The notes under the pieces were generated by a model. That model was given only the letters and a program-made list of their open reading frames with translations. It was not told the origin of the DNA and ran no database searches. DNA of 64,000 bases from Nitrospinales bacterium (GTDB taxonomy: Bacteria > Nitrospinota > Nitrospinia > Nitrospinales > JAJDAT01): assembly GCA_046757665.1 (NCBI GenBank), contig JBHHYO010000008.1:1716-65715 (forward strand), read 5' to 3'. A program made the translations under genes and the position numbers. Below are positions 1 to 64,000 of the stretch, piece by piece (positions within the stretch are counted from its first letter, which is position 1; each line of letters starts with the position of its first letter).

Positions 1-20
1 GCTTCAACCAGGGAGAAACC

Positions 21-884
21 ATGTTAGCGTTTGCCAAGGACATTACGAAAAACGATCCCACCCATCCCGAAGAGTCCAACAATCCCAGGCTGAAAAGCTA
101 CATGGATTACCAGAGGCGGCTAAACCACGAGTTGTTCGTTTACCATTCCCTGGAACATACGAAAACCTATCTGCAAAAAAATATTGAGGACGGCCGCGGC
201 GATGACAAAAAATTAAAACGCTATGTGGAAAAGGCGTTTCCGTTCGCGCACCGGTTCGCCGACGGCAACATGCTCATGCTGATGCTTCGCAAGTTGATCA
301 ACGGCCACAATTCCAGCAACAACTGGTACCGGATGAACGCCTTTTATTACACGCTGGTTTACGACAGCATGGAGCGGTTCTGCAAAGTTCACAACCGCCT
401 GGTGCGCGAGGCGCCGGAGAAGGCCCGGGACTACAACATCGCGGACGGAATGGAAATCGATTTCGACGATTGGGTGCAGTTGTTTTTCCCCGACCTGGAT
501 TTTTTGGTCGGCGAAAAACCGCGGTACCCGCACTACACATTTTCCCGGCGCAACGCGGCGATTTCCTCAGCCATCGAGCGCGCCATGAAAACCGGCAAAT
601 CGCGCGCCGACGCCCTGGCGGAGATCCGCGAGGAATATGACATCGACGCCTCATCCATCAAGGTCATCCTGGGACAGCGGATGGAAGAAAAGGACCTGGA
701 GCTTTTTTACACCTCCGCGGAAAACCCGATTTACGAATACCTGTATCAATCCGCCGAGATGGGGTTCGGCGACGAGGAAACCCTGATCGACCATTTGTAT
801 TTTTTGTGCTTCCAGTTGAAGGGTCTCAGCGAGCCGGAGGCGGAAGCCGTCATGAAAAAACTGTCCAAAACGCGAAAAAACTGA
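21..884 (+). CDS. hypothetical protein, no family recognised
   Basis: 287-aa ORF. ATG at 21 follows GGGAGA at 11-16. Composition is balanced, whereas overlapping antisense ORFs are Arg/Pro-rich. I can name no motif. Confidence 0.55.
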   Translation: MLAFAKDITKNDPTHPEESNNPRLKSYMDYQRRLNHELFVYHSLEHTKTYLQKNIEDGRGDDKKLKRYVEKAFPFAHRFADGNMLMLMLRKLINGHNSSNNWYRMNAFYYTLVYDSMERFCKVHNRLVREAPEKARDYNIADGMEIDFDDWVQLFFPDLDFLVGEKPRYPHYTFSRRNAAISSAIERAMKTGKSRADALAEIREEYDIDASSIKVILGQRMEEKDLELFYTSAENPIYEYLYQSAEMGFGDEETLIDHLYFLCFQLKGLSEPEAEAVMKKLSKTRKN

Positions 885-1081
885 CCGGGGTCAAGGCGCC
901 CGGCCATGCCACGGCCAACGCGGCGGAGCCGCTCCGGAGGATGCGCGGCGCGCCCGTGAGGGACCCGCCCGCCTGCCGGCACAGCTTGATTTCGATGGTG
1001 GTTCAAGGTGAAATCATGTAGTATTGACAATGCTTGGCGCGTTTGTTAGCGTACGCCATCTTTAAAAAGGGAGAACCCGAA

Positions 1082-2128
1082 ATGCCGTGGGATGAGATAC
1101 ATGATGAGAAGGGGCCGTCCGGAGGCGGCGGGCTGGGAGGACGACCCGGCGGACCTCAGTTCGAAGTCCCCAAAATAAAAATTCCCCAGTTCAAGCCGTC
1201 CTCCTTCATGGGCATCGGTCTGGTTCTGTTGCTGGTCTGGATCCTGCCCGGCGTTTTTTATACCGTCGGACCGGACGAGGAAGGCGTCGTCACCCGCTAC
1301 GGCAAATACGTCCGCTCGGAACCGCCGGGACTGCACGTCAAGTTTCCCTCGCCGATCGAGCGCGCTTTCACGCCCAAGGTCAGCATCGTCCGCCGGGCGG
1401 AGATCGGCTTCCGCATCATCGACCAGGGACCGCCGCAGAAATTGCGCAACGTCCCCGCCGAATCCCTGATGCTGACCGGAGACCAGAACATCATCGACAT
1501 TCATCTGGTGGTGCAGTATCAAATCCGCGACGCGGCGGCCTATCTCTTCAACATCCAGGAAAAGCAGAAAGTGGTGCGCAACGTCGCCGAAACCGTCCTG
1601 CGCGGCATCATCGGGAGCAAGAAAATCGACGAGGCGCTGACCACCGGAAAGAACGAAATCCAGATTCTGAGCAAGCTGAAAATCCAGGAACTTCTGGACA
1701 AATATAATTCCGGCATCCTGGTAGTCACCACCCAGTTGCAGGACGTGCATCCGCCCAGCCAGGTTGCCGCGGCGTTCAAGGACGTGGTGGCGGCCCGCGA
1801 AGACAAGGAACGCATGATCAACGAGGCCCAGGGCTACCGCAAGGCCGTTATTCCCGAAGCCCGCGGCAAGGCCGCGCAAATCGTCCGCCAGGCGGAAGGC
1901 TACCGCGAACAAAAAATCAAGCGCGCCCAGGGCGATGCGGAAAGGTTCCTGGCCCAGTATAAAGAATATGAAAAAGCTCCGGAGATCACCCGAAAACGCC
2001 TCTACCTGGAAACGATGGAAGACATTCTTCCCCGAATGAACAAATTTTTGATGGGCACCCAGAGCGGTGTCCTGCCCATTCTGCCACTGGGACCGGGCAT
2101 CCCCGGCGTTTCCAGTCAGAGAAAATAA
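1082..2128 (+). CDS. hflK: HflK, SPFH/band-7 modulator of FtsH
   Basis: ORF 1034-2128 opens with TTG. I prefer ATG 1082, with GGGAGA 7 nt upstream. Gly-rich N-tail, one TM (GIGLVLLLVWILPGVF), SPFH core VVTRYGKY..PGLHVKFPSPIE and C-terminal AQGDAERF. hflC follows directly. Confidence 0.85.
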   Translation: MPWDEIHDEKGPSGGGGLGGRPGGPQFEVPKIKIPQFKPSSFMGIGLVLLLVWILPGVFYTVGPDEEGVVTRYGKYVRSEPPGLHVKFPSPIERAFTPKVSIVRRAEIGFRIIDQGPPQKLRNVPAESLMLTGDQNIIDIHLVVQYQIRDAAAYLFNIQEKQKVVRNVAETVLRGIIGSKKIDEALTTGKNEIQILSKLKIQELLDKYNSGILVVTTQLQDVHPPSQVAAAFKDVVAAREDKERMINEAQGYRKAVIPEARGKAAQIVRQAEGYREQKIKRAQGDAERFLAQYKEYEKAPEITRKRLYLETMEDILPRMNKFLMGTQSGVLPILPLGPGIPGVSSQRK

Positions 2129-2183
2129 ACGCGACAAGGAACCCGTTTATCGAAAAACCGTTAATCCGACCAGGAAATACTCC

Positions 2184-3047
2184 ATGAAATTCAATGCCGC
2201 TCTCGCCGCCGTCGCCGCCATTGTCGTCATCATCTATTATTCGGTATTCACCGTCCACATGACCCAGAGCGTCGTGTTGTTGCAATTGGGCAAACCGGTG
2301 GAAACCTACACCGAACCGGGACTGTATTTCAAAATCCCCTTTCTGCAACAAGTGCGCTATCTGCCCAAGCTACTGCTTTCCAACGATTCCGCTCCCGCCG
2401 AGTTGATCACCAAGGACAAGAAAAACCTGCTGATCGACAGTTTCACCATGTGGCAGGTTCAGGACCCGTTGAAGTTCCTGCAAACCGTGCGCAACCAGCG
2501 CGGCGGGCGGGCAAGGCTCGACGACATCATTTACTCCGAACTGCGGGTGGAAATGGGAACCCACAACCTCATCGATATCATCCTCACCACCCGCGAGGCC
2601 ATCATGGAAACAGTGACCCAAAAGGCCAACAAAAAAGCCGCGGACTACGGCATCGAAGTTGTCGATGTGCGGATCAAGCGCGCCGACCTGCCGCCGGAAA
2701 TCGCCAATTCCATCTTCAACCGAATGCGTACCGAGCGAGAACGTATCGCCAAGGAATACCGCTCCGAAGGTAAGGAGGAAGCCACCAAAATCCGCGCCAA
2801 AACCGACAAGGAAAAAGTCATCCTGATCGCGGAAGCCTACAAAAAAGAACAAACGCTGATGGGCGAAGGCGACGGCATCGCCACCAAAATCTACGCCGAC
2901 GCTTTCAAAAAGGACCCGTCCTTTTATAATTTCATCCGCTCCATGCAGGCGTATCAGCAATCCCTGAAAGACGAAACCACCATTCTGCTCTCCGATGATT
3001 CCGATTTTCTGGAGTTTCTCAACCGACCCCAATCGTCCAAACGGTAG
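2184..3047 (+). CDS. hflC: HflC, SPFH/band-7 partner of HflK
   Basis: ATG 2184 inside ORF 2067-3047. N-terminal TM (AALAAVAAIVVIIYY) and SPFH core GLYFKIPFLQQV, IEVVDVRIKRADLP. Adjacent to hflK. Confidence 0.85.
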   Translation: MKFNAALAAVAAIVVIIYYSVFTVHMTQSVVLLQLGKPVETYTEPGLYFKIPFLQQVRYLPKLLLSNDSAPAELITKDKKNLLIDSFTMWQVQDPLKFLQTVRNQRGGRARLDDIIYSELRVEMGTHNLIDIILTTREAIMETVTQKANKKAADYGIEVVDVRIKRADLPPEIANSIFNRMRTERERIAKEYRSEGKEEATKIRAKTDKEKVILIAEAYKKEQTLMGEGDGIATKIYADAFKKDPSFYNFIRSMQAYQQSLKDETTILLSDDSDFLEFLNRPQSSKR

Positions 3048-3122
3048 GCGCACGGCGGGCGGGGCATCACCCGTTCCCATCCCTTCCCCGCCTCCCGGAA
3101 AATTTCCAATGGGCTTCCTCTC

Positions 3123-4481
3123 ATGAACATTCTGATCATCGGCGCCGGCATCGTCGGATACAACCTCGCCGACGAACTGTCCCAGGAAGGACATAACATT
3201 TCGATCGTCGATGTCCACGCGGAAAAAATCAAGCAGATTTCCGAAAAGCTCGATGTGTTGTGGGTGCGCGGCAACGCCTGCCTGCCCAGCGTCCTGATCC
3301 AGGCCGGCATCCGCAAGGCGGAAATGGTCATCGCCGTCACCGAGAGGGATGAAGTCAACCTGTTCGTCTGCATGTTGGCCCACAAATTCAAGGTCAAAAA
3401 ACGCTTCGCGCGCCTGCGCCATATGGAGTTCACCGAGGCAGGCCAGATATTCAAGCCGCACGAGCTGTTCATCGACCAGGCCGTCAACCCCGGACAGATC
3501 ATCATCGAATTTATTTTGAAGATTCTGGAAACCCCCGGCGCCGTCAATTGCGCCGAGTTCGCCGAGGGCAAAATCCTGTTGCGCGGATTCGACGTTTCCG
3601 CGGACGCCCCCCTCGCGGGAAGAAAAATCGCCGACCTGCAGGCGGCGGCCGAGTTCAATTCGTTTATCATCGTCGCCATCGTCCGCGACGGCAACCTGAT
3701 CATCCCCGGAGAACACGATACCATCCGGGCCGGGGACAAAATGTATGTGCTGATCGACAAGGAATTTCTGCCCCTCATTCTCCCCATGCTGAACAGAAGA
3801 GTGAACGAAGTGCAAAAGATCATTCTGTTCGGAGCCAACACCGTTTCCATTCACCTGGCCAAATGCCTGGAAAAAAAGATTCCCGACATATCCATCATCG
3901 AGCCTTCCCTGGAGAAGGCCGACCTTGCGGTGGACCAACTGTCGCAAACCGTGGTGTTGCATGGAGACGGCACCGACCCCGACCTGTTCAACGAAATCAA
4001 CATCAAGGACGCCGACTTTTTCATGGCCCTCACCGACGACGACGAGCACAATATCCTGTCGGCCCTGCTGGCGAAAAAACACGGCGCCAAGCGGGCGGTG
4101 GTGATTACCAACGACCCGTATTACCTGCCGATCCTGGATTCGATCGGCATGAACATAACGATCAACCCGCGGCTGTTCACCGTCGGCGCCATTTTGAAAA
4201 ACCTGCGCAAGGGGCAAATCCGCTCGGTTTTCAAATTGATCGAAGGCGAAGCGGAAATCCTGGAAATCGTGATCGCGCCGGACTCGTCCATCATCGACAA
4301 AAAGATTTTCAAAATGACTTTTCCCCGGGACGCCCTCATCGGCGCCATTTTGCGGCACGGCGAGATGATCGTGCCGGACAAGGAAACCACGATCCAGTCC
4401 GGCGACTCGGTGATTGTCGTCGCCATGCCCCAATCCATCGAAAAGATCGAAAAGATTTTCACCAAAAAGAAGTTTTTCTGA
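3123..4481 (+). CDS. trkA: TrkA potassium-uptake NAD-binding protein
   Basis: 452 aa with two tandem Rossmann units (MNILIIGAGIVG and KIILFGANTVS), each followed by a TrkA-C-like segment. trkH is immediately downstream. Confidence 0.9.
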   Translation: MNILIIGAGIVGYNLADELSQEGHNISIVDVHAEKIKQISEKLDVLWVRGNACLPSVLIQAGIRKAEMVIAVTERDEVNLFVCMLAHKFKVKKRFARLRHMEFTEAGQIFKPHELFIDQAVNPGQIIIEFILKILETPGAVNCAEFAEGKILLRGFDVSADAPLAGRKIADLQAAAEFNSFIIVAIVRDGNLIIPGEHDTIRAGDKMYVLIDKEFLPLILPMLNRRVNEVQKIILFGANTVSIHLAKCLEKKIPDISIIEPSLEKADLAVDQLSQTVVLHGDGTDPDLFNEINIKDADFFMALTDDDEHNILSALLAKKHGAKRAVVITNDPYYLPILDSIGMNITINPRLFTVGAILKNLRKGQIRSVFKLIEGEAEILEIVIAPDSSIIDKKIFKMTFPRDALIGAILRHGEMIVPDKETTIQSGDSVIVVAMPQSIEKIEKIFTKKKFF

Positions 4482-4488
4482 TTTTCCG

Positions 4489-5961
4489 ATGAACCTCAAG
4501 GCCGTATTCAACGTCGTCGGTATCCTGCTGATTCTGCTGGCCGCCATTTTGCTGTTGCCGGTCGGCGTATCGCTGTATTACCGGCAGGCCGCTCTGGACG
4601 GTTATTTCAGCGAGACGGCGGCGTTTTCGCTGACCCTGGCGGTCGCGCTGGCGACGGGCCTGGGGCTGTGGAAGTTCCTGCCCTCGGGCGTGGAAACCCT
4701 GCGCGACCGGGAAGGCTTTGTCATCGTTTCGTTTTCCTGGATATCCATTTCGCTGTTCGGCGCCCTGCCGTATTACCTGTCCGGAGTTTGTCCCGAGTTC
4801 ATCGACGCCTACTTTGAAAGCATGAGCGGGTTCACGACGACCGGGGCAACGATTTTGCGGGACATCGACCCGTTGCCCCGGGGCATCCTGTTTTGGCGGA
4901 ACCTGACCCAGTGGCTGGGGGGCATGGGGATCATCATGTTGTCCCTGGCGATTTTCCCCGCCCTGGGCATCGGCGGCTTTCACCTGTTCAAGGCGGAAGT
5001 CCCCGGCGGCGGCGCCGTCGAAAGAATGCAACCGCGGCTGGCCGAAACCGCGAAAATCCTGTGGAAAGTCTACCTGACCCTGACCGGCATCGAAATCTTA
5101 CTGCTACGGTTCGGCGGCATGGGTTGGTTCGACGCCGTATGCCACACCTTCTCGACCGTGGCCACCGGCGGATTCTCGCCCCACACCGCCAGCGTCGCCG
5201 CTTTCAACAGCATTTACATCGAATCGGTGATTATCCTCTTCATGCTGTTGGGGGGGATCAATTTCGCCCTGCATTACCAGACGATCCGCGGCGATTTCAA
5301 GCGGGTCCATCAAAACCCGGAATTGCGGTTTTACCTGTCGCTGATCGGCCTGGGGGTGGCCTTTGCCACGTTCGGGCTGTGGTGGGCCGAGGCGGAAACC
5401 TCCCTCCCCGCGGCCCTGAGGCGGGCGTCCTTTCAGATCGTCTCGATCAACACCACCACCGGGTTCGTCACCGACGACTACAACGCCTGGCCCGGTTTTC
5501 TGCGCTTGTGCATGCTCGGCATCATGATGGTGGGCGGTTGTGTCGGCTCCACCAGCGGGTCGTTGAAAGTCATCCGCATCCTCGTTATTTTCAAGGTCAT
5601 CATCCGCGAATTGCAAAAACTGGTGCGGCCGCGCGGCGTCTTCCACGTGAAGGTGGGCGGAAAAACTGTAAAACAGGAACACATTCTGAACATGATCGGC
5701 CTGACCGGACTGTATCTGGGCGTTTTTTTCATCTGCGCCCTGTTGCTTTCCCTGATGGGGCTGGACTTGACCACCGCCGTTTCCGCCTCCACGGCCTCGC
5801 TGTTCAACATCGGACCCGGGCTGGGCGCCGTGGGCGCCATGGGCAATTACGCCGACCTGCCCCACCTTGCGAAAACCGTGGTGATCTTTTGCATGTTTAT
5901 GGGACGACTGGAAATTTACGGCGTCATGATGCTTTTCCTGCCCCTCACATGGAAGAAATGA
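4489..5961 (+). CDS. trkH: TrkH potassium transporter membrane subunit
   Basis: ATG 4489, 7-nt gap after trkA. Polytopic. Four pore-loop-like motifs: SGFTTTGAT, TGGFSPH, NTTTGF, GSTSGSLK. Confidence 0.9.
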   Translation: MNLKAVFNVVGILLILLAAILLLPVGVSLYYRQAALDGYFSETAAFSLTLAVALATGLGLWKFLPSGVETLRDREGFVIVSFSWISISLFGALPYYLSGVCPEFIDAYFESMSGFTTTGATILRDIDPLPRGILFWRNLTQWLGGMGIIMLSLAIFPALGIGGFHLFKAEVPGGGAVERMQPRLAETAKILWKVYLTLTGIEILLLRFGGMGWFDAVCHTFSTVATGGFSPHTASVAAFNSIYIESVIILFMLLGGINFALHYQTIRGDFKRVHQNPELRFYLSLIGLGVAFATFGLWWAEAETSLPAALRRASFQIVSINTTTGFVTDDYNAWPGFLRLCMLGIMMVGGCVGSTSGSLKVIRILVIFKVIIRELQKLVRPRGVFHVKVGGKTVKQEHILNMIGLTGLYLGVFFICALLLSLMGLDLTTAVSASTASLFNIGPGLGAVGAMGNYADLPHLAKTVVIFCMFMGRLEIYGVMMLFLPLTWKK

Positions 5962-6130
5962 AACTTGATTTTTCAAGCCGTATTTCGTATTATGCTTTTT
6001 CCTCCAACATACCCTGCATTGGCCGGGCCAGGTCGGTCCGAGCCCGGCGGCGCTTGGTTTTCAATTCAAAATTATTTTTTCGGACACCGGCGTGACACGG
6101 CCGGTCCATGTTGAGATAAAGGACGCCTGT

Positions 6131-7894
6131 ATGGAAAATTCGCCGAATCCCCTGAAAATCACCGACGTTATCTTAAGAGACGCCCACCAATCCCTGCTGG
6201 CCACCCGGATGCGCACGGAAGATATGTTGCCCATCGCGGCCAAGCTGGACCAAGTGGGATTTTTTTCGCTGGAAATGTGGGGCGGCGCCACGTTCGACAG
6301 TTGCCTGAGATTCCTCAACGAGGACCCCTGGGAGCGCGCCAGGCAACTGAAAAAACGAATGCCCAAAACTCCCATGCAAATGCTCCTGCGCGGCCAAAAC
6401 CTGGTCGGCTACCGGCATTACGCCGACGACATCGTCGAGCGCTTCGTCAAGCAATCCGTCGACGTCGGCATCGACATTTTCAGAATCTTCGACGCCCTGA
6501 ACGATTTCCGCAATATCAAAACCGCCGTCGACACCGTCAAACAATGCGGCAAAATCGTCGAAGGCGCCATCAGCTATACCGTCAGCCCCGTCCACAATAT
6601 CGACCTGTACCTCAAAATGGCCCACCAGTTGGAGGACATGGGCGTGGACATCATCTGTATCAAGGACATGGCGGGCCTGCTGGCCCCGGCGGTCACCCGC
6701 ACCCTGATCCAGGAAATCAAAAAAGAGATCCCCCTGCCGGTGCACCTGCACACCCACGCCACAACGGGGCTGGTGGGCATGAACCTGCAATGCGCCATCG
6801 ACGCCGGAGTGGACATGATAGACACCGCCCTGTCCTGCCTGGCCATGGGCACCTCCCACTACGCCACCGAATGTATCGTCGCTTCATTGAAAGACACACC
6901 GCGCGACACCGGCCTGGACCTCCACGCACTGCATGAAATCAACGATTACTTCAAGGAAGTCAAAAAATATTACAGCGAATTCGAAAGCGATTTCAAAAAC
7001 GTGGACGTAACGATCCTCGAATCGCAAATTCCGGGCGGCATGATTTCCAACATGGAAAACCAGTTGAGAGACCAGGGCGCCCTGGACAAGCTGGACGAGG
7101 TGCTCAAGGAAGTGCCGCGTGTCCGCAAGGACATGGGGTATCCTCCTCTGGTAACCCCCACCAGCCAGATCGTCGGTTCCCAGGCCACCCTGAACGTGTT
7201 GACCGGGGAGCGGTACAAAGTGGTCACCAAGGAAACCCGGGAATGTATCCTCGGCAAATACGGCAAACTGCCCGGCCCTCTCAGTCCGGGCCTTTTGGAA
7301 AAGCTGGGCGAGGACCGGAAAATCATCGAGTGCCGCCCCGCCGACCTGCTGGAACCGGAATGGGAGGGCGTGGTCCGGGAGTGCAAGGAGAAGTCGGATG
7401 TCACGAGCGAGACGGACCTGCTGTCCTACGCCATGTTTCCGAAGGTGGCGCTGAAGTTTTTTGAGACGCGCAACGATCCACCGCCGCCGCGGTCAAAAGG
7501 CGGCCCGGCGAAATCGGCCCCGCCGGCCGCTGTCCCAGCCGCCGCACCGGGCGCGCCAACGGTTTTCACCGTCCGCGTCAACGGCGCTCCCTATACGGTG
7601 GAAGTGACCTCCGGCGGCGCGGCGCCACCCGCGGCCGGCGCACCATCCGCCACGCCGGCGCCGGCGCCCGCGCAAACCAGCGGAGAAAACGTCGTCGCCC
7701 AACTCCCCGGCTCCATCTTCGCCATCAAATGCCAGGTGGGAGACACCGTGGAAGAAAACGACACCCTGATTATCCTCGAATCCATGAAAATGGAAACCGA
7801 GGTCAAATCCCATTGCCGCGGCACCGTGGAAGCCATCCTCGTACAGGAGGGAAACAACGTCAAAACCGGGGACGCCCTCGTCACCATAGGATAA
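6131..7894 (+). CDS. oadA: oxaloacetate decarboxylase alpha subunit / PycB-type biotinyl carboxyltransferase
   Basis: ATG 6131. TIM-barrel carboxyltransferase motifs [18 protein letters not shown] and [10 protein letters not shown]. Ala/Pro-rich linker. C-terminal biotinyl domain with [10 protein letters not shown]. Confidence 0.85.
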
Positions 7895-9087
7895 TGGAAA
7901 CCACTCTCGGAGAGACGCTGAACAAACTCGTCGGCATGACCGGCTTGTCGGCCATGATACCCGGAGACGGTGTCATGTTGCTGGTCGCCTGCACCCTGAT
8001 TTATCTCGCCATCGTCAAAAAATTCGAGCCTCTGCTTCTGCTTCCCCTCGGATTCGGCTGTCTGCTGGCCAACCTGCCCCTCAGTCACATGGCGGCCGAC
8101 GACACAGGCGGCTTGTTGAATTTTTTCTATTTCGGCATCAAACACGAAATCCTGCCGCCGCTCATTTTTCTGGGCGTGGGCGCGCTCACGGACTTCGGGC
8201 CCCTGCTGGCCCGGCCGTCCACGCTGTTGCTGGGAGCCGCGGCGCAGATCGGCGTTTACACCACCCTGATCGGCGCGGTGTTTTTGGGGTTCGACCTCAA
8301 GGAAGCCAGCGCCATCGGCATCATCGGCGGCGCCGACGGACCCACCTCCATCTTTCTCGCCGGCAAGCTGGCCCCGCATTTGCTGGGCCCCATCGCCGTC
8401 GCCGCCTATTCCTACATGTCCCTGGTGCCCCTGATCCAGCCGCCGATCATGCGCTGGCTCACCACCGCCAGGGAACGGAAAATCCGAATGGAACAGTTGA
8501 AGCCCATTTCGCAAAACGTCAAGATTCTCTTTCCCATCGCCTCGACGGTCGTCATCGTCCTGTTACTGCCGGGGGTCGCCCCCCTGCTGGGCATGTTGAT
8601 GCTGGGAAACCTGTTCCGGGAATGCGGCGTGACCGCCCGATTGCACGAAACCTCGGAAACGCATTTGATCAACATGGTGACGATTTTCCTGGCCCTGTCC
8701 GTCGGCGCCTCCATGACCGCGGACACGTTTTTGAAGCTGGAGACCCTCAAGATCATCACCCTGGGACTGCTGGCTTTTTGCATGGCCACCGCCGGGGGCG
8801 TGCTGTTCGGCAAGATCATGTGCAAGGTATCCGGCGGACGGGTCAACCCGCTCATCGGTTCGGCCGGAGTGTCGGCGGTTCCCATGGCGGCGCGCGTGTC
8901 GCAGAAAGTGGGCGCCGATGAAGACCACGGCAATTTTCTGCTCATGCACGCCATGGGGCCCAACGTGGCCGGTGTCATCGGCAGTGCGGTAGCCGCCGGC
9001 GTGTTCCTCTCGCTGTTCGGCGGAGCCGATGCCATCGCCCAGGCCGCCCTGGACAGCGCGGCGCTCATCAACCCCCTGGAGCGCTGA
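7894..9087 (+). CDS. oadB: Na+-translocating decarboxylase beta subunit
   Basis: ATG 7894 overlaps the oadA stop (TAATG). Polytopic membrane protein with [10 protein letters not shown] and [14 protein letters not shown], as in the OadB/GcdB/MmdB family. Confidence 0.85.
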
Positions 9088-9092
9088 CCGGC

Positions 9093-9356
9093 ATGTCGAA
9101 CTTTACCGCCTCCCTGGCCATCTCCGGCATCGCCATGTCGGCCATCTTTCTCATCCTGACACTGCTGATCGTCATCGTCAAGGTTCTGGTGGCCTGGTGG
9201 CCGTACGTCGCGCCGCCGCCAACCGCCGCCGACAACCGCCGGCCGGCGCAAAACGCGCCGAACCCGGAACACGTCGCCGCCATCCATGCCGCACTGGCAC
9301 AGTACCTGGGCAAAACCCCGGACGACATCCGCCTGCAAAACATCAAACCGCTATAG
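9093..9356 (+). CDS. oadG: OadG-like small gamma subunit (putative)
   Basis: 87 aa. N-terminal TM (ISGIAMSAIFLILTLLIVIV), Pro/Ala linker, C-terminal EHVAAIHAALAQYLG resembling the OadG C-terminus. Lies 5 nt after oadB. Confidence 0.5.
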   Translation: MSNFTASLAISGIAMSAIFLILTLLIVIVKVLVAWWPYVAPPPTAADNRRPAQNAPNPEHVAAIHAALAQYLGKTPDDIRLQNIKPL

Positions 9357-9361
9357 AGTCC

Positions 9362-9500
9362 ATGCTTCGACAGAGCTTGTCCTGAGCCCGCCGAAGGGCT
9401 CAGCATGACACCGTCCTTCGCTCCATGATACGCGCCGTCACTCTGAGCGACATACTGTCACTCTGAGCCTGTCGAAGAGTCTGAGCCTGTCGCGAAGAGT
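9362..9500. repeat. cluster of family-1 GC-rich palindromic intergenic repeats
   Basis: Hairpin CTGAGCCC-GCCGAA-GGGCTCAG at 9382-9403, flanked by CATGCTTCGACAG..GCATGAC. Then reiterated GTCACTCTGAGC (2 copies) and TCTGAGCCTGTCG(C)GAAGAGTC (2 copies). Related units occur at 10883-11020 and 42099-42205. Confidence 0.75.
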
Positions 9501-9503
9501 CTC

Positions 9504-10871
9504 TTATTTCCGGAAGCCGGCGTGGACGAAGGACACCGGGCCGCGAAACAAGTCAAAAGCTCGCCGCAAATCGTTTTCCCGGTAGCCCAGCTTGAGCAGT
9601 GATTTGACGACGGCGAACACCTCGCCCTCGGTCACGTAGGCCACCGTGTCGGGAACACCGCGGCGGCTCAGGGTTTCGGCCAGGCGGCGGATGGTTTTCC
9701 GCTGTTTTTTGGGTGTGCCGGGTGACGGCGGATATTCCATTTTGTGATCGTAGGGGCTTTGGTAAACCCCGTTCAGCGCGTGCAGTGTGCCCAGCATCAG
9801 AATGTCCCGGTCCCAGGGGGCCATCCGCTCAATCCGCGGATGACTCTGCACCAGTTCCACCGCCCCGGCGACTTTTTCTCCCAGCCGCCGGCTCACGTAC
9901 CGGTGTTGATGTTCCAGGGACACCGGTCGAAAGCCGATCTTCCGGCCCACCTCGGCGAGCAGGGGAAAATTCACCATGGCGGTGTACTGGCCGCCGTAAA
10001 TGTTGAACCAGGGCCGCCCCTGCTGGTTGAGGTCGTCGAAAGACAACATCCCGTAATCCAGGCCGGAGTATCCCAAGCCGTCCGGCGCGAGCAGTTCCCA
10101 GGCTCTTTGCAGGCAGGCCAGGGCGCCGAGATTGACCGGCACGGCAACGCGCTCCGCCAGCTTTTCCGAATGCGCCTCAACAAGCCGGGAAAACGGCCAA
10201 TCGCTGGTATCGACCCGTTGCCAGACCCGTTCCCAAACGATCTGGTCGAGCGGCGCGTCCGCCAATCCATCCGGATTCTTCTCCGCAAAAAAATGCTTGA
10301 AGGACTCGAAATCCATGCCATCCGGGCGCGGCGGCAGAGTGGGGCACAGGTATTCCTCGTATAACAGCCCGTCGTCTTTCCACAGAACCTTGGCCGCCAG
10401 GTCGTCCCAAATTTCGTTGGAAAGAATTTTGTGGATGGAGCGCGGTTTGAAGCAGGCCGGACCTTCCGCGTCCATCAGCACGGCGGAGAACCGTCCGGCG
10501 TGCGCCTGGAGGCGGGAACAGGCGGCAGTAAGAATGGCCCGCGAATAATCGCACAGAAGATAATGCACGCGGGGATACACCCGCCCTTCCGGGTCGCCGG
10601 CCTTCAGGCGGTCGAGGAAACAGGCGGCCAGGTTGCCGTTGCCCACGCCCCATTCCTGGATAAAACAGGTCGAATCGCCGGCAGGGCACTGCTCCAGAAA
10701 TTCATCGGCCAGGCAGTAGGCCAGCCGGTGGTCGCGGCTGACATAGGTTTGAAAATGCCGGTGGATGCCCGAACCCAGCATCCCGTAAAAAAGGCAATTG
10801 ACGTGCGTTTGCCATCGGTCGGCGGGCAGGAACTCTCCCAGCGGCAAGGGGCGTTCAGAAGAGGGGCTCAT
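9504..10871 (-). CDS. class I SAM-dependent methyltransferase, MidA/DUF185-like (putative)
   Basis: 455 aa. Motif-I-like EWGVGNGNLAACFLDRL, then LLCDYSRAIL and ILSNEIWDDLA, resembling the E.G.G.G.L / .NE..DA.P pattern of the MidA/NDUFAF7 family. Confidence 0.5.
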   Translation of the reverse strand: MSPSSERPLPLGEFLPADRWQTHVNCLFYGMLGSGIHRHFQTYVSRDHRLAYCLADEFLEQCPAGDSTCFIQEWGVGNGNLAACFLDRLKAGDPEGRVYPRVHYLLCDYSRAILTAACSRLQAHAGRFSAVLMDAEGPACFKPRSIHKILSNEIWDDLAAKVLWKDDGLLYEEYLCPTLPPRPDGMDFESFKHFFAEKNPDGLADAPLDQIVWERVWQRVDTSDWPFSRLVEAHSEKLAERVAVPVNLGALACLQRAWELLAPDGLGYSGLDYGMLSFDDLNQQGRPWFNIYGGQYTAMVNFPLLAEVGRKIGFRPVSLEHQHRYVSRRLGEKVAGAVELVQSHPRIERMAPWDRDILMLGTLHALNGVYQSPYDHKMEYPPSPGTPKKQRKTIRRLAETLSRRGVPDTVAYVTEGEVFAVVKSLLKLGYRENDLRRAFDLFRGPVSFVHAGFRK

Positions 10872-10882
10872 ATTTCCCGGAT

Positions 10883-11020
10883 GTCATGCTGGGCCTTCGG
10901 ATGGATGTCATGCCGAGCCTGTCGAAGCATCTCTTTTATCTTGTTGATGGGAGACCCTTCGACAAGCTCAGGGTGACAATTGCCCAGGTCAGGGTGCAAT
11001 TACCAGGTCCAGAGCGACAA
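10883..11020. repeat. family-1 palindromic repeats plus degenerate ~18-nt tandem units
   Basis: GTCATGCCGAGCCTGTCGAAGCAT at 10907-10930 and an inverted copy CCCTTCGACAAGCTCAGGGTGAC at 10955-10977. Followed by CAGGTCAGGGTGCAATTAC / CAGGTCCAGAGCGACAATAC. Confidence 0.7.
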
Positions 11021-11039
11021 TACGGCCCCATGTTACCGG

Positions 11040-12086
11040 CTAATTTTTTTGTGCGCCCATTGAGTGCATGACCCCCTCGGCGGAGGTGTCGGCGCTTTTG
11101 CCGATACCCGCGGCCTTGTTGGTCAATGCTTCAAATTTCTTGTACGCCTCCTGCGCCTCCTGGGTCCGCCCGACATCCTTGTAACACGTGTAAAGGTTGT
11201 ACCAGGCGTTGATGTCGCCGTCGTTCAGCGCCGTGGCGGTTTTGAACTCCTTGATGGCGCTTTCCACTTTTTTCAGCGAGCCGTACAGGCTTCCCAGATT
11301 GGTGTGCGGGATGGACGATTCCGGGTCAAGCTCTATCGCCTTTTTAAAACTGAAAATGGCTTCCTCAACCATGTTTTTCGCGGAATAAATACTTCCCAGG
11401 TTGCAATGGGCCATGGGGTCCTGGTCGTTCATCTCCAGCACGACCAGGGCGGCGGTCAGGGCTTCGTCGTAATCGCCTGAATTGAAATACGCGCAAGACA
11501 GCGCGGCGCGCAGTTCCAGATCGTCCGGATTGAACATCAACACTTTTTTGAGAACGCGGATTTCCTCGGCGTACAGCTGGCTCATGTCCAGGGAGGCCGC
11601 AAGGTTGGCGTAGGCCGTGGTGTCGGTGGGGTCCAGCTCGATCACCCGCTGGAATTCCTGGGCGGCGCTTTCAAAGGAATCCTGCAACATGTAAATCCCG
11701 CCCAGGTTGAAGCGGATTTCCGGGTCGTCCGGAGCCAGGTCCGCCGCCCGCTTCATTTCGCGGATGCCTTCGTCTTCCTGTTTGGAAAGAATGTAGGCCG
11801 TGCCCAGCACTTTATGGGCGCGCGCGTTGTTTTTGTCCCGGTTGATTACGGTCTTCAACTGCTTGATCGCGTCCTCGTAATTCGCCCCATCGACGTACAG
11901 CGTCCCCAGGTCGATGAGCAGGTCGATGTTGTCGGGATCGTTTTTCAAATCTTTTTTGACCTGGCGCACTTTTTTCATGATGGCGGTTTCGCGTTTGACT
12001 TCCTCCGGGTCGCGCACCCCCAACTCCTGAAAAATCTCCGGATGGATTTTGCATTTGATCGAATATTCGGAATTTGTGTCACTCAT
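11040..12086 (-). CDS. tetratricopeptide (TPR) repeat protein
   Basis: 348 aa with about 8 consecutive 34-aa TPR units (for example AHKVLGTAYILSKQEDEGIREMKRAADLAPDDPE, AYANLAASLDMSQLYAEEIRVLKKVLMFNPDD). Confidence 0.85.
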   Translation of the reverse strand: MSDTNSEYSIKCKIHPEIFQELGVRDPEEVKRETAIMKKVRQVKKDLKNDPDNIDLLIDLGTLYVDGANYEDAIKQLKTVINRDKNNARAHKVLGTAYILSKQEDEGIREMKRAADLAPDDPEIRFNLGGIYMLQDSFESAAQEFQRVIELDPTDTTAYANLAASLDMSQLYAEEIRVLKKVLMFNPDDLELRAALSCAYFNSGDYDEALTAALVVLEMNDQDPMAHCNLGSIYSAKNMVEEAIFSFKKAIELDPESSIPHTNLGSLYGSLKKVESAIKEFKTATALNDGDINAWYNLYTCYKDVGRTQEAQEAYKKFEALTNKAAGIGKSADTSAEGVMHSMGAQKN

Positions 12087-12172
12087 AAGTCCACGCTCTC
12101 GGCAAATGAATGTTGATGGTTGACGGTGATTCCTTTGATCTTAGGGCATGTATCGCCGTTCTGTCAAGCGGT

Positions 12173-13984
12173 TCAGACGCCGCCGGCATCGACCTGTTCC
12201 CGGCCGCGCGCCATGTCGAAAATGCCTTCCTTGCCGAAACGATCGAGATAAAGAAGAAAATGTTCCCGCGACAAATACTTCCAGATTTTGCTGGAAGGAA
12301 AGTGCTCGTCGATGACGGCATTGAAATTCTCGTAAACCTCCCTGACCTCCCGGCGGGACATCCCCCGCTCGATTTCGAAGTCATACATAATGGCCATGTC
12401 GCGTTCGGGATCGTGGACGATCCGGTCGATGGAGAATTTCTCGGGGTTATGGTAAATGGCGGAATCCTTTTCCAGGGCGAAGGTGGATTGGCCGACGGAA
12501 TGGATGATGCCGGCGCCGGTTTCGCCGTGTTCGACGATGAAGGCGACGGTTTCCTCCGCTTCCCGGCGTTCCTCGGTGGGGAAACCGAAAAACAGGTAGT
12601 TGTGATTCCATATCCCGGCGGCGGAACTGTCGCGCATCACCTTTTCTTCCGTCGCCTTGTCGGTGCCCTTGTCTATCAGGGAAAGGATGCGGTCGTTGGC
12701 GCTTTCCAATCCGAAAAACAGCATGAGGAATCCGGCTTGCCGGATGTCGTCGAACAAGTCGGCGTTTTCGACGTTGCTGGATTCAAACTTGATCATGGCG
12801 AGCGCCCGCATATCGACCTTCGCGGAGCGGATGGCGCGGGACATCCGCCGGAAGGCGTTGGGCGACACCGCCTCGTCGGAAAAGGTGAAGTAGCGTGTGT
12901 GGTAGCGCTTGCCGAGGTAGTCCAGGTCTTCCGCCACGCGCTCTTCGTTTTCCTTGCGGTAATAAGAATCGTAGATGAAACTGTGGGTGCAGAACGTGCA
13001 TTTGCCCCAGTAACAGCCGCGGCTCGCCATGTAAGGCAGGACGGGGAAAGGCATCAGATATCTGCCGAGCGGCAGTTGGTCGAAATCCGGGCGCGCCAGC
13101 AGGTCGTAGGGAAGCGACTTGGCGGGCCGGTTGCGCACCACCTTGCCGTTTTCCAGATGAATCAGGTTCGGCACCTCGCCGAGCGGCTTGCCGTTCTCGA
13201 GGCTGTCGATCAAGCATTCGAGGGGATACTCGCCCTCATAAAGCACGACGCTGTGAAAAAATTCCTCGAACAGCGCCTGCTTGTCGCCCAGGATGTCGGC
13301 GTGGCGGTTGAACACACTGCCGCCGATGACGATGTGGGCGTCCGGATACCGCCGCCGCAGTAGCCGCGCCAGGGTCAGGGCGGGAATCACCTGCCCGGCG
13401 TAAATGATCGAAATCCCGATCAGGCCGTACCGCGCCCAGTTCACCCGGCGCAACAGGGTTTCCCGGAACAGGTGCAAGTACGGATTGATGCGGTCGTCCT
13501 GCGTGGCGTGGAGGATGCCCGCCAGGCTGTCCTCCGGCGCGCCGTCCATGGACAGGGAGTCCAGTCCCACCCGGGTGGGGAAATGCGCGTAGGAAACCAG
13601 CTTCATGGCGATCATCAAAGCAGTGTAGGCTTTTTTGTAAACCGGGAATTGGAAAAAAAGCTCCGCGGTGCGCATCACTTCCTTGGCCCGTTCCACTTCC
13701 GACAGGACGGATTCCAGGTAGTCGTGGTCCGAGAGGATTTGCCGGTACACCTGTTTCACTTCCCGCTCCTCCGGGGAGCAGGCCGGGGCATTCAGGCGGG
13801 CGCGGATTTTATCGACGCAATAAAGGAGGAACTGCCGCGAAAGAAATTCGTCGTAAGCTTCCATGTTGAAATCGTACTGGTCCACCGCGTGCCCCTTCTT
13901 CTCCAGGTAAGCCTTCAAGGTGGGCAAGGCCAGGTAAGGCTGGCTGGGATACCATTGCGGTGGAAAAATCAGCGCCGATTTCAT
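12173..13984 (-). CDS. B12-binding-domain (class B) radical SAM protein
   Basis: ORF extends to a TTG at 13999. I prefer ATG 13984. N-terminal B12-like domain (ALIFPPQWYPSQPYLALPTLKAYLEKKGHAV). Radical SAM cluster ASRGCYWGKCTFC. The long antisense ORF 12110-13363 is rejected. Confidence 0.8.
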   Translation of the reverse strand: MKSALIFPPQWYPSQPYLALPTLKAYLEKKGHAVDQYDFNMEAYDEFLSRQFLLYCVDKIRARLNAPACSPEEREVKQVYRQILSDHDYLESVLSEVERAKEVMRTAELFFQFPVYKKAYTALMIAMKLVSYAHFPTRVGLDSLSMDGAPEDSLAGILHATQDDRINPYLHLFRETLLRRVNWARYGLIGISIIYAGQVIPALTLARLLRRRYPDAHIVIGGSVFNRHADILGDKQALFEEFFHSVVLYEGEYPLECLIDSLENGKPLGEVPNLIHLENGKVVRNRPAKSLPYDLLARPDFDQLPLGRYLMPFPVLPYMASRGCYWGKCTFCTHSFIYDSYYRKENEERVAEDLDYLGKRYHTRYFTFSDEAVSPNAFRRMSRAIRSAKVDMRALAMIKFESSNVENADLFDDIRQAGFLMLFFGLESANDRILSLIDKGTDKATEEKVMRDSSAAGIWNHNYLFFGFPTEERREAEETVAFIVEHGETGAGIIHSVGQSTFALEKDSAIYHNPEKFSIDRIVHDPERDMAIMYDFEIERGMSRREVREVYENFNAVIDEHFPSSKIWKYLSREHFLLYLDRFGKEGIFDMARGREQVDAGGV

Positions 13985-14145
13985 CGAATCTCTTTTCAAA
14001 AATCGTGGAATTGGAATGATTCAATTCTATCATGCTTTGGCGGCGCGCCAAACACAATGAGGGGAAATTCGCGTGTTGCTGAAAAATCGGGAACGGCAAG
14101 GCTGGTTTCAATTTCGTTTTTACCACGCGGGCCGGGCAAAAGTCA

Positions 14146-14174
14146 TTGTCAAACCACTCCGCGCGGCGTATAAT
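14146..14174 (+). promoter_or_regulatory. near-consensus sigma70-type promoter candidate
   Basis: TTGTCA (14146-14151), 17-nt spacer, TATAAT (14169-14174). Lies about 355 nt upstream of the GT2 gene at the island boundary. The target transcript is unknown. Confidence 0.35.
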
Positions 14175-14270
14175 TTTTCGACCGAGCAACCAAAAAGGTT
14201 TCGTTGCCACAAAAAAAGCCGTTTTTCCCCCACCCCGCTTTGCTTTTTCCTCGCCGCTCCCAGAGGACAC

Positions 14271-14366
14271 AATGGAGTGGTTTACGGTAACTTGGGCCGC
14301 TGGCAGGAAGCCATCGTCGAATACGAAGAAGCTTTCCGTATCAAGCCGGATGATGTCATGGCACAT
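14271..14366 (+). pseudogene. isolated TPR-like remnant with no start codon
   Basis: The frame of ORF 14073-14438 reads NGVVYGNLGRWQEAIVEYEEAFRIKPDDVMAH, one TPR-like unit. There is no plausible start, and the surrounding sequence is not TPR. GC falls across this segment. Confidence 0.3.
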
Positions 14367-14529
14367 CTTACCCGTGTGACGATTCACACAAATTCTGACC
14401 AACATCAAAAAGACCTTACATATTTTTTTGAACTCTGAAATCCCCAACATTTTTATTTTTGCGTCGAGAATCAGATTGAAAAATTGTTTCCTTTCAAAAT
14501 CTTCAAGTTTAAGAGTCGACTCATAGGCC

Positions 14530-15246
14530 ATGGTTTTTTCCCTGGTTATCCCGTTCTATAATGAAGAGGAATGCGCCAGTCAGATCATTGACTCTCTGGT
14601 TCAATTTCTCGACTCAAGCGCCATTGATTACGAGTTGATTCTTGTCGATAACGGTTCCAGGGATCGAACTGCCGCACTGATCGATCAAAAAGTTGCCCGC
14701 CATCCCCGGCTCAAAAAAGTGACCGTTAAGGTTAATGAAGGGTATGGTTGGGGAATCATCTGTGGATTGCAGGAAGCCCAGGGGGATTATGTGGGTTTTA
14801 TGTGCGGGGACGGGCAGATTCATCCTCAAGATGTGGTTAAATCCATGTCTTACGCTTCCGAATCCAATTGCGCAATGGTCAAAGCTTGCAGGAATACCCG
14901 CCAAGACGGTCTGTTGCGTAGAATTGTGACGCGGATTTATAATTCCATCTTTGCCTTAATTTTTAATCTCAAAACTCATGACCTCAACGGAACGCCAAAA
15001 TTTTTCAAGCGAAGTTATCTGGATATTCTGGACATTCAATCTAAAGATTGGTTTATCGATGCCGAGATAATTATCAAACTGGAGAGTTTAGGCGTTAAAA
15101 TAGATGAAATTCCCGTCGCCTTCCATGCGAGAAAAGGCGGCTCGTCTCATGTAAAAATTGTAACCACTTGCGTTCAGTTTCTGAAAAACGCCTATCGCAT
15201 GAAAACCGGAAAGGATTTCTTGGAATGGAAAAAATCCAAACGGTAA
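14530..15246 (+). CDS. family 2 glycosyltransferase, polyprenyl-phosphate sugar synthase-like (DPM1/ArnC/CsbB type)
   Basis: 238 aa. VIPFYNEE, LILVDNGSRD, FMCGDGQIHP (DXD-equivalent), LNGTPKFFKR. No C-terminal TM helices. Confidence 0.8.
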   Translation: MVFSLVIPFYNEEECASQIIDSLVQFLDSSAIDYELILVDNGSRDRTAALIDQKVARHPRLKKVTVKVNEGYGWGIICGLQEAQGDYVGFMCGDGQIHPQDVVKSMSYASESNCAMVKACRNTRQDGLLRRIVTRIYNSIFALIFNLKTHDLNGTPKFFKRSYLDILDIQSKDWFIDAEIIIKLESLGVKIDEIPVAFHARKGGSSHVKIVTTCVQFLKNAYRMKTGKDFLEWKKSKR

Positions 15247-16019
15247 TCCTGGCTGGGGGATTTGGAACCCGGCTGAGAGAGGAAACCGAGTTTAGACCCA
15301 AGCCCATGGTTCAGATTGGCAACCATCCTATCTTATGGCACATCCTCAAGATTTATTCTTATTACGGTTTCAATGATTTTATAATTTGCCTCGGTTACAA
15401 GGGTGAGCAAATAAAAGAGTATTTTATAAATTATGAATACATGAACAACGACATAACGGTAAAAACAGGAAGTTCGAAATGTATTGAGGTGCACTCAAAC
15501 CACAATAACAAGATGGACGAATGGAACGTAACCCTGGTAGACACGGGCCATTCCAGCATGACCGGGTGCCGAGTCAAACAGATTGAAAAATTCATCGACG
15601 AAGATATTTTTTTTCTGACCTACGGGGATGGGCTGGCCCAGATCGATTTGAAGGAGCTTCTTGCCTTCCACCGTTCGCATGGGAAAACCGCCACCATCAC
15701 TGGAGTCCATCCCCCCTCCCGTTTCGGAGAACTGACCATTGAAAACCACAGGGTGGTCGAATTTACGGAAAAGCCCCAGATTGACTCGGGTTGCATTAAC
15801 GGAGGGTTTTTCGTATTTAACAAGCGGATTTTCGATTATCTCAGTCTGGATAAAGACTGTTATCTGGAATACGAACCCATGGAGCGCCTGGTTAAAGATG
15901 GTGAGCTGATGGTCTATGTGCACAAGGGGTTCTGGCATTGCATGGACACCCAGCGCGATTTGACCCTTTTAAATTCCTTGTGGAAGAAAGACAACCCCCC
16001 GTGGAAAATTTGGACATGA
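15225..16019 (+). CDS. rfbF: glucose-1-phosphate cytidylyltransferase
   Basis: ATG 15225 inside ORF 15168-16019, overlapping the GT2 3' end. [38 protein letters not shown] closely resembles the RfbF N-terminus. 264 aa. Confidence 0.9.
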
Positions 16020-16999
16020 CATCAAACTATTGGCATCAACGAAACGTATTGGTCACAGGCGCCACGGGTTTCCTGGGATCCTGGTTGGTTGAACAACTTC
16101 TCGTTTTCAATGCCCATGTGGTGGGGATCATCCGCGACCAAGTTCCTGATTCGCGGCTGGTCTGCCAAAAGATGAGCATCGTCCACGTCAACGGATGTGT
16201 CGAAGACATTCAGGTTCTGGAACGAACCTTGAACGAATACGAGATCGAAACCGTTTTTCATCTGGCCGCGCAAACCATTGTTGGCATTGCCAATCGGAGT
16301 CCTCTTTCCACTTTCGAAGCCAATATTCGGGGCACCTACAACCTCCTGGAAGCCTGCCGGCGAGTGGGGAGCGTAAAAAATATTGTGATCGCCTCCAGCG
16401 ACAAAGCTTATGGAGAACAAGCAAAGCTTCCTTATGATGAAAGCTTCTCACTGAGCGGGGCTCACCCCTACGATGTATCCAAGAGCTGTGCCGATTTGAT
16501 CGCCAATTGCTATTACCAAAGTTATGACCTTCCCGTATGTATTACCCGGTGCGGCAATTTTTACGGTGGCGGAGACTTGAATTTTAACCGTTTGATTCCC
16601 GGGACCATTCGGTCGGTCCTCAACGGCGCTCCCCCCGTCATTCGAAGTGACGGCACCTATATCAGAGATTACATTTATATCCAGGACGCCGTTACGGCCT
16701 ACTTGTTGCTGGCCGAAAAAATGGAAACCCTGCCGGTCAGGGGAGAGGCATTCAATTTCAGCAACGAGTCCCAAAAAAAGGCTCTGGAAATCGTGGAAAT
16801 GATTTTACAATTGATGGATCAAAAAAACCTTGAACCCGTCGTTTTGGCAGAGGCCTCCAATGAAATTCCCAAACAGTACCTCAGCGCAAAAAAAGCTAGG
16901 GAACGCCTGAACTGGAAGCCGCGTTATTCTTTGGAGGAAGGCTTAAAGGAGACTATTGCCTGGTATCGGGATTTTTGGGGACAAAATCGTGGCAAATGA
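16016..16999 (+). CDS. rfbG: CDP-glucose 4,6-dehydratase (extended SDR)
   Basis: ATG 16016 overlaps the rfbF stop (ATGA). [14 protein letters not shown]ossmann motif and YDVSK (YxxxK). Sits between rfbF and rfbH. Confidence 0.8.
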
Positions 17000-17972
17000 A
17001 TTTAAGAATAAAACCGTCCTGGTCACAGGAGCCTCCGGTTTCATTGGCTCCCATTTGACTCGTCGATTGGTGGGTCGGGGAGCAAACGTCCATGTTTTCG
17101 CGCGGCAGGGCACTGACCTTTGGCGACTGGAGGATTTGATCGCCAACGACGTAACCGTGTGGAATACGGACATCAATGATTTGGACAGGATCCGTCAATT
17201 CATCAAGCAGATTTGTCCCCAAAGGGTCTTCCACCTTGCGGCCGCGGTGAACCCGGGACGTTCTCTGGATTTGCTGGATGAAATGATTGCCGTCAATATC
17301 CAGGGAACCGTAACCCTTCTAAAAGCCTTGGAGGAGAGTGACCTCGAATCTTTTGTCCATGTGGGAACCTGTGAAGAGTATGGAGATGGCGCGGCGCCTT
17401 TCGACGAGGAACAAAGAGAAGCGTCCGTTTCACCTTACTCCGCCTCAAAAATTTCGGCGACCCATTTTTCCCAGATGTTTCATAAAATCACCGGCAAACC
17501 CGTCATCATCGTCCGGCCTTTCCTAACTTACGGTCCCGGCCAGGTTTCCAACATGTTGATCCCCAGTTTGATCCGGCATTGCTTGAATCATGAACCGCAA
17601 TTTCATATGACCAAGGGCCAACAAACGAGGGAATTCAATTATGTGTCCGATGTAGTCGAAGGCATTGTGCGCGCCTCGGATTGCGGGAAACGGGCTGGCG
17701 AAATCGTCAACATCGGCAATGGCAAGGAATATAAGGTAATCGAGGTGGCCCGAATGATCGTGAAAATCATGGATTCCCCAATAAAGTTGCAATGCGGCAC
17801 TTTAAATCACCGAAAAGGAGAAGTGAATCATTTTTATGCCTCCACCGACAAATTCACAAAACTTCTAAAACCTCCTCGGTTTACCTCCTTGAAAGAAGGT
17901 TTGGAAAAGACAATCGCCTGGTTTGCCGAGCATTTGGGTAAAAACAAGGCCAAGCCTGTTTGCATCCCATGA
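16989..17972 (+). CDS. NAD-dependent sugar epimerase/reductase (extended SDR)
   Basis: The ORF opens with TTG at 16956. GTG 16989 gives [23 protein letters not shown] and overlaps the rfbG stop, so the start is uncertain. YSASK catalytic motif. Substrate not assignable. Confidence 0.75.
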
Positions 17973-19300
17973 ATAATGACAAACAAAAAGAACAGATAAA
18001 GGAAAAAATCTTCCGTTTGGTAGAAGAATATTACACCCTTGAACATAAACCCGATCACTTTGTTCCTGGCCAATCGAGAGTCCACTACGCCGGCAGAGTA
18101 TTTGACGAAAAAGAAATGCAGGCGGCCACCCGTAGTGTTCTCGATTTCTGGTTGACTTACGGCAAGGAATCCGAGGCTTTTGAAGAAGCCCTGGCAAAGT
18201 TCCTTGACAGAAAGTATGTGGTTTTAGTCAATTCCGGCTCTTCCGCAAATTTGTTGGCGGTTACGGCTCTTGTCGCCGAAGATTATAAAAACCGGTTGAA
18301 GGCCGGGCACGAGGTTATCACTCCGGCATTGACGTTCCCAACGACCCTTGCTCCCATCGTTCAAAACGGCTTGGTTCCCGTGTTTGTCGATACTGAAATC
18401 GGCACCTACCTGATGGATATCAATTTGATAGAAAAAGCCATTTCCGAAAAAACCAAAGCCGTCTTTATCCCCCACACCCTGGGAAACGTCGCCGACATGA
18501 CCGCGCTTGCGGCGCTTTGCGAAAAGCATAATTTAATAATCATCGAGGACACTTGTGATGCCTTGGGGTCTCTTTATAAAACAAAAAAGGCGGGGTCTTT
18601 TGGCCTGTTGTCAACCTTCAGCTTTTATCCCGCACACCACATTACCCTCGGGGAAGGCGGAGCGGTGGCGACGGACAGCAAAAGGCTGAAAAAAATTGTC
18701 ACTTCCTTGAGGGATTGGGGAAGAGACTGCTATTGCAAATCCGCAAGCCCGATTAACGGTGAATGCAACCGGCGATTCGAACAAAGATGGGAGGGATTGC
18801 CCAAGGGTTATGATCACAAGTACGTCTATACACACATGGGCTACAACCTGAAGGCGCTGGACATCCAGGCGGCCATTGGGCTCGAGCAACTGAAGAAGCT
18901 CCCGCAGTTTGTTCAAAGACGCAGAGAGAACTTCGAAAGACTAAATAATGCCTTAAGGCCTTATTCCGAATATCTGATCCTTCCAAGGGCAGGAGAGAAT
19001 GCCAAGCCTTCCTGGTTCTCGTTTATCATCACCGTGAAACCCAATAAATTTTTCACGCGACACAGCCTGGTGACTTTTTTAAAAGATCACGATATTGAAA
19101 CCCGGATGATGTTCAGCGGAAATATTCTCAGGCAACCCGCCTTCAAAAATATCCGGCACAGGGTGTACGGGAACCTGGACAACACAGATTTCATCATGAA
19201 CAATACGTTCTTCATTGGAGTATCCCCCAACCTGACCCCGGAAATGCTGGATTATATGGTTCAGACTTTTCAAATGTTTTTTGAACGACACATTCATTAG
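17969..19300 (+). CDS. rfbH: CDP-4-keto-6-deoxy-D-glucose 3-dehydrase (E1; RfbH/DdhC type)
   Basis: ATG 17969 overlaps the SDR stop (ATGA). DegT-fold protein in which SFYPAHHITLGEGG has His where aminotransferases have the PLP Lys. Cys spacing C-X57-C-X1-C (DTC...RDCYC) with a further Cys 9 residues later. Confidence 0.85.
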   Translation: MNNDKQKEQIKEKIFRLVEEYYTLEHKPDHFVPGQSRVHYAGRVFDEKEMQAATRSVLDFWLTYGKESEAFEEALAKFLDRKYVVLVNSGSSANLLAVTALVAEDYKNRLKAGHEVITPALTFPTTLAPIVQNGLVPVFVDTEIGTYLMDINLIEKAISEKTKAVFIPHTLGNVADMTALAALCEKHNLIIIEDTCDALGSLYKTKKAGSFGLLSTFSFYPAHHITLGEGGAVATDSKRLKKIVTSLRDWGRDCYCKSASPINGECNRRFEQRWEGLPKGYDHKYVYTHMGYNLKALDIQAAIGLEQLKKLPQFVQRRRENFERLNNALRPYSEYLILPRAGENAKPSWFSFIITVKPNKFFTRHSLVTFLKDHDIETRMMFSGNILRQPAFKNIRHRVYGNLDNTDFIMNNTFFIGVSPNLTPEMLDYMVQTFQMFFERHIH

Positions 19301-19493
19301 CGATTCGCTTGAAAAGCAAACGCGGCATTCCAGCGCAGGATTTTCCATTCAAATATCAGGACACTCATTCCAAAGGGATTGTATGATTTAAGATGTTTTT
19401 CCCGGATGTCAATGTTACAGTATAGCGTTTAGATTATAAAAAAGGGCTGTGCGTTTTTATCTGAAGTATCAACCACTTTTGTAGGGGTAGGAA

Positions 19494-21197
19494 ATGATTG
19501 TCAAGACAACCTTGATCAATCCTCCGCAAATTTTTACCAAGAGTCAGGTAGCCTCCGGGGTTACCCCGCCGTTGGGTATCGCCTACCTTGCGTCTTACCT
19601 TATTCATAGAAAATGTCCGGTACAAGTTATTGATGCTTTGGGAGAGGCGCCGGAAAAAATCTCCGCTTTCAAAAAAGAATCCTTTTTGCGTGGTTTATCC
19701 TTTGAGGAGATCGTAAACAAAATTGACCCCCAATCGCAGTTGATAGGAATTTCCAATCTGTTCAGCTTTGCCTACCCCGCAGTGGAAATATTGTTCCGGA
19801 AAATCCATGAACGGTATCCGGATAAAACAATAATTTTAGGAGGACCTCACCCTTCCGCTCTTTACAAGGAAATTCTTTTACAGAATCCGCAGGTAAGTTT
19901 TGTGGCGTTAGGCGAAGGGGAAGAAAGCCTTTTCAGGCTGGTCAGGCATCTTGATGGAGAATTGGATTGGAATGAGCTAACGGGCATTGCCACACGCAAT
20001 GGCGACGAAAAAGTTCTCCTGCTAGAATCCACCAAGCGCATCAGCGACCTCGAACAAACCAATATTCCCTTTCCCGCCCGGCATCTGCTCCCCATGGAAA
20101 ACTACATTAAGGCCCAGGAATCGCACGGGCCTTCTTTGGGCAGATGGACCTCCATGCTCAGCTCAAGAGGATGCCCCTATGGCTGTACTTTTTGCGAATC
20201 CAGAAGGACAAAGTGGTTTGCGCGTTCGGCCAGGGACGTTGTAGATGAAATGGAGCATTGTATCCAGGAATATGGGATCAGCGAGTTTCACTTTGAAGAC
20301 GACAACATGACGATCAATAAAAGCAGATTGATCGAAATTTGCGATGAAATCTTAAAACGCGGCCTCAACATCAAATGGCAAACACCCAATGGCATTCGGG
20401 CCAGCATCACCGACGAAGAAATGCTCAGAAAGATGAAAGCAAGTGGATGCATGCATATTACACTGGCCCCCGAAAGCGGATCCGAAAGAGTTCTCAAAGA
20501 CATCGTCGTAAAAGGACGAGATTTCGACCTGGAGCAGTTGAAAGATTGCGGCGCCCTGGCACACAAGATTGGACTGAAGGTGGCGGCATTTCTGATCCTG
20601 GGTTTGCCCGGAGAGACCAAAGAGGATATGGAAATGACCATCCAGTACGGCAAGGAATTAGCCAAGGCAGGTGTAGACGAAGCCGCTTTTAGCCTTTTTA
20701 TCCCTTTGCCGGGAACTCCTCTATGGGATGCCGTCAGCGACCAACTTGAAAACGTGGACCTACTTGACCTCCTGGCGGCGGGCGATTTAAACAGAGCCAA
20801 ATCCTGGAATGCTCATATTTCCGACGATGAACTGAATGCCTATCGTCGGAGGGCCTATTTATCCTTTTTCTTCACTCGCATGATTTATCATCCGCTGAGC
20901 TTTCTCAAGTCTGTTTCAAACGTTTTTCGCAATATTGAGGAAACCAAAACAGAGAGAACATTGCGGCAATTTCTGAAACGGTTTAAGATCAAAAAAAAGA
21001 AGTTTACTTCCGTGAACGAACACGTCCCCGCGGTTCAAGAAGATTTAAACGCTTATCCCTACGATGCCACCGCTTCGATGAAAGTTCTTTTTCAAAATGG
21101 ACCTCAACACGCTTATGGTCATAGCCTGTTAAAGACGTATCGCTTGATTTTAAAAGAATTCCTTGCTTTCATATCACCTGACAAAAACAAACCTTAA
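19494..21197 (+). CDS. B12-binding-domain (class B) radical SAM protein
   Basis: 567 aa. N-terminal B12-like domain (LINPPQ..PPLGIAYLASYL, ILGGPHPS). Radical SAM cluster SSRGCPYGCTFC. ESGSERVL motif. Confidence 0.85.
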   Translation: MIVKTTLINPPQIFTKSQVASGVTPPLGIAYLASYLIHRKCPVQVIDALGEAPEKISAFKKESFLRGLSFEEIVNKIDPQSQLIGISNLFSFAYPAVEILFRKIHERYPDKTIILGGPHPSALYKEILLQNPQVSFVALGEGEESLFRLVRHLDGELDWNELTGIATRNGDEKVLLLESTKRISDLEQTNIPFPARHLLPMENYIKAQESHGPSLGRWTSMLSSRGCPYGCTFCESRRTKWFARSARDVVDEMEHCIQEYGISEFHFEDDNMTINKSRLIEICDEILKRGLNIKWQTPNGIRASITDEEMLRKMKASGCMHITLAPESGSERVLKDIVVKGRDFDLEQLKDCGALAHKIGLKVAAFLILGLPGETKEDMEMTIQYGKELAKAGVDEAAFSLFIPLPGTPLWDAVSDQLENVDLLDLLAAGDLNRAKSWNAHISDDELNAYRRRAYLSFFFTRMIYHPLSFLKSVSNVFRNIEETKTERTLRQFLKRFKIKKKKFTSVNEHVPAVQEDLNAYPYDATASMKVLFQNGPQHAYGHSLLKTYRLILKEFLAFISPDKNKP

Positions 21198-21341
21198 AAT
21201 TTTTAGCGTGTTCCTCAGCAGATTGCTTTGAATCCATTGGAAGAGGAATCCCCCGCTTTTTACCCAACGCCCCCGCACCTGTTTCATCTTTAAACAGTCC
21301 CTTGCCTTAAAATTATTTTTGTTTCTTTGAAATCACAGAAA

Positions 21342-23015
21342 ATGCCTGCATCCACACAATCCACCTTTTCCGCAATTGCCGGAAACGACCGTTTTCTTCT
21401 TCCCCTGGTTTGTTTCCTGATGTTTATCAAACGATTCCTTTTGTTGGATTATGGATACAACTACGAGGAAGGGAAAGAATTGGAATGTGTCATCAACATT
21501 TTAAATGGAAAGATGATCTACAGAGACTTTTTCTGGCAGTATGGCCCGGGGCCTCTGTATGTGTTCGCCTTGCTGTTCAAGATATTTGGCGAGGTGAATT
21601 TTTTGATCCCGCGAGGAGTGGTTTCTTTGGTTGCCGTTCTAACCACTTTTTATTCTTATCGTGTTGCCAGAATTTATCTCCCCGCTCCGTGGGCTTTTTG
21701 GGCCGCCCTGATGGCATCCTCGGGCTTAGCGGCACGAGAGGGCACCTACGGTCACGGGTTCGCCTACCTGGGAATGATTGCTTCATTTTATTACTTGCTA
21801 CGATTTTTTAAACGGGAAAGTTCGGAAAACAGCCTGATCGCATCCGGCTTGTTCGTTTTCATGGCTTTGCTCAGCAAACCGATTGTCTTTGGAGCCGGGG
21901 CGGTCGTGAGCGGCCTTTTCGGCCTTGGGTTGTGGACACTGTGCAAACCCGCAAAACAACTACCCTGGATTCCCATTGCAAAATTTTTGGCCGCTGGCTT
22001 GCTCCCGGCTTTCTTCGTCTTTGGTTATTTGTTTTGGCATACCCCGACCAATCTTTTCATAGCCAGCCTGCTTCCCATGACTTCCGGATCACTTTCCTTG
22101 GGGGAATTTAATATCAAGCCACTATTCCCCCCAATACCGGCGGCACCCTGGCAGGAGTGGCTGACGGGATTAAACAAGTATCTTGTCGATTCTTTCAGAT
22201 GGTGGACCATCCTGTTGACCGTGGCGGGAGGAATCGGGGTGATTATCAAAGGGTGTTTCAGGGATGGGAAAAGTTTCCATGGCTACTTTTTTCTGGTGAT
22301 TTTATTAATTTACGCTTTGCTGGTCGAATCCGAGACAATCATCCTGATCCAGCGTCCCATTACTTTTTATATCAATATGCTTCCAAGCTACATTTTGCTG
22401 GCCATGTTTTTAATTTGGCTCAAAGAAAAAATGACTGGCGCGGTTTTCGTGCGAAGCGTTGCCTTGATTTTTTGTATCACTTATTTTTTCTATCCCCCGA
22501 TCCGATTGGGTTTGTACTATTGGACGAACACCAAACCTTTGGCGCTGAAATACGCGGAAAATATAAAGGTCCCCGATTATACCCGCACGACTTATCGAAA
22601 CATTGCCGAATACATTCAAAAACATACCCCTCCCGAAAAACCTATCGTTTTTGCCGGATACAACAGTTTTATCTACTTGTCCTCAAACCGGGCGTCGCTG
22701 TTTCCCGAAGATTTTGCCACGTTTACCAGAGTTTCATTCCACCCTTACCACAGTGGGAAAGCGCCGTTTCCCAAAGCGTTTTATAAAAAGGCCGAGGCAA
22801 AAATCGTTGAGCGCATTCAAACCGGTTCGGCATCCATGATTTTAATTCCCAAGGCCTATCTGGAGGAAAACAACCTGAAAAAATCTGTGTTTTTGCAATA
22901 CCTTGTGAAAAATTGGAAAAGCCGGGGAGTTTTAAATTCAGGCCTCAGGCCGGGCCCGTTTGACAAGGTTGATTTGACACTGGAGGTTTTTGTTCGCGAA
23001 GGCAAAAACGGTTGA
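21342..23015 (+). CDS. polytopic membrane protein, GT-C (ArnT/PMT)-like glycosyltransferase (putative)
   Basis: ATG 21342 (the ORF opens with TTG at 21327). At least 10 hydrophobic segments in the first ~400 aa, an acidic first loop (DYGYNYEEGKE) and a soluble C-terminal ~150 aa. Last gene of the low-GC island. Confidence 0.6.
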   Translation: MPASTQSTFSAIAGNDRFLLPLVCFLMFIKRFLLLDYGYNYEEGKELECVINILNGKMIYRDFFWQYGPGPLYVFALLFKIFGEVNFLIPRGVVSLVAVLTTFYSYRVARIYLPAPWAFWAALMASSGLAAREGTYGHGFAYLGMIASFYYLLRFFKRESSENSLIASGLFVFMALLSKPIVFGAGAVVSGLFGLGLWTLCKPAKQLPWIPIAKFLAAGLLPAFFVFGYLFWHTPTNLFIASLLPMTSGSLSLGEFNIKPLFPPIPAAPWQEWLTGLNKYLVDSFRWWTILLTVAGGIGVIIKGCFRDGKSFHGYFFLVILLIYALLVESETIILIQRPITFYINMLPSYILLAMFLIWLKEKMTGAVFVRSVALIFCITYFFYPPIRLGLYYWTNTKPLALKYAENIKVPDYTRTTYRNIAEYIQKHTPPEKPIVFAGYNSFIYLSSNRASLFPEDFATFTRVSFHPYHSGKAPFPKAFYKKAEAKIVERIQTGSASMILIPKAYLEENNLKKSVFLQYLVKNWKSRGVLNSGLRPGPFDKVDLTLEVFVREGKNG

Positions 23016-23056
23016 ACATCGGATCCGTTTTTTCATGGGCGGTGTAACCTTTGCGG

Positions 23057-24067
23057 TCAGCCGTCCACATCGACCAGTTGCTTGACGGACAAGTGGTCGC
23101 GGAGAATAAAGTACAGCCCCGCCAGCACCACCAGCCCGACGTTCAGCGCCCAGGCCATCATGCCGAAACTCACCGCCGCTATCTCGGATTCGTTCAGGAT
23201 TTCGTGCAGGGCAATCAACACTCCGGCGTGGAACGATCCGACAAAACCGGGCGTCGGCAGGGTGGCAATGAAAATACAAATGACCACCACCAGCATCACC
23301 AGGGATGCGAGCGATTTATCCTGCAAATCGTAGGCCCAGTACAGGGGATAATAACTGATAACGATGAACACCCAGACGATGACGGAATACAGGGTGATCT
23401 TGACCAGGGCCTTGAAATCCCGGACGACTCGAAATCCCTCGCTGAAGGTTTCCATCAGGTGCTCGACTTTATCGTGCCATTTTTTCGGCAGGGGAACCCA
23501 TTTGACCAGCGCGACCATCCAGGATCGTTTGAACAGCATCAGATAAATAAAAACGCAAAGCGCCGCCACCATACCCGTCGCCAGCAAACCGAATTTAAAA
23601 GCAAGTTCGTCCAGGGTCATTCCCGACCACTGGCTACCGGAATCGAACGCATCGGCGTGAAACAGCAAAAGCCAGGCGAACAGTCCCAGCACCATTAGCG
23701 TGTCGAACAACCGTTCGACGACAATGGTGGCGAACGAGCCGGAAAAGGAAATGTCTTGCTGTTTGCCCAGAAGGTAGGCGCGGATAAGTTCTCCGGCGCG
23801 GGCGGGCAACAGGTTGCCCATATAGCCGATCATCAACGGCGAGTAAAGTTTGCCCGCCTCGACCGGTTTTATGGGAACCAGCAGTTCCTGCCAGCGGTAG
23901 GCCCGGGCGACGAAGCTGAAAAATATCAGGAGGGAGGCGGGAACCAGGTAAATATAATCGACCGAGGCGAAGGACGCCGCCAACTCCTTCAAGGAAATGT
24001 TCCGCAACGTGAAGTACATGGCCAGGGCGGCGATCACCAGGCCGATGATCAGTGATTTGGTTTTCAT
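23057..24067 (-). CDS. UPF0104 / lysyl-PG-synthase-TM 'flippase-like' membrane protein
   Basis: ATG 24067 overlaps the ribF stop (ATGA). 336 aa, about 8 TM, conserved LLPARAGELIRAYLL. The upstream part of ORF 23057-24730 is Arg/Gly junk overlapping ribF. Confidence 0.7.
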   Translation of the reverse strand: MKTKSLIIGLVIAALAMYFTLRNISLKELAASFASVDYIYLVPASLLIFFSFVARAYRWQELLVPIKPVEAGKLYSPLMIGYMGNLLPARAGELIRAYLLGKQQDISFSGSFATIVVERLFDTLMVLGLFAWLLLFHADAFDSGSQWSGMTLDELAFKFGLLATGMVAALCVFIYLMLFKRSWMVALVKWVPLPKKWHDKVEHLMETFSEGFRVVRDFKALVKITLYSVIVWVFIVISYYPLYWAYDLQDKSLASLVMLVVVICIFIATLPTPGFVGSFHAGVLIALHEILNESEIAAVSFGMMAWALNVGLVVLAGLYFILRDHLSVKQLVDVDG

Positions 24068-24999
24068 CGAGAGCTGTGTTCCGTCAGTAAGGTTTTTGCG
24101 GTCTGGATGTCCTGTTCGATCTGCCGCACCAGGGCGTCCGTGGAAGAAAAAGCAACTTCGCCGCGAATACGGCGGATGAACCGAACGTCGATTTCCCTGC
24201 CGTAAATTTGCCGGTTGAAGTCGAACAGATGCACTTCCACGCTCAGGCGCTTGCCGTTGAACGTGGGATTGAATCCGACATTGACCACTCCCGAATGTTC
24301 CTCGCCGTCGAGGAACACGCGCACGGCATAAACGCCGCGGGGCGGCGACAGGTCCTCGTCTGGCCGGACATTGGCGGTGGGGATTCCGAGATTCTTTCCC
24401 GCCCGCCGTCCCTCGACCACGGGACCGGAGAGGGAGTACGGCCTGCCCAGCAGTTCCGCCGCCTGCTCCACTTCCCCGGCGCTCAGCAGGGTGCGAATTC
24501 TGGAACTGCTGACGATTTCGCCCCCGGCCTTGACGGGATCGACGATGTGAACCGCAAACCCCAGTTGCTCGCCGAATTTCGCCAGGTCGGCGATGGCGCC
24601 TTCGCGTCCCCGGCCAAAAACGAATCCCGACCCCACCATGATTTCCCGGGCGCGCAACCGGTCCGCAAGCAAGGTTCTGGCAAAATCCGCCGCCGGCATC
24701 CGCGCCAGGCGATGGTCGAATTCCTCGCAAACCACGCAGTCGATTCCGCAGTCCGCGATGAGCCGCATTTTTTGCTTGAACGAGGTCAGCAGGCGCGGAC
24801 TTTTTTCCGGAGCAAGGACTTTCACCGGATGCGGATTGAAAGTCAGCACTACGGACGTTCCGTTTTTCTCGCGAGCCTTTTGCACCACCCTGCGGAAAAT
24901 ACTCTGATGGCCCCTGTGAATGCCATCAAAATTGCCGATGGTAACGATGGGATAGGAAAAGGGGGTGAGGATATTTTGTGAACCGGATATGATTTCCAT
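24064..24999 (-). CDS. ribF: bifunctional riboflavin kinase / FMN adenylyltransferase
   Basis: ATG 24999. IVTIGNFDGIHRGHQ, GFVFGRGREG, PTANV, VEVHLFDF..IYG. 311 aa. Confidence 0.9.
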   Translation of the reverse strand: MEIISGSQNILTPFSYPIVTIGNFDGIHRGHQSIFRRVVQKAREKNGTSVVLTFNPHPVKVLAPEKSPRLLTSFKQKMRLIADCGIDCVVCEEFDHRLARMPAADFARTLLADRLRAREIMVGSGFVFGRGREGAIADLAKFGEQLGFAVHIVDPVKAGGEIVSSSRIRTLLSAGEVEQAAELLGRPYSLSGPVVEGRRAGKNLGIPTANVRPDEDLSPPRGVYAVRVFLDGEEHSGVVNVGFNPTFNGKRLSVEVHLFDFNRQIYGREIDVRFIRRIRGEVAFSSTDALVRQIEQDIQTAKTLLTEHSSR

Positions 25000-25173
25000 G
25001 AAAACATGAGTTTTTGATATAGTATCCAACCCGGCGCGGAGTGTCAACCGACGGAGTGTCCGTCCCGAACGCACCCGGCGCGGACGAATGGCCCCGTTCC
25101 CGGCTTGCCGCGAACCGCTTTGTCTGTTACCATGATGGCACACCCCGGAGACATTGTTTCCCAAGGAGCGGCC

Positions 25174-25449
25174 ATGTTCGACATTGGGTTTTTCGAGTTG
25201 ATGATTATCATGACCATCGCGGTATTGGTCGTCGGGCCAAAGAACCTTCCCCGGCTGGCCAAGGCGGTGGGCAAGGGCTGGAAAGAGTTCCAATCAACTT
25301 TCGAGGGCCTCAAGGACGAAGTGATGGAAGAGGCGGACAACCTGAAAAATTCCGTCAACATCGACCAGCTCGAACAAGATGTCTCCTCGGCGACGAAGAT
25401 CGACGTGGACGTAGACCTCAACCTCGACGACAAGCCGACCAAAAGCTGA
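25174..25449 (+). CDS. tatB: twin-arginine translocase TatA/TatB family protein (TatB-like)
   Basis: ATG 25174 with AAGGAG 6 nt upstream. MFDIGFFELMIIMTIAVLVVGPKNLP matches the TatB-type N-terminus. Acidic C-tail. Confidence 0.8.
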   Translation: MFDIGFFELMIIMTIAVLVVGPKNLPRLAKAVGKGWKEFQSTFEGLKDEVMEEADNLKNSVNIDQLEQDVSSATKIDVDVDLNLDDKPTKS

Positions 25450-25550
25450 CTCGGAGGCGTCTCTGCCCGGGCTTTTCCCTGTAGGAGGCGTCCCCTCTTT
25501 TGATTTTTAATGGTCCCGGTGCGCTCCGGAACCCCGCTCACCCCAAACCC

Positions 25551-25943
25551 ATGCTCAGCTCGGTCACTTTTCATCCCTTCTTGTCGCATTTTCCCATTGC
25601 CCTGCTGGTTGCCGGAGTCTGGCTTGTGGCTTCGGCGCGTAAAACCGGGGAAGACTGGCGGGTGGCGGCGGCCAGTTTCAATTTCAGCGTCGGGTTTCTG
25701 ATGTCCGTCCTGGCCGCCTTGACGGGCATGGTGTCCACCGACCTGGATTTGCGGACGGCGGAGGAAGTTGCCGGCCATCAGGGTTATTCATTTCTCCTGG
25801 TGATCGGCTATGGGTTTTGTGCCGCGTATTCCTACATCCGGGTATTTTCCAGCACCGCGTTCCTGTTCTATGGCCTGACCCTGCTGGCCATGTGCGCCAG
25901 CGCTTGGTCCGGTTATACCCTGGTCTTCCATCCCGAAGGGTGA
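25551..25943 (+). CDS. DUF2231-like membrane protein
   Basis: ATG 25551. HPFLSHFPIALLV signature and 4 hydrophobic segments. 130 aa. Confidence 0.6.
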   Translation: MLSSVTFHPFLSHFPIALLVAGVWLVASARKTGEDWRVAAASFNFSVGFLMSVLAALTGMVSTDLDLRTAEEVAGHQGYSFLLVIGYGFCAAYSYIRVFSSTAFLFYGLTLLAMCASAWSGYTLVFHPEG

Positions 25944-25972
25944 ACGGCGTGGAACCGCCCCGGATACCGGCG

Positions 25973-26419
25973 TCACCGCGCCAGCCGCGACAACTGTTCG
26001 TTCATCTTTTCCAGGCGGGTGACCAGGATGTTCATGAGTTTGTCCTGGATTTTCTTGGCCAGCACAAGGCCAAACTTGTCGATGGATTCCACGTCGAGTC
26101 TCAGGGCGATGACGTCGCCGTCGGCAATGACGCTGGTGGTGCGAGCCCGCTTGCCCACCCAGGACAGTTCACCGAAAATCGCCCCCGTCTTTAATTTGGT
26201 AATGGTAACTTCCTTGGGGACGGTTTTCACGACACGCACCACTCCCTTGAGAAGGATGTAAACGATGAATTCAAAGTCCCCCTCCCGGATGATGAATTCG
26301 GAGGGCGCAAAACGCATCACGTTGCTGTCCAGACTAGCCAGATCCTCCATTTCCTGTTGAGTGAGCTGGTTAAAAAAAGGAATGTTCTTCATCAGGTTCA
26401 CAATGGTTTCGTTTTCCAT
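25973..26419 (-). CDS. stand-alone cyclic-nucleotide-binding domain protein
   Basis: ATG 26419 preceded by GGAGGAGG. cNMP fold with FGELSWVGKRARTTSVIA. No DNA-binding domain. 148 aa. Confidence 0.8.
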   Translation of the reverse strand: MENETIVNLMKNIPFFNQLTQQEMEDLASLDSNVMRFAPSEFIIREGDFEFIVYILLKGVVRVVKTVPKEVTITKLKTGAIFGELSWVGKRARTTSVIADGDVIALRLDVESIDKFGLVLAKKIQDKLMNILVTRLEKMNEQLSRLAR

Positions 26420-26448
26420 AACCTCCTCCGTAAAATGCGATGGGAGTT

Positions 26449-26889
26449 TCAATCGCCAGGATTTGCCGTGATGCCACCCTCGGGCAAGCCGAACCGGTGC
26501 ACCAGCTCGCCTCCATAAAACCCCGTGGCCAGGATACCGGCCAGTCCCAGCACGAGGCACAGATAATAAAACGTATTAACCCACCATCGGGTTCTGAATC
26601 GGTTGAGAATGAGAACCGCCGCAAACACAACAGCGGTCAGAAACGCAAACAGCATATGCGAAACCAGGAAGCCCTTGAACTTCGGCGTTATGTCCAGGCT
26701 CCGGGCTCCCAGCGCTCCCACCACGACCACCGGCAGGGCGCTCCAGAATCCAAAACGGATGTTGAATCGCCCCGCCCGGACGATGGCATCCTCGTGTTGC
26801 AGTTGGCCGAACAACTCGAACAAGGTTCCGCTGACCAGCAGAGCCATGGGGAAATGTACCAGCAATGGATGAAGTTTAGCGAAAAACAT
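26449..26889 (-). CDS. DUF2231-like membrane protein
   Basis: ATG 26889. LHPLLVHFPMALLVSG signature and 4 hydrophobic segments. 146 aa. The upstream ORF extension is Arg-rich. Confidence 0.65.
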   Translation of the reverse strand: MFFAKLHPLLVHFPMALLVSGTLFELFGQLQHEDAIVRAGRFNIRFGFWSALPVVVVGALGARSLDITPKFKGFLVSHMLFAFLTAVVFAAVLILNRFRTRWWVNTFYYLCLVLGLAGILATGFYGGELVHRFGLPEGGITANPGD

Positions 26890-26909
26890 GACCGGATGTT
26901 TCACAAAAT

Positions 26910-27722
26910 TTATGTATCGTTTTCCTGTTTCCTTCGGGCCAGCTCGGCCAGGATAATGCCGGCGGCCACGGCGACGTTGAGCGACTGCATGGCATCGTTC
27001 CCGGGAATGCGCGCCAGGGCATCGCAACGCCGCTTGACGCGGGCGGAAAGTCCCTGCCGTTCGTTTCCCAGAACCACCACGCAGGGGAACGAAACCCGGA
27101 TTTCATAAAGAGAACGCCCGCCGTCCGGGTCGGCCCCCAGCACAAAAGGTTTTCCTGACCGCGCCTTGAAGTCCCGCAACGCGGACGGCAGGTCGGTGCA
27201 ATGGTAAAGGGGCACCAGTTCCAGGGCGCCTTCGGCGGTGCGTGCCGCGGAAGGCGTGATCACCGCCTGCTCCGGCCCGGGCGCCAGCAACAACCCGTCG
27301 ACGCCGAAATAAGCGCATGACCGCAAAACCGCTCCGACGTTGTGGGTGTTGCCCACGCGGTCCAGCGCCACCAGTACGGCGTTTGCCGGCAGGCCCGCCT
27401 TGGCCAGCCGGTGCACCGGCGCCGGCGGGAGGGGGCGCACAACCATCACCACGCCTTCATGATGAACACCGCCCGCCGCCTTGCTCAACGACTCGTCATC
27501 CAGCTCCCGGTACGGCAGTTTGCGGGAACCGCACCACTTTTTCACCTCACGCAAACCGGACGATCGTTGCCTGGAAAAAAAAATCCGCCGGATATCCTCC
27601 GGACGCCTTTCAAACGCCCTCATGCAGGCGTTCCACCCGCACAGCGTAAACTCTTCGTCCCGAATCCGCTGGGATCGTGTTTTCCGAATTTGCCGTCCCG
27701 TCGGGTCCGCTTGTTTCTTCAT
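26910..27722 (-). CDS. TrmH/SpoU-family RNA 2'-O-methyltransferase
   Basis: ATG 27722. SPOUT motifs NVGAVLRS, VLGNERQGLS, IPGNDAMQSLNVAVAAGI. Confidence 0.8.
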   Translation of the reverse strand: MKKQADPTGRQIRKTRSQRIRDEEFTLCGWNACMRAFERRPEDIRRIFFSRQRSSGLREVKKWCGSRKLPYRELDDESLSKAAGGVHHEGVVMVVRPLPPAPVHRLAKAGLPANAVLVALDRVGNTHNVGAVLRSCAYFGVDGLLLAPGPEQAVITPSAARTAEGALELVPLYHCTDLPSALRDFKARSGKPFVLGADPDGGRSLYEIRVSFPCVVVLGNERQGLSARVKRRCDALARIPGNDAMQSLNVAVAAGIILAELARRKQENDT

Positions 27723-27763
27723 CGTGAAGTATAAATCTAATTCCGGGTTTAAATCAATTTGAT

Positions 27764-28774
27764 TCAACCGTGTCCGCCCATCATGAACGCCTCGGTTGCC
27801 TCGAACCGCGGCAAGGGCAGATGGGAAACAGTTGCAAAAAATTCCCCGGCCAGGTCCGTTACGTCCCGCACGGCGCAAAGGGTGAACAAGCGCCGGCGAA
27901 ACGCCGCCGAGTCCGGATGGCCGGCGGAGATCCAGACGATCAGCTTGCGGATCAGGATCAGGGTATGGCGGATATCATAACAGGATTCCAGCAGTTCCAG
28001 GTAACGGCGCACCAGTTTCATGCGGTCGGGCGCGTGGCGGGGGGCCAGTTCTCCGGCGCATTCCAGGAAAATCCAGGGATTGCGCAAGGCTCCGCGGCCG
28101 ATCATGACGGCATCGGCGCCCGACTCACTTAGCCGCAGGCGAGCCCGCGGGGTGTCGCGGATGTCGCCGTTGCCGATCACGGGAATGACAGCGGCGCTTT
28201 TGACTTGCCGAATCAAATCCCAGTCCGCCTGCCCCGCATAGCCTTGCGACCGGGTGCGACCGTGCACGGCCGCCCACTCGCAACCCGCGTCGGCGGCGGC
28301 GCGCACGCATTCATGAATCGTCAATTCGTTGTCGTCCCAGCCGGTGCGCATCTTCACCGTCAGGGGCAGGCGGATATGGGTTTTGATTTTGTACAGAAAC
28401 CGTTCCAGGCCGGCGGGGTCGCGTAGCAGGGCGGCGCCGCAACCTTTCTTGACGACCTTTTTCACGGGGCAACCGAGGTTGATATCGAGAAAATGCGCCC
28501 CCGCCTCCTCCACGAACCGGCAGGCCTCGATGATGTCCTCCGCCGACTCGCCGAACAACTGCACCCCGACCAGGGTTCCGGGATTGGGGTGAACGCGGAT
28601 CATGCGGCGCGTTCGCCCCGAGTTGTAGAGCAGTCCCTTGGCGGAGACCAGCTCCGAGATCAGCGCCCCGGCGCCCATTTCATCCATCAACTGGCGGAAA
28701 CAGACATCGGTGATGCCCGACATGGGCGCCATCCAGAAAGCGTTGCGGGCGCGGCTGATCAGGTTGGACGACAT
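27764..28774 (-). CDS. dus: tRNA-dihydrouridine synthase
   Basis: MAPMSGITD, INLGCPVKKV, VHGRTRSQ, IGNGDI. 336 aa. Confidence 0.9.
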   Translation of the reverse strand: MSSNLISRARNAFWMAPMSGITDVCFRQLMDEMGAGALISELVSAKGLLYNSGRTRRMIRVHPNPGTLVGVQLFGESAEDIIEACRFVEEAGAHFLDINLGCPVKKVVKKGCGAALLRDPAGLERFLYKIKTHIRLPLTVKMRTGWDDNELTIHECVRAAADAGCEWAAVHGRTRSQGYAGQADWDLIRQVKSAAVIPVIGNGDIRDTPRARLRLSESGADAVMIGRGALRNPWIFLECAGELAPRHAPDRMKLVRRYLELLESCYDIRHTLILIRKLIVWISAGHPDSAAFRRRLFTLCAVRDVTDLAGEFFATVSHLPLPRFEATEAFMMGGHG

Positions 28775-28798
28775 GGGTTCAAGTACCTCAGAAATCTG

Positions 28799-29488
28799 TT
28801 AGATATGTCCCTTCATGCGCAGGGCGAGCAGTTTCGGCAACGCGGTCACGAAATCCCAGATGGCGTCCCAGCCGCCGCGCAGGAACGTTCTCAACATCAC
28901 CCGGAGCGACGGCCGCAAGGGCTCGAAATGCTCTTTGTCGAAAACGGCGTCGGCGCCGGCGGTCAGAACTTTTTCCACCTCCGCCGTGACCCGCCAATCG
29001 CTCCTAAAAATCACGGTGCCCCCGGGGTCGATGACGTAAATCATGTTGGGCAGTCCGCCGTAAGCCCGATGCGCACTGCCTTCGAGATCGTCCACGAGAA
29101 TGGTGCGCCGTTCCTGTTCCAGGGCGGGCAGTTGTTTCGCGCAGGCAATTTTTTCCTCAAGGGAGCGGTGGGCGGGCGTCCGGCTTCCCGGATGCGCCTC
29201 GCGCACGTAGAGCGTCAGGAACACGGCTTCCGGAAACCGCTCGGCCAGCCGGTTCATTTCGGCGATGCCCTTGATGTACATGGGACACGTTGTGCTGATC
29301 GTTTCCAGCGCCACGGTTTTTCCCCGGAAGTCGGACAGGCGCACCGGGTTGCCCCGCAAGTCCGTCACCGTGAAATCGACCGCCGGTTCGCCCGCTTTCG
29401 GTCCGGAAAACGGATGGAACGTAAAACAGGCCGGATCGAACCGCGCGTAATTGTATTCCCGTTCGCCGGGACGGGTTTGCTTTTTCAT
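28799..29488 (-). CDS. thioredoxin-fold redoxin (AhpC/TSA- or deiodinase-like), single-Cys TCP motif
   Basis: DFTVTDLRGNPVRLSDFRGKTVALETISTTCPMY fits the redoxin beta-alpha entry. There is no CxxC. 229 aa. Confidence 0.5.
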   Translation of the reverse strand: MKKQTRPGEREYNYARFDPACFTFHPFSGPKAGEPAVDFTVTDLRGNPVRLSDFRGKTVALETISTTCPMYIKGIAEMNRLAERFPEAVFLTLYVREAHPGSRTPAHRSLEEKIACAKQLPALEQERRTILVDDLEGSAHRAYGGLPNMIYVIDPGGTVIFRSDWRVTAEVEKVLTAGADAVFDKEHFEPLRPSLRVMLRTFLRGGWDAIWDFVTALPKLLALRMKGHI

Positions 29489-30387
29489 GAGGCCTCCGGC
29501 ATGTACGGTTGAAAATGGCTTGGCCAGGGGGCGGTGATTTCCAGGGAGGTCCGGAAACAGCGGAAGCGCAGTCGGTAAGCGTGCAGGCCAAAATGCGTCG
29601 CCGTCCTTGCCGACGAACCGGTTCCATAAACAGGATCGTTGACGATGGGCAGTCCGGCTTCGGCCAGGTGCACGCGAATCTGATTGGTGCGCCCGGAGCG
29701 GGGAATCGCCCGCAACAGCGAGCGCCCGTCGCGGGTGTTGAGCCAGCGGAACTCGGTCACCGCCGATTTGGCCGCCACCGCGCCACTGCCCGTGCCGCGC
29801 CGCGAGCCGTTGATTTTGCCGATGGCGGCGTCGATCACGAAACGCCGGGCCGCGGGCGTTCCCTCGACGAGGGCCAGGTATTCCTTGTGCACGCGGTTGC
29901 GGGCGAATTCGTGCATCAAAAAAGCCGCCGCCCGCCGCGTCTTGGCGAAAACCAGCACGCCCGTGGTGGCGGCGTCCAGACGTTGCACCGGCCGGAACGT
30001 CTCCTCCGGATAAATCTCCTTCAACCGCTCGGTCATGCTGTTTTTGTAGTACCGGCCGCTGGGGTGAACGGGAATCGGCGCGGCTTTGTTAAACACGCGC
30101 ACCAGCCGGTCTTCATAAAGAACGCGGATCTCCCGGTTGGCGGGCGGTTCCAGCCGCTTCCCCAGACGGGTGACAATGTGGTCGTGCTCACTGAGAACGA
30201 AATCCGGGCCGACCGGCGCGCCGTTCACCGTCACGCGGCCACTGCGGATCAGCGCCAGCCAGTCCTCGCGCGACAGGTAGGGGAAGCGGGAAACAAAATA
30301 TTCCGCAATGGAAACGCCGAAGTAACGGAGAGGAACAAACGATTCGCAAACCTGTTCACTGGGTGGCAGAAAATGCAGGCGAACCAT
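29485..30387 (-). CDS. RluA-family pseudouridine synthase
   Basis: S4-like N-terminus, catalytic QRLDAATTGVLVFAK and GRTNQIRVHL. Overlaps the downstream gene by 4 nt. Confidence 0.85.
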   Translation of the reverse strand: MVRLHFLPPSEQVCESFVPLRYFGVSIAEYFVSRFPYLSREDWLALIRSGRVTVNGAPVGPDFVLSEHDHIVTRLGKRLEPPANREIRVLYEDRLVRVFNKAAPIPVHPSGRYYKNSMTERLKEIYPEETFRPVQRLDAATTGVLVFAKTRRAAAFLMHEFARNRVHKEYLALVEGTPAARRFVIDAAIGKINGSRRGTGSGAVAAKSAVTEFRWLNTRDGRSLLRAIPRSGRTNQIRVHLAEAGLPIVNDPVYGTGSSARTATHFGLHAYRLRFRCFRTSLEITAPWPSHFQPYMPEAS

Positions 30388-30389
30388 TC

Positions 30390-30953
30390 TCAGTTTAAAT
30401 TAGGATTGGTCGGGGCGTGGAGCAGGTATTCGTAATCCCTGCCGAGGGAGCGCACGACATTCTGCCAGATGTGGTCTTCCTGCTCGCCGAAAACGAAATC
30501 GTCCCGCGCATGACAGGTCAGCCAGCTCCGGTGCTCCATCTCGCCGTCCAACTGCCCGGCGGCCCACCCCGAATAGCCGAGGTAGAAGCGGATATCCTGT
30601 TCGGGGTCTTTCAGCGAGGCGACCACCCGGTCGAGCACATCCCATCGCATCCCCATTTGCACCCCTTCGCAGACCGTTTCCATATCGGGAATCGGGTCGC
30701 GGGACCGGCAGAGATAAAACACCTGGGACTGCGACACCGGCCCGCCGATATAAACCTTGTTGTCCACAAACCGGGCCACTTCGTGATTGGCGAACACTTC
30801 GGAGGCGGTCATGTCGGCGGCCCGGTTGACAACCAGCCCGAACGAACCTTCATCGTTGTGGTTGCACAACAGCACCACGGTCCGGGAAAAATTGGGATCG
30901 GGCAAAACCGGGTTGGCGATCAGAAAGTATCCTTTGCCGTATTTTTGTTCCAT
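30390..30953 (-). CDS. YqgE/AlgH family protein (UPF0301)
   Basis: GYFLIANPVLPDPNFSRTVVLLCNHNDEGSFGLVVNR. 187 aa. Confidence 0.85.
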   Translation of the reverse strand: MEQKYGKGYFLIANPVLPDPNFSRTVVLLCNHNDEGSFGLVVNRAADMTASEVFANHEVARFVDNKVYIGGPVSQSQVFYLCRSRDPIPDMETVCEGVQMGMRWDVLDRVVASLKDPEQDIRFYLGYSGWAAGQLDGEMEHRSWLTCHARDDFVFGEQEDHIWQNVVRSLGRDYEYLLHAPTNPNLN

Positions 30954-30955
30954 GA

Positions 30956-31612
30956 TCAGAGGTTGAGTGATTGCAGTTTGCGAAAGTTTCGGCCCAGCCG
31001 GGCTTCTTCCCGGGCCTCCTGGCCGGCAAAATTGTTGTCCATATACACGGCGACCAGGTGGGGGAATTTGTCCGATTGCGATAACGCCCGCAGTCCAGGG
31101 TCGCCGATTTCATTCTGCGCCAGGTCCATTTCCTCGATCCGGCTCAACCGGTTTTCGCGCGCCAGGATGAGCGCGCCTTCGTCACCGAGCCGGTTGAGAT
31201 ACAAATTCAGGGTCTTGACCTTTTGCAGGTGTTGCGAGTTGACCAGGGCCTGAATCCCCTTCGGCCCGATCTCATTGCCTCCCAGTTCAAGCCACTGGAC
31301 CCTGGAGAAGATGGCGGACCCGGCAAGCAGTTGCGCGCCTTCGTCCCGGATTTTGTTGCCGCCGAGGTTCAGGCGTTTCACTTTGGCCAGGCGTTCATCC
31401 TCGGCGAGGAGAGTCATTCCGTTTGACCCGATACAGCATCCGTCGAGGTTCAGCTCCCTGCCGCCGTTGGCCAGGCGTCCGCAAACGATCTTGTCGACAA
31501 CTTCTTTCAGTTTTTCTCCCGTGTAGTTGCAAGGCTCTACGGGAGCGTATATTTTATAATGTCCTATGGATGGCATCAGACGTGGAAACGAGTAGGAAAT
31601 TTCGGCGCCCAC
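30956..31612 (-). CDS. ribonuclease-inhibitor-type leucine-rich repeat protein
   Basis: Five to six ~28-aa units, for example RLNLGGNKIRDEGAQLLAGSAIFSRVQW, LELGGNEIGPKGIQALVNSQHLQKVKT, MDLAQNEIGDPGLRALSQSDKFPHL. No signal peptide is seen. The start is uncertain (M1 or M13). Confidence 0.75.
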   Translation of the reverse strand: MGAEISYSFPRLMPSIGHYKIYAPVEPCNYTGEKLKEVVDKIVCGRLANGGRELNLDGCCIGSNGMTLLAEDERLAKVKRLNLGGNKIRDEGAQLLAGSAIFSRVQWLELGGNEIGPKGIQALVNSQHLQKVKTLNLYLNRLGDEGALILARENRLSRIEEMDLAQNEIGDPGLRALSQSDKFPHLVAVYMDNNFAGQEAREEARLGRNFRKLQSLNL

Positions 31613-31712
31613 ACCCCGGACTACAACGCCGAAAACGGCAAAATAGCCAAAAATTCTTTAAGTTAGGGCCGGGATTTTGTGTTTTTATTGTTATCAAAAG
31701 GCTATTATAATG

Positions 31713-31741
31713 TTGACAGAAAATCAATAATATTTTAAATT
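31713..31741 (+). promoter_or_regulatory. weak sigma70-type promoter candidate upstream of hisI
   Basis: TTGACA at 31713-31718, 17-nt spacer, TAAATT at 31736-31741 (4/6 match). ATG of hisI at 31766. Confidence 0.25.
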
Positions 31742-31765
31742 TCTCCCTTCCGCCCAGGAGACGCC

Positions 31766-32137
31766 ATGGAATTGAATTTTGACAAATCGGGGGGCCTCGT
31801 TCCCGCCATCGTTCAGGATGCCGAAACCGGCAAGGTATTGATGCTCGCCTACATGAACCAGGGGGCGTGGGAAAAAACCCTGGAAACGGGCAAAGCCTGT
31901 TTCTTCAGCCGCTCGCGCAACAAGTTCTGGATGAAGGGAGAGGAAAGCGGCAACGTCCAGATCGTCAAGGAAGTATTCATTGACTGCGACGAGGACACCG
32001 TCCTGCTGAAAGTCCAGCAAGTGGGAAACGCCGCCTGCCACAAAGGCTATGTCAGTTGTTTCTTCCGCAAGCTTGACGGCGAACTGAAAATCGTTGAAAA
32101 GAAAATCTTCGACCCGGAAAAAGTTTACAAAAAATAA
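31766..32137 (+). CDS. hisI: phosphoribosyl-AMP cyclohydrolase
   Basis: [52 protein letters not shown]. 123 aa. Confidence 0.9.
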
Positions 32138-32230
32138 AGCCGATCCACACCCGTTGACCCCCGCCGCTTGCCGGGCCAGGGGGGCAGAGGGCCTCATCCA
32201 TTTTACAAAGCTGACAAGCCAAGGAACACC

Positions 32231-33109
32231 ATGACCGCAAACGTTTTGAAACTGGGAATCCCCAAAGGCAGTCTGGAGGAAGCCACCGTCAACCTGTTCG
32301 CCCGGGCGGGATACAATATCACCATCAAAAGCCGCTCCTATTTCCCTTCCATCGACGACGAGGAAATCGAGTGCATGTTGATCCGCGCCCAGGAAATCGC
32401 GCGCTATGTGGCGGACGGCGTACTGGATGCCGGGTTGACGGGCAAGGACTGGATTCGGGAAAACCGCGTCGAAGTGGTCGAAGTCGCCGACCTGGTTTAT
32501 TCCAAAGCCTCGTCGCGGCCCGTGCGCTGGGTGCTGGCGGTGCCCAACCAGTCGTCCATTCAATCCGTCAAGGACCTCGAGGGCAAGCGCATCGCCACCG
32601 AGGCGGTGAACCTGACGGTGGATTATCTCAAACGGCACGGCGTGAGCGCGCAAGTGGAATTTTCCTGGGGCGCTACCGAGGTCAAGGCCCCCAAGCTGGT
32701 GGACGCCATCGTCGAAATTACCGAAACCGGCAGTTCCCTGCGCGCCAACGATTTGCGGATCCTGGAAACCATCATGGAGTCCAACACCAAGTTCATCATG
32801 AATAAAGAGGCGCGCCAGGACCCCTGGAAGTCGGACAAGGTCGACCGCCTGGTGCTGATGCTTAAGGGAGCCATGGAAGCCAGCGGCAAGGTGGGCGTGA
32901 TGATGAATGCGCCGAAGTCCAGGCTCGATGCGATCCTGAAAATTTTGCCGGCCAACCTGAAACCGACGATTTCCGAATTGAGCGATAAGGATTGGATGGA
33001 CATCAACGTGATTCTCGAGGAAAAAACGGTGCGCGAATTTGCTCCCAAACTCAAGGACGCCGGCGCCGAGGACATTGTCGAATACCCGCTGACGAAAATC
33101 ATTCGTTGA
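32231..33109 (+). CDS. hisG: ATP phosphoribosyltransferase (long form)
   Basis: ATG 32231 inside ORF 32168-33109. [34 protein letters not shown]-terminal regulatory domain. 292 aa. Confidence 0.9.
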
Positions 33110-33134
33110 CCTGGCGGTCAAGCCTTTGGGGCCT

Positions 33135-34073
33135 ATGAAAAAAGAAGACGAAACCACCCCCCTGGAGCCTGAGGGGGAAGACCGGGACCAACCGTGGTCG
33201 CCGGAATCGGCGACCCCTCCCCCGCCGCCCGGCGCGGAGTCGGAGGAAGCGGACGCTCCAGACACGTCCGCGGAAGCCGCCGAACCGGTACTGGAACCGG
33301 AACCGCCTGCGGAACCGGACGCGAAGCCGGAACCATCCGCACCCAAAAAAAAATCGTCGGTCAAACTCTTTTTCGTTTTGTTTTTCGTCGTGGTTTTTCT
33401 GGGCCTGTCCGCCGCGGTTTATTTTCTGGCGAAGGAACGGGCCGAAACCCTCAATGCCTTCCAGGAAAAACTCGCCCAACTGGATGCGCAATTGAGCGCC
33501 ATCCGGCAAGGCGGGGGCGCGGGGTCGCCGGTGACCGCCCAGGACCTTGCGGCCCTGCGGCAAGAATTTCAGACTTTCCGGGAGCAAACGCTGGAATCGC
33601 TGAACGCCCGGCAGGCCACGGTGGAGGAGCCGTCAACCGCCGAACCGGCTGAACCGGCCGCTGAGGCACACGAAACCACGGCGCATGAAGCAGAACCGGA
33701 CGTCGAACCGGCTGAACCGGCCGCTGAAGAACACGAAACCACGGCGCATGAAGCGGAACCGGACGTCGAACCGGCTGAACCGGCCACAGAAGAACACGCA
33801 ACCACGGCGCACGAAGCGGAACCGGACGTCGCGCACGGCGGCCCGGAACCCGTCGGCAATGGAACCGCCGCGCGGCCCCCGCAACACATCTCATCCCCGG
33901 AACACCACGCCGCCGGCGTCGAGCCGAAAACATTTCCCGGCGAAAAGATCGAACGTAGCCGGGAAGCTCAAGAATATATCAATCTTGTGGAGTCCACCGC
34001 CGCCCAATTGTCCCGGCTGGTACGAAAGGGCCTTGAAACCCTGCGGCATTACCTGGCCGCCCTATTGGGATAA
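33135..34073 (+). CDS. acidic Pro/Glu-rich single-pass membrane protein with 21-aa tandem repeats
   Basis: ATG 33135 (the ORF opens with TTG at 33126). One TM (LFFVLFFVVVFLGLSAAVYFLA), a coiled-coil-like segment, and three EPAEPAAE(A/E)HETTAHEAEPDV repeats. Confidence 0.6.
   Translation: MKKEDETTPLEPEGEDRDQPWSPESATPPPPPGAESEEADAPDTSAEAAEPVLEPEPPAEPDAKPEPSAPKKKSSVKLFFVLFFVVVFLGLSAAVYFLAKERAETLNAFQEKLAQLDAQLSAIRQGGGAGSPVTAQDLAALRQEFQTFREQTLESLNARQATVEEPSTAEPAEPAAEAHETTAHEAEPDVEPAEPAAEEHETTAHEAEPDVEPAEPATEEHATTAHEAEPDVAHGGPEPVGNGTAARPPQHISSPEHHAAGVEPKTFPGEKIERSREAQEYINLVESTAAQLSRLVRKGLETLRHYLAALLG
33641..33829 (+). repeat. in-frame 63-nt tandem repeat, 3 copies
   Basis: Copies start at 33641, 33704 and 33767 (CGAACCGGCTGAACCGGCC...GGAACCGGACGT) with a few substitutions each. 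Confidence 0.9.
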
Positions 34074-34178
34074 CCCGTTTCGATCATCTCCATGCACGCA
34101 TTTTTCACCTATATTATAATTTTAAAGCTTAAGGAACGACGGCGGTAACACCGAGTTCCTTCAGCCAAAACAACCCCG

Positions 34179-35936
34179 ATGACGACTATGGAAAAAAACA
34201 CCGGCACAGAAAAGCAGACGGAACAAACCTCGAAGAAAAGTTCAGAACAATTCCAGTCCGTCATCGACCATGCGATGGATGGTATCGTAACCATCGATGA
34301 AAAGGGGGTCATCCGATCCTTCAATCCCGCCGCCGAGCGTATGTTCGGGTTCTCGGCGGACGAAGCCATCGGGCGCCATATCAAACTGTTAATGCCGGAA
34401 GTCTTTCATACCTACCACGATAAGGGATTCAAGCGTTACCTGAACACCGGTCAATCCAAGGTGCTGGGCAGGGTCGTGGAATTGACGGCGCAACGCAAGG
34501 ACGGGTCCACCTTTCCCTTCGAACTTTCCGTCAGCGAGGTCGAGCAAGGCGGCAACTATCGGTTTGTCGGAATCTTGCGGGACATTTCCGAGCGCAAGCA
34601 GGCGGAGCAGGAAATCAAGAGCCTGTCGAAATTTCCGGCGGAAAACCCCAGCCCGGTGTTGCGTATATCCGAGGATGGGAGATTATTATATGCCAACCTG
34701 TCCAGCCTGCCTCTCCTGATGGAATGGAACAGCAAAATCGGCCGGAGAGTTCCCTCACCCCTGCGTCAACTGGCCGAGCAGGTTCTCTCGACCAGACTCA
34801 GGAAAGTCGCGGAACTGAAAGTCGGGGAGCGCACGTTCTTGTTTGATATCGTCCCCATACGGGATCTGGGTTACGTCAACCTGTATGGACTGGAGATAAC
34901 CGAACGCAAGAAGATGGAGCTCGATCTCAAGCGGGCCAAGGAGGCCGCCGAGGCGGCCAACCGGGCGAAAAGCCATTTTCTCGCCGGCATGAGTCACGAA
35001 ATCCGCACCCCCATGAACGCCATTCTGGGGTTTTGCCAACTGTTGCAACAAGAACGAAAACTGACGCCCAATCAGGCACAAATACTGGAAACCATCGAAA
35101 AGAACGGCATCCATCTTTTGGGATTGATCGACAATATCCTGGATATCTCGAAAATCGACGCGGGCCGAGTCGAATTGAACCCCGTCAATTTTAACCTCGG
35201 CGGCCTGATCCAGGACCTTTCCCTGATGTTTGAATCTCGTTGCGCACAAAAAAACCTGATCTGGGAGGTGGAAAAGCCGGGTGACGGGCGGCCTTTGTTT
35301 TTTAACGGCGATGAAGCCAAGATACGGCAGGTCCTGATCAACCTGCTGAGTAACGCCGTAAAATTCACTGCGTCGGGCAAGGTGACCCTCAAAGTGACTT
35401 GCGCGGCCAAGGACAATGGGTTGACCTTTGAGGTGGTCGATACCGGAACAGGCATCCCCAAAGAGTTCCAGGACGCCATTTTCGATCCTTTCCACCAGGG
35501 CGAGGAAGGAGAAAAAAAGGGCGGGACCGGCCTGGGGTTGACGATTGCCGACCAGCAGGTGAAACTGATGGGAGGGGTATTGCGAGTGGCGTCCGAACCG
35601 GGCAAGGGGTCGCGTTTTTACTTCCGGTTGCGTTTGCCCGCGGTGGCAGAGGGCACGGTGCCGGCGGCGGTCACCGCACCGGAAAATTCCCGGACCGCCG
35701 GGATTGCCAAACCCGGAGACCCCGATCCGTCCGCGATCCAACTGCCCAACGGCGTACTGGCGCGCCTGAATGAGGCCGCCAAGGTCTATAACGTTACGAG
35801 ACTGGAACAGGCCGCCGTCGGGATGGACCGGCTGGGCAAGGACGGCCGGACGCTGGCACAGTATCTGCGGCTGTTGATCGATCAGTACGACATGGAAGGC
35901 GTGAAAACATTACTGTCAAAGGTGCGCGGTGTCTGA
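34179..35936 (+). CDS. PAS-domain sensor histidine kinase
   Basis: PAS (FQSVIDHAMDGIVTIDEKGVIRSFNPAAERMFGF), H-box SHEIRTPMNAILG, N-box LINLLSNAVKFT, G1 DTGTGIP, G2 GGTGLGL. No TM is seen. Confidence 0.85.
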   Translation: MTTMEKNTGTEKQTEQTSKKSSEQFQSVIDHAMDGIVTIDEKGVIRSFNPAAERMFGFSADEAIGRHIKLLMPEVFHTYHDKGFKRYLNTGQSKVLGRVVELTAQRKDGSTFPFELSVSEVEQGGNYRFVGILRDISERKQAEQEIKSLSKFPAENPSPVLRISEDGRLLYANLSSLPLLMEWNSKIGRRVPSPLRQLAEQVLSTRLRKVAELKVGERTFLFDIVPIRDLGYVNLYGLEITERKKMELDLKRAKEAAEAANRAKSHFLAGMSHEIRTPMNAILGFCQLLQQERKLTPNQAQILETIEKNGIHLLGLIDNILDISKIDAGRVELNPVNFNLGGLIQDLSLMFESRCAQKNLIWEVEKPGDGRPLFFNGDEAKIRQVLINLLSNAVKFTASGKVTLKVTCAAKDNGLTFEVVDTGTGIPKEFQDAIFDPFHQGEEGEKKGGTGLGLTIADQQVKLMGGVLRVASEPGKGSRFYFRLRLPAVAEGTVPAAVTAPENSRTAGIAKPGDPDPSAIQLPNGVLARLNEAAKVYNVTRLEQAAVGMDRLGKDGRTLAQYLRLLIDQYDMEGVKTLLSKVRGV

Positions 35937-36876
35937 CGGAAATCCAATATCCGCGGGGGCCAAAATTCTCCTTGTCGATGACTCCCTGGACAATATCGAC
36001 CTGTTACGCAAAGCCCTGGAGCCGAGCGGATACAACATTTCGGTCGCCACCAACGGGGAAACGGCGCTTAAAATCGCGCCTTACTTTCTGCCCGACCTTA
36101 TCCTGCTGGATGTCATGATGCCGGGCATCGACGGATTTGAAACGTGCCGCAGACTTAAAGAGAACGCCGCCCTGCGCGACGTTTCGGTGATCTTTATCAC
36201 CGCCAGAATCGAAACCAAGGATGTGATCAAGGGATTCAAGCTGGGCGGGCTCGATTACATTACCAAACCCTTCAACCGGGCGGTGGTGGTGGCCCGGGTG
36301 GAAATGCACCTGGAGCGGAATTTCCTGATCAGGCAACGGGAAAACCTGACCGCCGAACTCCAGGAGGCGAGCCGCAAACTGGAAATGCTGGAGACCGGCG
36401 ATACGTCGGCGGACCTGCTTCATCCCGGGGGCATCATTCAGCAGATCGAGTTCGAGATCGTCCGGTTCCAACGCGGCCGCAAACCGTTTTCCCTGATCCG
36501 GCTGGGCGTTGACCCTGTCCAGGCAACCGATGCCGCCGCCGGCTCCGGAGTCGGCGAGGCTATTTGGACTCAAGTGGACCGCCTGCTGAAAACAACGGCG
36601 CGCAAACAAGATGTTATAGCCCACAAGGGAAAAGGAATGTTTTTACTTTTCTTGCCCGAAACGAACCTTGCGGGAGCGGTGACTTTTGCCGAAAAGCTCC
36701 GCCGCAAACTGGAAAACCAGGTTTTTTCCGTTGCTAAAACGGCCCGGCGAGTCACCGCCAGCGCCGGGGTCTGCGCTTTCGAGGAAAACATGACCCTGCA
36801 AACCTGCCTGGAAACAGCGGAACAACGTGTTTGCCAGGCCCGGCAAGCCGGCGGCAACCAAGTGGTAAGCGCTTAG
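35929..36876 (+). CDS. response regulator: REC domain plus degenerate GGDEF domain
   Basis: GTG 35929 overlaps the kinase stop. REC (ILLVDDS..DLILLDVMMPGIDG..KP). The C-terminal GGDEF fold reads GKGMF where GGDEF is expected. Confidence 0.8.
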   Translation: MSDGNPISAGAKILLVDDSLDNIDLLRKALEPSGYNISVATNGETALKIAPYFLPDLILLDVMMPGIDGFETCRRLKENAALRDVSVIFITARIETKDVIKGFKLGGLDYITKPFNRAVVVARVEMHLERNFLIRQRENLTAELQEASRKLEMLETGDTSADLLHPGGIIQQIEFEIVRFQRGRKPFSLIRLGVDPVQATDAAAGSGVGEAIWTQVDRLLKTTARKQDVIAHKGKGMFLLFLPETNLAGAVTFAEKLRRKLENQVFSVAKTARRVTASAGVCAFEENMTLQTCLETAEQRVCQARQAGGNQVVSA

Positions 36877-37214
36877 GAAATGACCCTTGCTTTATCAATC
36901 TCCCCTCTTTCCTGATACTGACCATTACTGTCACTCATTATTTATTGTGATAAAAAAAGTTCCACACGGACGTGCTTGTTAATCGGAAAAAATTTGAGCC
37001 CGCAGAAAACCTTTATATTGAATATATTGAAAAATAATGCTTTAATAAGATAATTATTAATGGATTTAATATTGGTATAGTTTATGCATTATTATGGTAT
37101 AGGTAAAATCATTTAATCTGTTGACAGAAAACCACGAGAATAATAATTATTATATCTAATCATAGCTAGACCAGCTTATAGTTTATATAAATTTTAACTG
37201 AATTTGAGGGTGAC
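36877..37214. promoter_or_regulatory. AT-rich intergenic regulatory island
   Basis: Hand-counted lines 37021-37200 are 15-28% GC against about 60% in the flanks. Direct repeats: ATATTGA (37015, 37024), TGGTATAG (37073, 37095), TATAGTTTAT (37076, 37177). TTGACA at 37121. Confidence 0.5.
37073..37088 (+). promoter_or_regulatory. possible sigma54 -24/-12 element
   Basis: TGGTAT-AGTTT-ATGCA with GG-N10-GC spacing. The -12 is ATGC rather than TTGC. Lies 127 nt upstream of the cNMP gene. Confidence 0.2.
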
Positions 37215-37586
37215 ATGAAAACGCTGTACATCAAAAAAGGAAACGATATCTTTGAGGAAGGTAGCTCGAGCGACTGTGCTTATATTATAGAGTCGGGTAG
37301 CGTCGAGGTTTCCAAGACCATGGGTCCGGGGGAGAAAAAAGTCCTGGGAGTTCTGCAAGAGAGGGATATCTTTGGTGAACTGGGGCTGGTTGACGGTCTT
37401 CCGCGGACGGCTACGGTGACTGCCCTGGAAGACTGCGCGGTTTCCGTGCTTACCCCGGAAACGTTCGCTTCGCTATCCCATCGCAACCCGAAAGCGCTGG
37501 TGCCGATACTGAGAATTTTGGCCAAACGGTTGCGTGCCACCCTGAAAATGGTCGAGGATTTTGATAATGAAGCTTGTGCAGAGTAA
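37215..37586 (+). CDS. stand-alone cyclic-nucleotide-binding domain protein
   Basis: 123 aa. FGELGLVDGLPRTATVTA cNMP signature. No HTH. Confidence 0.8.
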   Translation: MKTLYIKKGNDIFEEGSSSDCAYIIESGSVEVSKTMGPGEKKVLGVLQERDIFGELGLVDGLPRTATVTALEDCAVSVLTPETFASLSHRNPKALVPILRILAKRLRATLKMVEDFDNEACAE

Positions 37587-37712
37587 TTCTCCCGCCTGCC
37601 CCCAGCCCTTGACTTGCAGGATGCCCCCGCATACAACCTGTTGAAATAATAGTCTTTCCTCGCCTTTTCCGCGCCACGGCAACGAATCTACAACTTATTT
37701 CGATTTCCCCCC

Positions 37713-37739
37713 TAAAGTTTCCCGGAATTCTCCCGTTAA
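37713..37739 (+). promoter_or_regulatory. sigma28 (FliA)-type promoter candidate
   Basis: TAAAGTTT (37713-37720), 11-nt spacer, CCCGTTAA (37732-37739). The consensus is TAAAGTTT-N11-GCCGATAA. The -35 matches 8/8 and the -10 matches 6/8. Lies 118 nt upstream of flaG. Confidence 0.4.
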
Positions 37740-37856
37740 AAGAGCAGGGACAAAGTCCGGGTTCCATCAAAAACGGGGATTTCAGATTCCTGGGAGAATC
37801 GGCTCCGGCCCGGCTGACAAAGGAAGTCAATTTTTGTACTGAAAGGAGGAAATATT

Positions 37857-38282
37857 ATGGATGTCAATGCGGTTAATGCCAGCACAAAAACGGTTCAGGC
37901 GGTCAGCAAGCCGCCCCCTGCCGCGGCAACGCCGAACGCATCTGGAAATCCGGGGTCTACCGTCAACAGCCCGGCCCGGGAAGACGATTCCGTAACTCTT
38001 TCCGCGGCAGGAAAATTATCCTTGAAACAAGCGAATTCCGGCGCCGCTCCAAGGTCCACCTCAACGGGGAATGAGCCACGCGCCGCTTCTTCCAGCTTGG
38101 CTCAGGAAAATGTTCAAAGAAAACTTTCCGTGACCGAAGACCGGCAAGTGGTTCTGAAAATTATTGATCCGAAAACCAAGGATGTCATCAAGCAGATCCC
38201 GGCGGAGGAAGAGGTAAAGTTGCGGCAAGCCGTGAGAAACCTGCTGGACAACCTGTCGGCGCAAGAACAGCCGGCAAAGTAG
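37857..38282 (+). CDS. flaG: FlaG-family flagellar protein
   Basis: RBS GGAGG. Disordered Ser/Ala/Pro N-half. C-terminal LSVTEDRQVVLKIIDPKTKDVIKQIPAEEEVKL fits the FlaG signature. Confidence 0.65.
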   Translation: MDVNAVNASTKTVQAVSKPPPAAATPNASGNPGSTVNSPAREDDSVTLSAAGKLSLKQANSGAAPRSTSTGNEPRAASSSLAQENVQRKLSVTEDRQVVLKIIDPKTKDVIKQIPAEEEVKLRQAVRNLLDNLSAQEQPAK

Positions 38283-38338
38283 CCTGATGATGTCGAGCGG
38301 GAAAAACAAGGAGCGCCGGGACCGGAGTCACGAAGCCT

Positions 38339-38899
38339 TCAGTCGGCGAGGGCTTTCATGAACCGCCGTTTGATTTCCTCGGGACTGTGCGTGACGCGCC
38401 CGGTGGCCGGATCAAAACTCGGCGACACCTTGACCAGCAGAAACGAAGGCCCCGCCGCTTTCAGCATCTCGCCGAACGCCTGCTTCAACGTGTCAATGTC
38501 GCTCGCTCTCCGCACCAACCGATAGCCCGAGGCCCGGGCAATTTCCTCCAGCCGCACCGAACCCGAAAGCGTTTTCTGACTGCCGGTAGACTCGTACACC
38601 TCATTGTCGATCACCACATGAACCAGGTTGGCGGGCGCCGCCGAGGCAATCATCGCCAGGTTGCCCATGGACATCAGCAGATTGCCGTCGCCGTCGAGAA
38701 TGATCACCTTTTTGTCGGGGCGGCTCATGGCCGCTCCCAGGCCGATCGACGAGGCCAGGCCCATCGATCCGATCATGTAAAAATTCGCTTCCCGGTCCTT
38801 GACGCGGAACGATTCGCGGCAAATATAGCCGTTGGCGTGCACCACCGCCTCGTCGCTCACCAGAGACATCACCGCCCGGATAGCTTCAGTGCCGTTCAT
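38339..38899 (-). CDS. sulfopyruvate/phosphonopyruvate decarboxylase beta subunit (ComE-like, TPP-binding)
   Basis: 186 aa. TPP motif LDGDGNLLMSMGNLAMIASAAPANLVHVVIDN. Start overlaps the alpha-subunit gene by 14 nt. Confidence 0.75.
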   Translation of the reverse strand: MNGTEAIRAVMSLVSDEAVVHANGYICRESFRVKDREANFYMIGSMGLASSIGLGAAMSRPDKKVIILDGDGNLLMSMGNLAMIASAAPANLVHVVIDNEVYESTGSQKTLSGSVRLEEIARASGYRLVRRASDIDTLKQAFGEMLKAAGPSFLLVKVSPSFDPATGRVTHSPEEIKRRFMKALAD

Positions 38900-39386
38900 C
38901 GAAAGTTCCCTTTTTGATCAACAAGGTAAAAGGCAGTTCCTTGTCCTTTATCGTTTCAAGTGCGGCGCGCATGACATCCTCTTCGTTGTCAGCCGTCAAA
39001 ACCGCATGGGCCATGTCGGCGGTTTTCAGGATGTTTTCATTGATATCGCCCATGATGATGTGTTCGGGCGCATCTTTTCCCCCATAACCCCGCCAGCTCA
39101 TGATGACAAGAACAGGCAATTTGTAGATGAGGTTCAGGGAAGTGAAGGCGTTCAGACAGTAGCCGATGCCGGAGTTTTGCATGAGGAGCACGGGAAGCTT
39201 GCCGGCCATATACGCCCCGGCGCACAGGCCGACACCGGCGTCCTCGCGCACCGCCGGAATGTAGGGAGCGTCCGACTGGTTTTCCAGGACCGCAAACAAT
39301 CCGGAAAGAAGCGAACAGGGCACGCCGGTAAAAAATCCAAACCCGTCGACCCGCAGTTGGTCAATGAATTTTTGCGATGAGATCAT
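38886..39386 (-). CDS. sulfopyruvate/phosphonopyruvate decarboxylase alpha subunit (ComD-like)
   Basis: ATG 39386. 166 aa. FFTGVPCSLL, REDAGVGLCAGAYMAGK, LMQNSGIG (TPP-enzyme pyrimidine-binding domain). The upstream ORF extension runs through REP-like repeats. Confidence 0.75.
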   Translation of the reverse strand: MISSQKFIDQLRVDGFGFFTGVPCSLLSGLFAVLENQSDAPYIPAVREDAGVGLCAGAYMAGKLPVLLMQNSGIGYCLNAFTSLNLIYKLPVLVIMSWRGYGGKDAPEHIIMGDINENILKTADMAHAVLTADNEEDVMRAALETIKDKELPFTLLIKKGTFDERH

Positions 39387-39435
39387 GGGCCAGGCACCCA
39401 AATCCATTTCTGGTCCCTGCGCTCTGCGCTCTCCT

Positions 39436-39523
39436 GGTTCCCACGCTCTGCGTGGGAACCCTTTGTTTCCAAGCCAAGCCGCAGAGCGGCAAAAATTCCG
39501 TTCCCACGCAGAGCGTGGGAACG
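39436..39523. repeat. pair of inverted family-2 palindromic repeats
   Basis: GGTTCCCACGC-TCT-GCGTGGGAACC at 39436-39460 and CGTTCCCAC-GCAGAGC-GTGGGAACG at 39499-39523, in opposite orientation. Confidence 0.75.
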
Positions 39524-39587
39524 AGCGGTGTCGTCCCTCATATAAGCTCCGACCGGCGGCAGGCAGTTGCAACCGATGCTGTCCTGG

Positions 39588-40526
39588 TTACCATTGAGTG
39601 ATTTGCCGCTCGCCGCCGTATTGGATTTGCAGTTGGTGGACCAGCTTGACGTAGTTTCTGATGCCTTCTTTTCCCGGAAACTCCACGCCGAGGTCCCGGG
39701 CCGCCCGGTTGTCCATGGGCACACCTTCCTGGCCCTTGTCGCCTTGCGCCTCGCCGAAGGATTCCACCACCTCGGCGATGAGTTCGCCCAGTTCCAGGTT
39801 GTGGATGTGACCGTCAACCAGGTGGTAAATTTTGCCGGCGGCGTCGCCGTTTCCCAGCACCCGGCAAATAGCGTCGCACACTGTGTCCACGGAAACGTAT
39901 TTGGTGCTCCCGTGCAGGTCTACATTGTAATTGGTCGCCAGATAATCGATGGTCTTGAACCATTCCGATTTGTCGATTTCCGGGCGAATGCCGTAAATGG
40001 TAACGGGCCGGAGGATCGTCACCTGCAGGGCGCGGCTTCGCTGGAAAAAAAAGCAAAACGCCTCGATGGCGGATTTGATGGCTCCATAAAGCGTTCCCGG
40101 CCGCACCGGGTGGTCTTCGTTCAACGGGTTGTCGGCGTTCACTTCCGGCAGAACCTCGCCGAACACCGCGCAGGCGCTCAGGAAAACGAACTGCTTCACC
40201 CGCGCTTTTTTGGCGGCCTCCAGCAGGTCGTAGGACCCGTTGACGTTGGTTTTAACCAATTCGTCCGGCGTCTGCACCGGACCGGGGAAGTGCGCCAGGT
40301 GAATCACCACCTCCGCGTCCGACACCAGCCGGTTCAGCGATTCCTTGTCGTCCAGGTCGCCGATGATGTAATCGACGTCCTCGAAGGGTTTGAGGTGTTC
40401 GACGATGCTGGTCTCCCGGATCAGCGCCTTGACGTTGTTTGCGCTACCGTCCGGATTGGGCTTGGCCAGTCGTTTGATCAAATGGGCTCCCACCATGCCG
40501 GTGATTCCCGTCATTGCGATATTCAT
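39588..40526 (-). CDS. NAD-dependent epimerase/dehydratase (SDR family)
   Basis: MNIAMTGITGMVGAHL Rossmann motif and YGAIK (YxxxK). 312 aa. The antisense ORF 39567-40550 is low-complexity. Confidence 0.8.
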   Translation of the reverse strand: MNIAMTGITGMVGAHLIKRLAKPNPDGSANNVKALIRETSIVEHLKPFEDVDYIIGDLDDKESLNRLVSDAEVVIHLAHFPGPVQTPDELVKTNVNGSYDLLEAAKKARVKQFVFLSACAVFGEVLPEVNADNPLNEDHPVRPGTLYGAIKSAIEAFCFFFQRSRALQVTILRPVTIYGIRPEIDKSEWFKTIDYLATNYNVDLHGSTKYVSVDTVCDAICRVLGNGDAAGKIYHLVDGHIHNLELGELIAEVVESFGEAQGDKGQEGVPMDNRAARDLGVEFPGKEGIRNYVKLVHQLQIQYGGERQITQW

Positions 40527-40645
40527 TTCGATCTCCAGCGTAGAGGATGATTTTGCCTTATTTTAACCATGGGTCATCCCGCTCGCCGAACAAAAAAACG
40601 GCGGTGACACCATTTTTTTGTTTTGGGGTTCGCGTCGCCCGGCCG

Positions 40646-42040
40646 TCAATGGGAGTTGACCGGCGAAACGTCGGCCGCCTGGCTGACGGCGCTGTCCCAG
40701 GCTCCGCATTCGGGGCAATGCCCCTTCCACTCCTTGAGCGGGGCGTGGCAGGCGCGGCAGGCGTAACTGAACAGGGATTGGCGGGCGGCATCAAAAGCCG
40801 ACCGGGAGGTTTTTTCCGCCTCGGCGGAGCAGTTCCCGGCCTGGTAAGACTGGCTTAGCAGAATGTTGTGAACCAGGGATGCGTCCGATGAAATGCTTTT
40901 GAGGGTGTCGATCGCCTCTTCCGGTTTTCCCTGATCCAGAAGTATGGCGCCAAGGGTTAAAACCAGGGCGCTCTTCTCGGAGTTCTCCGCGGTGCGAATG
41001 GCCTCCTGATACAGATCGACAATCTTGTCCGGTTTTTCCGCCTGTTGATGCGCTTGCCGAATCCGTTGCAGGCAAACCGGAGAGCGGGTTTTCTCAAATC
41101 CCGTTTTCCAGGTTTTCAGCGCCTTCCGCACTTTGTTTTTCTCAAAATAGATGTCGCCCAGGGTGACGTACGCCGGCAGGGAACGATTGCTCTCGCGGAT
41201 CGACCGCTTAAGCTCGGAGATAGCCGCGTCCGGCTGACCGGCCTGGTAAAGTTTCAGCCCCTTGTTGTAAAGGAATTCACCGAGCCGGCCGCGCTCCTCG
41301 TCGCGCTTGCGCGCATCGTCGAGCCGGGTCAAAATATCCTGTTGCACCGCAATGGCTTGGTCCCAGTTCTCCTTGCGCCTATGCAAATCCCGGATTTTGT
41401 AAAGGGGCACCGGTGAGTCCGGATGGGCTTCCTGAATTTTCCGCAAAACGTTCATGCCCTTTTCCTCCTGGCCGGATTCCAGGTAATCCTCCGCCAGGCT
41501 CAACATCACCGGGAGGTTGTCCGGAGCCCGCTCGACAGCCCGGTTGTGCAGGTCGATGGCCTGGTCGCGGTTTCCCGATTTTTTCTTCAAGAGGCCGAGC
41601 CGGTGCAGAGCGCCGACATGCCCGGGGTCCTGGCGCAACACTTTTTGAAAAATGGACTCCGCTCTTTCCAGCCGCCCCCCGGCCAGGGCATTTTCTCCCT
41701 GTTCGTAAAGCTCGTCCAGCTTGCGTCGCTCCTTTGCTTCGCGTTTGTGGAGGTGTTGGGAGCGTTTTTGCCGGAAGGAACGGCGGATTTCCACCGTCCA
41801 GTTCAAAAGAGAGGTTAAAATGACGCCGGCCAGAATGGCGCCCAGAAGGAAAACCACGAACGGAAGCTCAATGGAATGGGATTGGGTGATCTGAAAGTGA
41901 ACGTCGTTTGGATTCAGAAAAGCCAGATAAACCGCAATGAGAATAAACAGCAAAAAAACAAAAACCGGTTTTAAAGACACAGCAATTCCCCGATCAATGT
42001 TGTAAACAAACCGCGACCGCCATCTCCCGGCGGGACGCAT
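40646..42040 (-). CDS. lapB: LapB/YciM-like LPS assembly protein with a two-TM LapA-like N-terminus
   Basis: Two N-terminal TMs, multiple TPRs, and a C-terminal rubredoxin-like YACRACHAPLKEWKGHCPECGAWDS. The start may be GTG 41980 rather than ATG 42040. Confidence 0.75.
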   Translation of the reverse strand: MRPAGRWRSRFVYNIDRGIAVSLKPVFVFLLFILIAVYLAFLNPNDVHFQITQSHSIELPFVVFLLGAILAGVILTSLLNWTVEIRRSFRQKRSQHLHKREAKERRKLDELYEQGENALAGGRLERAESIFQKVLRQDPGHVGALHRLGLLKKKSGNRDQAIDLHNRAVERAPDNLPVMLSLAEDYLESGQEEKGMNVLRKIQEAHPDSPVPLYKIRDLHRRKENWDQAIAVQQDILTRLDDARKRDEERGRLGEFLYNKGLKLYQAGQPDAAISELKRSIRESNRSLPAYVTLGDIYFEKNKVRKALKTWKTGFEKTRSPVCLQRIRQAHQQAEKPDKIVDLYQEAIRTAENSEKSALVLTLGAILLDQGKPEEAIDTLKSISSDASLVHNILLSQSYQAGNCSAEAEKTSRSAFDAARQSLFSYACRACHAPLKEWKGHCPECGAWDSAVSQAADVSPVNSH

Positions 42041-42098
42041 GGATCATTGCGCGGTATATGAAAAACCGTTTATTCGGTGCGCCCGCATACCGGAAGCT

Positions 42099-42205
42099 TC
42101 ACCCTTCGACAGGCTCAGGGTGACACCGCCAAGCCCCAAGTAGGGTGACACCGCCAAGCCCCAAGTAACGACACGAATGTCATGCTGAGCTTGTCGAAGC
42201 ATGAC
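42099..42205. repeat. family-1 palindromic repeats with a 25-nt tandem duplication
   Basis: TCACCC-TTCGACAGGCTCA-GGGTGA at 42099-42123. GGGTGACACCGCCAAGCCCCAAGTA twice (42118-42142, 42143-42167). GTCATGCTGAGCTTGTCGAAGCATGAC at 42179-42205. Confidence 0.8.
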
Positions 42206-42232
42206 CCGTTCCTCAACTTGGGGCCCGCCGGA

Positions 42233-42610
42233 TCAAAGACCGGAGGGGTTTTTCTCCGCCGCCCGCTCTTTTTCGATCACGTTTTGACATTCCACGCAGT
42301 ACTGGGCGAAGGGAACAATATTCAGGCGGGCTTCGGGGATAGCCTGGTCGCATTTCCGGCAAATCCCGTAACCGCCGTTCTCGATTTTTTCCAAAGCCTC
42401 GTCGACCAGCTTGAAGGTCTCCCATTCCTGATCGCCAAGGTTTTGCATCAATTGGCTGTGGTAAATCCGCGTCGCCTCATCTGAAATATCGGGAGCCGGT
42501 TGACTTTCAGATTCCTTGCTTAATTTGAGGGTTTGCTCTGCGTCGCCGATCAGGTCGGCCCGAATTTTTTCGAGTTTCTTGCGAAACGTCGGCAATTTTC
42601 TTTTATTCAT
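42233..42610 (-). CDS. dksA: DksA/TraR-family C4 zinc-finger regulator
   Basis: 125 aa. Coiled-coil N-half. CRKCDQAIPEARLNIVPFAQYCVEC (CxxC-X17-CxxC). Confidence 0.8.
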   Translation of the reverse strand: MNKRKLPTFRKKLEKIRADLIGDAEQTLKLSKESESQPAPDISDEATRIYHSQLMQNLGDQEWETFKLVDEALEKIENGGYGICRKCDQAIPEARLNIVPFAQYCVECQNVIEKERAAEKNPSGL

Positions 42611-42631
42611 TTTGGTATCACTTGAAAAATG

Positions 42632-42991
42632 TCAATTCGCTGCCGCTTCAATCTCGGTCACCGGAACGTCTCCCCACAAACGCTCCAGGTCGTAATAACT
42701 TCTCACCTCTTTTTGAAACACATGGACAAAAACATCCTCTATGTCCAGAATAACCCAGTTTCCCGTGCTCAGCCCCTCGATACCGGCCGGTCTGAAAGAG
42801 GTCTCGTAGGTTTTTTCAAGGATGGAATTGACTATGGCTTGAACCTGGGCCTTCGAGTTGCCGCTACAAATGATGAAGTAATCCGTGATATCCGAGCGGT
42901 TACGAAGATCCAAGACCAGGATGTTAAACGCTTTTTTTTCCAGTGCGGCCTCGATAACGAGAGCCGGGAGTTCATCTAAAGGTGTTTTCAT
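42632..42991 (-). CDS. rsfS: ribosome silencing factor RsfS
   Basis: ALEKKAFNILVLDLRNRSDITDYFIICSGNS, WVILDIEDVFVHVFQKEVRSYYDLERLW. Confidence 0.9.
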   Translation of the reverse strand: MKTPLDELPALVIEAALEKKAFNILVLDLRNRSDITDYFIICSGNSKAQVQAIVNSILEKTYETSFRPAGIEGLSTGNWVILDIEDVFVHVFQKEVRSYYDLERLWGDVPVTEIEAAAN

Positions 42992-43704
42992 TCCCTGAAA
43001 GATTGGGGATTGGGCTTGGTAAATCCATACAGATTGTTTTCAATAATATAATGTTCTACCTGGGGTGGCAAGAAGTTTTTGATTGAGGCTTTTTGGTGAA
43101 TGCGGTCACGGATTTGACATGATGAAACAGCCATCGGCGTTTTGAGTTGGAAAAAAACCAGGCGGCGCCCGTTGTCCCGTCGGCGGTATTCCCGCATGTT
43201 TTCGCCGGATGAGGGCGGTTCATACGGCGACGGTTCCTGAAACAGGCGTCGCAAACTTTCCGCGGGGTCGCCGGGAGCTTCCCCGGGACGCGCGGCGACC
43301 AGGACATGAACCAGTTCCAGAATACGCCGGTAATCTTTCCAGGCGCCCAACTCCCGGAACGTGTCCGACGCCATGATCAGATAAAATTCCTTTCGCACCC
43401 CCCCCTCCGCCCGCAGGGCTTCCAGCGTGTCGACAGTATAGGAAACTCCCTTGCGTTGCAGTTCGATGTCGGACAGGCCAAACGCGGGTTCGTCGAGAAG
43501 GGCCAGGCGAAGCATTTCCCGCCGGTGGCGGGCAGGGGTGACGGGTTGATCCCGTTTGTGCGGCGACACGTGGGCGGGAACAAACACAACGCGGTCCAGC
43601 CGGAACCGCTCCCGCGTTTCCGCCGCCAGACGCAGATGCCCATAATGCACCGGATCGAAACTCCCGCCCAGCAAACCCTCATGTTCGGTCCCGCCTTCAC
43701 TCAT
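42988..43704 (-). CDS. nadD: nicotinate-nucleotide adenylyltransferase
   Basis: LLGGSFDPVHYGHL, SYTVDTL, SSCQIRDRI. 4-nt overlap with rsfS. Confidence 0.9.
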   Translation of the reverse strand: MSEGGTEHEGLLGGSFDPVHYGHLRLAAETRERFRLDRVVFVPAHVSPHKRDQPVTPARHRREMLRLALLDEPAFGLSDIELQRKGVSYTVDTLEALRAEGGVRKEFYLIMASDTFRELGAWKDYRRILELVHVLVAARPGEAPGDPAESLRRLFQEPSPYEPPSSGENMREYRRRDNGRRLVFFQLKTPMAVSSCQIRDRIHQKASIKNFLPPQVEHYIIENNLYGFTKPNPQSFRE

Positions 43705-45496
43705 GGCCGCCCTCCTTCTTCCCGTTCGGACGGATTTTCAACGCACTCATTTCCCGGTAAAGGGTGATGAGGTTGATCAGGGCGATCTCGAAATCCGGAT
43801 CGACCTTGTAAGCCGCTTCATATTCCCTTTCGGCTTGTCGGTATAACCCCTTGGCCCGGTAAACGCCGCCGAGGTTGTTGTGGTCGTCGGCGGAATCCGG
43901 CTGGATCTTGAGAGCGATTTTAAATTCCTTTTCGGCGGCGTCCAGCAATCCCCTTTGCACAAAAAATTTCGCCAGCACGCTGTGTCCGGGCAGGGAACCG
44001 GGAGCCATTGCGATGGCTTTCCTCAGGATCGTTTCAGCTTCCTCGAACCGGTTGGTCCTGGCGTACACCTTTCCGAGGTTGACAAGGGCAATGGGAAATT
44101 CGGGCAGAGCCCTCAAGGCGGTTTTAAATTCCTTTTCGGCGTCCTTATAATACCCTTTGGAGAGATAAACATCGCCCAGATTGTTGTGGGCAATCGGAAT
44201 CCGGTCGGGAAAAACGGCGGTGACATGCCGCCAAAAGGCAAGCGGGTTGCTCCAGACGTTTATCTGGTGCAGGGACAGGGATGCGAACAGGGCAATGACG
44301 GTTACAGCGACAGCGAGCGTGGGGCCGGCAAACCGTTTGCCGTCCAGCAGTTTCGCCATGCCGGCGGCCGCCAGAAAATAAAAGCTCAGCGTCGGCAGAT
44401 AACTGTATCGATCCGCCATCAGGTGCCTGCCGGCATGGATGATGCCGATGATCGGCAGTCCTGCCGCAAGATAATAAAGCCACGCGCCGAGCCAGAGAGG
44501 CCGTCCGCGCCGCCACTGCCAAATCGCCGCGCCGGTGAGGCCCGCCGTCAGCGCCAGGGCGGACAAAAACGAAACGCTGAAAACCGAGGCGTCGGCGGGG
44601 ATGGGATAAAACGGCGTCAGCTGGGTGGGAAACAAGGTTTTTTCGACATAGAACGCCCAGCTCCTCACCATGTGCACCAGCCGGTCCCCGAGGCTCAGGA
44701 CCTGGAATGAGGTCAAGGCCTTGCCCTCGGCTTCACCCTTGATCGCCAAAATGCCGGCGATCAGGCTGAGGGCAAAAAACGGAACTTTTTCCAGAAAAAT
44801 GCGAAAACCGCTTTCCCGGCCGCGAAAACGGTTCAAGGGAAAGACGTCAAGGAGCAGAAGGACGACGGGGAGCATGACGACGGTGGGTTTGGACATCAAC
44901 GCCAGCAGAAAGAAACCCAGGGCGGCGGCGTAGCGAATGCGCCGCGCACTGCCTGCAACCTGGGCGTAACGCACCCAGGCGATCAGGCTGAGACAAAAGA
45001 ACAACCCCGCCAGCAGGCCCTTGCGTTCCGCTATCCAGACCACGGATTCCACCCGCAGGGGGTGGATGGCAAACAGCAAGGCGCCCAGCGCCGCCCCCAC
45101 CAACACCGCGGTATCGCTCCGTGCCGGCGCCGCCGTACGCAACAGCAAGGCAAACAGGTAAAACACGCACGCCGTCGCCAGAACGTACACAATCAGGTTG
45201 CTCAGGTGGTGCCCCGCAGGGTTCAGGCGGTATAACCGGTAGTCCACCGCGTGCGACAGCCAGGTCAGGGGATGCCAGGTCGGCGACTGATCTCCCCGGA
45301 CCATCTTGTAAAGGTTCTCCGTCGTGATCGCTTTGATGATCGGGTTTTTCTGGATGTACCGGCCGTCGTCCCACACAAAACCGCAGTTCAGGGAAAAACT
45401 GAAGACCAGCAATGTCGGCAGAAGAACCGCGGCGAGCAACGCCGCCCGTAACGAAAGGTTGCCGAAGAAATTGTCTGTATCGTTTGTTACATGCAT
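43697..45496 (-). CDS. TMTC/DUF1736-like polytopic membrane protein with C-terminal TPRs (putative O-glycosyltransferase)
   Basis: FVWDDGRYIQKNPII first-loop motif, about 10 TM, then at least 4 TPRs (NNLGDVYLSKGYYKDAEKEFKTALRALPE...). 8-nt overlap with nadD. Confidence 0.7.
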   Translation of the reverse strand: MHVTNDTDNFFGNLSLRAALLAAVLLPTLLVFSFSLNCGFVWDDGRYIQKNPIIKAITTENLYKMVRGDQSPTWHPLTWLSHAVDYRLYRLNPAGHHLSNLIVYVLATACVFYLFALLLRTAAPARSDTAVLVGAALGALLFAIHPLRVESVVWIAERKGLLAGLFFCLSLIAWVRYAQVAGSARRIRYAAALGFFLLALMSKPTVVMLPVVLLLLDVFPLNRFRGRESGFRIFLEKVPFFALSLIAGILAIKGEAEGKALTSFQVLSLGDRLVHMVRSWAFYVEKTLFPTQLTPFYPIPADASVFSVSFLSALALTAGLTGAAIWQWRRGRPLWLGAWLYYLAAGLPIIGIIHAGRHLMADRYSYLPTLSFYFLAAAGMAKLLDGKRFAGPTLAVAVTVIALFASLSLHQINVWSNPLAFWRHVTAVFPDRIPIAHNNLGDVYLSKGYYKDAEKEFKTALRALPEFPIALVNLGKVYARTNRFEEAETILRKAIAMAPGSLPGHSVLAKFFVQRGLLDAAEKEFKIALKIQPDSADDHNNLGGVYRAKGLYRQAEREYEAAYKVDPDFEIALINLITLYREMSALKIRPNGKKEGGHE

Positions 45497-45682
45497 CGGC
45501 CAGGGGCGGCAAAGGGTAATCGTTTTCTCTCGACCATTGGGGGAAACGTCCGTTATCCTACTTTTATCACACTATTCACTTCGTTGCGGGGATGAAAACC
45601 CGGCGCCGGGAATTTCGCCGGTCGTTTTGCCGGCAAATGGCCGGCGAACTCCGCGATTCCGGCGGCCGGGAGAGACAAAAAT

Positions 45683-45696
45683 TGTCACTACTGACA
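45683..45696. promoter_or_regulatory. palindrome TGTCA-N4-TGACA, possible enhancer-binding-protein site
   Basis: Perfect 5-bp arms, 87 bp upstream of the putative -24 element. No regulator was identified. Confidence 0.3.
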
Positions 45697-45782
45697 TTTA
45701 TTTAAACCCCACCGTTCCCCGCCATATCTCGAAACACATTGAATTTTTGGCCTTTATTTTATTTTTATTTCTTCATTTTTTA

Positions 45783-45798
45783 TGGTATATTAATTGCT
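45783..45798 (+). promoter_or_regulatory. sigma54 -24/-12 promoter candidate for pilin gene 1
   Basis: TGGTAT-ATTAA-TTGCT has exact GG-N10-GC spacing (GG 45784-45785, GC 45796-45797). The consensus is TGGCAC-N5-TTGCW. Lies 73 nt before ATG 45871, in an AT-rich context. Confidence 0.45.
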
Positions 45799-45870
45799 TG
45801 ATATCTTGGAAGAGTACTCGTATATTAACTCACTTTGATAAAATTACTTTATCCCATGGGAGGTGGCAAG

Positions 45871-46248
45871 ATGTTGAAGAGAATTCGCTCAACCGGAAAT
45901 GAAGAGGGTTTCACGCTGATTGAACTATTGATCGTTATAGCCATTATCGGCATACTCGCCGCCATCGCAATTCCTCAGTTTACGCAATACAAGGCGCGCG
46001 CTTACAATACGGCTTCCAAGAGCGATTTGCATAACCTGTACCTGGCCTGCAAGGCTTATTGGGCGGACAACGCCTCCAACGACAACTGCACCATAACCAA
46101 GGCAACGGAAAGCACTTATGGTTTGGTCCAGACCAGCAACGTCACGTTGGCCATTACTACGGGCACGGAAACCGCCTTTGCCGCAACGGCCAGCCATGCA
46201 AGTTCGACCACTTCCTATTCCATTGACAGCGCCGGGAATGTTACTTGA
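45871..46248 (+). CDS. type IV pilin (prepilin)
   Basis: ATG 45871 with RBS GGGAGGTGG. Leader MLKRIRSTGNEEG, then FTLIELLIVIAIIGILAAIAIPQF. 125 aa. Confidence 0.85.
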   Translation: MLKRIRSTGNEEGFTLIELLIVIAIIGILAAIAIPQFTQYKARAYNTASKSDLHNLYLACKAYWADNASNDNCTITKATESTYGLVQTSNVTLAITTGTETAFAATASHASSTTSYSIDSAGNVT

Positions 46249-46282
46249 TTGAGTTCCTGACGATGCAAGATGCCTGATTTTC

Positions 46283-46311
46283 CTCCCCTCCCTTCACGGG
46301 AGGGGAGTTTT
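46283..46311 (+). terminator. rho-independent terminator after pilin gene 1
   Basis: Stem CTCCCCTCCC (46283-46292) / GGGAGGGGAG (46298-46307), loop TTCAC, then TTTT. Confidence 0.65.
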
Positions 46312-46436
46312 GCTCTTCCCACTGTTCAAGATTCCCGAAACCATCCCTGCCGCGGTCGATTCGCCGAGCTTTTCCGGTTGGCCGATACCCGCAAAAAAGT
46401 AATGTATTTTTAAGGGTTAATGATGTAATGTGAGTC

Positions 46437-54964: not shown

Positions 54965-56401
54965 TCAACCGGCGCGCAGGGTGGTGACGAAGTTGTCCAG
55001 TTTTTCCTGGGCGTAAAAATCGCGGGCATAACGGATGGCTTTTCCCCTGTCCGCAAACTTTTCCACGTGGACTTTGTACAGCAGGCTTCGGCCTTTTTTG
55101 ACCGGGGTGAGAAAAGCGCGGTAGCCCTTGCGTGAAAGCTTGCCGATCATATCCCTGGCAAACGCCTTGTTCTCATAGGCTCCCACCTGGACGGTGTAAA
55201 GGATGGTCTGCGGTTTGCTCGCGAAATCAGGTTTGGCGGCGGGTTGCGGTTTGGCGACGGCTTGCGGTTTGGCGATGCGCACGGGTTTGAGCGCGGCGGT
55301 CTGGATGTTGCGCCGCCGGGTGACGGCGGGTTTTATCGCTGTCGCCGGTTCGATTTTGCCTATCGCCAATTGCGTTGGCCGGGGTTGTAAAAATGCGGCG
55401 GCGGGCTCGGGCCGCGACGCGGGATGAAGCACCGCCAGTTGGGTTTTGCGTGGCGGCTGGCCGGACGGGACGATCCCGGCAAATGACGCAGGACGCAAAA
55501 CGGCGGTTTGCGGCGCGTTCGACCTGGCGGATGATGCCGGGAAAACGGCTTTCGACACCGGAAGCGGCTCCGGGGTGGCGGACGGTACGGGCCGCGGGTT
55601 GGACGCCGGGCCACGCGCTTCGGCAATCGGCTGTCGGGCCTCGGGTTGCGCTTCTCTCACGACGGGGACGGGGCGGTCCTTAACGTCGCGGATATCCTTC
55701 GTGGCGGCGCTGACTACCATCAGCGAATCGAATTGCTCCTCCTTCTCCGCCAAATTGGGTTTCTTGACCAGGGCGGTCAGCTTGGTTGTCATTTTTTGCG
55801 TCATCCGGCGCAGGTTCAGTTTGTTCGTCACCAGGTGAATCGGCGCCAGCAGGGCGGATACGATGCCGGTGGGAATTTTGCCGATGCCGTCGAAATCGGT
55901 CTCGGTTTGATCGGCCATCCAGAGGATTTCTCCCGTCCGGGTGTCGGTCAGGGTCGCCGATACGCCCAGCTCGATGGAGGAGTGCAGGACGAAATAGGAG
56001 CGTTTCACCTTGGTCATGGTGCTGATCAGCACGGCGTCGGCCCCCAATATCTCTCCCATCTTGATGGGGCTGGTTTTGCTGAAGTCTTCGGGATTGGTCA
56101 GGCCATGTTGTTTCAGCAGGCCATCGACGACATAGCGTTCGAGCACGTGGAAGCGCGACTGTTTCAGGCTGGCGTACAGGTCGCGGCGGAGCAGGCGCGC
56201 GGCTTCTTTCTGGCCGGGTTCCGTCGTTCCCACCGGCAGGATGGCTACGGTGATGTTGCGGGAAAGGTGGTTCAGGTTTCCGGAGACCTTGGTGTGCAGA
56301 TTCGTGCCGCACCCGCCGCAAATCGCCGCGACTATCAATAGCAGTGCGCAAACGGCTCTCCGGCCTCGCGGGTCAGAATTTTTTTGAGGAATCGTCCACA
56401 T
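54965..56401 (-). CDS. lipoprotein-like protein: DUF799/LpoB-like N-domain, Pro/Ala-rich linker, C-terminal SPOR domain
   Basis: Signal-like N-terminus with AAICGGCG. VAILPV motif domain. Linker of about 180 aa rich in P/A/K. SPOR-like YTVQVGAYENKAFARDMIGKLSRKGYRAF..YKVHVEKF. Confidence 0.65.
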   Translation of the reverse strand: MWTIPQKNSDPRGRRAVCALLLIVAAICGGCGTNLHTKVSGNLNHLSRNITVAILPVGTTEPGQKEAARLLRRDLYASLKQSRFHVLERYVVDGLLKQHGLTNPEDFSKTSPIKMGEILGADAVLISTMTKVKRSYFVLHSSIELGVSATLTDTRTGEILWMADQTETDFDGIGKIPTGIVSALLAPIHLVTNKLNLRRMTQKMTTKLTALVKKPNLAEKEEQFDSLMVVSAATKDIRDVKDRPVPVVREAQPEARQPIAEARGPASNPRPVPSATPEPLPVSKAVFPASSARSNAPQTAVLRPASFAGIVPSGQPPRKTQLAVLHPASRPEPAAAFLQPRPTQLAIGKIEPATAIKPAVTRRRNIQTAALKPVRIAKPQAVAKPQPAAKPDFASKPQTILYTVQVGAYENKAFARDMIGKLSRKGYRAFLTPVKKGRSLLYKVHVEKFADRGKAIRYARDFYAQEKLDNFVTTLRAG

Positions 56402-57392
56402 ATTGTACCTGCGTCAGGTTTTGTAAAGGTTCCAGGGTCAGGGTAGCGCCCTTGTAAACTTTTTTGCTGATCAGGCCCCGTTGGTCCGTCAGGCGGCCGA
56501 TGATCAGGGCATCGGTAACCCGGTCTTCCGGCAACACGTTATAGGCGCCCGCGTAAACCCCCGGGCGAATCTCCTCCAGCGGCAACATGGTTTTCCAGTT
56601 GCCGATGTCATACGAAGCTTTCAGGCCCGGAAATCCCAGCAGGGTGACTTTGAGGACGTTGCCGGGCTTTAATGCCCGGCCGGCCTGGAGATTTGTTTGC
56701 ATCCGGGAGATAACCGGCGGACGGATTACGGTTTTCCGCGAACCGGCGGGATCGGGAATTTCCTTGAGAACGTTGATGGAAAATTCTTCCGCAACCTTGT
56801 AATACGCTTGCTGAGTCTTGACGTTTTCCAATTGCTGTTGAACGATGTGCGCCAGGGTCAGGCTGGCTATGCTGGATTGGTCCCGCTGGCTGTGCTCCGT
56901 TTCCCAAGGGGTCTCTCCGGTGTGCAGGTCGATCATTTGCAGTCGCGCCTGGATGCGCGTTTCGGCGTAAATGCCGCCGGTAAAATTGTTGGCGGCCAGG
57001 ACATGGCCCTTGACGACCGCGTCAACCCCCAGCAGTTCCTTGAGGGTTTCCGGGGACAGGCCGGCAATGCGGGCCGGGTCGGTGTATCCGGCGTCCTTCA
57101 ACTTCCGGTCAACCTGCGCCGCCGGCAGGTCCGCGTATCCCAGATAGCTGAAATAGGTGTAAAACACCTCGCGCAAAATGGCGTTTGGTTTCTCCGGCGA
57201 ATTTTCCTCCTCGACAATGGTGAAAGGGAGGACGGCCACTTCGTAGGGATTGAAATCCTTGCGGACGTAAGAACCGCTGTTGATATTTTTGTGGACCTTG
57301 ACTTCGGCGCCGCCGCAACCCGCCAGGATGAGGGCGCAGACCACTGCCGGTCCCAGGGCACGCGCGGGCAACGACGCAAGACGTTTCATCAT
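56373..57392 (-). CDS. lipoprotein, DUF799/LpoB-like (VAVLPF motif) with extra C-terminal domain
   Basis: ATG 57392 (MMKRLAS). Canonical lipobox LILAGC. VAVLPFTIVEEE..GVDAVVKGHV. 29-nt overlap with the downstream gene. Confidence 0.6.
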   Translation of the reverse strand: MMKRLASLPARALGPAVVCALILAGCGGAEVKVHKNINSGSYVRKDFNPYEVAVLPFTIVEEENSPEKPNAILREVFYTYFSYLGYADLPAAQVDRKLKDAGYTDPARIAGLSPETLKELLGVDAVVKGHVLAANNFTGGIYAETRIQARLQMIDLHTGETPWETEHSQRDQSSIASLTLAHIVQQQLENVKTQQAYYKVAEEFSINVLKEIPDPAGSRKTVIRPPVISRMQTNLQAGRALKPGNVLKVTLLGFPGLKASYDIGNWKTMLPLEEIRPGVYAGAYNVLPEDRVTDALIIGRLTDQRGLISKKVYKGATLTLEPLQNLTQVQYVDDSSKKF

Positions 57393-57845
57393 GTTGGCAA
57401 ACCGGTTCCGGATGTGCATACACCGAGGTTGCAAGGCCGCGCTCAGCATTCTCCCGGCAGTTTGGGAAGACAGCGCGGTGGCTTTAAGGTTCTACAAAAA
57501 ACAGAAAGTTTTTTGCCGCCCCTTGCCGGGCGAGCGAAAAAAATATATTAAATATTAGCATAATTGTCAATAATTTAAATGAATTAGATTAAATTTATTG
57601 CCTGCGGACGAAGGGCGGCGCCCCTGCGGGCGGCACTCCCGCCGGAGGGAGATTCCGATTGACCACGGGAGAGCTTCATGCTAATTTTTTCTGGCCCGGC
57701 GTGACGGTCTGTTGGCCGCATTTCTTCGAACCGGATGTAATAAAATCGGTTTCCCAGCGACATCTTATGCGGCCACTTGCAAGCGGCGCCGGTTTTGCCG
57801 GTTTTGAATTTCGCGTTTTTTTTGAACTCTCGGATAACCGGGATT

Positions 57846-57854
57846 TGTTATAAT
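57846..57854 (+). promoter_or_regulatory. extended -10 promoter candidate (TGTTATAAT)
   Basis: TG-N-TATAAT at 57846-57854. No good -35. Lies 97 nt upstream of mlaC. Confidence 0.25.
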
Positions 57855-57950
57855 AAATGCGCGATGTGACTTTCGGGAAAAATCTCATTAACCGGTTTTT
57901 CAGCAACCCGTTAAGATATCTTGGGCGCAACTTTTTTCAGGAGTACGACA

Positions 57951-58562
57951 ATGAAGAGGATCAACTTTCGCTGGATTGTTCCGGCACTCATCTTATTTCT
58001 TGTAACGGTTTGGTGGACTCCGGCGCAGGCCCGCGCCGCAACGGCTACCGACACTCTCAAAAAGGCTACGGACCAGGTTATCGACATTGTTACCAGCGCG
58101 AAATACAAAAAAGACAAGAAACTGCGGCGAGCCATGTTGCACGATGTCATCGATCCCCTCTTCAGCTACGAGCAAATGAGTATGCGCTCGCTGGCCAAGA
58201 ACTGGAAACAGAGAACTCCCAGCGAAAAGCAGGAATTCGTCAAGCTGTTCAGCAACTTGCTGGAGAACTCCTATGCGAGCAAACTCGAGTCGTACAGCAA
58301 CGAAACCATCAATTACCTGGGAGAAAAGGTCAAGGGCAAATACGCCATGGTCAAAACGGAAATCGCGCGGCCCGACGGGTCAATCGCCGTCGATTACAAG
58401 TTCATCAAGCACAAGGACAGTTGGAAAGTTTACGATTTCGTCATCGAGGGTGTCAGCATGATCCGGAACTACCGGTCGCAGTTCAACCGGATCATCAAAA
58501 AGGATTCCTACGAAGCGTTGCGGAACAAGCTGAACGGCAAGATTCGGGATATCGAGAGTTAA
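57951..58562 (+). CDS. mlaC: MlaC/Ttg2D phospholipid-binding periplasmic protein
   Basis: ATG 57951 with RBS CAGGAG. Signal peptide. SWKVYDFVIEGVSMIRNYRSQFNRII signature. Confidence 0.8.
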   Translation: MKRINFRWIVPALILFLVTVWWTPAQARAATATDTLKKATDQVIDIVTSAKYKKDKKLRRAMLHDVIDPLFSYEQMSMRSLAKNWKQRTPSEKQEFVKLFSNLLENSYASKLESYSNETINYLGEKVKGKYAMVKTEIARPDGSIAVDYKFIKHKDSWKVYDFVIEGVSMIRNYRSQFNRIIKKDSYEALRNKLNGKIRDIES

Positions 58563-58629
58563 GGTTTGGAACGGAACCGTTTCCCACCCGCGTGTTGGTC
58601 CTGGATGAGCCACATTCCCCCCTCCCGCC

Positions 58630-59625
58630 ATGATTAAAAGCACGGCGCCCACCCGGATTGATCTTGCGGGGGGTACGCTGGATATTTGGCCGCTCTATTT
58701 ATTGCTGGACGGTTCTTCGACGCTCAACGCGGCCATCGACCTGTACGCTACCGTGGAGTTGCGTCCGAGAAGGGATCGGGCGATTTGCGTCGAGTCGCGG
58801 GATCTCGGGATCAGGGCGCGGTTTTCTTCTTTGCAGACTCTTCCTCAGGGCCATCCCCTGGACCTGATCATACAAACCCTGCGGTTCTATCGACCGGAAA
58901 GCGGACTGGACATTGTGACGGACTGCCAGGCGCCCGCGGGGTCGGGGATCGGCGGGTCGTCGGCGTTGGGCATCGCGCTGAACGGCGCGCTGAATCGACT
59001 GCTCCGGCATCCCCATCCGAGGAGCCGGCTGGTGGCGACCGCCAAGGACATCGAAACCCGGGTCATCGGCACGCCTACCGGATGGCAGGATTATTTCCCC
59101 GCGCTTTACGGCGGCGTACAGTCTGTGCGCCCGGGCGGGGCGGGGATGATGTCGGAAAAAATCGCCGTGGACCTGAAACAGTTGAGCTGGCGGTTTGTGC
59201 TGTGTTTTACGGGGAAACCGAGAAAATCGGGAATCAACAATTGGTCGGTGATGAAAAAAGCCCTGGACGGAAACCGCCGCGTTATGAACAAGCTGTCAAG
59301 AATCGCCTGCGTCACCCGCGAGATGGAGCGCGCCCTGTCGCAGGGCCGGATCGACGCGGTGGGCAAATGGTTTGATGCGGAATGGCGGGCGCGGCGCGCC
59401 CTGGCGCCCGGCATCAGTACGCCGGAGATGGATCGCCTGATTGCCTTGGCGCGGCGGCATGGCGCGGCGGCGGCCAAAACCTGCGGCGCCGGCGGCGGCG
59501 GATGCCTGGCGTTTTTTGTGCGCGAGGGCGCCCGGGACCGGGTTGCCGCCGCTTTGCGAAACCACGGCGCCCGCGTCCTCGACTTCCGCTTCGTCAGCCG
59601 CGGCCTGCGGGTCAGCCGGGCTTGA
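58630..59625 (+). CDS. GHMP-family sugar kinase (HddA/fucokinase-like)
   Basis: PTRIDLAGGTLDIWP, motif II PAGSGIGGSSA, motif III TCGAGGGGC. Confidence 0.8.
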   Translation: MIKSTAPTRIDLAGGTLDIWPLYLLLDGSSTLNAAIDLYATVELRPRRDRAICVESRDLGIRARFSSLQTLPQGHPLDLIIQTLRFYRPESGLDIVTDCQAPAGSGIGGSSALGIALNGALNRLLRHPHPRSRLVATAKDIETRVIGTPTGWQDYFPALYGGVQSVRPGGAGMMSEKIAVDLKQLSWRFVLCFTGKPRKSGINNWSVMKKALDGNRRVMNKLSRIACVTREMERALSQGRIDAVGKWFDAEWRARRALAPGISTPEMDRLIALARRHGAAAAKTCGAGGGGCLAFFVREGARDRVAAALRNHGARVLDFRFVSRGLRVSRA

Positions 59626-59635
59626 GGGTATTATA

Positions 59636-60142
59636 ATGTTGCCGACCATGCGCGGGCCTGCCCTCACCGAAGGCAACCGCCACACCCGAACGAAATGCGG
59701 CTGGCTCCGGGCGGCGCTGGCTCTGATGTTGTTGCCGGGTTTTCCGGTTTCCACCTGGGGCCAGGACCCCGCACCCACCGTGCCCTCCTACACCGCCGTT
59801 TTGACCAAGACGCTCAAGGAAAAACAGCCCGCGACGACATTTCACTGCCGGGATAAGGTTTTTCTTGCTTTCACCTGGCTGGGCTTGCGGGGAAGACATC
59901 AGGTGACGGCGCTTTGGTTCAACCCGCAGGGCCGGCAACAGGATCAGATTGATCTCGAATTTCTTGCCGAGCGGCCGAAAGTGGAAAATTGGGTGGCTCT
60001 GGCGTTTCGCGACACGCCGGGTCCGGAAATCCCGTTCCTGCCCGACGTTTTTTTCACCAACTTGAGCGGCGACTGGCAGGTGAAAATTCTGCTGGACGGA
60101 AATTTTCTGGAAACGCAGGAATTCCGCGTGCATTGCGGTTAA
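59636..60142 (+). CDS. hypothetical secreted protein
   Basis: ATG 59636 inside ORF 59441-60142. Signal-like WLRAALALMLLPGFPVSTWG. 168 aa. No family recognised. Confidence 0.5.
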   Translation: MLPTMRGPALTEGNRHTRTKCGWLRAALALMLLPGFPVSTWGQDPAPTVPSYTAVLTKTLKEKQPATTFHCRDKVFLAFTWLGLRGRHQVTALWFNPQGRQQDQIDLEFLAERPKVENWVALAFRDTPGPEIPFLPDVFFTNLSGDWQVKILLDGNFLETQEFRVHCG

Positions 60143-60232
60143 CCATCGGGTGCGGCGAAAACGGCGCATAAAAAATAAGCCCGACTCTTAAACTTTCGCC
60201 CAAAAGCTCCGTTACGTTTTTATATATCCGTT

Positions 60233-60793
60233 ATGAGACCACAAAAGCGAAAACTCATTCTGTTTGTCGGCGTTCTGGCCGGGATTGCCGGTCTGGCCGG
60301 AGTGGAGGATACCGCCGCCCGGCAACGCGAACCCTCCTATGAAGTCAAAAAAGTCAGGGTCGAGAAAAATATTCTTTTTGACGACCGGACTCTCGCCCCG
60401 GTCGTGGACCTGAGGGGAGGGATGAAGATGACTCCCGGAATCATGGAATTGCTGGTGGCGGAAGTCGAGGGATTTTACTCCTCGCACGGGCATTTCCTGG
60501 TCAGGGCCGAAATTCCCCAAAAAAAGCCCCGCAGAGGGGTGCTGAAACTACAGGTGAATGAAACCGACGACATTCTGGCGGGCAACGGCGAAAGGGAACG
60601 GGCAAAACGGGAGGTGGAAAAATTAATTCGCTCCGCCCGGCTGAAGATCGACGAGGCAAGAAAAAACGAAGTGATCGAACAACTGGCGCGGGGCTATCGG
60701 ACCCTTCGTCTCGCCAAGGCGGCGGCGCGGCAAGCGGCGGAGCAGGCCAAATCCTCCGTCAAGCAACCGGGTGCGGAGGCCAGGGGCGAATAG
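60233..60793 (+). CDS. stand-alone POTRA-like domain protein with basic coiled-coil tail (putative)
   Basis: Signal or TM segment, then VKKVRVEKNILFDDRTLAPVVDL..ELLVAEVEGFYSSHGHFLVRAEIPQ..GVLKLQVNE, resembling the ShlB/FhaC POTRA. No beta-barrel follows. Confidence 0.4.
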   Translation: MRPQKRKLILFVGVLAGIAGLAGVEDTAARQREPSYEVKKVRVEKNILFDDRTLAPVVDLRGGMKMTPGIMELLVAEVEGFYSSHGHFLVRAEIPQKKPRRGVLKLQVNETDDILAGNGERERAKREVEKLIRSARLKIDEARKNEVIEQLARGYRTLRLAKAAARQAAEQAKSSVKQPGAEARGE

Positions 60794-60837
60794 GCCGCGT
60801 TGACCCCTGCCGGCAGACCGGGAGCCGCGAGGAGATA

Positions 60838-61347
60838 TCAGCGACGTCTTCCGCGAGAAGAGTTACCTTTGTCAACGGGCCCCTTGCGGCACAGTCTCGT
60901 GGAGCCGAAACTGTATTCTTCCGCCATCAACAATTTGCCTTCCGTCAAATCCAGACGCGGCCGGCGGGTCGAAGTGTCCCCGGTCGTCCACATGGTTTTG
61001 AATGCTCCTTCGGGAAAGGCGGGGTCCAGATGCAGGGTCACGCCGCCCTTGCCGGGGTTCTCCCGGGTTTTGTCAAAAAGAGTTTTCGCTTCATCGGGCG
61101 TCGGCAGACGCCAATCGTCGAAGCCCCCGACAGACCGCATGTTTTTGGTTTCGACGTAATCTCTGGCTTCATGCCAGTTGAGAAACTTGCCTTTATCCTG
61201 CCAGGAATCTTTTTTCAGCCAGTAGATGCCGGTTTGCGTATCGAGAATTGCCTGGGGACCTTGTTCGACGAAGCGTTTTGGCGCCTCGTCTTCGATTTTT
61301 TCCGGCTGGGCGGAAGGCCCCCCGGTGGTTTGCGGTACTTCGCTCAT
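60838..61347 (-). CDS. DUF1566 (Lcl C-terminal domain) protein
   Basis: GIYWLKKDSW..LNWHEARDYVE..GGFDDWRLPTPDEAKTLF. No signal peptide. 169 aa. Confidence 0.75.
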   Translation of the reverse strand: MSEVPQTTGGPSAQPEKIEDEAPKRFVEQGPQAILDTQTGIYWLKKDSWQDKGKFLNWHEARDYVETKNMRSVGGFDDWRLPTPDEAKTLFDKTRENPGKGGVTLHLDPAFPEGAFKTMWTTGDTSTRRPRLDLTEGKLLMAEEYSFGSTRLCRKGPVDKGNSSRGRRR

Positions 61348-61398
61348 GAACGGGTTCCCCTTTTTTGGGTTGCGGTTTAACGGTTTCTCGGGCCGGGA

Positions 61399-61617
61399 CT
61401 ATTCGCCCGTGTAACCGATCTCTGCGTTGCCTTCATCGACATTGACAATGACCGGGACCACGTATTTGCCGTTGGAGAATTGCAACATTTTTTCGAGGGC
61501 TCCGGGGACGCTGTCGACATCGACGAACAGGAAGGGTTTGCCCTGCCGGGTAAAGTCGTCGCGGGCTTTTTGCGTATGTTGGCAATCTTTTTTTCCGTAG
61601 ATCATGTAATGGTTCAT
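61399..61617 (-). CDS. glutaredoxin-fold small protein with degenerate active site
   Basis: ATG 61617 with RBS AGGAG. MIYGKKDCQHTQKARDDF..VVPVIV fits a Grx/NrdH fold, but has CQHT where CPYC is expected. 72 aa. Confidence 0.5.
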   Translation of the reverse strand: MNHYMIYGKKDCQHTQKARDDFTRQGKPFLFVDVDSVPGALEKMLQFSNGKYVVPVIVNVDEGNAEIGYTGE

Positions 61618-61660
61618 TGTCGCTCCTTTTGCGGGCTCGGGCGTCATGCGCCCGCGTGGC

Positions 61661-62290
61661 TCAGCCCTCGAATTTCCGGGTGCCCTGCCGCCATGCGGGT
61701 TCGTAGTCTTCCTTGGTGTCATTCCGAACGGGGCGCACGTGGGAGTATTCGTTGTCCTTGTTTTCCCAGATTTCGTTGCCGGTGACATAGCTGAACTTCA
61801 TGGCGTACTGGGTGTAGTCGGGTTTTTCCTCATAGGTCCAGGTATTGTGGCCGCCGCCGGGTTCGAAAAACGGGTTGATATGAATTTCGGCGCCGTCCTT
61901 GTCCCGGTTCGACTGGTCGAAGGAGAACAGCATTTTGGACTCCTCGAAACCGGGAAGCCGCCAATCGTCGAATCCGGCGAAGGATTTTTCATTCAGGCTT
62001 TCGCAATAGTCGTTGGCCTCGAACCAGTTGATGCCATAACCGAATTCATGAAAGGAGTCTGCCTTGGCCCACATGAGCTTGTGGCGGGTGTCGCTGATGG
62101 TGCCGTCGCCGTTGTCCACGAACGTCGGGATTTCCGGTTCGACGACGGTTTCTTCGTCCTCCGGTTCGTCGCCCCACTCCTCGCCTATCCATTCCTCGGT
62201 TTCGAGGCTTTCATCAACGTCGTCGAGAGAGGGCGCGGGTTCCTTCTCTAAACGTTCCGGGTCTTTTTCATTCGGGTCGTTGGTGGACAT
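61661..62290 (-). CDS. DUF1566 (Lcl C-terminal domain) protein with acidic N-terminal tail
   Basis: ATG 62290 with RBS AGGAG. KLMWAKADSF..INWFEANDYCE..AGFDDWRLPGFEESKMLF. About 60 aa of Asp/Glu-rich N-tail. Confidence 0.75.
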   Translation of the reverse strand: MSTNDPNEKDPERLEKEPAPSLDDVDESLETEEWIGEEWGDEPEDEETVVEPEIPTFVDNGDGTISDTRHKLMWAKADSFHEFGYGINWFEANDYCESLNEKSFAGFDDWRLPGFEESKMLFSFDQSNRDKDGAEIHINPFFEPGGGHNTWTYEEKPDYTQYAMKFSYVTGNEIWENKDNEYSHVRPVRNDTKEDYEPAWRQGTRKFEG

Positions 62291-62353
62291 GTTGAATCTC
62301 CTTGCTCCGCCGCCGGCGCCGCCGGGGGTTTGCGCCAAAAGGTATCGCGGTTG

Positions 62354-62809
62354 TTACAGGTCCCGCACCAGCCGCACGGAGGTTCCCGTGGTCGACACTT
62401 GTTGATCTACGCAGATTTCCCTTGGATTGGGAAAGTAAGATTTCCAGGCGAAGGACCCATGCCGGGTCTCGCCGGTCCAGTAGCTCAACTCTCCGCCTTG
62501 GCGGTAGTTCGAAACCTTGCGCTCGGCCTGCGCCGGCAGGTTCAGGAATATTTGCCGAAACGCTTCCTTCATTCCGAACAATCCGCGCAATTCGCTTTTT
62601 GTCGGTAATCTCCAATCATTATACCCCAGATAATTCTGTTCGTTGCAAGCTTTCATGTAAGCGTTGGCTTCGTTCCAGTTCAACCATTTTCCCAGTTCCT
62701 GGCGCGAGTCTTTTTTGCACCAAAGCAGGTCCGCCTCCAGATCGACAATAGTCCCGTCGCCGTTGTCCTTGAAATACTCCTCAAAGTCCGACACCGCTTT
62801 TTGCTCCAT
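62354..62809 (-). CDS. DUF1566 (Lcl C-terminal domain) protein
   Basis: DLLWCKKDS..LNWNEANAYMK..LGYNDWRLPTKSELRGLF. 151 aa. No signal peptide. Confidence 0.75.
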   Translation of the reverse strand: MEQKAVSDFEEYFKDNGDGTIVDLEADLLWCKKDSRQELGKWLNWNEANAYMKACNEQNYLGYNDWRLPTKSELRGLFGMKEAFRQIFLNLPAQAERKVSNYRQGGELSYWTGETRHGSFAWKSYFPNPREICVDQQVSTTGTSVRLVRDL

Positions 62810-62841
62810 GAAGGTTCGACAGTCGGGTTGCGAAAATAAAA

Positions 62842-62868
62842 AAGCCGGGGGGTGAAGCCCCCCGGCTT
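62842..62868 (-). terminator. rho-independent terminator after 62896-63387
   Basis: Stem GCCGGGGGG (62844-62852) / CCCCCCGGC (62858-62866), 5-nt loop. On the minus strand it is followed by TTTTTATTTT. Confidence 0.65.
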
Positions 62869-62895
62869 ATTATTGAAATTCAGAGTGTACTCGGC

Positions 62896-63387
62896 TTATC
62901 TTTTGTACTCGGGTTTTTCCCCTTGAGTGCCGAAAAGCCCTCTTTCATAACCCGGCTCCAAACCCAGCCCGGGTTCGATGTAGGTGGAAGGCCGGACATG
63001 ATCCAGATGGTAGTTGGGCTGATAGGTTTTTCCTGACCCGGCATCGATCTTCCAGTCGTGGCTGTCGAATCGTTTGCGCTGGCAGTTTACCTGAATGTCC
63101 CCCGGTCCTTTGTTGCTGATAGAGGATTTTACCGCGATGGCATTTGTTTGAAAACCACCCGGAGGCAGGGTTCGATTCCATACCTTATCCCAAGCGTAGG
63201 CGTACGGGCCAATGTCAAACTGGATGGAAGTTTCCGAGTCTTCGCTGAGGTTGTACACAACCCAGGAAGCGTTTTCGCATGTGGTCTGTCCTCCGGGCTT
63301 GACGATAGACACGTTGGCGCTGGCCAACGTCGAGAAAGCCAAAAGAACCAGTGCCGCAAAAATGATGGTACTTGTTTTTTTAATCAT
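62896..63387 (-). CDS. hypothetical secreted protein
   Basis: Strong RBS GGGGGAGGA. Signal peptide MIKKTSTIIFAALVLLAFSTLASA. 163 aa. No family recognised. Confidence 0.6.
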   Translation of the reverse strand: MIKKTSTIIFAALVLLAFSTLASANVSIVKPGGQTTCENASWVVYNLSEDSETSIQFDIGPYAYAWDKVWNRTLPPGGFQTNAIAVKSSISNKGPGDIQVNCQRKRFDSHDWKIDAGSGKTYQPNYHLDHVRPSTYIEPGLGLEPGYERGLFGTQGEKPEYKR

Positions 63388-63658
63388 GTCCTCCCCCTTT
63401 CAAAAATGGATATTTCGAACCTATAAGTTGCGAGATATTCCGCTAAAAATCATTGTTGTTGAAAAGGTTTTCCCCCGGCGGTGTTTTTTGTTCTCCAACC
63501 GTTTGTTGGCGCGCGCCGGGGTTATTTAGTGGAATATCAGAACCCCCGCTATAAGTCAAGCCTAAATTTAACCCTGCCGGAAATATAACTTAACTCCTTT
63601 TTTTACAACATATTAAACGGTAAGAATTTCGGCCATTCGGCATCAGAAAAACGGGCTG

Positions 63659-64000
63659 TCAAGCCCGGAATTTCAAGGAAGTCAGGCTGGTCAGGTTTCT
63701 GGAATTGATGAGCAGTTTTTCCCCGACCTCGGTGATGTCGTTGATAACCAGTTTTAGAATTTTCAGGTTGTTGAGGTTGGTGGAGTTGGCCAGGTACTCC
63801 GCGCCCTTGTCGGTGATTTTATTGGATTGCAGGTTCAGGGTTCTCAGTTTTGGGAAGCAGGTGGATTCGGCGATGGCTTTGGCGCCCTCGTCGCCGATGT
63901 CGTTTTGCGACAGCTCGAGCGCCCGCAGGTCGCCGAGCAGATCGCATTGCGCCAGTTTTTGGGCGCCCACTTCCCGGATGTAGTGCGCTTTCAGGTTGAG
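63659..64000 (-). CDS. ribonuclease-inhibitor-type leucine-rich repeat protein (3' part; continues beyond the window)
   Basis: 28-aa units LELSQNDIGDEGAKAIAESTCFPKLRT, LNLQSNKITDKGAEYLANSTNLNNLKI. The frame stays open to base 64000 (..LNLKAHYIREVGAQKL). Confidence 0.7.
   Translation of the reverse strand, partial: LNLKAHYIREVGAQKLAQCDLLGDLRALELSQNDIGDEGAKAIAESTCFPKLRTLNLQSNKITDKGAEYLANSTNLNNLKILKLVINDITEVGEKLLINSRNLTSLTSLKFRA

Follow-up and report, generated by a model that had tools for sequence, protein, structure and literature searches.

In the three-component glycosylation systems GtrA/GtrB/GtrC, ArnC/ArnEF/ArnT and CsbB/GtcA/YfhO, a GT2 synthase is paired with a GT-C transferase, and the donor is UDP-Glc, UDP-GlcNAc, UDP-Ara4FN, GDP-Man or PRPP. 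Pentofuranose systems also carry out three-component periplasmic glycosylation (Kelly et al. 2024, PMC11127046). CDP-3,6-dideoxyhexoses belong to the Salmonella/Yersinia type of O-antigen pathway (rfbF/G/H/I with rfbS/J/E; ascA-F; ddhA-D), in which cytoplasmic O-unit transferases operate with Wzx and Wzy. WbaV in Salmonella, for example, transfers abequose or tyvelose in the cytoplasm to an Und-PP-linked oligosaccharide. To our knowledge, CDP-dideoxyhexoses are known solely as donors of such cytoplasmic Leloir transferases, and we know of no CDP-dependent polyprenyl-P glycosyltransferase.

Here we analysed a 64,000-nucleotide stretch of Nitrospinales DNA (the window), in which a compact island combines genes for a predicted CDP-3,6-dideoxyhexose pathway with the same GT2 and GT-C pairing, recognised at the level of fold. 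The reading we favour, with a probability of roughly 0.6, is that the island forms a single operon that carries out extracytoplasmic glycosylation in the manner of three-component systems (ArnC/ArnT, GtrB/GtrC, CsbB/YfhO) and brings its own donor-sugar pathway. Like seroconversion modules, it is compositionally foreign and variable between relatives. Unlike the described systems, it would use a CDP-based 3,6-dideoxyhexose donor, its GT2 has no C-terminal transmembrane helices, it lacks a GtrA, ArnE/F or Wzx-type flippase gene, it includes a B12-radical SAM gene, and we found no phage association for it. In the literature searched, we found no description of a CDP-(di)deoxyhexose donor for a three-component-type module.

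Composition and gene packing

About 9 kb of the window is compositionally foreign to its Nitrospinales host. GC content is 46.5% at positions 14001-23030 compared to 57.3% in the rest of the window. The 73 other 9-kb windows span 0.546-0.599 (sd 0.015), which puts the island about 7 sd lower. Tetranucleotide usage correlates with the rest of the window at 0.82-0.85 for island segments and at 0.93-0.96 elsewhere, and GC3 is 0.48-0.57 in the seven island genes compared to about 0.69-0.79 in native neighbours. The compositional edges are sharp and coincide with gene boundaries, with a GC3 gap of 0.2-0.3. At 100-bp resolution, the right edge lies at ~23020 and the left edge at ~13900-14000, where an upstream minus-strand radical SAM gene has its start codon.

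The island contains seven open reading frames, tightly packed in one direction, and no extra ORF. The first five genes, GT2-RfbF-RfbG-SDR-RfbH, are joined by overlapping start and stop codons, an arrangement of translational coupling; the overlaps are 22 nt between GT2 and RfbF and 11 nt between RfbG and the second SDR, with ATGA overlaps at 16016 and 17969, and the remaining gaps measure 193, 129 and 41 bp. A previous reading of this DNA, made from the sequence alone (the sequence-only reading), had described seven co-directional genes with these two ATGA overlaps, which we verified on the sequence, and had placed a low-GC island at 14280-23030 by a hand count of ~40-45% GC against ~60% in the flanks. 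The low GC was borne out by computation and the right bound agrees with the measured edge, but the left bound has to be moved slightly further left. The sliding-window GC and tetranucleotide profiles that it had suggested both deviate at the island, as does GC3.

Donor-sugar genes, transferases and the flippase question

The pathway genes begin with a glucose-1-phosphate cytidylyltransferase, RfbF/DdhA (15225..16019, plus strand; TIGR02623, 357 bits, cut-off 300), which is 67-70% identical to Nitrospinota homologues in three related loci (L005, L006 and L016) and, on family-level support, would produce CDP-glucose. It overlaps by ATGA an RfbG/DdhB-like extended SDR (16016..16999, plus strand), a probable CDP-glucose 4,6-dehydratase that would yield CDP-4-keto-6-deoxyglucose; this protein scores 218 bits against TIGR02622, under the cut-off of 278, and its best PDB matches, 1WVG and 1RKX, are both CDP-glucose 4,6-dehydratases. 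A second extended SDR (16989..17972, plus strand; 327 aa from a GTG at 16989; Pfam Epimerase) is closest in the PDB to UDP-GlcA 4-epimerase-like enzymes and 6PMH and reaches no curated family cut-off. In turn, it overlaps by ATGA the gene for RfbH/DdhC/E1, the CDP-6-deoxy-L-threo-D-glycero-4-hexulose 3-dehydrase (17969..19300, plus strand). RfbH scores 625 bits against NF011936 (cut-off 423) and 471 bits over its full length to Yersinia E1 (3BCX), the Schiff-base Lys is exchanged for His (SFYPAHHIT), and a Cys cluster is present (DTC...DCYC...GEC). At family level, RfbH would strip the 3-OH in a step that requires an E3-type reductase, none of which was detected here, and we infer that the second SDR completes the CDP-sugar as a C4 ketoreductase or epimerase, reducing or epimerising the 4-keto sugar to a CDP-3,6-dideoxyhexose. 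Family and structural matches thus support the prediction that RfbF, the RfbG-like enzyme and RfbH form the core of a CDP-3,6-dideoxyhexose pathway.

Compared to the Salmonella/Yersinia loci, RfbF and RfbH/E1 of the island are clear orthologues and the best structural relatives of its RfbG-like enzyme are likewise CDP-glucose 4,6-dehydratases, whereas the final SDR is distant from the characterised paratose, abequose and ascarylose synthases. Those loci also carry an E3 gene (rfbI/ascD/ddhD), but none was detected with the island: a crude scan for the Fer2 Cys pattern together with RxY[ST] and GxGxxP returned no E3 (AscD/RfbI) reductase, either in the window or among the fetched loci, including beside RfbH, and another part of the genome may carry the gene. 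In place of cytoplasmic O-unit transferases, the island pathway is tied to a polyprenyl-P glycosyltransferase and a GT-C protein.

The candidate polyprenyl-phosphate glycosyltransferase is a GT2 protein of 238 aa with no transmembrane segment (14530..15246, plus strand; Pfam PF00535). Its best PDB sequence matches are ArnC, DPMS and GtrB, and the top 16 Foldseek matches of its AF2 model (pLDDT 92.8) are ArnC, GtrB and DPMS only (TMq 0.70-0.82), a resemblance that extends over the whole catalytic domain and ranks ahead of all other PDB GT2s. By predicted fold, this GT2 is a polyprenyl-phosphate sugar synthase. It would move the sugar from CDP to polyprenyl phosphate at the inner membrane face, forming a polyprenyl-P-(di)deoxyhexose; the CDP-sugar is the presumed donor because of conserved gene linkage. 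Some flippase would then carry the lipid-linked sugar across the membrane.

The last gene encodes a GT-C-fold membrane glycosyltransferase (21342..23015, plus strand) of 557 aa from an ATG at 21342 or 562 aa from a TTG at 21327. Neither Pfam nor NCBIfam gives a match for the protein itself, its remote relatives match Pfam PMT_2 (PF13231), and an identical protein is labelled 'ArnT family glycosyltransferase' at NCBI. All of the top 19 Foldseek matches to its AF2 model (pLDDT 80.9, pTM 0.84) are GT-C proteins, namely STT3, PglB, AglB, DPY19, AftA, ArnT, ALG9/12 and AftB (E 8.5e-8 to 2.6e-4, TMq 0.42-0.57). The core family is small, with 13 proteins in a word-indexed search and 18 clusters at E <= 1e-30, and nearly all of it falls within Nitrospinota. 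An invariant acidic motif, NYEEGKE...RDF (E47, E48, E51, R66, D67), directly follows TM1 in the first periplasmic loop, and the protein ends in a C-terminal soluble domain. The fold, the acidic motif that opens the first periplasmic loop and the C-terminal periplasmic domain recall ArnT and PMT_2 (GT83/GT39-like) enzymes, although Foldseek places the oligosaccharyltransferases STT3, PglB and AglB slightly higher than ArnT. Judging from the predicted fold, this protein would pass the sugar from the lipid carrier to an acceptor in the periplasm, for instance LPS, a protein or another glycan.

No dedicated flippase gene (GtrA, GtcA, ArnE/F or Wzx-like) is encoded in the island, and a GtrA seed search, a weak single-sequence test, returned no match in either the window or the cassette loci. 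The neighbouring gene on the right is a UPF0104/LPG_synthase_TM 'flippase-like' gene (23057..24067, minus strand; PF03706, TIGR00374) with a GC3 of 0.74, the native composition. Near the cassette in 80 related loci, we found one marginal UPF0104 match only (L082, E 3e-5, 21.9 bits), and none is annotated beside the GT-C gene in the five relatives' contexts examined (L003-L008). Because the gene is native and not co-conserved, a flippase role for it in the module lacks support, and it probably lies outside the module.

Between RfbH and the GT-C protein lies a B12-binding radical SAM enzyme (19494..21197, plus strand; 567 aa, CPYGCTFC) with an N-terminal B12-binding domain (PF02310, 44 bits, cut-off 32.1) and a CxxxCxxC core (PF04055, 77.6 bits), which makes it a class B (cobalamin-dependent) enzyme. 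It scores far under all NCBIfam cut-offs, the best matches being Sden_1168 (192 bits, cut-off 575), BchE and HpnJ, and so joins no characterised subfamily at those cut-offs (HpnJ, BchE, PhpK/Sden_1168, AprD4 and others); in the PDB, it is closest to AprD4 (64 bits) and TokK. More than 1800 homologues form a large uncharacterised family that is also embedded in glycan clusters. The enzyme most likely modifies the sugar, by C-methylation or AprD4-like chemistry, and this is the weakest step of the proposed mechanism. Similar gene types co-occur in the hopanoid side-chain set of HpnI (GT2), HpnJ (B12-radical SAM), HpnK and HpnL (LPG_synthase_TM), in which HpnJ acts on a lipid-linked sugar. However, the island enzyme matches HpnJ at 139 bits against a cut-off of 578, HpnB and HpnA matches are marginal, there is no HpnK, and the UPF0104 gene here is a native neighbour outside the module, so the likeness is a resemblance only.

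Most of these functions had been anticipated by the sequence-only reading. The polyprenyl-phosphate sugar-synthase type of the GT2 and the GT-C-like nature of the membrane protein both agree with the folds found here; its CDP-dideoxyhexose genes stand in the case of RfbF and RfbH, which pass curated cut-offs, without a detectable E3 reductase to accompany them; and the link it drew between the island and the flippase-like UPF0104 gene is absent from related loci but for the one marginal match.

Linkage in relatives and competing functions

We counted gene linkage around members of the GT2 subfamily with at least 40% identity, in 80 loci that come from over 15 bacterial and archaeal phyla. RfbF lies directly downstream of the GT2 in 39 of 75 related loci, and 53 of 80 loci have it within 10 kb. 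RfbG occurs in 47 of 80, and 41 of 80 have a protein with at least 8 transmembrane segments within 6 kb. In many phyla of both bacteria and archaea, the cassette GT2-RfbF-RfbG-SDR(-RfbH) recurs, often beside large multi-pass membrane proteins. The sequence-only reading knew of no description of such an arrangement; this holds for the literature searched, in which we found no paper pairing CDP-sugars with polyprenyl-phosphate GT/GT-C logic, but the cassette itself is far from rare. The gene combination is thus widespread yet apparently undescribed.

In other Nitrospinota, the GT-C family adjoins a polyprenyl-P-type GT2 and/or the CDP-sugar cassette, with varying gene order and genome position. 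The GT2 directly beside the GT-C gene in relatives is a second, DPMS-like polyprenyl-P-type protein that is absent from this island, so the natural partner of the GT-C protein could be that paralogue. This adjacency, together with L003 and L008, in which the GT-C gene has no CDP-sugar genes in its vicinity, would fit a GT2 and GT-C three-component system working on a common donor (UDP-glucose or GDP-mannose), with the CDP-sugar genes merely co-located and feeding a transferase elsewhere. We consider this improbable. The window GT2 is orthologous to the GT2 that comes first in the CDP-sugar operon of L004, L005 and L016 (52-57% identity) and not to the GT-C-adjacent paralogue (23% identity). 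In about half of 75 loci, drawn from many phyla, its subfamily is found overlapping or abutting RfbF, which is hard to explain without a common substrate.

The island might instead be a fragment of an ordinary O-antigen or exopolysaccharide locus, its GT2 acting as a Leloir transferase in the cytoplasm, with the CDP-dideoxyhexose as donor and an Und-PP-linked oligosaccharide as acceptor, and its membrane protein being an unrelated GT-C, ligase or polymerase-like enzyme with another substrate. The characterised uses of CDP-3,6-dideoxyhexoses known to us are all cytoplasmic, low GC and variability are usual in glycan loci, and neither a transmembrane helix in the GT2 nor a flippase gene is present. 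Yet model and sequence both place the GT2 with ArnC, GtrB and DPMS over other PDB GT2s, genes for a phosphoglycosyltransferase, Wzx, Wzy, Wzz or an ABC exporter are missing from the island, and the GT2 and GT-C pair recurs in L003 and L004 without other glycan-assembly genes, all of which leaves this explanation unlikely. Our preferred reading, a three-component-type operon supplied by its own CDP-sugar pathway, has points against it as well: the GT2 is without a membrane anchor, and the RfbG-like enzyme and the second SDR both fall short of curated cut-offs.

Origin and edges of the island

Horizontal acquisition of the island is plausible, probably from a lineage within the phylum that has a lower GC. 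The nearest homologues of all placeable island proteins are from Nitrospinota (52-76% identity), and the loci L001 and L002 match the window exactly. In other Nitrospinota, homologous modules occur in different contexts and gene orders; the sequence-only reading had reasoned that syntenic homologues in all close relatives would speak against an island, and the relatives' homologues are found at different genomic positions. As it had also reported, no integrase, transposase or tRNA marks the ends: the flanking genes hold no integrase or transposase domain, the whole window has no tRNA or Rfam match, and no direct repeats border the island. We found no phage relatives and no empty site or donor, and a RibF scan for relatives with the same flanks returned only 38-44% identity matches. 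Without mobility genes, tRNA, repeats or an empty site, the case for horizontal transfer consists of composition and shuffled synteny alone.

It is possible, though we hold it doubtful, that the module is ancestral and that its low GC reflects a local bias of mutation or selection, as is typical for surface-glycan genes. The missing integrase, tRNA, repeats and phage relatives are consistent with this, as are best homologues that all fall inside Nitrospinota and a module GC that lies under that of its flanks in other high-GC Nitrospinota contigs too. However, the GC3 gap and odd tetranucleotides with sharp edges at gene boundaries, the differing genomic context and gene order in each relative, and a module GC of ~38-53% across hosts of 37-58% GC all argue for acquisition.

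At the right edge, the converging GT-C and UPF0104 genes are separated by a 41-bp gap (23016..23056), in which we read a small palindrome (CGGATCCG) and, after it, a T-run; this may be a terminator, although a terminator scan did not pick it up. At the left edge, the island opens with a low-GC leader of 530 bp (14000..14529, plus strand). The leader contains a TPR repeat remnant at ~14270-14435 (GNLGRWQEAIVEYEEAFRIKPDDVMAH...), with weak TPR matches under Pfam cut-offs, and a candidate sigma-70-like site at 14146-14174 (TTGTCA-17-TATAAT) that is strong by consensus alone, matching at 11 of 12 positions.

A GT2-headed cassette of CDP-sugar genes

The low-GC island at about 14000-23030 of the window carries seven genes that run in one direction and are tightly coupled. 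The sequence-only reading had described this packing, including the ATGA overlaps at 16016 and 17969, and we confirmed both; in addition, the GT2 and RfbF genes overlap by 22 nt and the RfbG-like gene and the next SDR gene by 11 nt, and the other intergenic gaps measure 193 and 129 bp. The genes are preceded by a 530-bp leader with a strong putative sigma-70-like site at 14146-14174 that matches the consensus.

The first gene (14530-15246) encodes a 238-aa GT2 with no transmembrane segment and no membrane anchor. Its best PDB sequence matches were ArnC, DPMS and GtrB, across nearly the full length of the protein, and the same three enzymes made up the top 16 Foldseek matches (TM-scores 0.70-0.82) of its AlphaFold model (pLDDT 92.8). 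Because they head both the sequence and the structure searches, the island GT2 is by predicted fold a polyprenyl-phosphate glycosyltransferase. It is followed by a glucose-1-phosphate cytidylyltransferase (RfbF; 15225-16019), which scored above the curated equivalog cut-off, and by an extended SDR (16016-16999) that is RfbG-like, falling below the equivalog cut-off but having as its closest structural relatives the CDP-glucose 4,6-dehydratases of Salmonella and Yersinia. A second extended SDR (16989-17972) is of the epimerase/reductase type and received no more precise assignment. The RfbH/E1 3-dehydrase (17969-19300) scored above cut-off, with 471 bits to Yersinia E1, and has both the diagnostic His replacing the Schiff-base Lys and the Cys cluster. 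A crude motif scan of the window and the related loci gave no candidate for E3, its reductase partner.

To see how far this arrangement extends, one genome per species (GTDB) was scanned using an alignment of the GT2 subfamily as query, and the 80 retrieved loci were annotated locally. Of the 75 loci with enough sequence, 39 had RfbF directly downstream of the GT2 and in the same orientation. Within 10 kb of the GT2 we found RfbF in 53/80 loci, RfbG in 47/80, the second SDR in 37/80 and RfbH in 14/80. Large proteins (380 aa or more) with eight or more hydrophobic segments were encoded no more than 6 kb away in 41 of the 80 loci and directly adjacent in 15, and a B12-radical SAM protein was present in 11. 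The loci came from bacteria (Nitrospinota, Chloroflexota, PVC, Omnitrophota, Elusimicrobiota, Planctomycetota, Gemmatimonadota, Acidobacteriota, and Desulfotomaculum and Desulforamulus isolates) and from archaea (Methanocellaceae, Methanotrichaceae and Woesearchaeota). Cultured carriers include Desulforamulus aeronauticus DSM 10349 (L070) and D. aquiferis (L025). The coupling of CDP-sugar genes to the GT2, which had been taken from the sequence for an unusual arrangement, is therefore a conserved and widespread cassette, linked over many phyla, and no accident of this island.

The GT-C protein and a variable slot in Nitrospinota

The last island gene (21342-23015) encodes a GT-C-fold membrane protein with no Pfam or NCBIfam hit; an identical (100%) protein from a Nitrospinales MAG is named 'ArnT family glycosyltransferase' by NCBI. 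A sequence-only search of PDB with the profile of this protein returned nothing relevant, so a fold search was needed. The top PDB matches to the model, which was built on 13 homologues (pLDDT 80.9, pTM 0.84), were all GT-C: STT3, PglB, AglB, DPY19, AftA, ArnT, ALG12, ALG9 and AftB. In GT-C enzymes the catalytic acidic residues sit directly after the first transmembrane helix, and this is where an acidic motif (N45, E47, E48, K50, E51 ... R66, D67) is invariant in the family. Distant relatives found by profile search match Pfam PMT_2, and the core family is small and essentially restricted to Nitrospinota. The claimed pair of a polyprenyl-phosphate GT2 and a GT-C-like protein is thus supported for both folds by the top Foldseek matches.

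No flippase gene is present in the island. The UPF0104 gene that adjoins it (23057-24067, minus strand) had been read as native and flippase-like. Its composition is indeed native, but it does not co-occur with the module: among the 80 loci there was one marginal match near the cassette (L082, E 3e-5), and none was annotated beside the GT-C gene in the contexts of GT-C relatives examined. We therefore rejected UPF0104 as the flippase of the module.

The genomic contexts of the GT-C gene vary from genome to genome. The order is GT2, GT-C in L004; GT2, GT-C, GT2, RfbF, SDR, SDR, RfbH in L005; and GT4, GT-C, GT2, RfbF, SDR, SDR, RfbH in the Tara contig L006, while in L003 a divergent GT2 adjoins the GT-C and in L008 a B12-radical SAM gene comes before it. 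L004, L005 and a third locus, L011, have a common backbone (PlsY, BamD, ExbBD, peptidase M18, Nfu, TPR ... ABC ATPase, DUF420, HmuY) in which one slot after the TPR gene has three contents (L004 6019-11199, L005 7080-15247, L011 9127-11707). Two of these carry GT2 and GT-C, one with an SDR and a GT2 and the other with the full CDP-sugar cassette; the slot of L011 holds the B12-radical SAM gene alone. With the same backbone and three different contents at one position, the slot looks like a hypervariable surface-glycan locus of Nitrospinota.

Nitrospinota relatives have two polyprenyl-phosphate-type GT2 paralogues. The island GT2 corresponds to the paralogue that heads the CDP-sugar genes, its orthologue at 52-57% identity, and is only 23% identical to the one adjoining GT-C. 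In Elusimicrobiota (L046 5858-7365, L062 9458-10956) a paralogue of the GT-C-adjoining type stands beside the cassette GT2 or itself heads RfbF-RfbG-SDR-RfbH, and there are B12-radical SAM genes in the vicinity. The link to CDP-sugar genes thus holds for both paralogues. Separately, a 4.5-kb contig labelled Candidatus Uhrbacteria (L015, JACQWH010000031.1) has the gene order GT2, SDR, GT-C, as does the Nitrospinota locus L014. The two apparently belong to one groundwater series (NC_groundwater isolate names), and their similarity to the window proteins is alike (GT2 55% in L015 and 57% in L014; GT-C about 51-53%). Given the match in gene order, series and similarity levels, L015 is probably a mis-binned Nitrospinota contig and not a CPR gene.

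The radical SAM family and a proposed route to lipid-linked dideoxyhexoses

The B12-binding radical SAM protein of the island (19494-21197) has a CPYGCTFC motif, and searches with it reached no characterised subfamily. The family is large (more than 1800 matches, 50-71% identity across phyla) and was found amid glycan genes in every context examined, adjoining the GT-C gene in the window as in L008. Members 51-56% identical to that of the island occur in four further loci, which belong to other phyla. In the gammaproteobacterial L009 (5393-12648) and L010, from Candidatus Marimicrobium litorale and a related contig, the cluster runs from GtrA through a 499-547-aa membrane protein, with a methyltransferase on either side of it, to the radical SAM protein and a 322-aa GT2. 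L104 has a methyltransferase, the radical SAM protein and a 599-aa membrane protein, and in L103 the gene lies in a large cluster of GT2, epimerase, NTP-transferase and methyltransferase genes. The recurrent neighbours in these loci are SAM methyltransferases, a 499-599-aa membrane protein without Pfam match and a GT2 of the GtrB/ArnC type, joined in L009 by a flippase of the GtrA type. The large membrane proteins showed no sequence similarity to the island GT-C family that BLASTP or profile search could detect.

The nearest solved structures to the island radical SAM protein, both with low scores, were AprD4, a sugar diol-dehydratase, and TokK, a methyltransferase. In one further context (P0029, JGI 3300072015; genes at 5571-7496 and 8001-9665) a 641-aa NTP_transferase/radical SAM fusion stands beside an island-type radical SAM protein, a GFO_IDH_MocA oxidoreductase and a GT2; the fusion hints at radical chemistry on nucleotide-sugars. 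An analogy of the island to the hopanoid proteins HpnI/J/L was dismissed, as scores fell far under the cut-offs.

Outside the cytoplasm, bacteria generally decorate lipid A, O-antigens, teichoic acids and proteins by three-component systems. The 3,6-dideoxyhexoses are rare sugars, classic both as immunodominant residues and as phage receptors. Which families or folds the GT2, RfbF, E1 and GT-C belong to, and the conserved gene linkage, are shown by the analysis. In the route that we infer, including the CDP-sugar as GT2 donor, the roles of both SDRs and of the radical SAM protein, and the acceptor, RfbF would make CDP-glucose, the RfbG-like enzyme would dehydrate it at C4/C6, E1 would deoxygenate it at C3 and the SDR would reduce the product to CDP-3,6-dideoxyhexose. 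The GT2 would move the dideoxyhexose from CDP to polyprenyl phosphate, the lipid-linked sugar would be flipped across the membrane, and the GT-C would pass the sugar to a periplasmic acceptor. More generally, the operon-heading GT2 of about 240 aa may be one of a family of polyprenyl-phosphate glycosyltransferases, widespread in bacteria and archaea, that use CDP-sugars and provide polyprenyl-phosphate-linked 6-deoxy- or 3,6-dideoxyhexose donors for GT-C enzymes; in some clusters the conserved B12-radical SAM protein may also tailor the sugar while it is bound to lipid or nucleotide. We put this reading at slightly under even odds (about 0.45).

Three-component glycosylation has been described in detail (Mann and Whitfield 2016, cited in PMC11127046), and the Gram-positive systems are reviewed in PMC8035078. 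The known lipid-linked donors derive from UDP- or GDP-sugars or PRPP, whereas the island encodes a putative CDP-deoxyhexose pathway. A full-text search found no paper in which polyprenyl-phosphate glycosyltransferases or GT-C enzymes are connected with CDP-sugars, rfbH or 3,6-dideoxyhexoses; it covered the open-access literature only, so the missing link is absence of evidence only. If the proposed family is real, this would be the first CDP-activated hexose used to charge a lipid carrier, and many uncultured phyla would attach dideoxyhexoses to their envelope molecules extracytoplasmically. A version fed by CDP-deoxyhexoses would add a new donor class and show that polyprenyl-phosphate glycosyltransferases can have a nucleotide specificity new to them. 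A cassette of many poorly known phyla (among them Nitrospinota, Chloroflexota, Planctomycetota, Elusimicrobiota, Omnitrophota and methanogenic archaea) would gain a function, and a very large B12-radical SAM family a concrete, testable context that links an orphan family to this chemistry. The main significance lies in the wide distribution of the cassette, which points to a candidate CDP specificity of a polyprenyl-phosphate glycosyltransferase.

Composition, edges and origin of the island

The compositional island proposed from the sequence is real, deviating from the rest of the window in GC, tetranucleotide usage and GC3. GC is 46.5% at 14001-23030 against 57.3% in the remaining window; the other 9-kb windows, 73 in all, range over 54.6-59.9% (sd 1.5). 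After normalisation for base composition, the tetranucleotide usage of the island shows a correlation of 0.82-0.85 with the rest of the window, compared with 0.93-0.96 for segments elsewhere, and GC3 is 0.48-0.57 in the seven island genes compared to 0.69-0.78 in their neighbours. The edges are sharp and coincide with gene boundaries. On the right, the edge lies at about 23020, just past the stop of the last island gene; on the left, it lies at about 13900-14000, beside the start of a second B12-binding radical SAM gene (12173-13999, minus strand). This neighbour is native in composition (GC3 0.78), scores best, though below cut-off, with TIGR03975, the C-methyltransferase family of RiPP maturation (131 bits), and adjoins a gene for a 348-aa multi-TPR protein (11040-12086, minus strand). 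As the sequence-only reading had claimed for the ends, we found no integrase or transposase in the island flanks and no tRNA, nor any Rfam match, within the whole window; neither end of the island has a meaningful direct or inverted repeat.

Across hosts of 37-58% GC the module keeps a GC of about 38-53%. The deviant composition, the sharp edges and the shuffled genomic contexts speak for horizontal acquisition. The closest homologues of those island proteins that could be placed are all from Nitrospinota, which suggests as donor a lower-GC lineage inside this phylum. Carriage by phage was rejected, as GT-C relatives were absent from viral contigs and just generic GT2s, at no more than 34% identity, were found there. 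A possible scar of the donor locus was sought in a TPR-repeat remnant (GNLGRWQEAIVEYEEAFRIKPDDVMAH..., 14270-14435, plus strand) inside an ORF of the leader (14073-14438), whose Pfam TPR matches are weak and under cut-off. Comparison with the TPR gene bordering the variable slot in L004, L005 and L011 gave only generic TPR similarity (E 0.16-0.6) in the opposite orientation, and the idea was dropped. As a trait of the cell surface, the island probably varies between strains under pressure from phages or grazers. No unoccupied version of the site was retrieved: scanning metagenomes with RibF, the product of a neighbouring gene, gave only proteins of other lineages at 38-44% identity, and two Logan contigs from different runs were base-for-base identical to the window.

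Two smaller compositional anomalies lie elsewhere in the window. A second, smaller low-GC spot at 37001-38000 (1-kb GC 0.464) is flanked by a response-regulator/GGDEF gene (35929-36876) and a FlaG-like ORF (37857-38282). A 400-aa ORF at 4893-6095 (plus strand), without Pfam hit, has a GC3 of only 0.43 amid high GC3 and is either no real gene or another atypical one.
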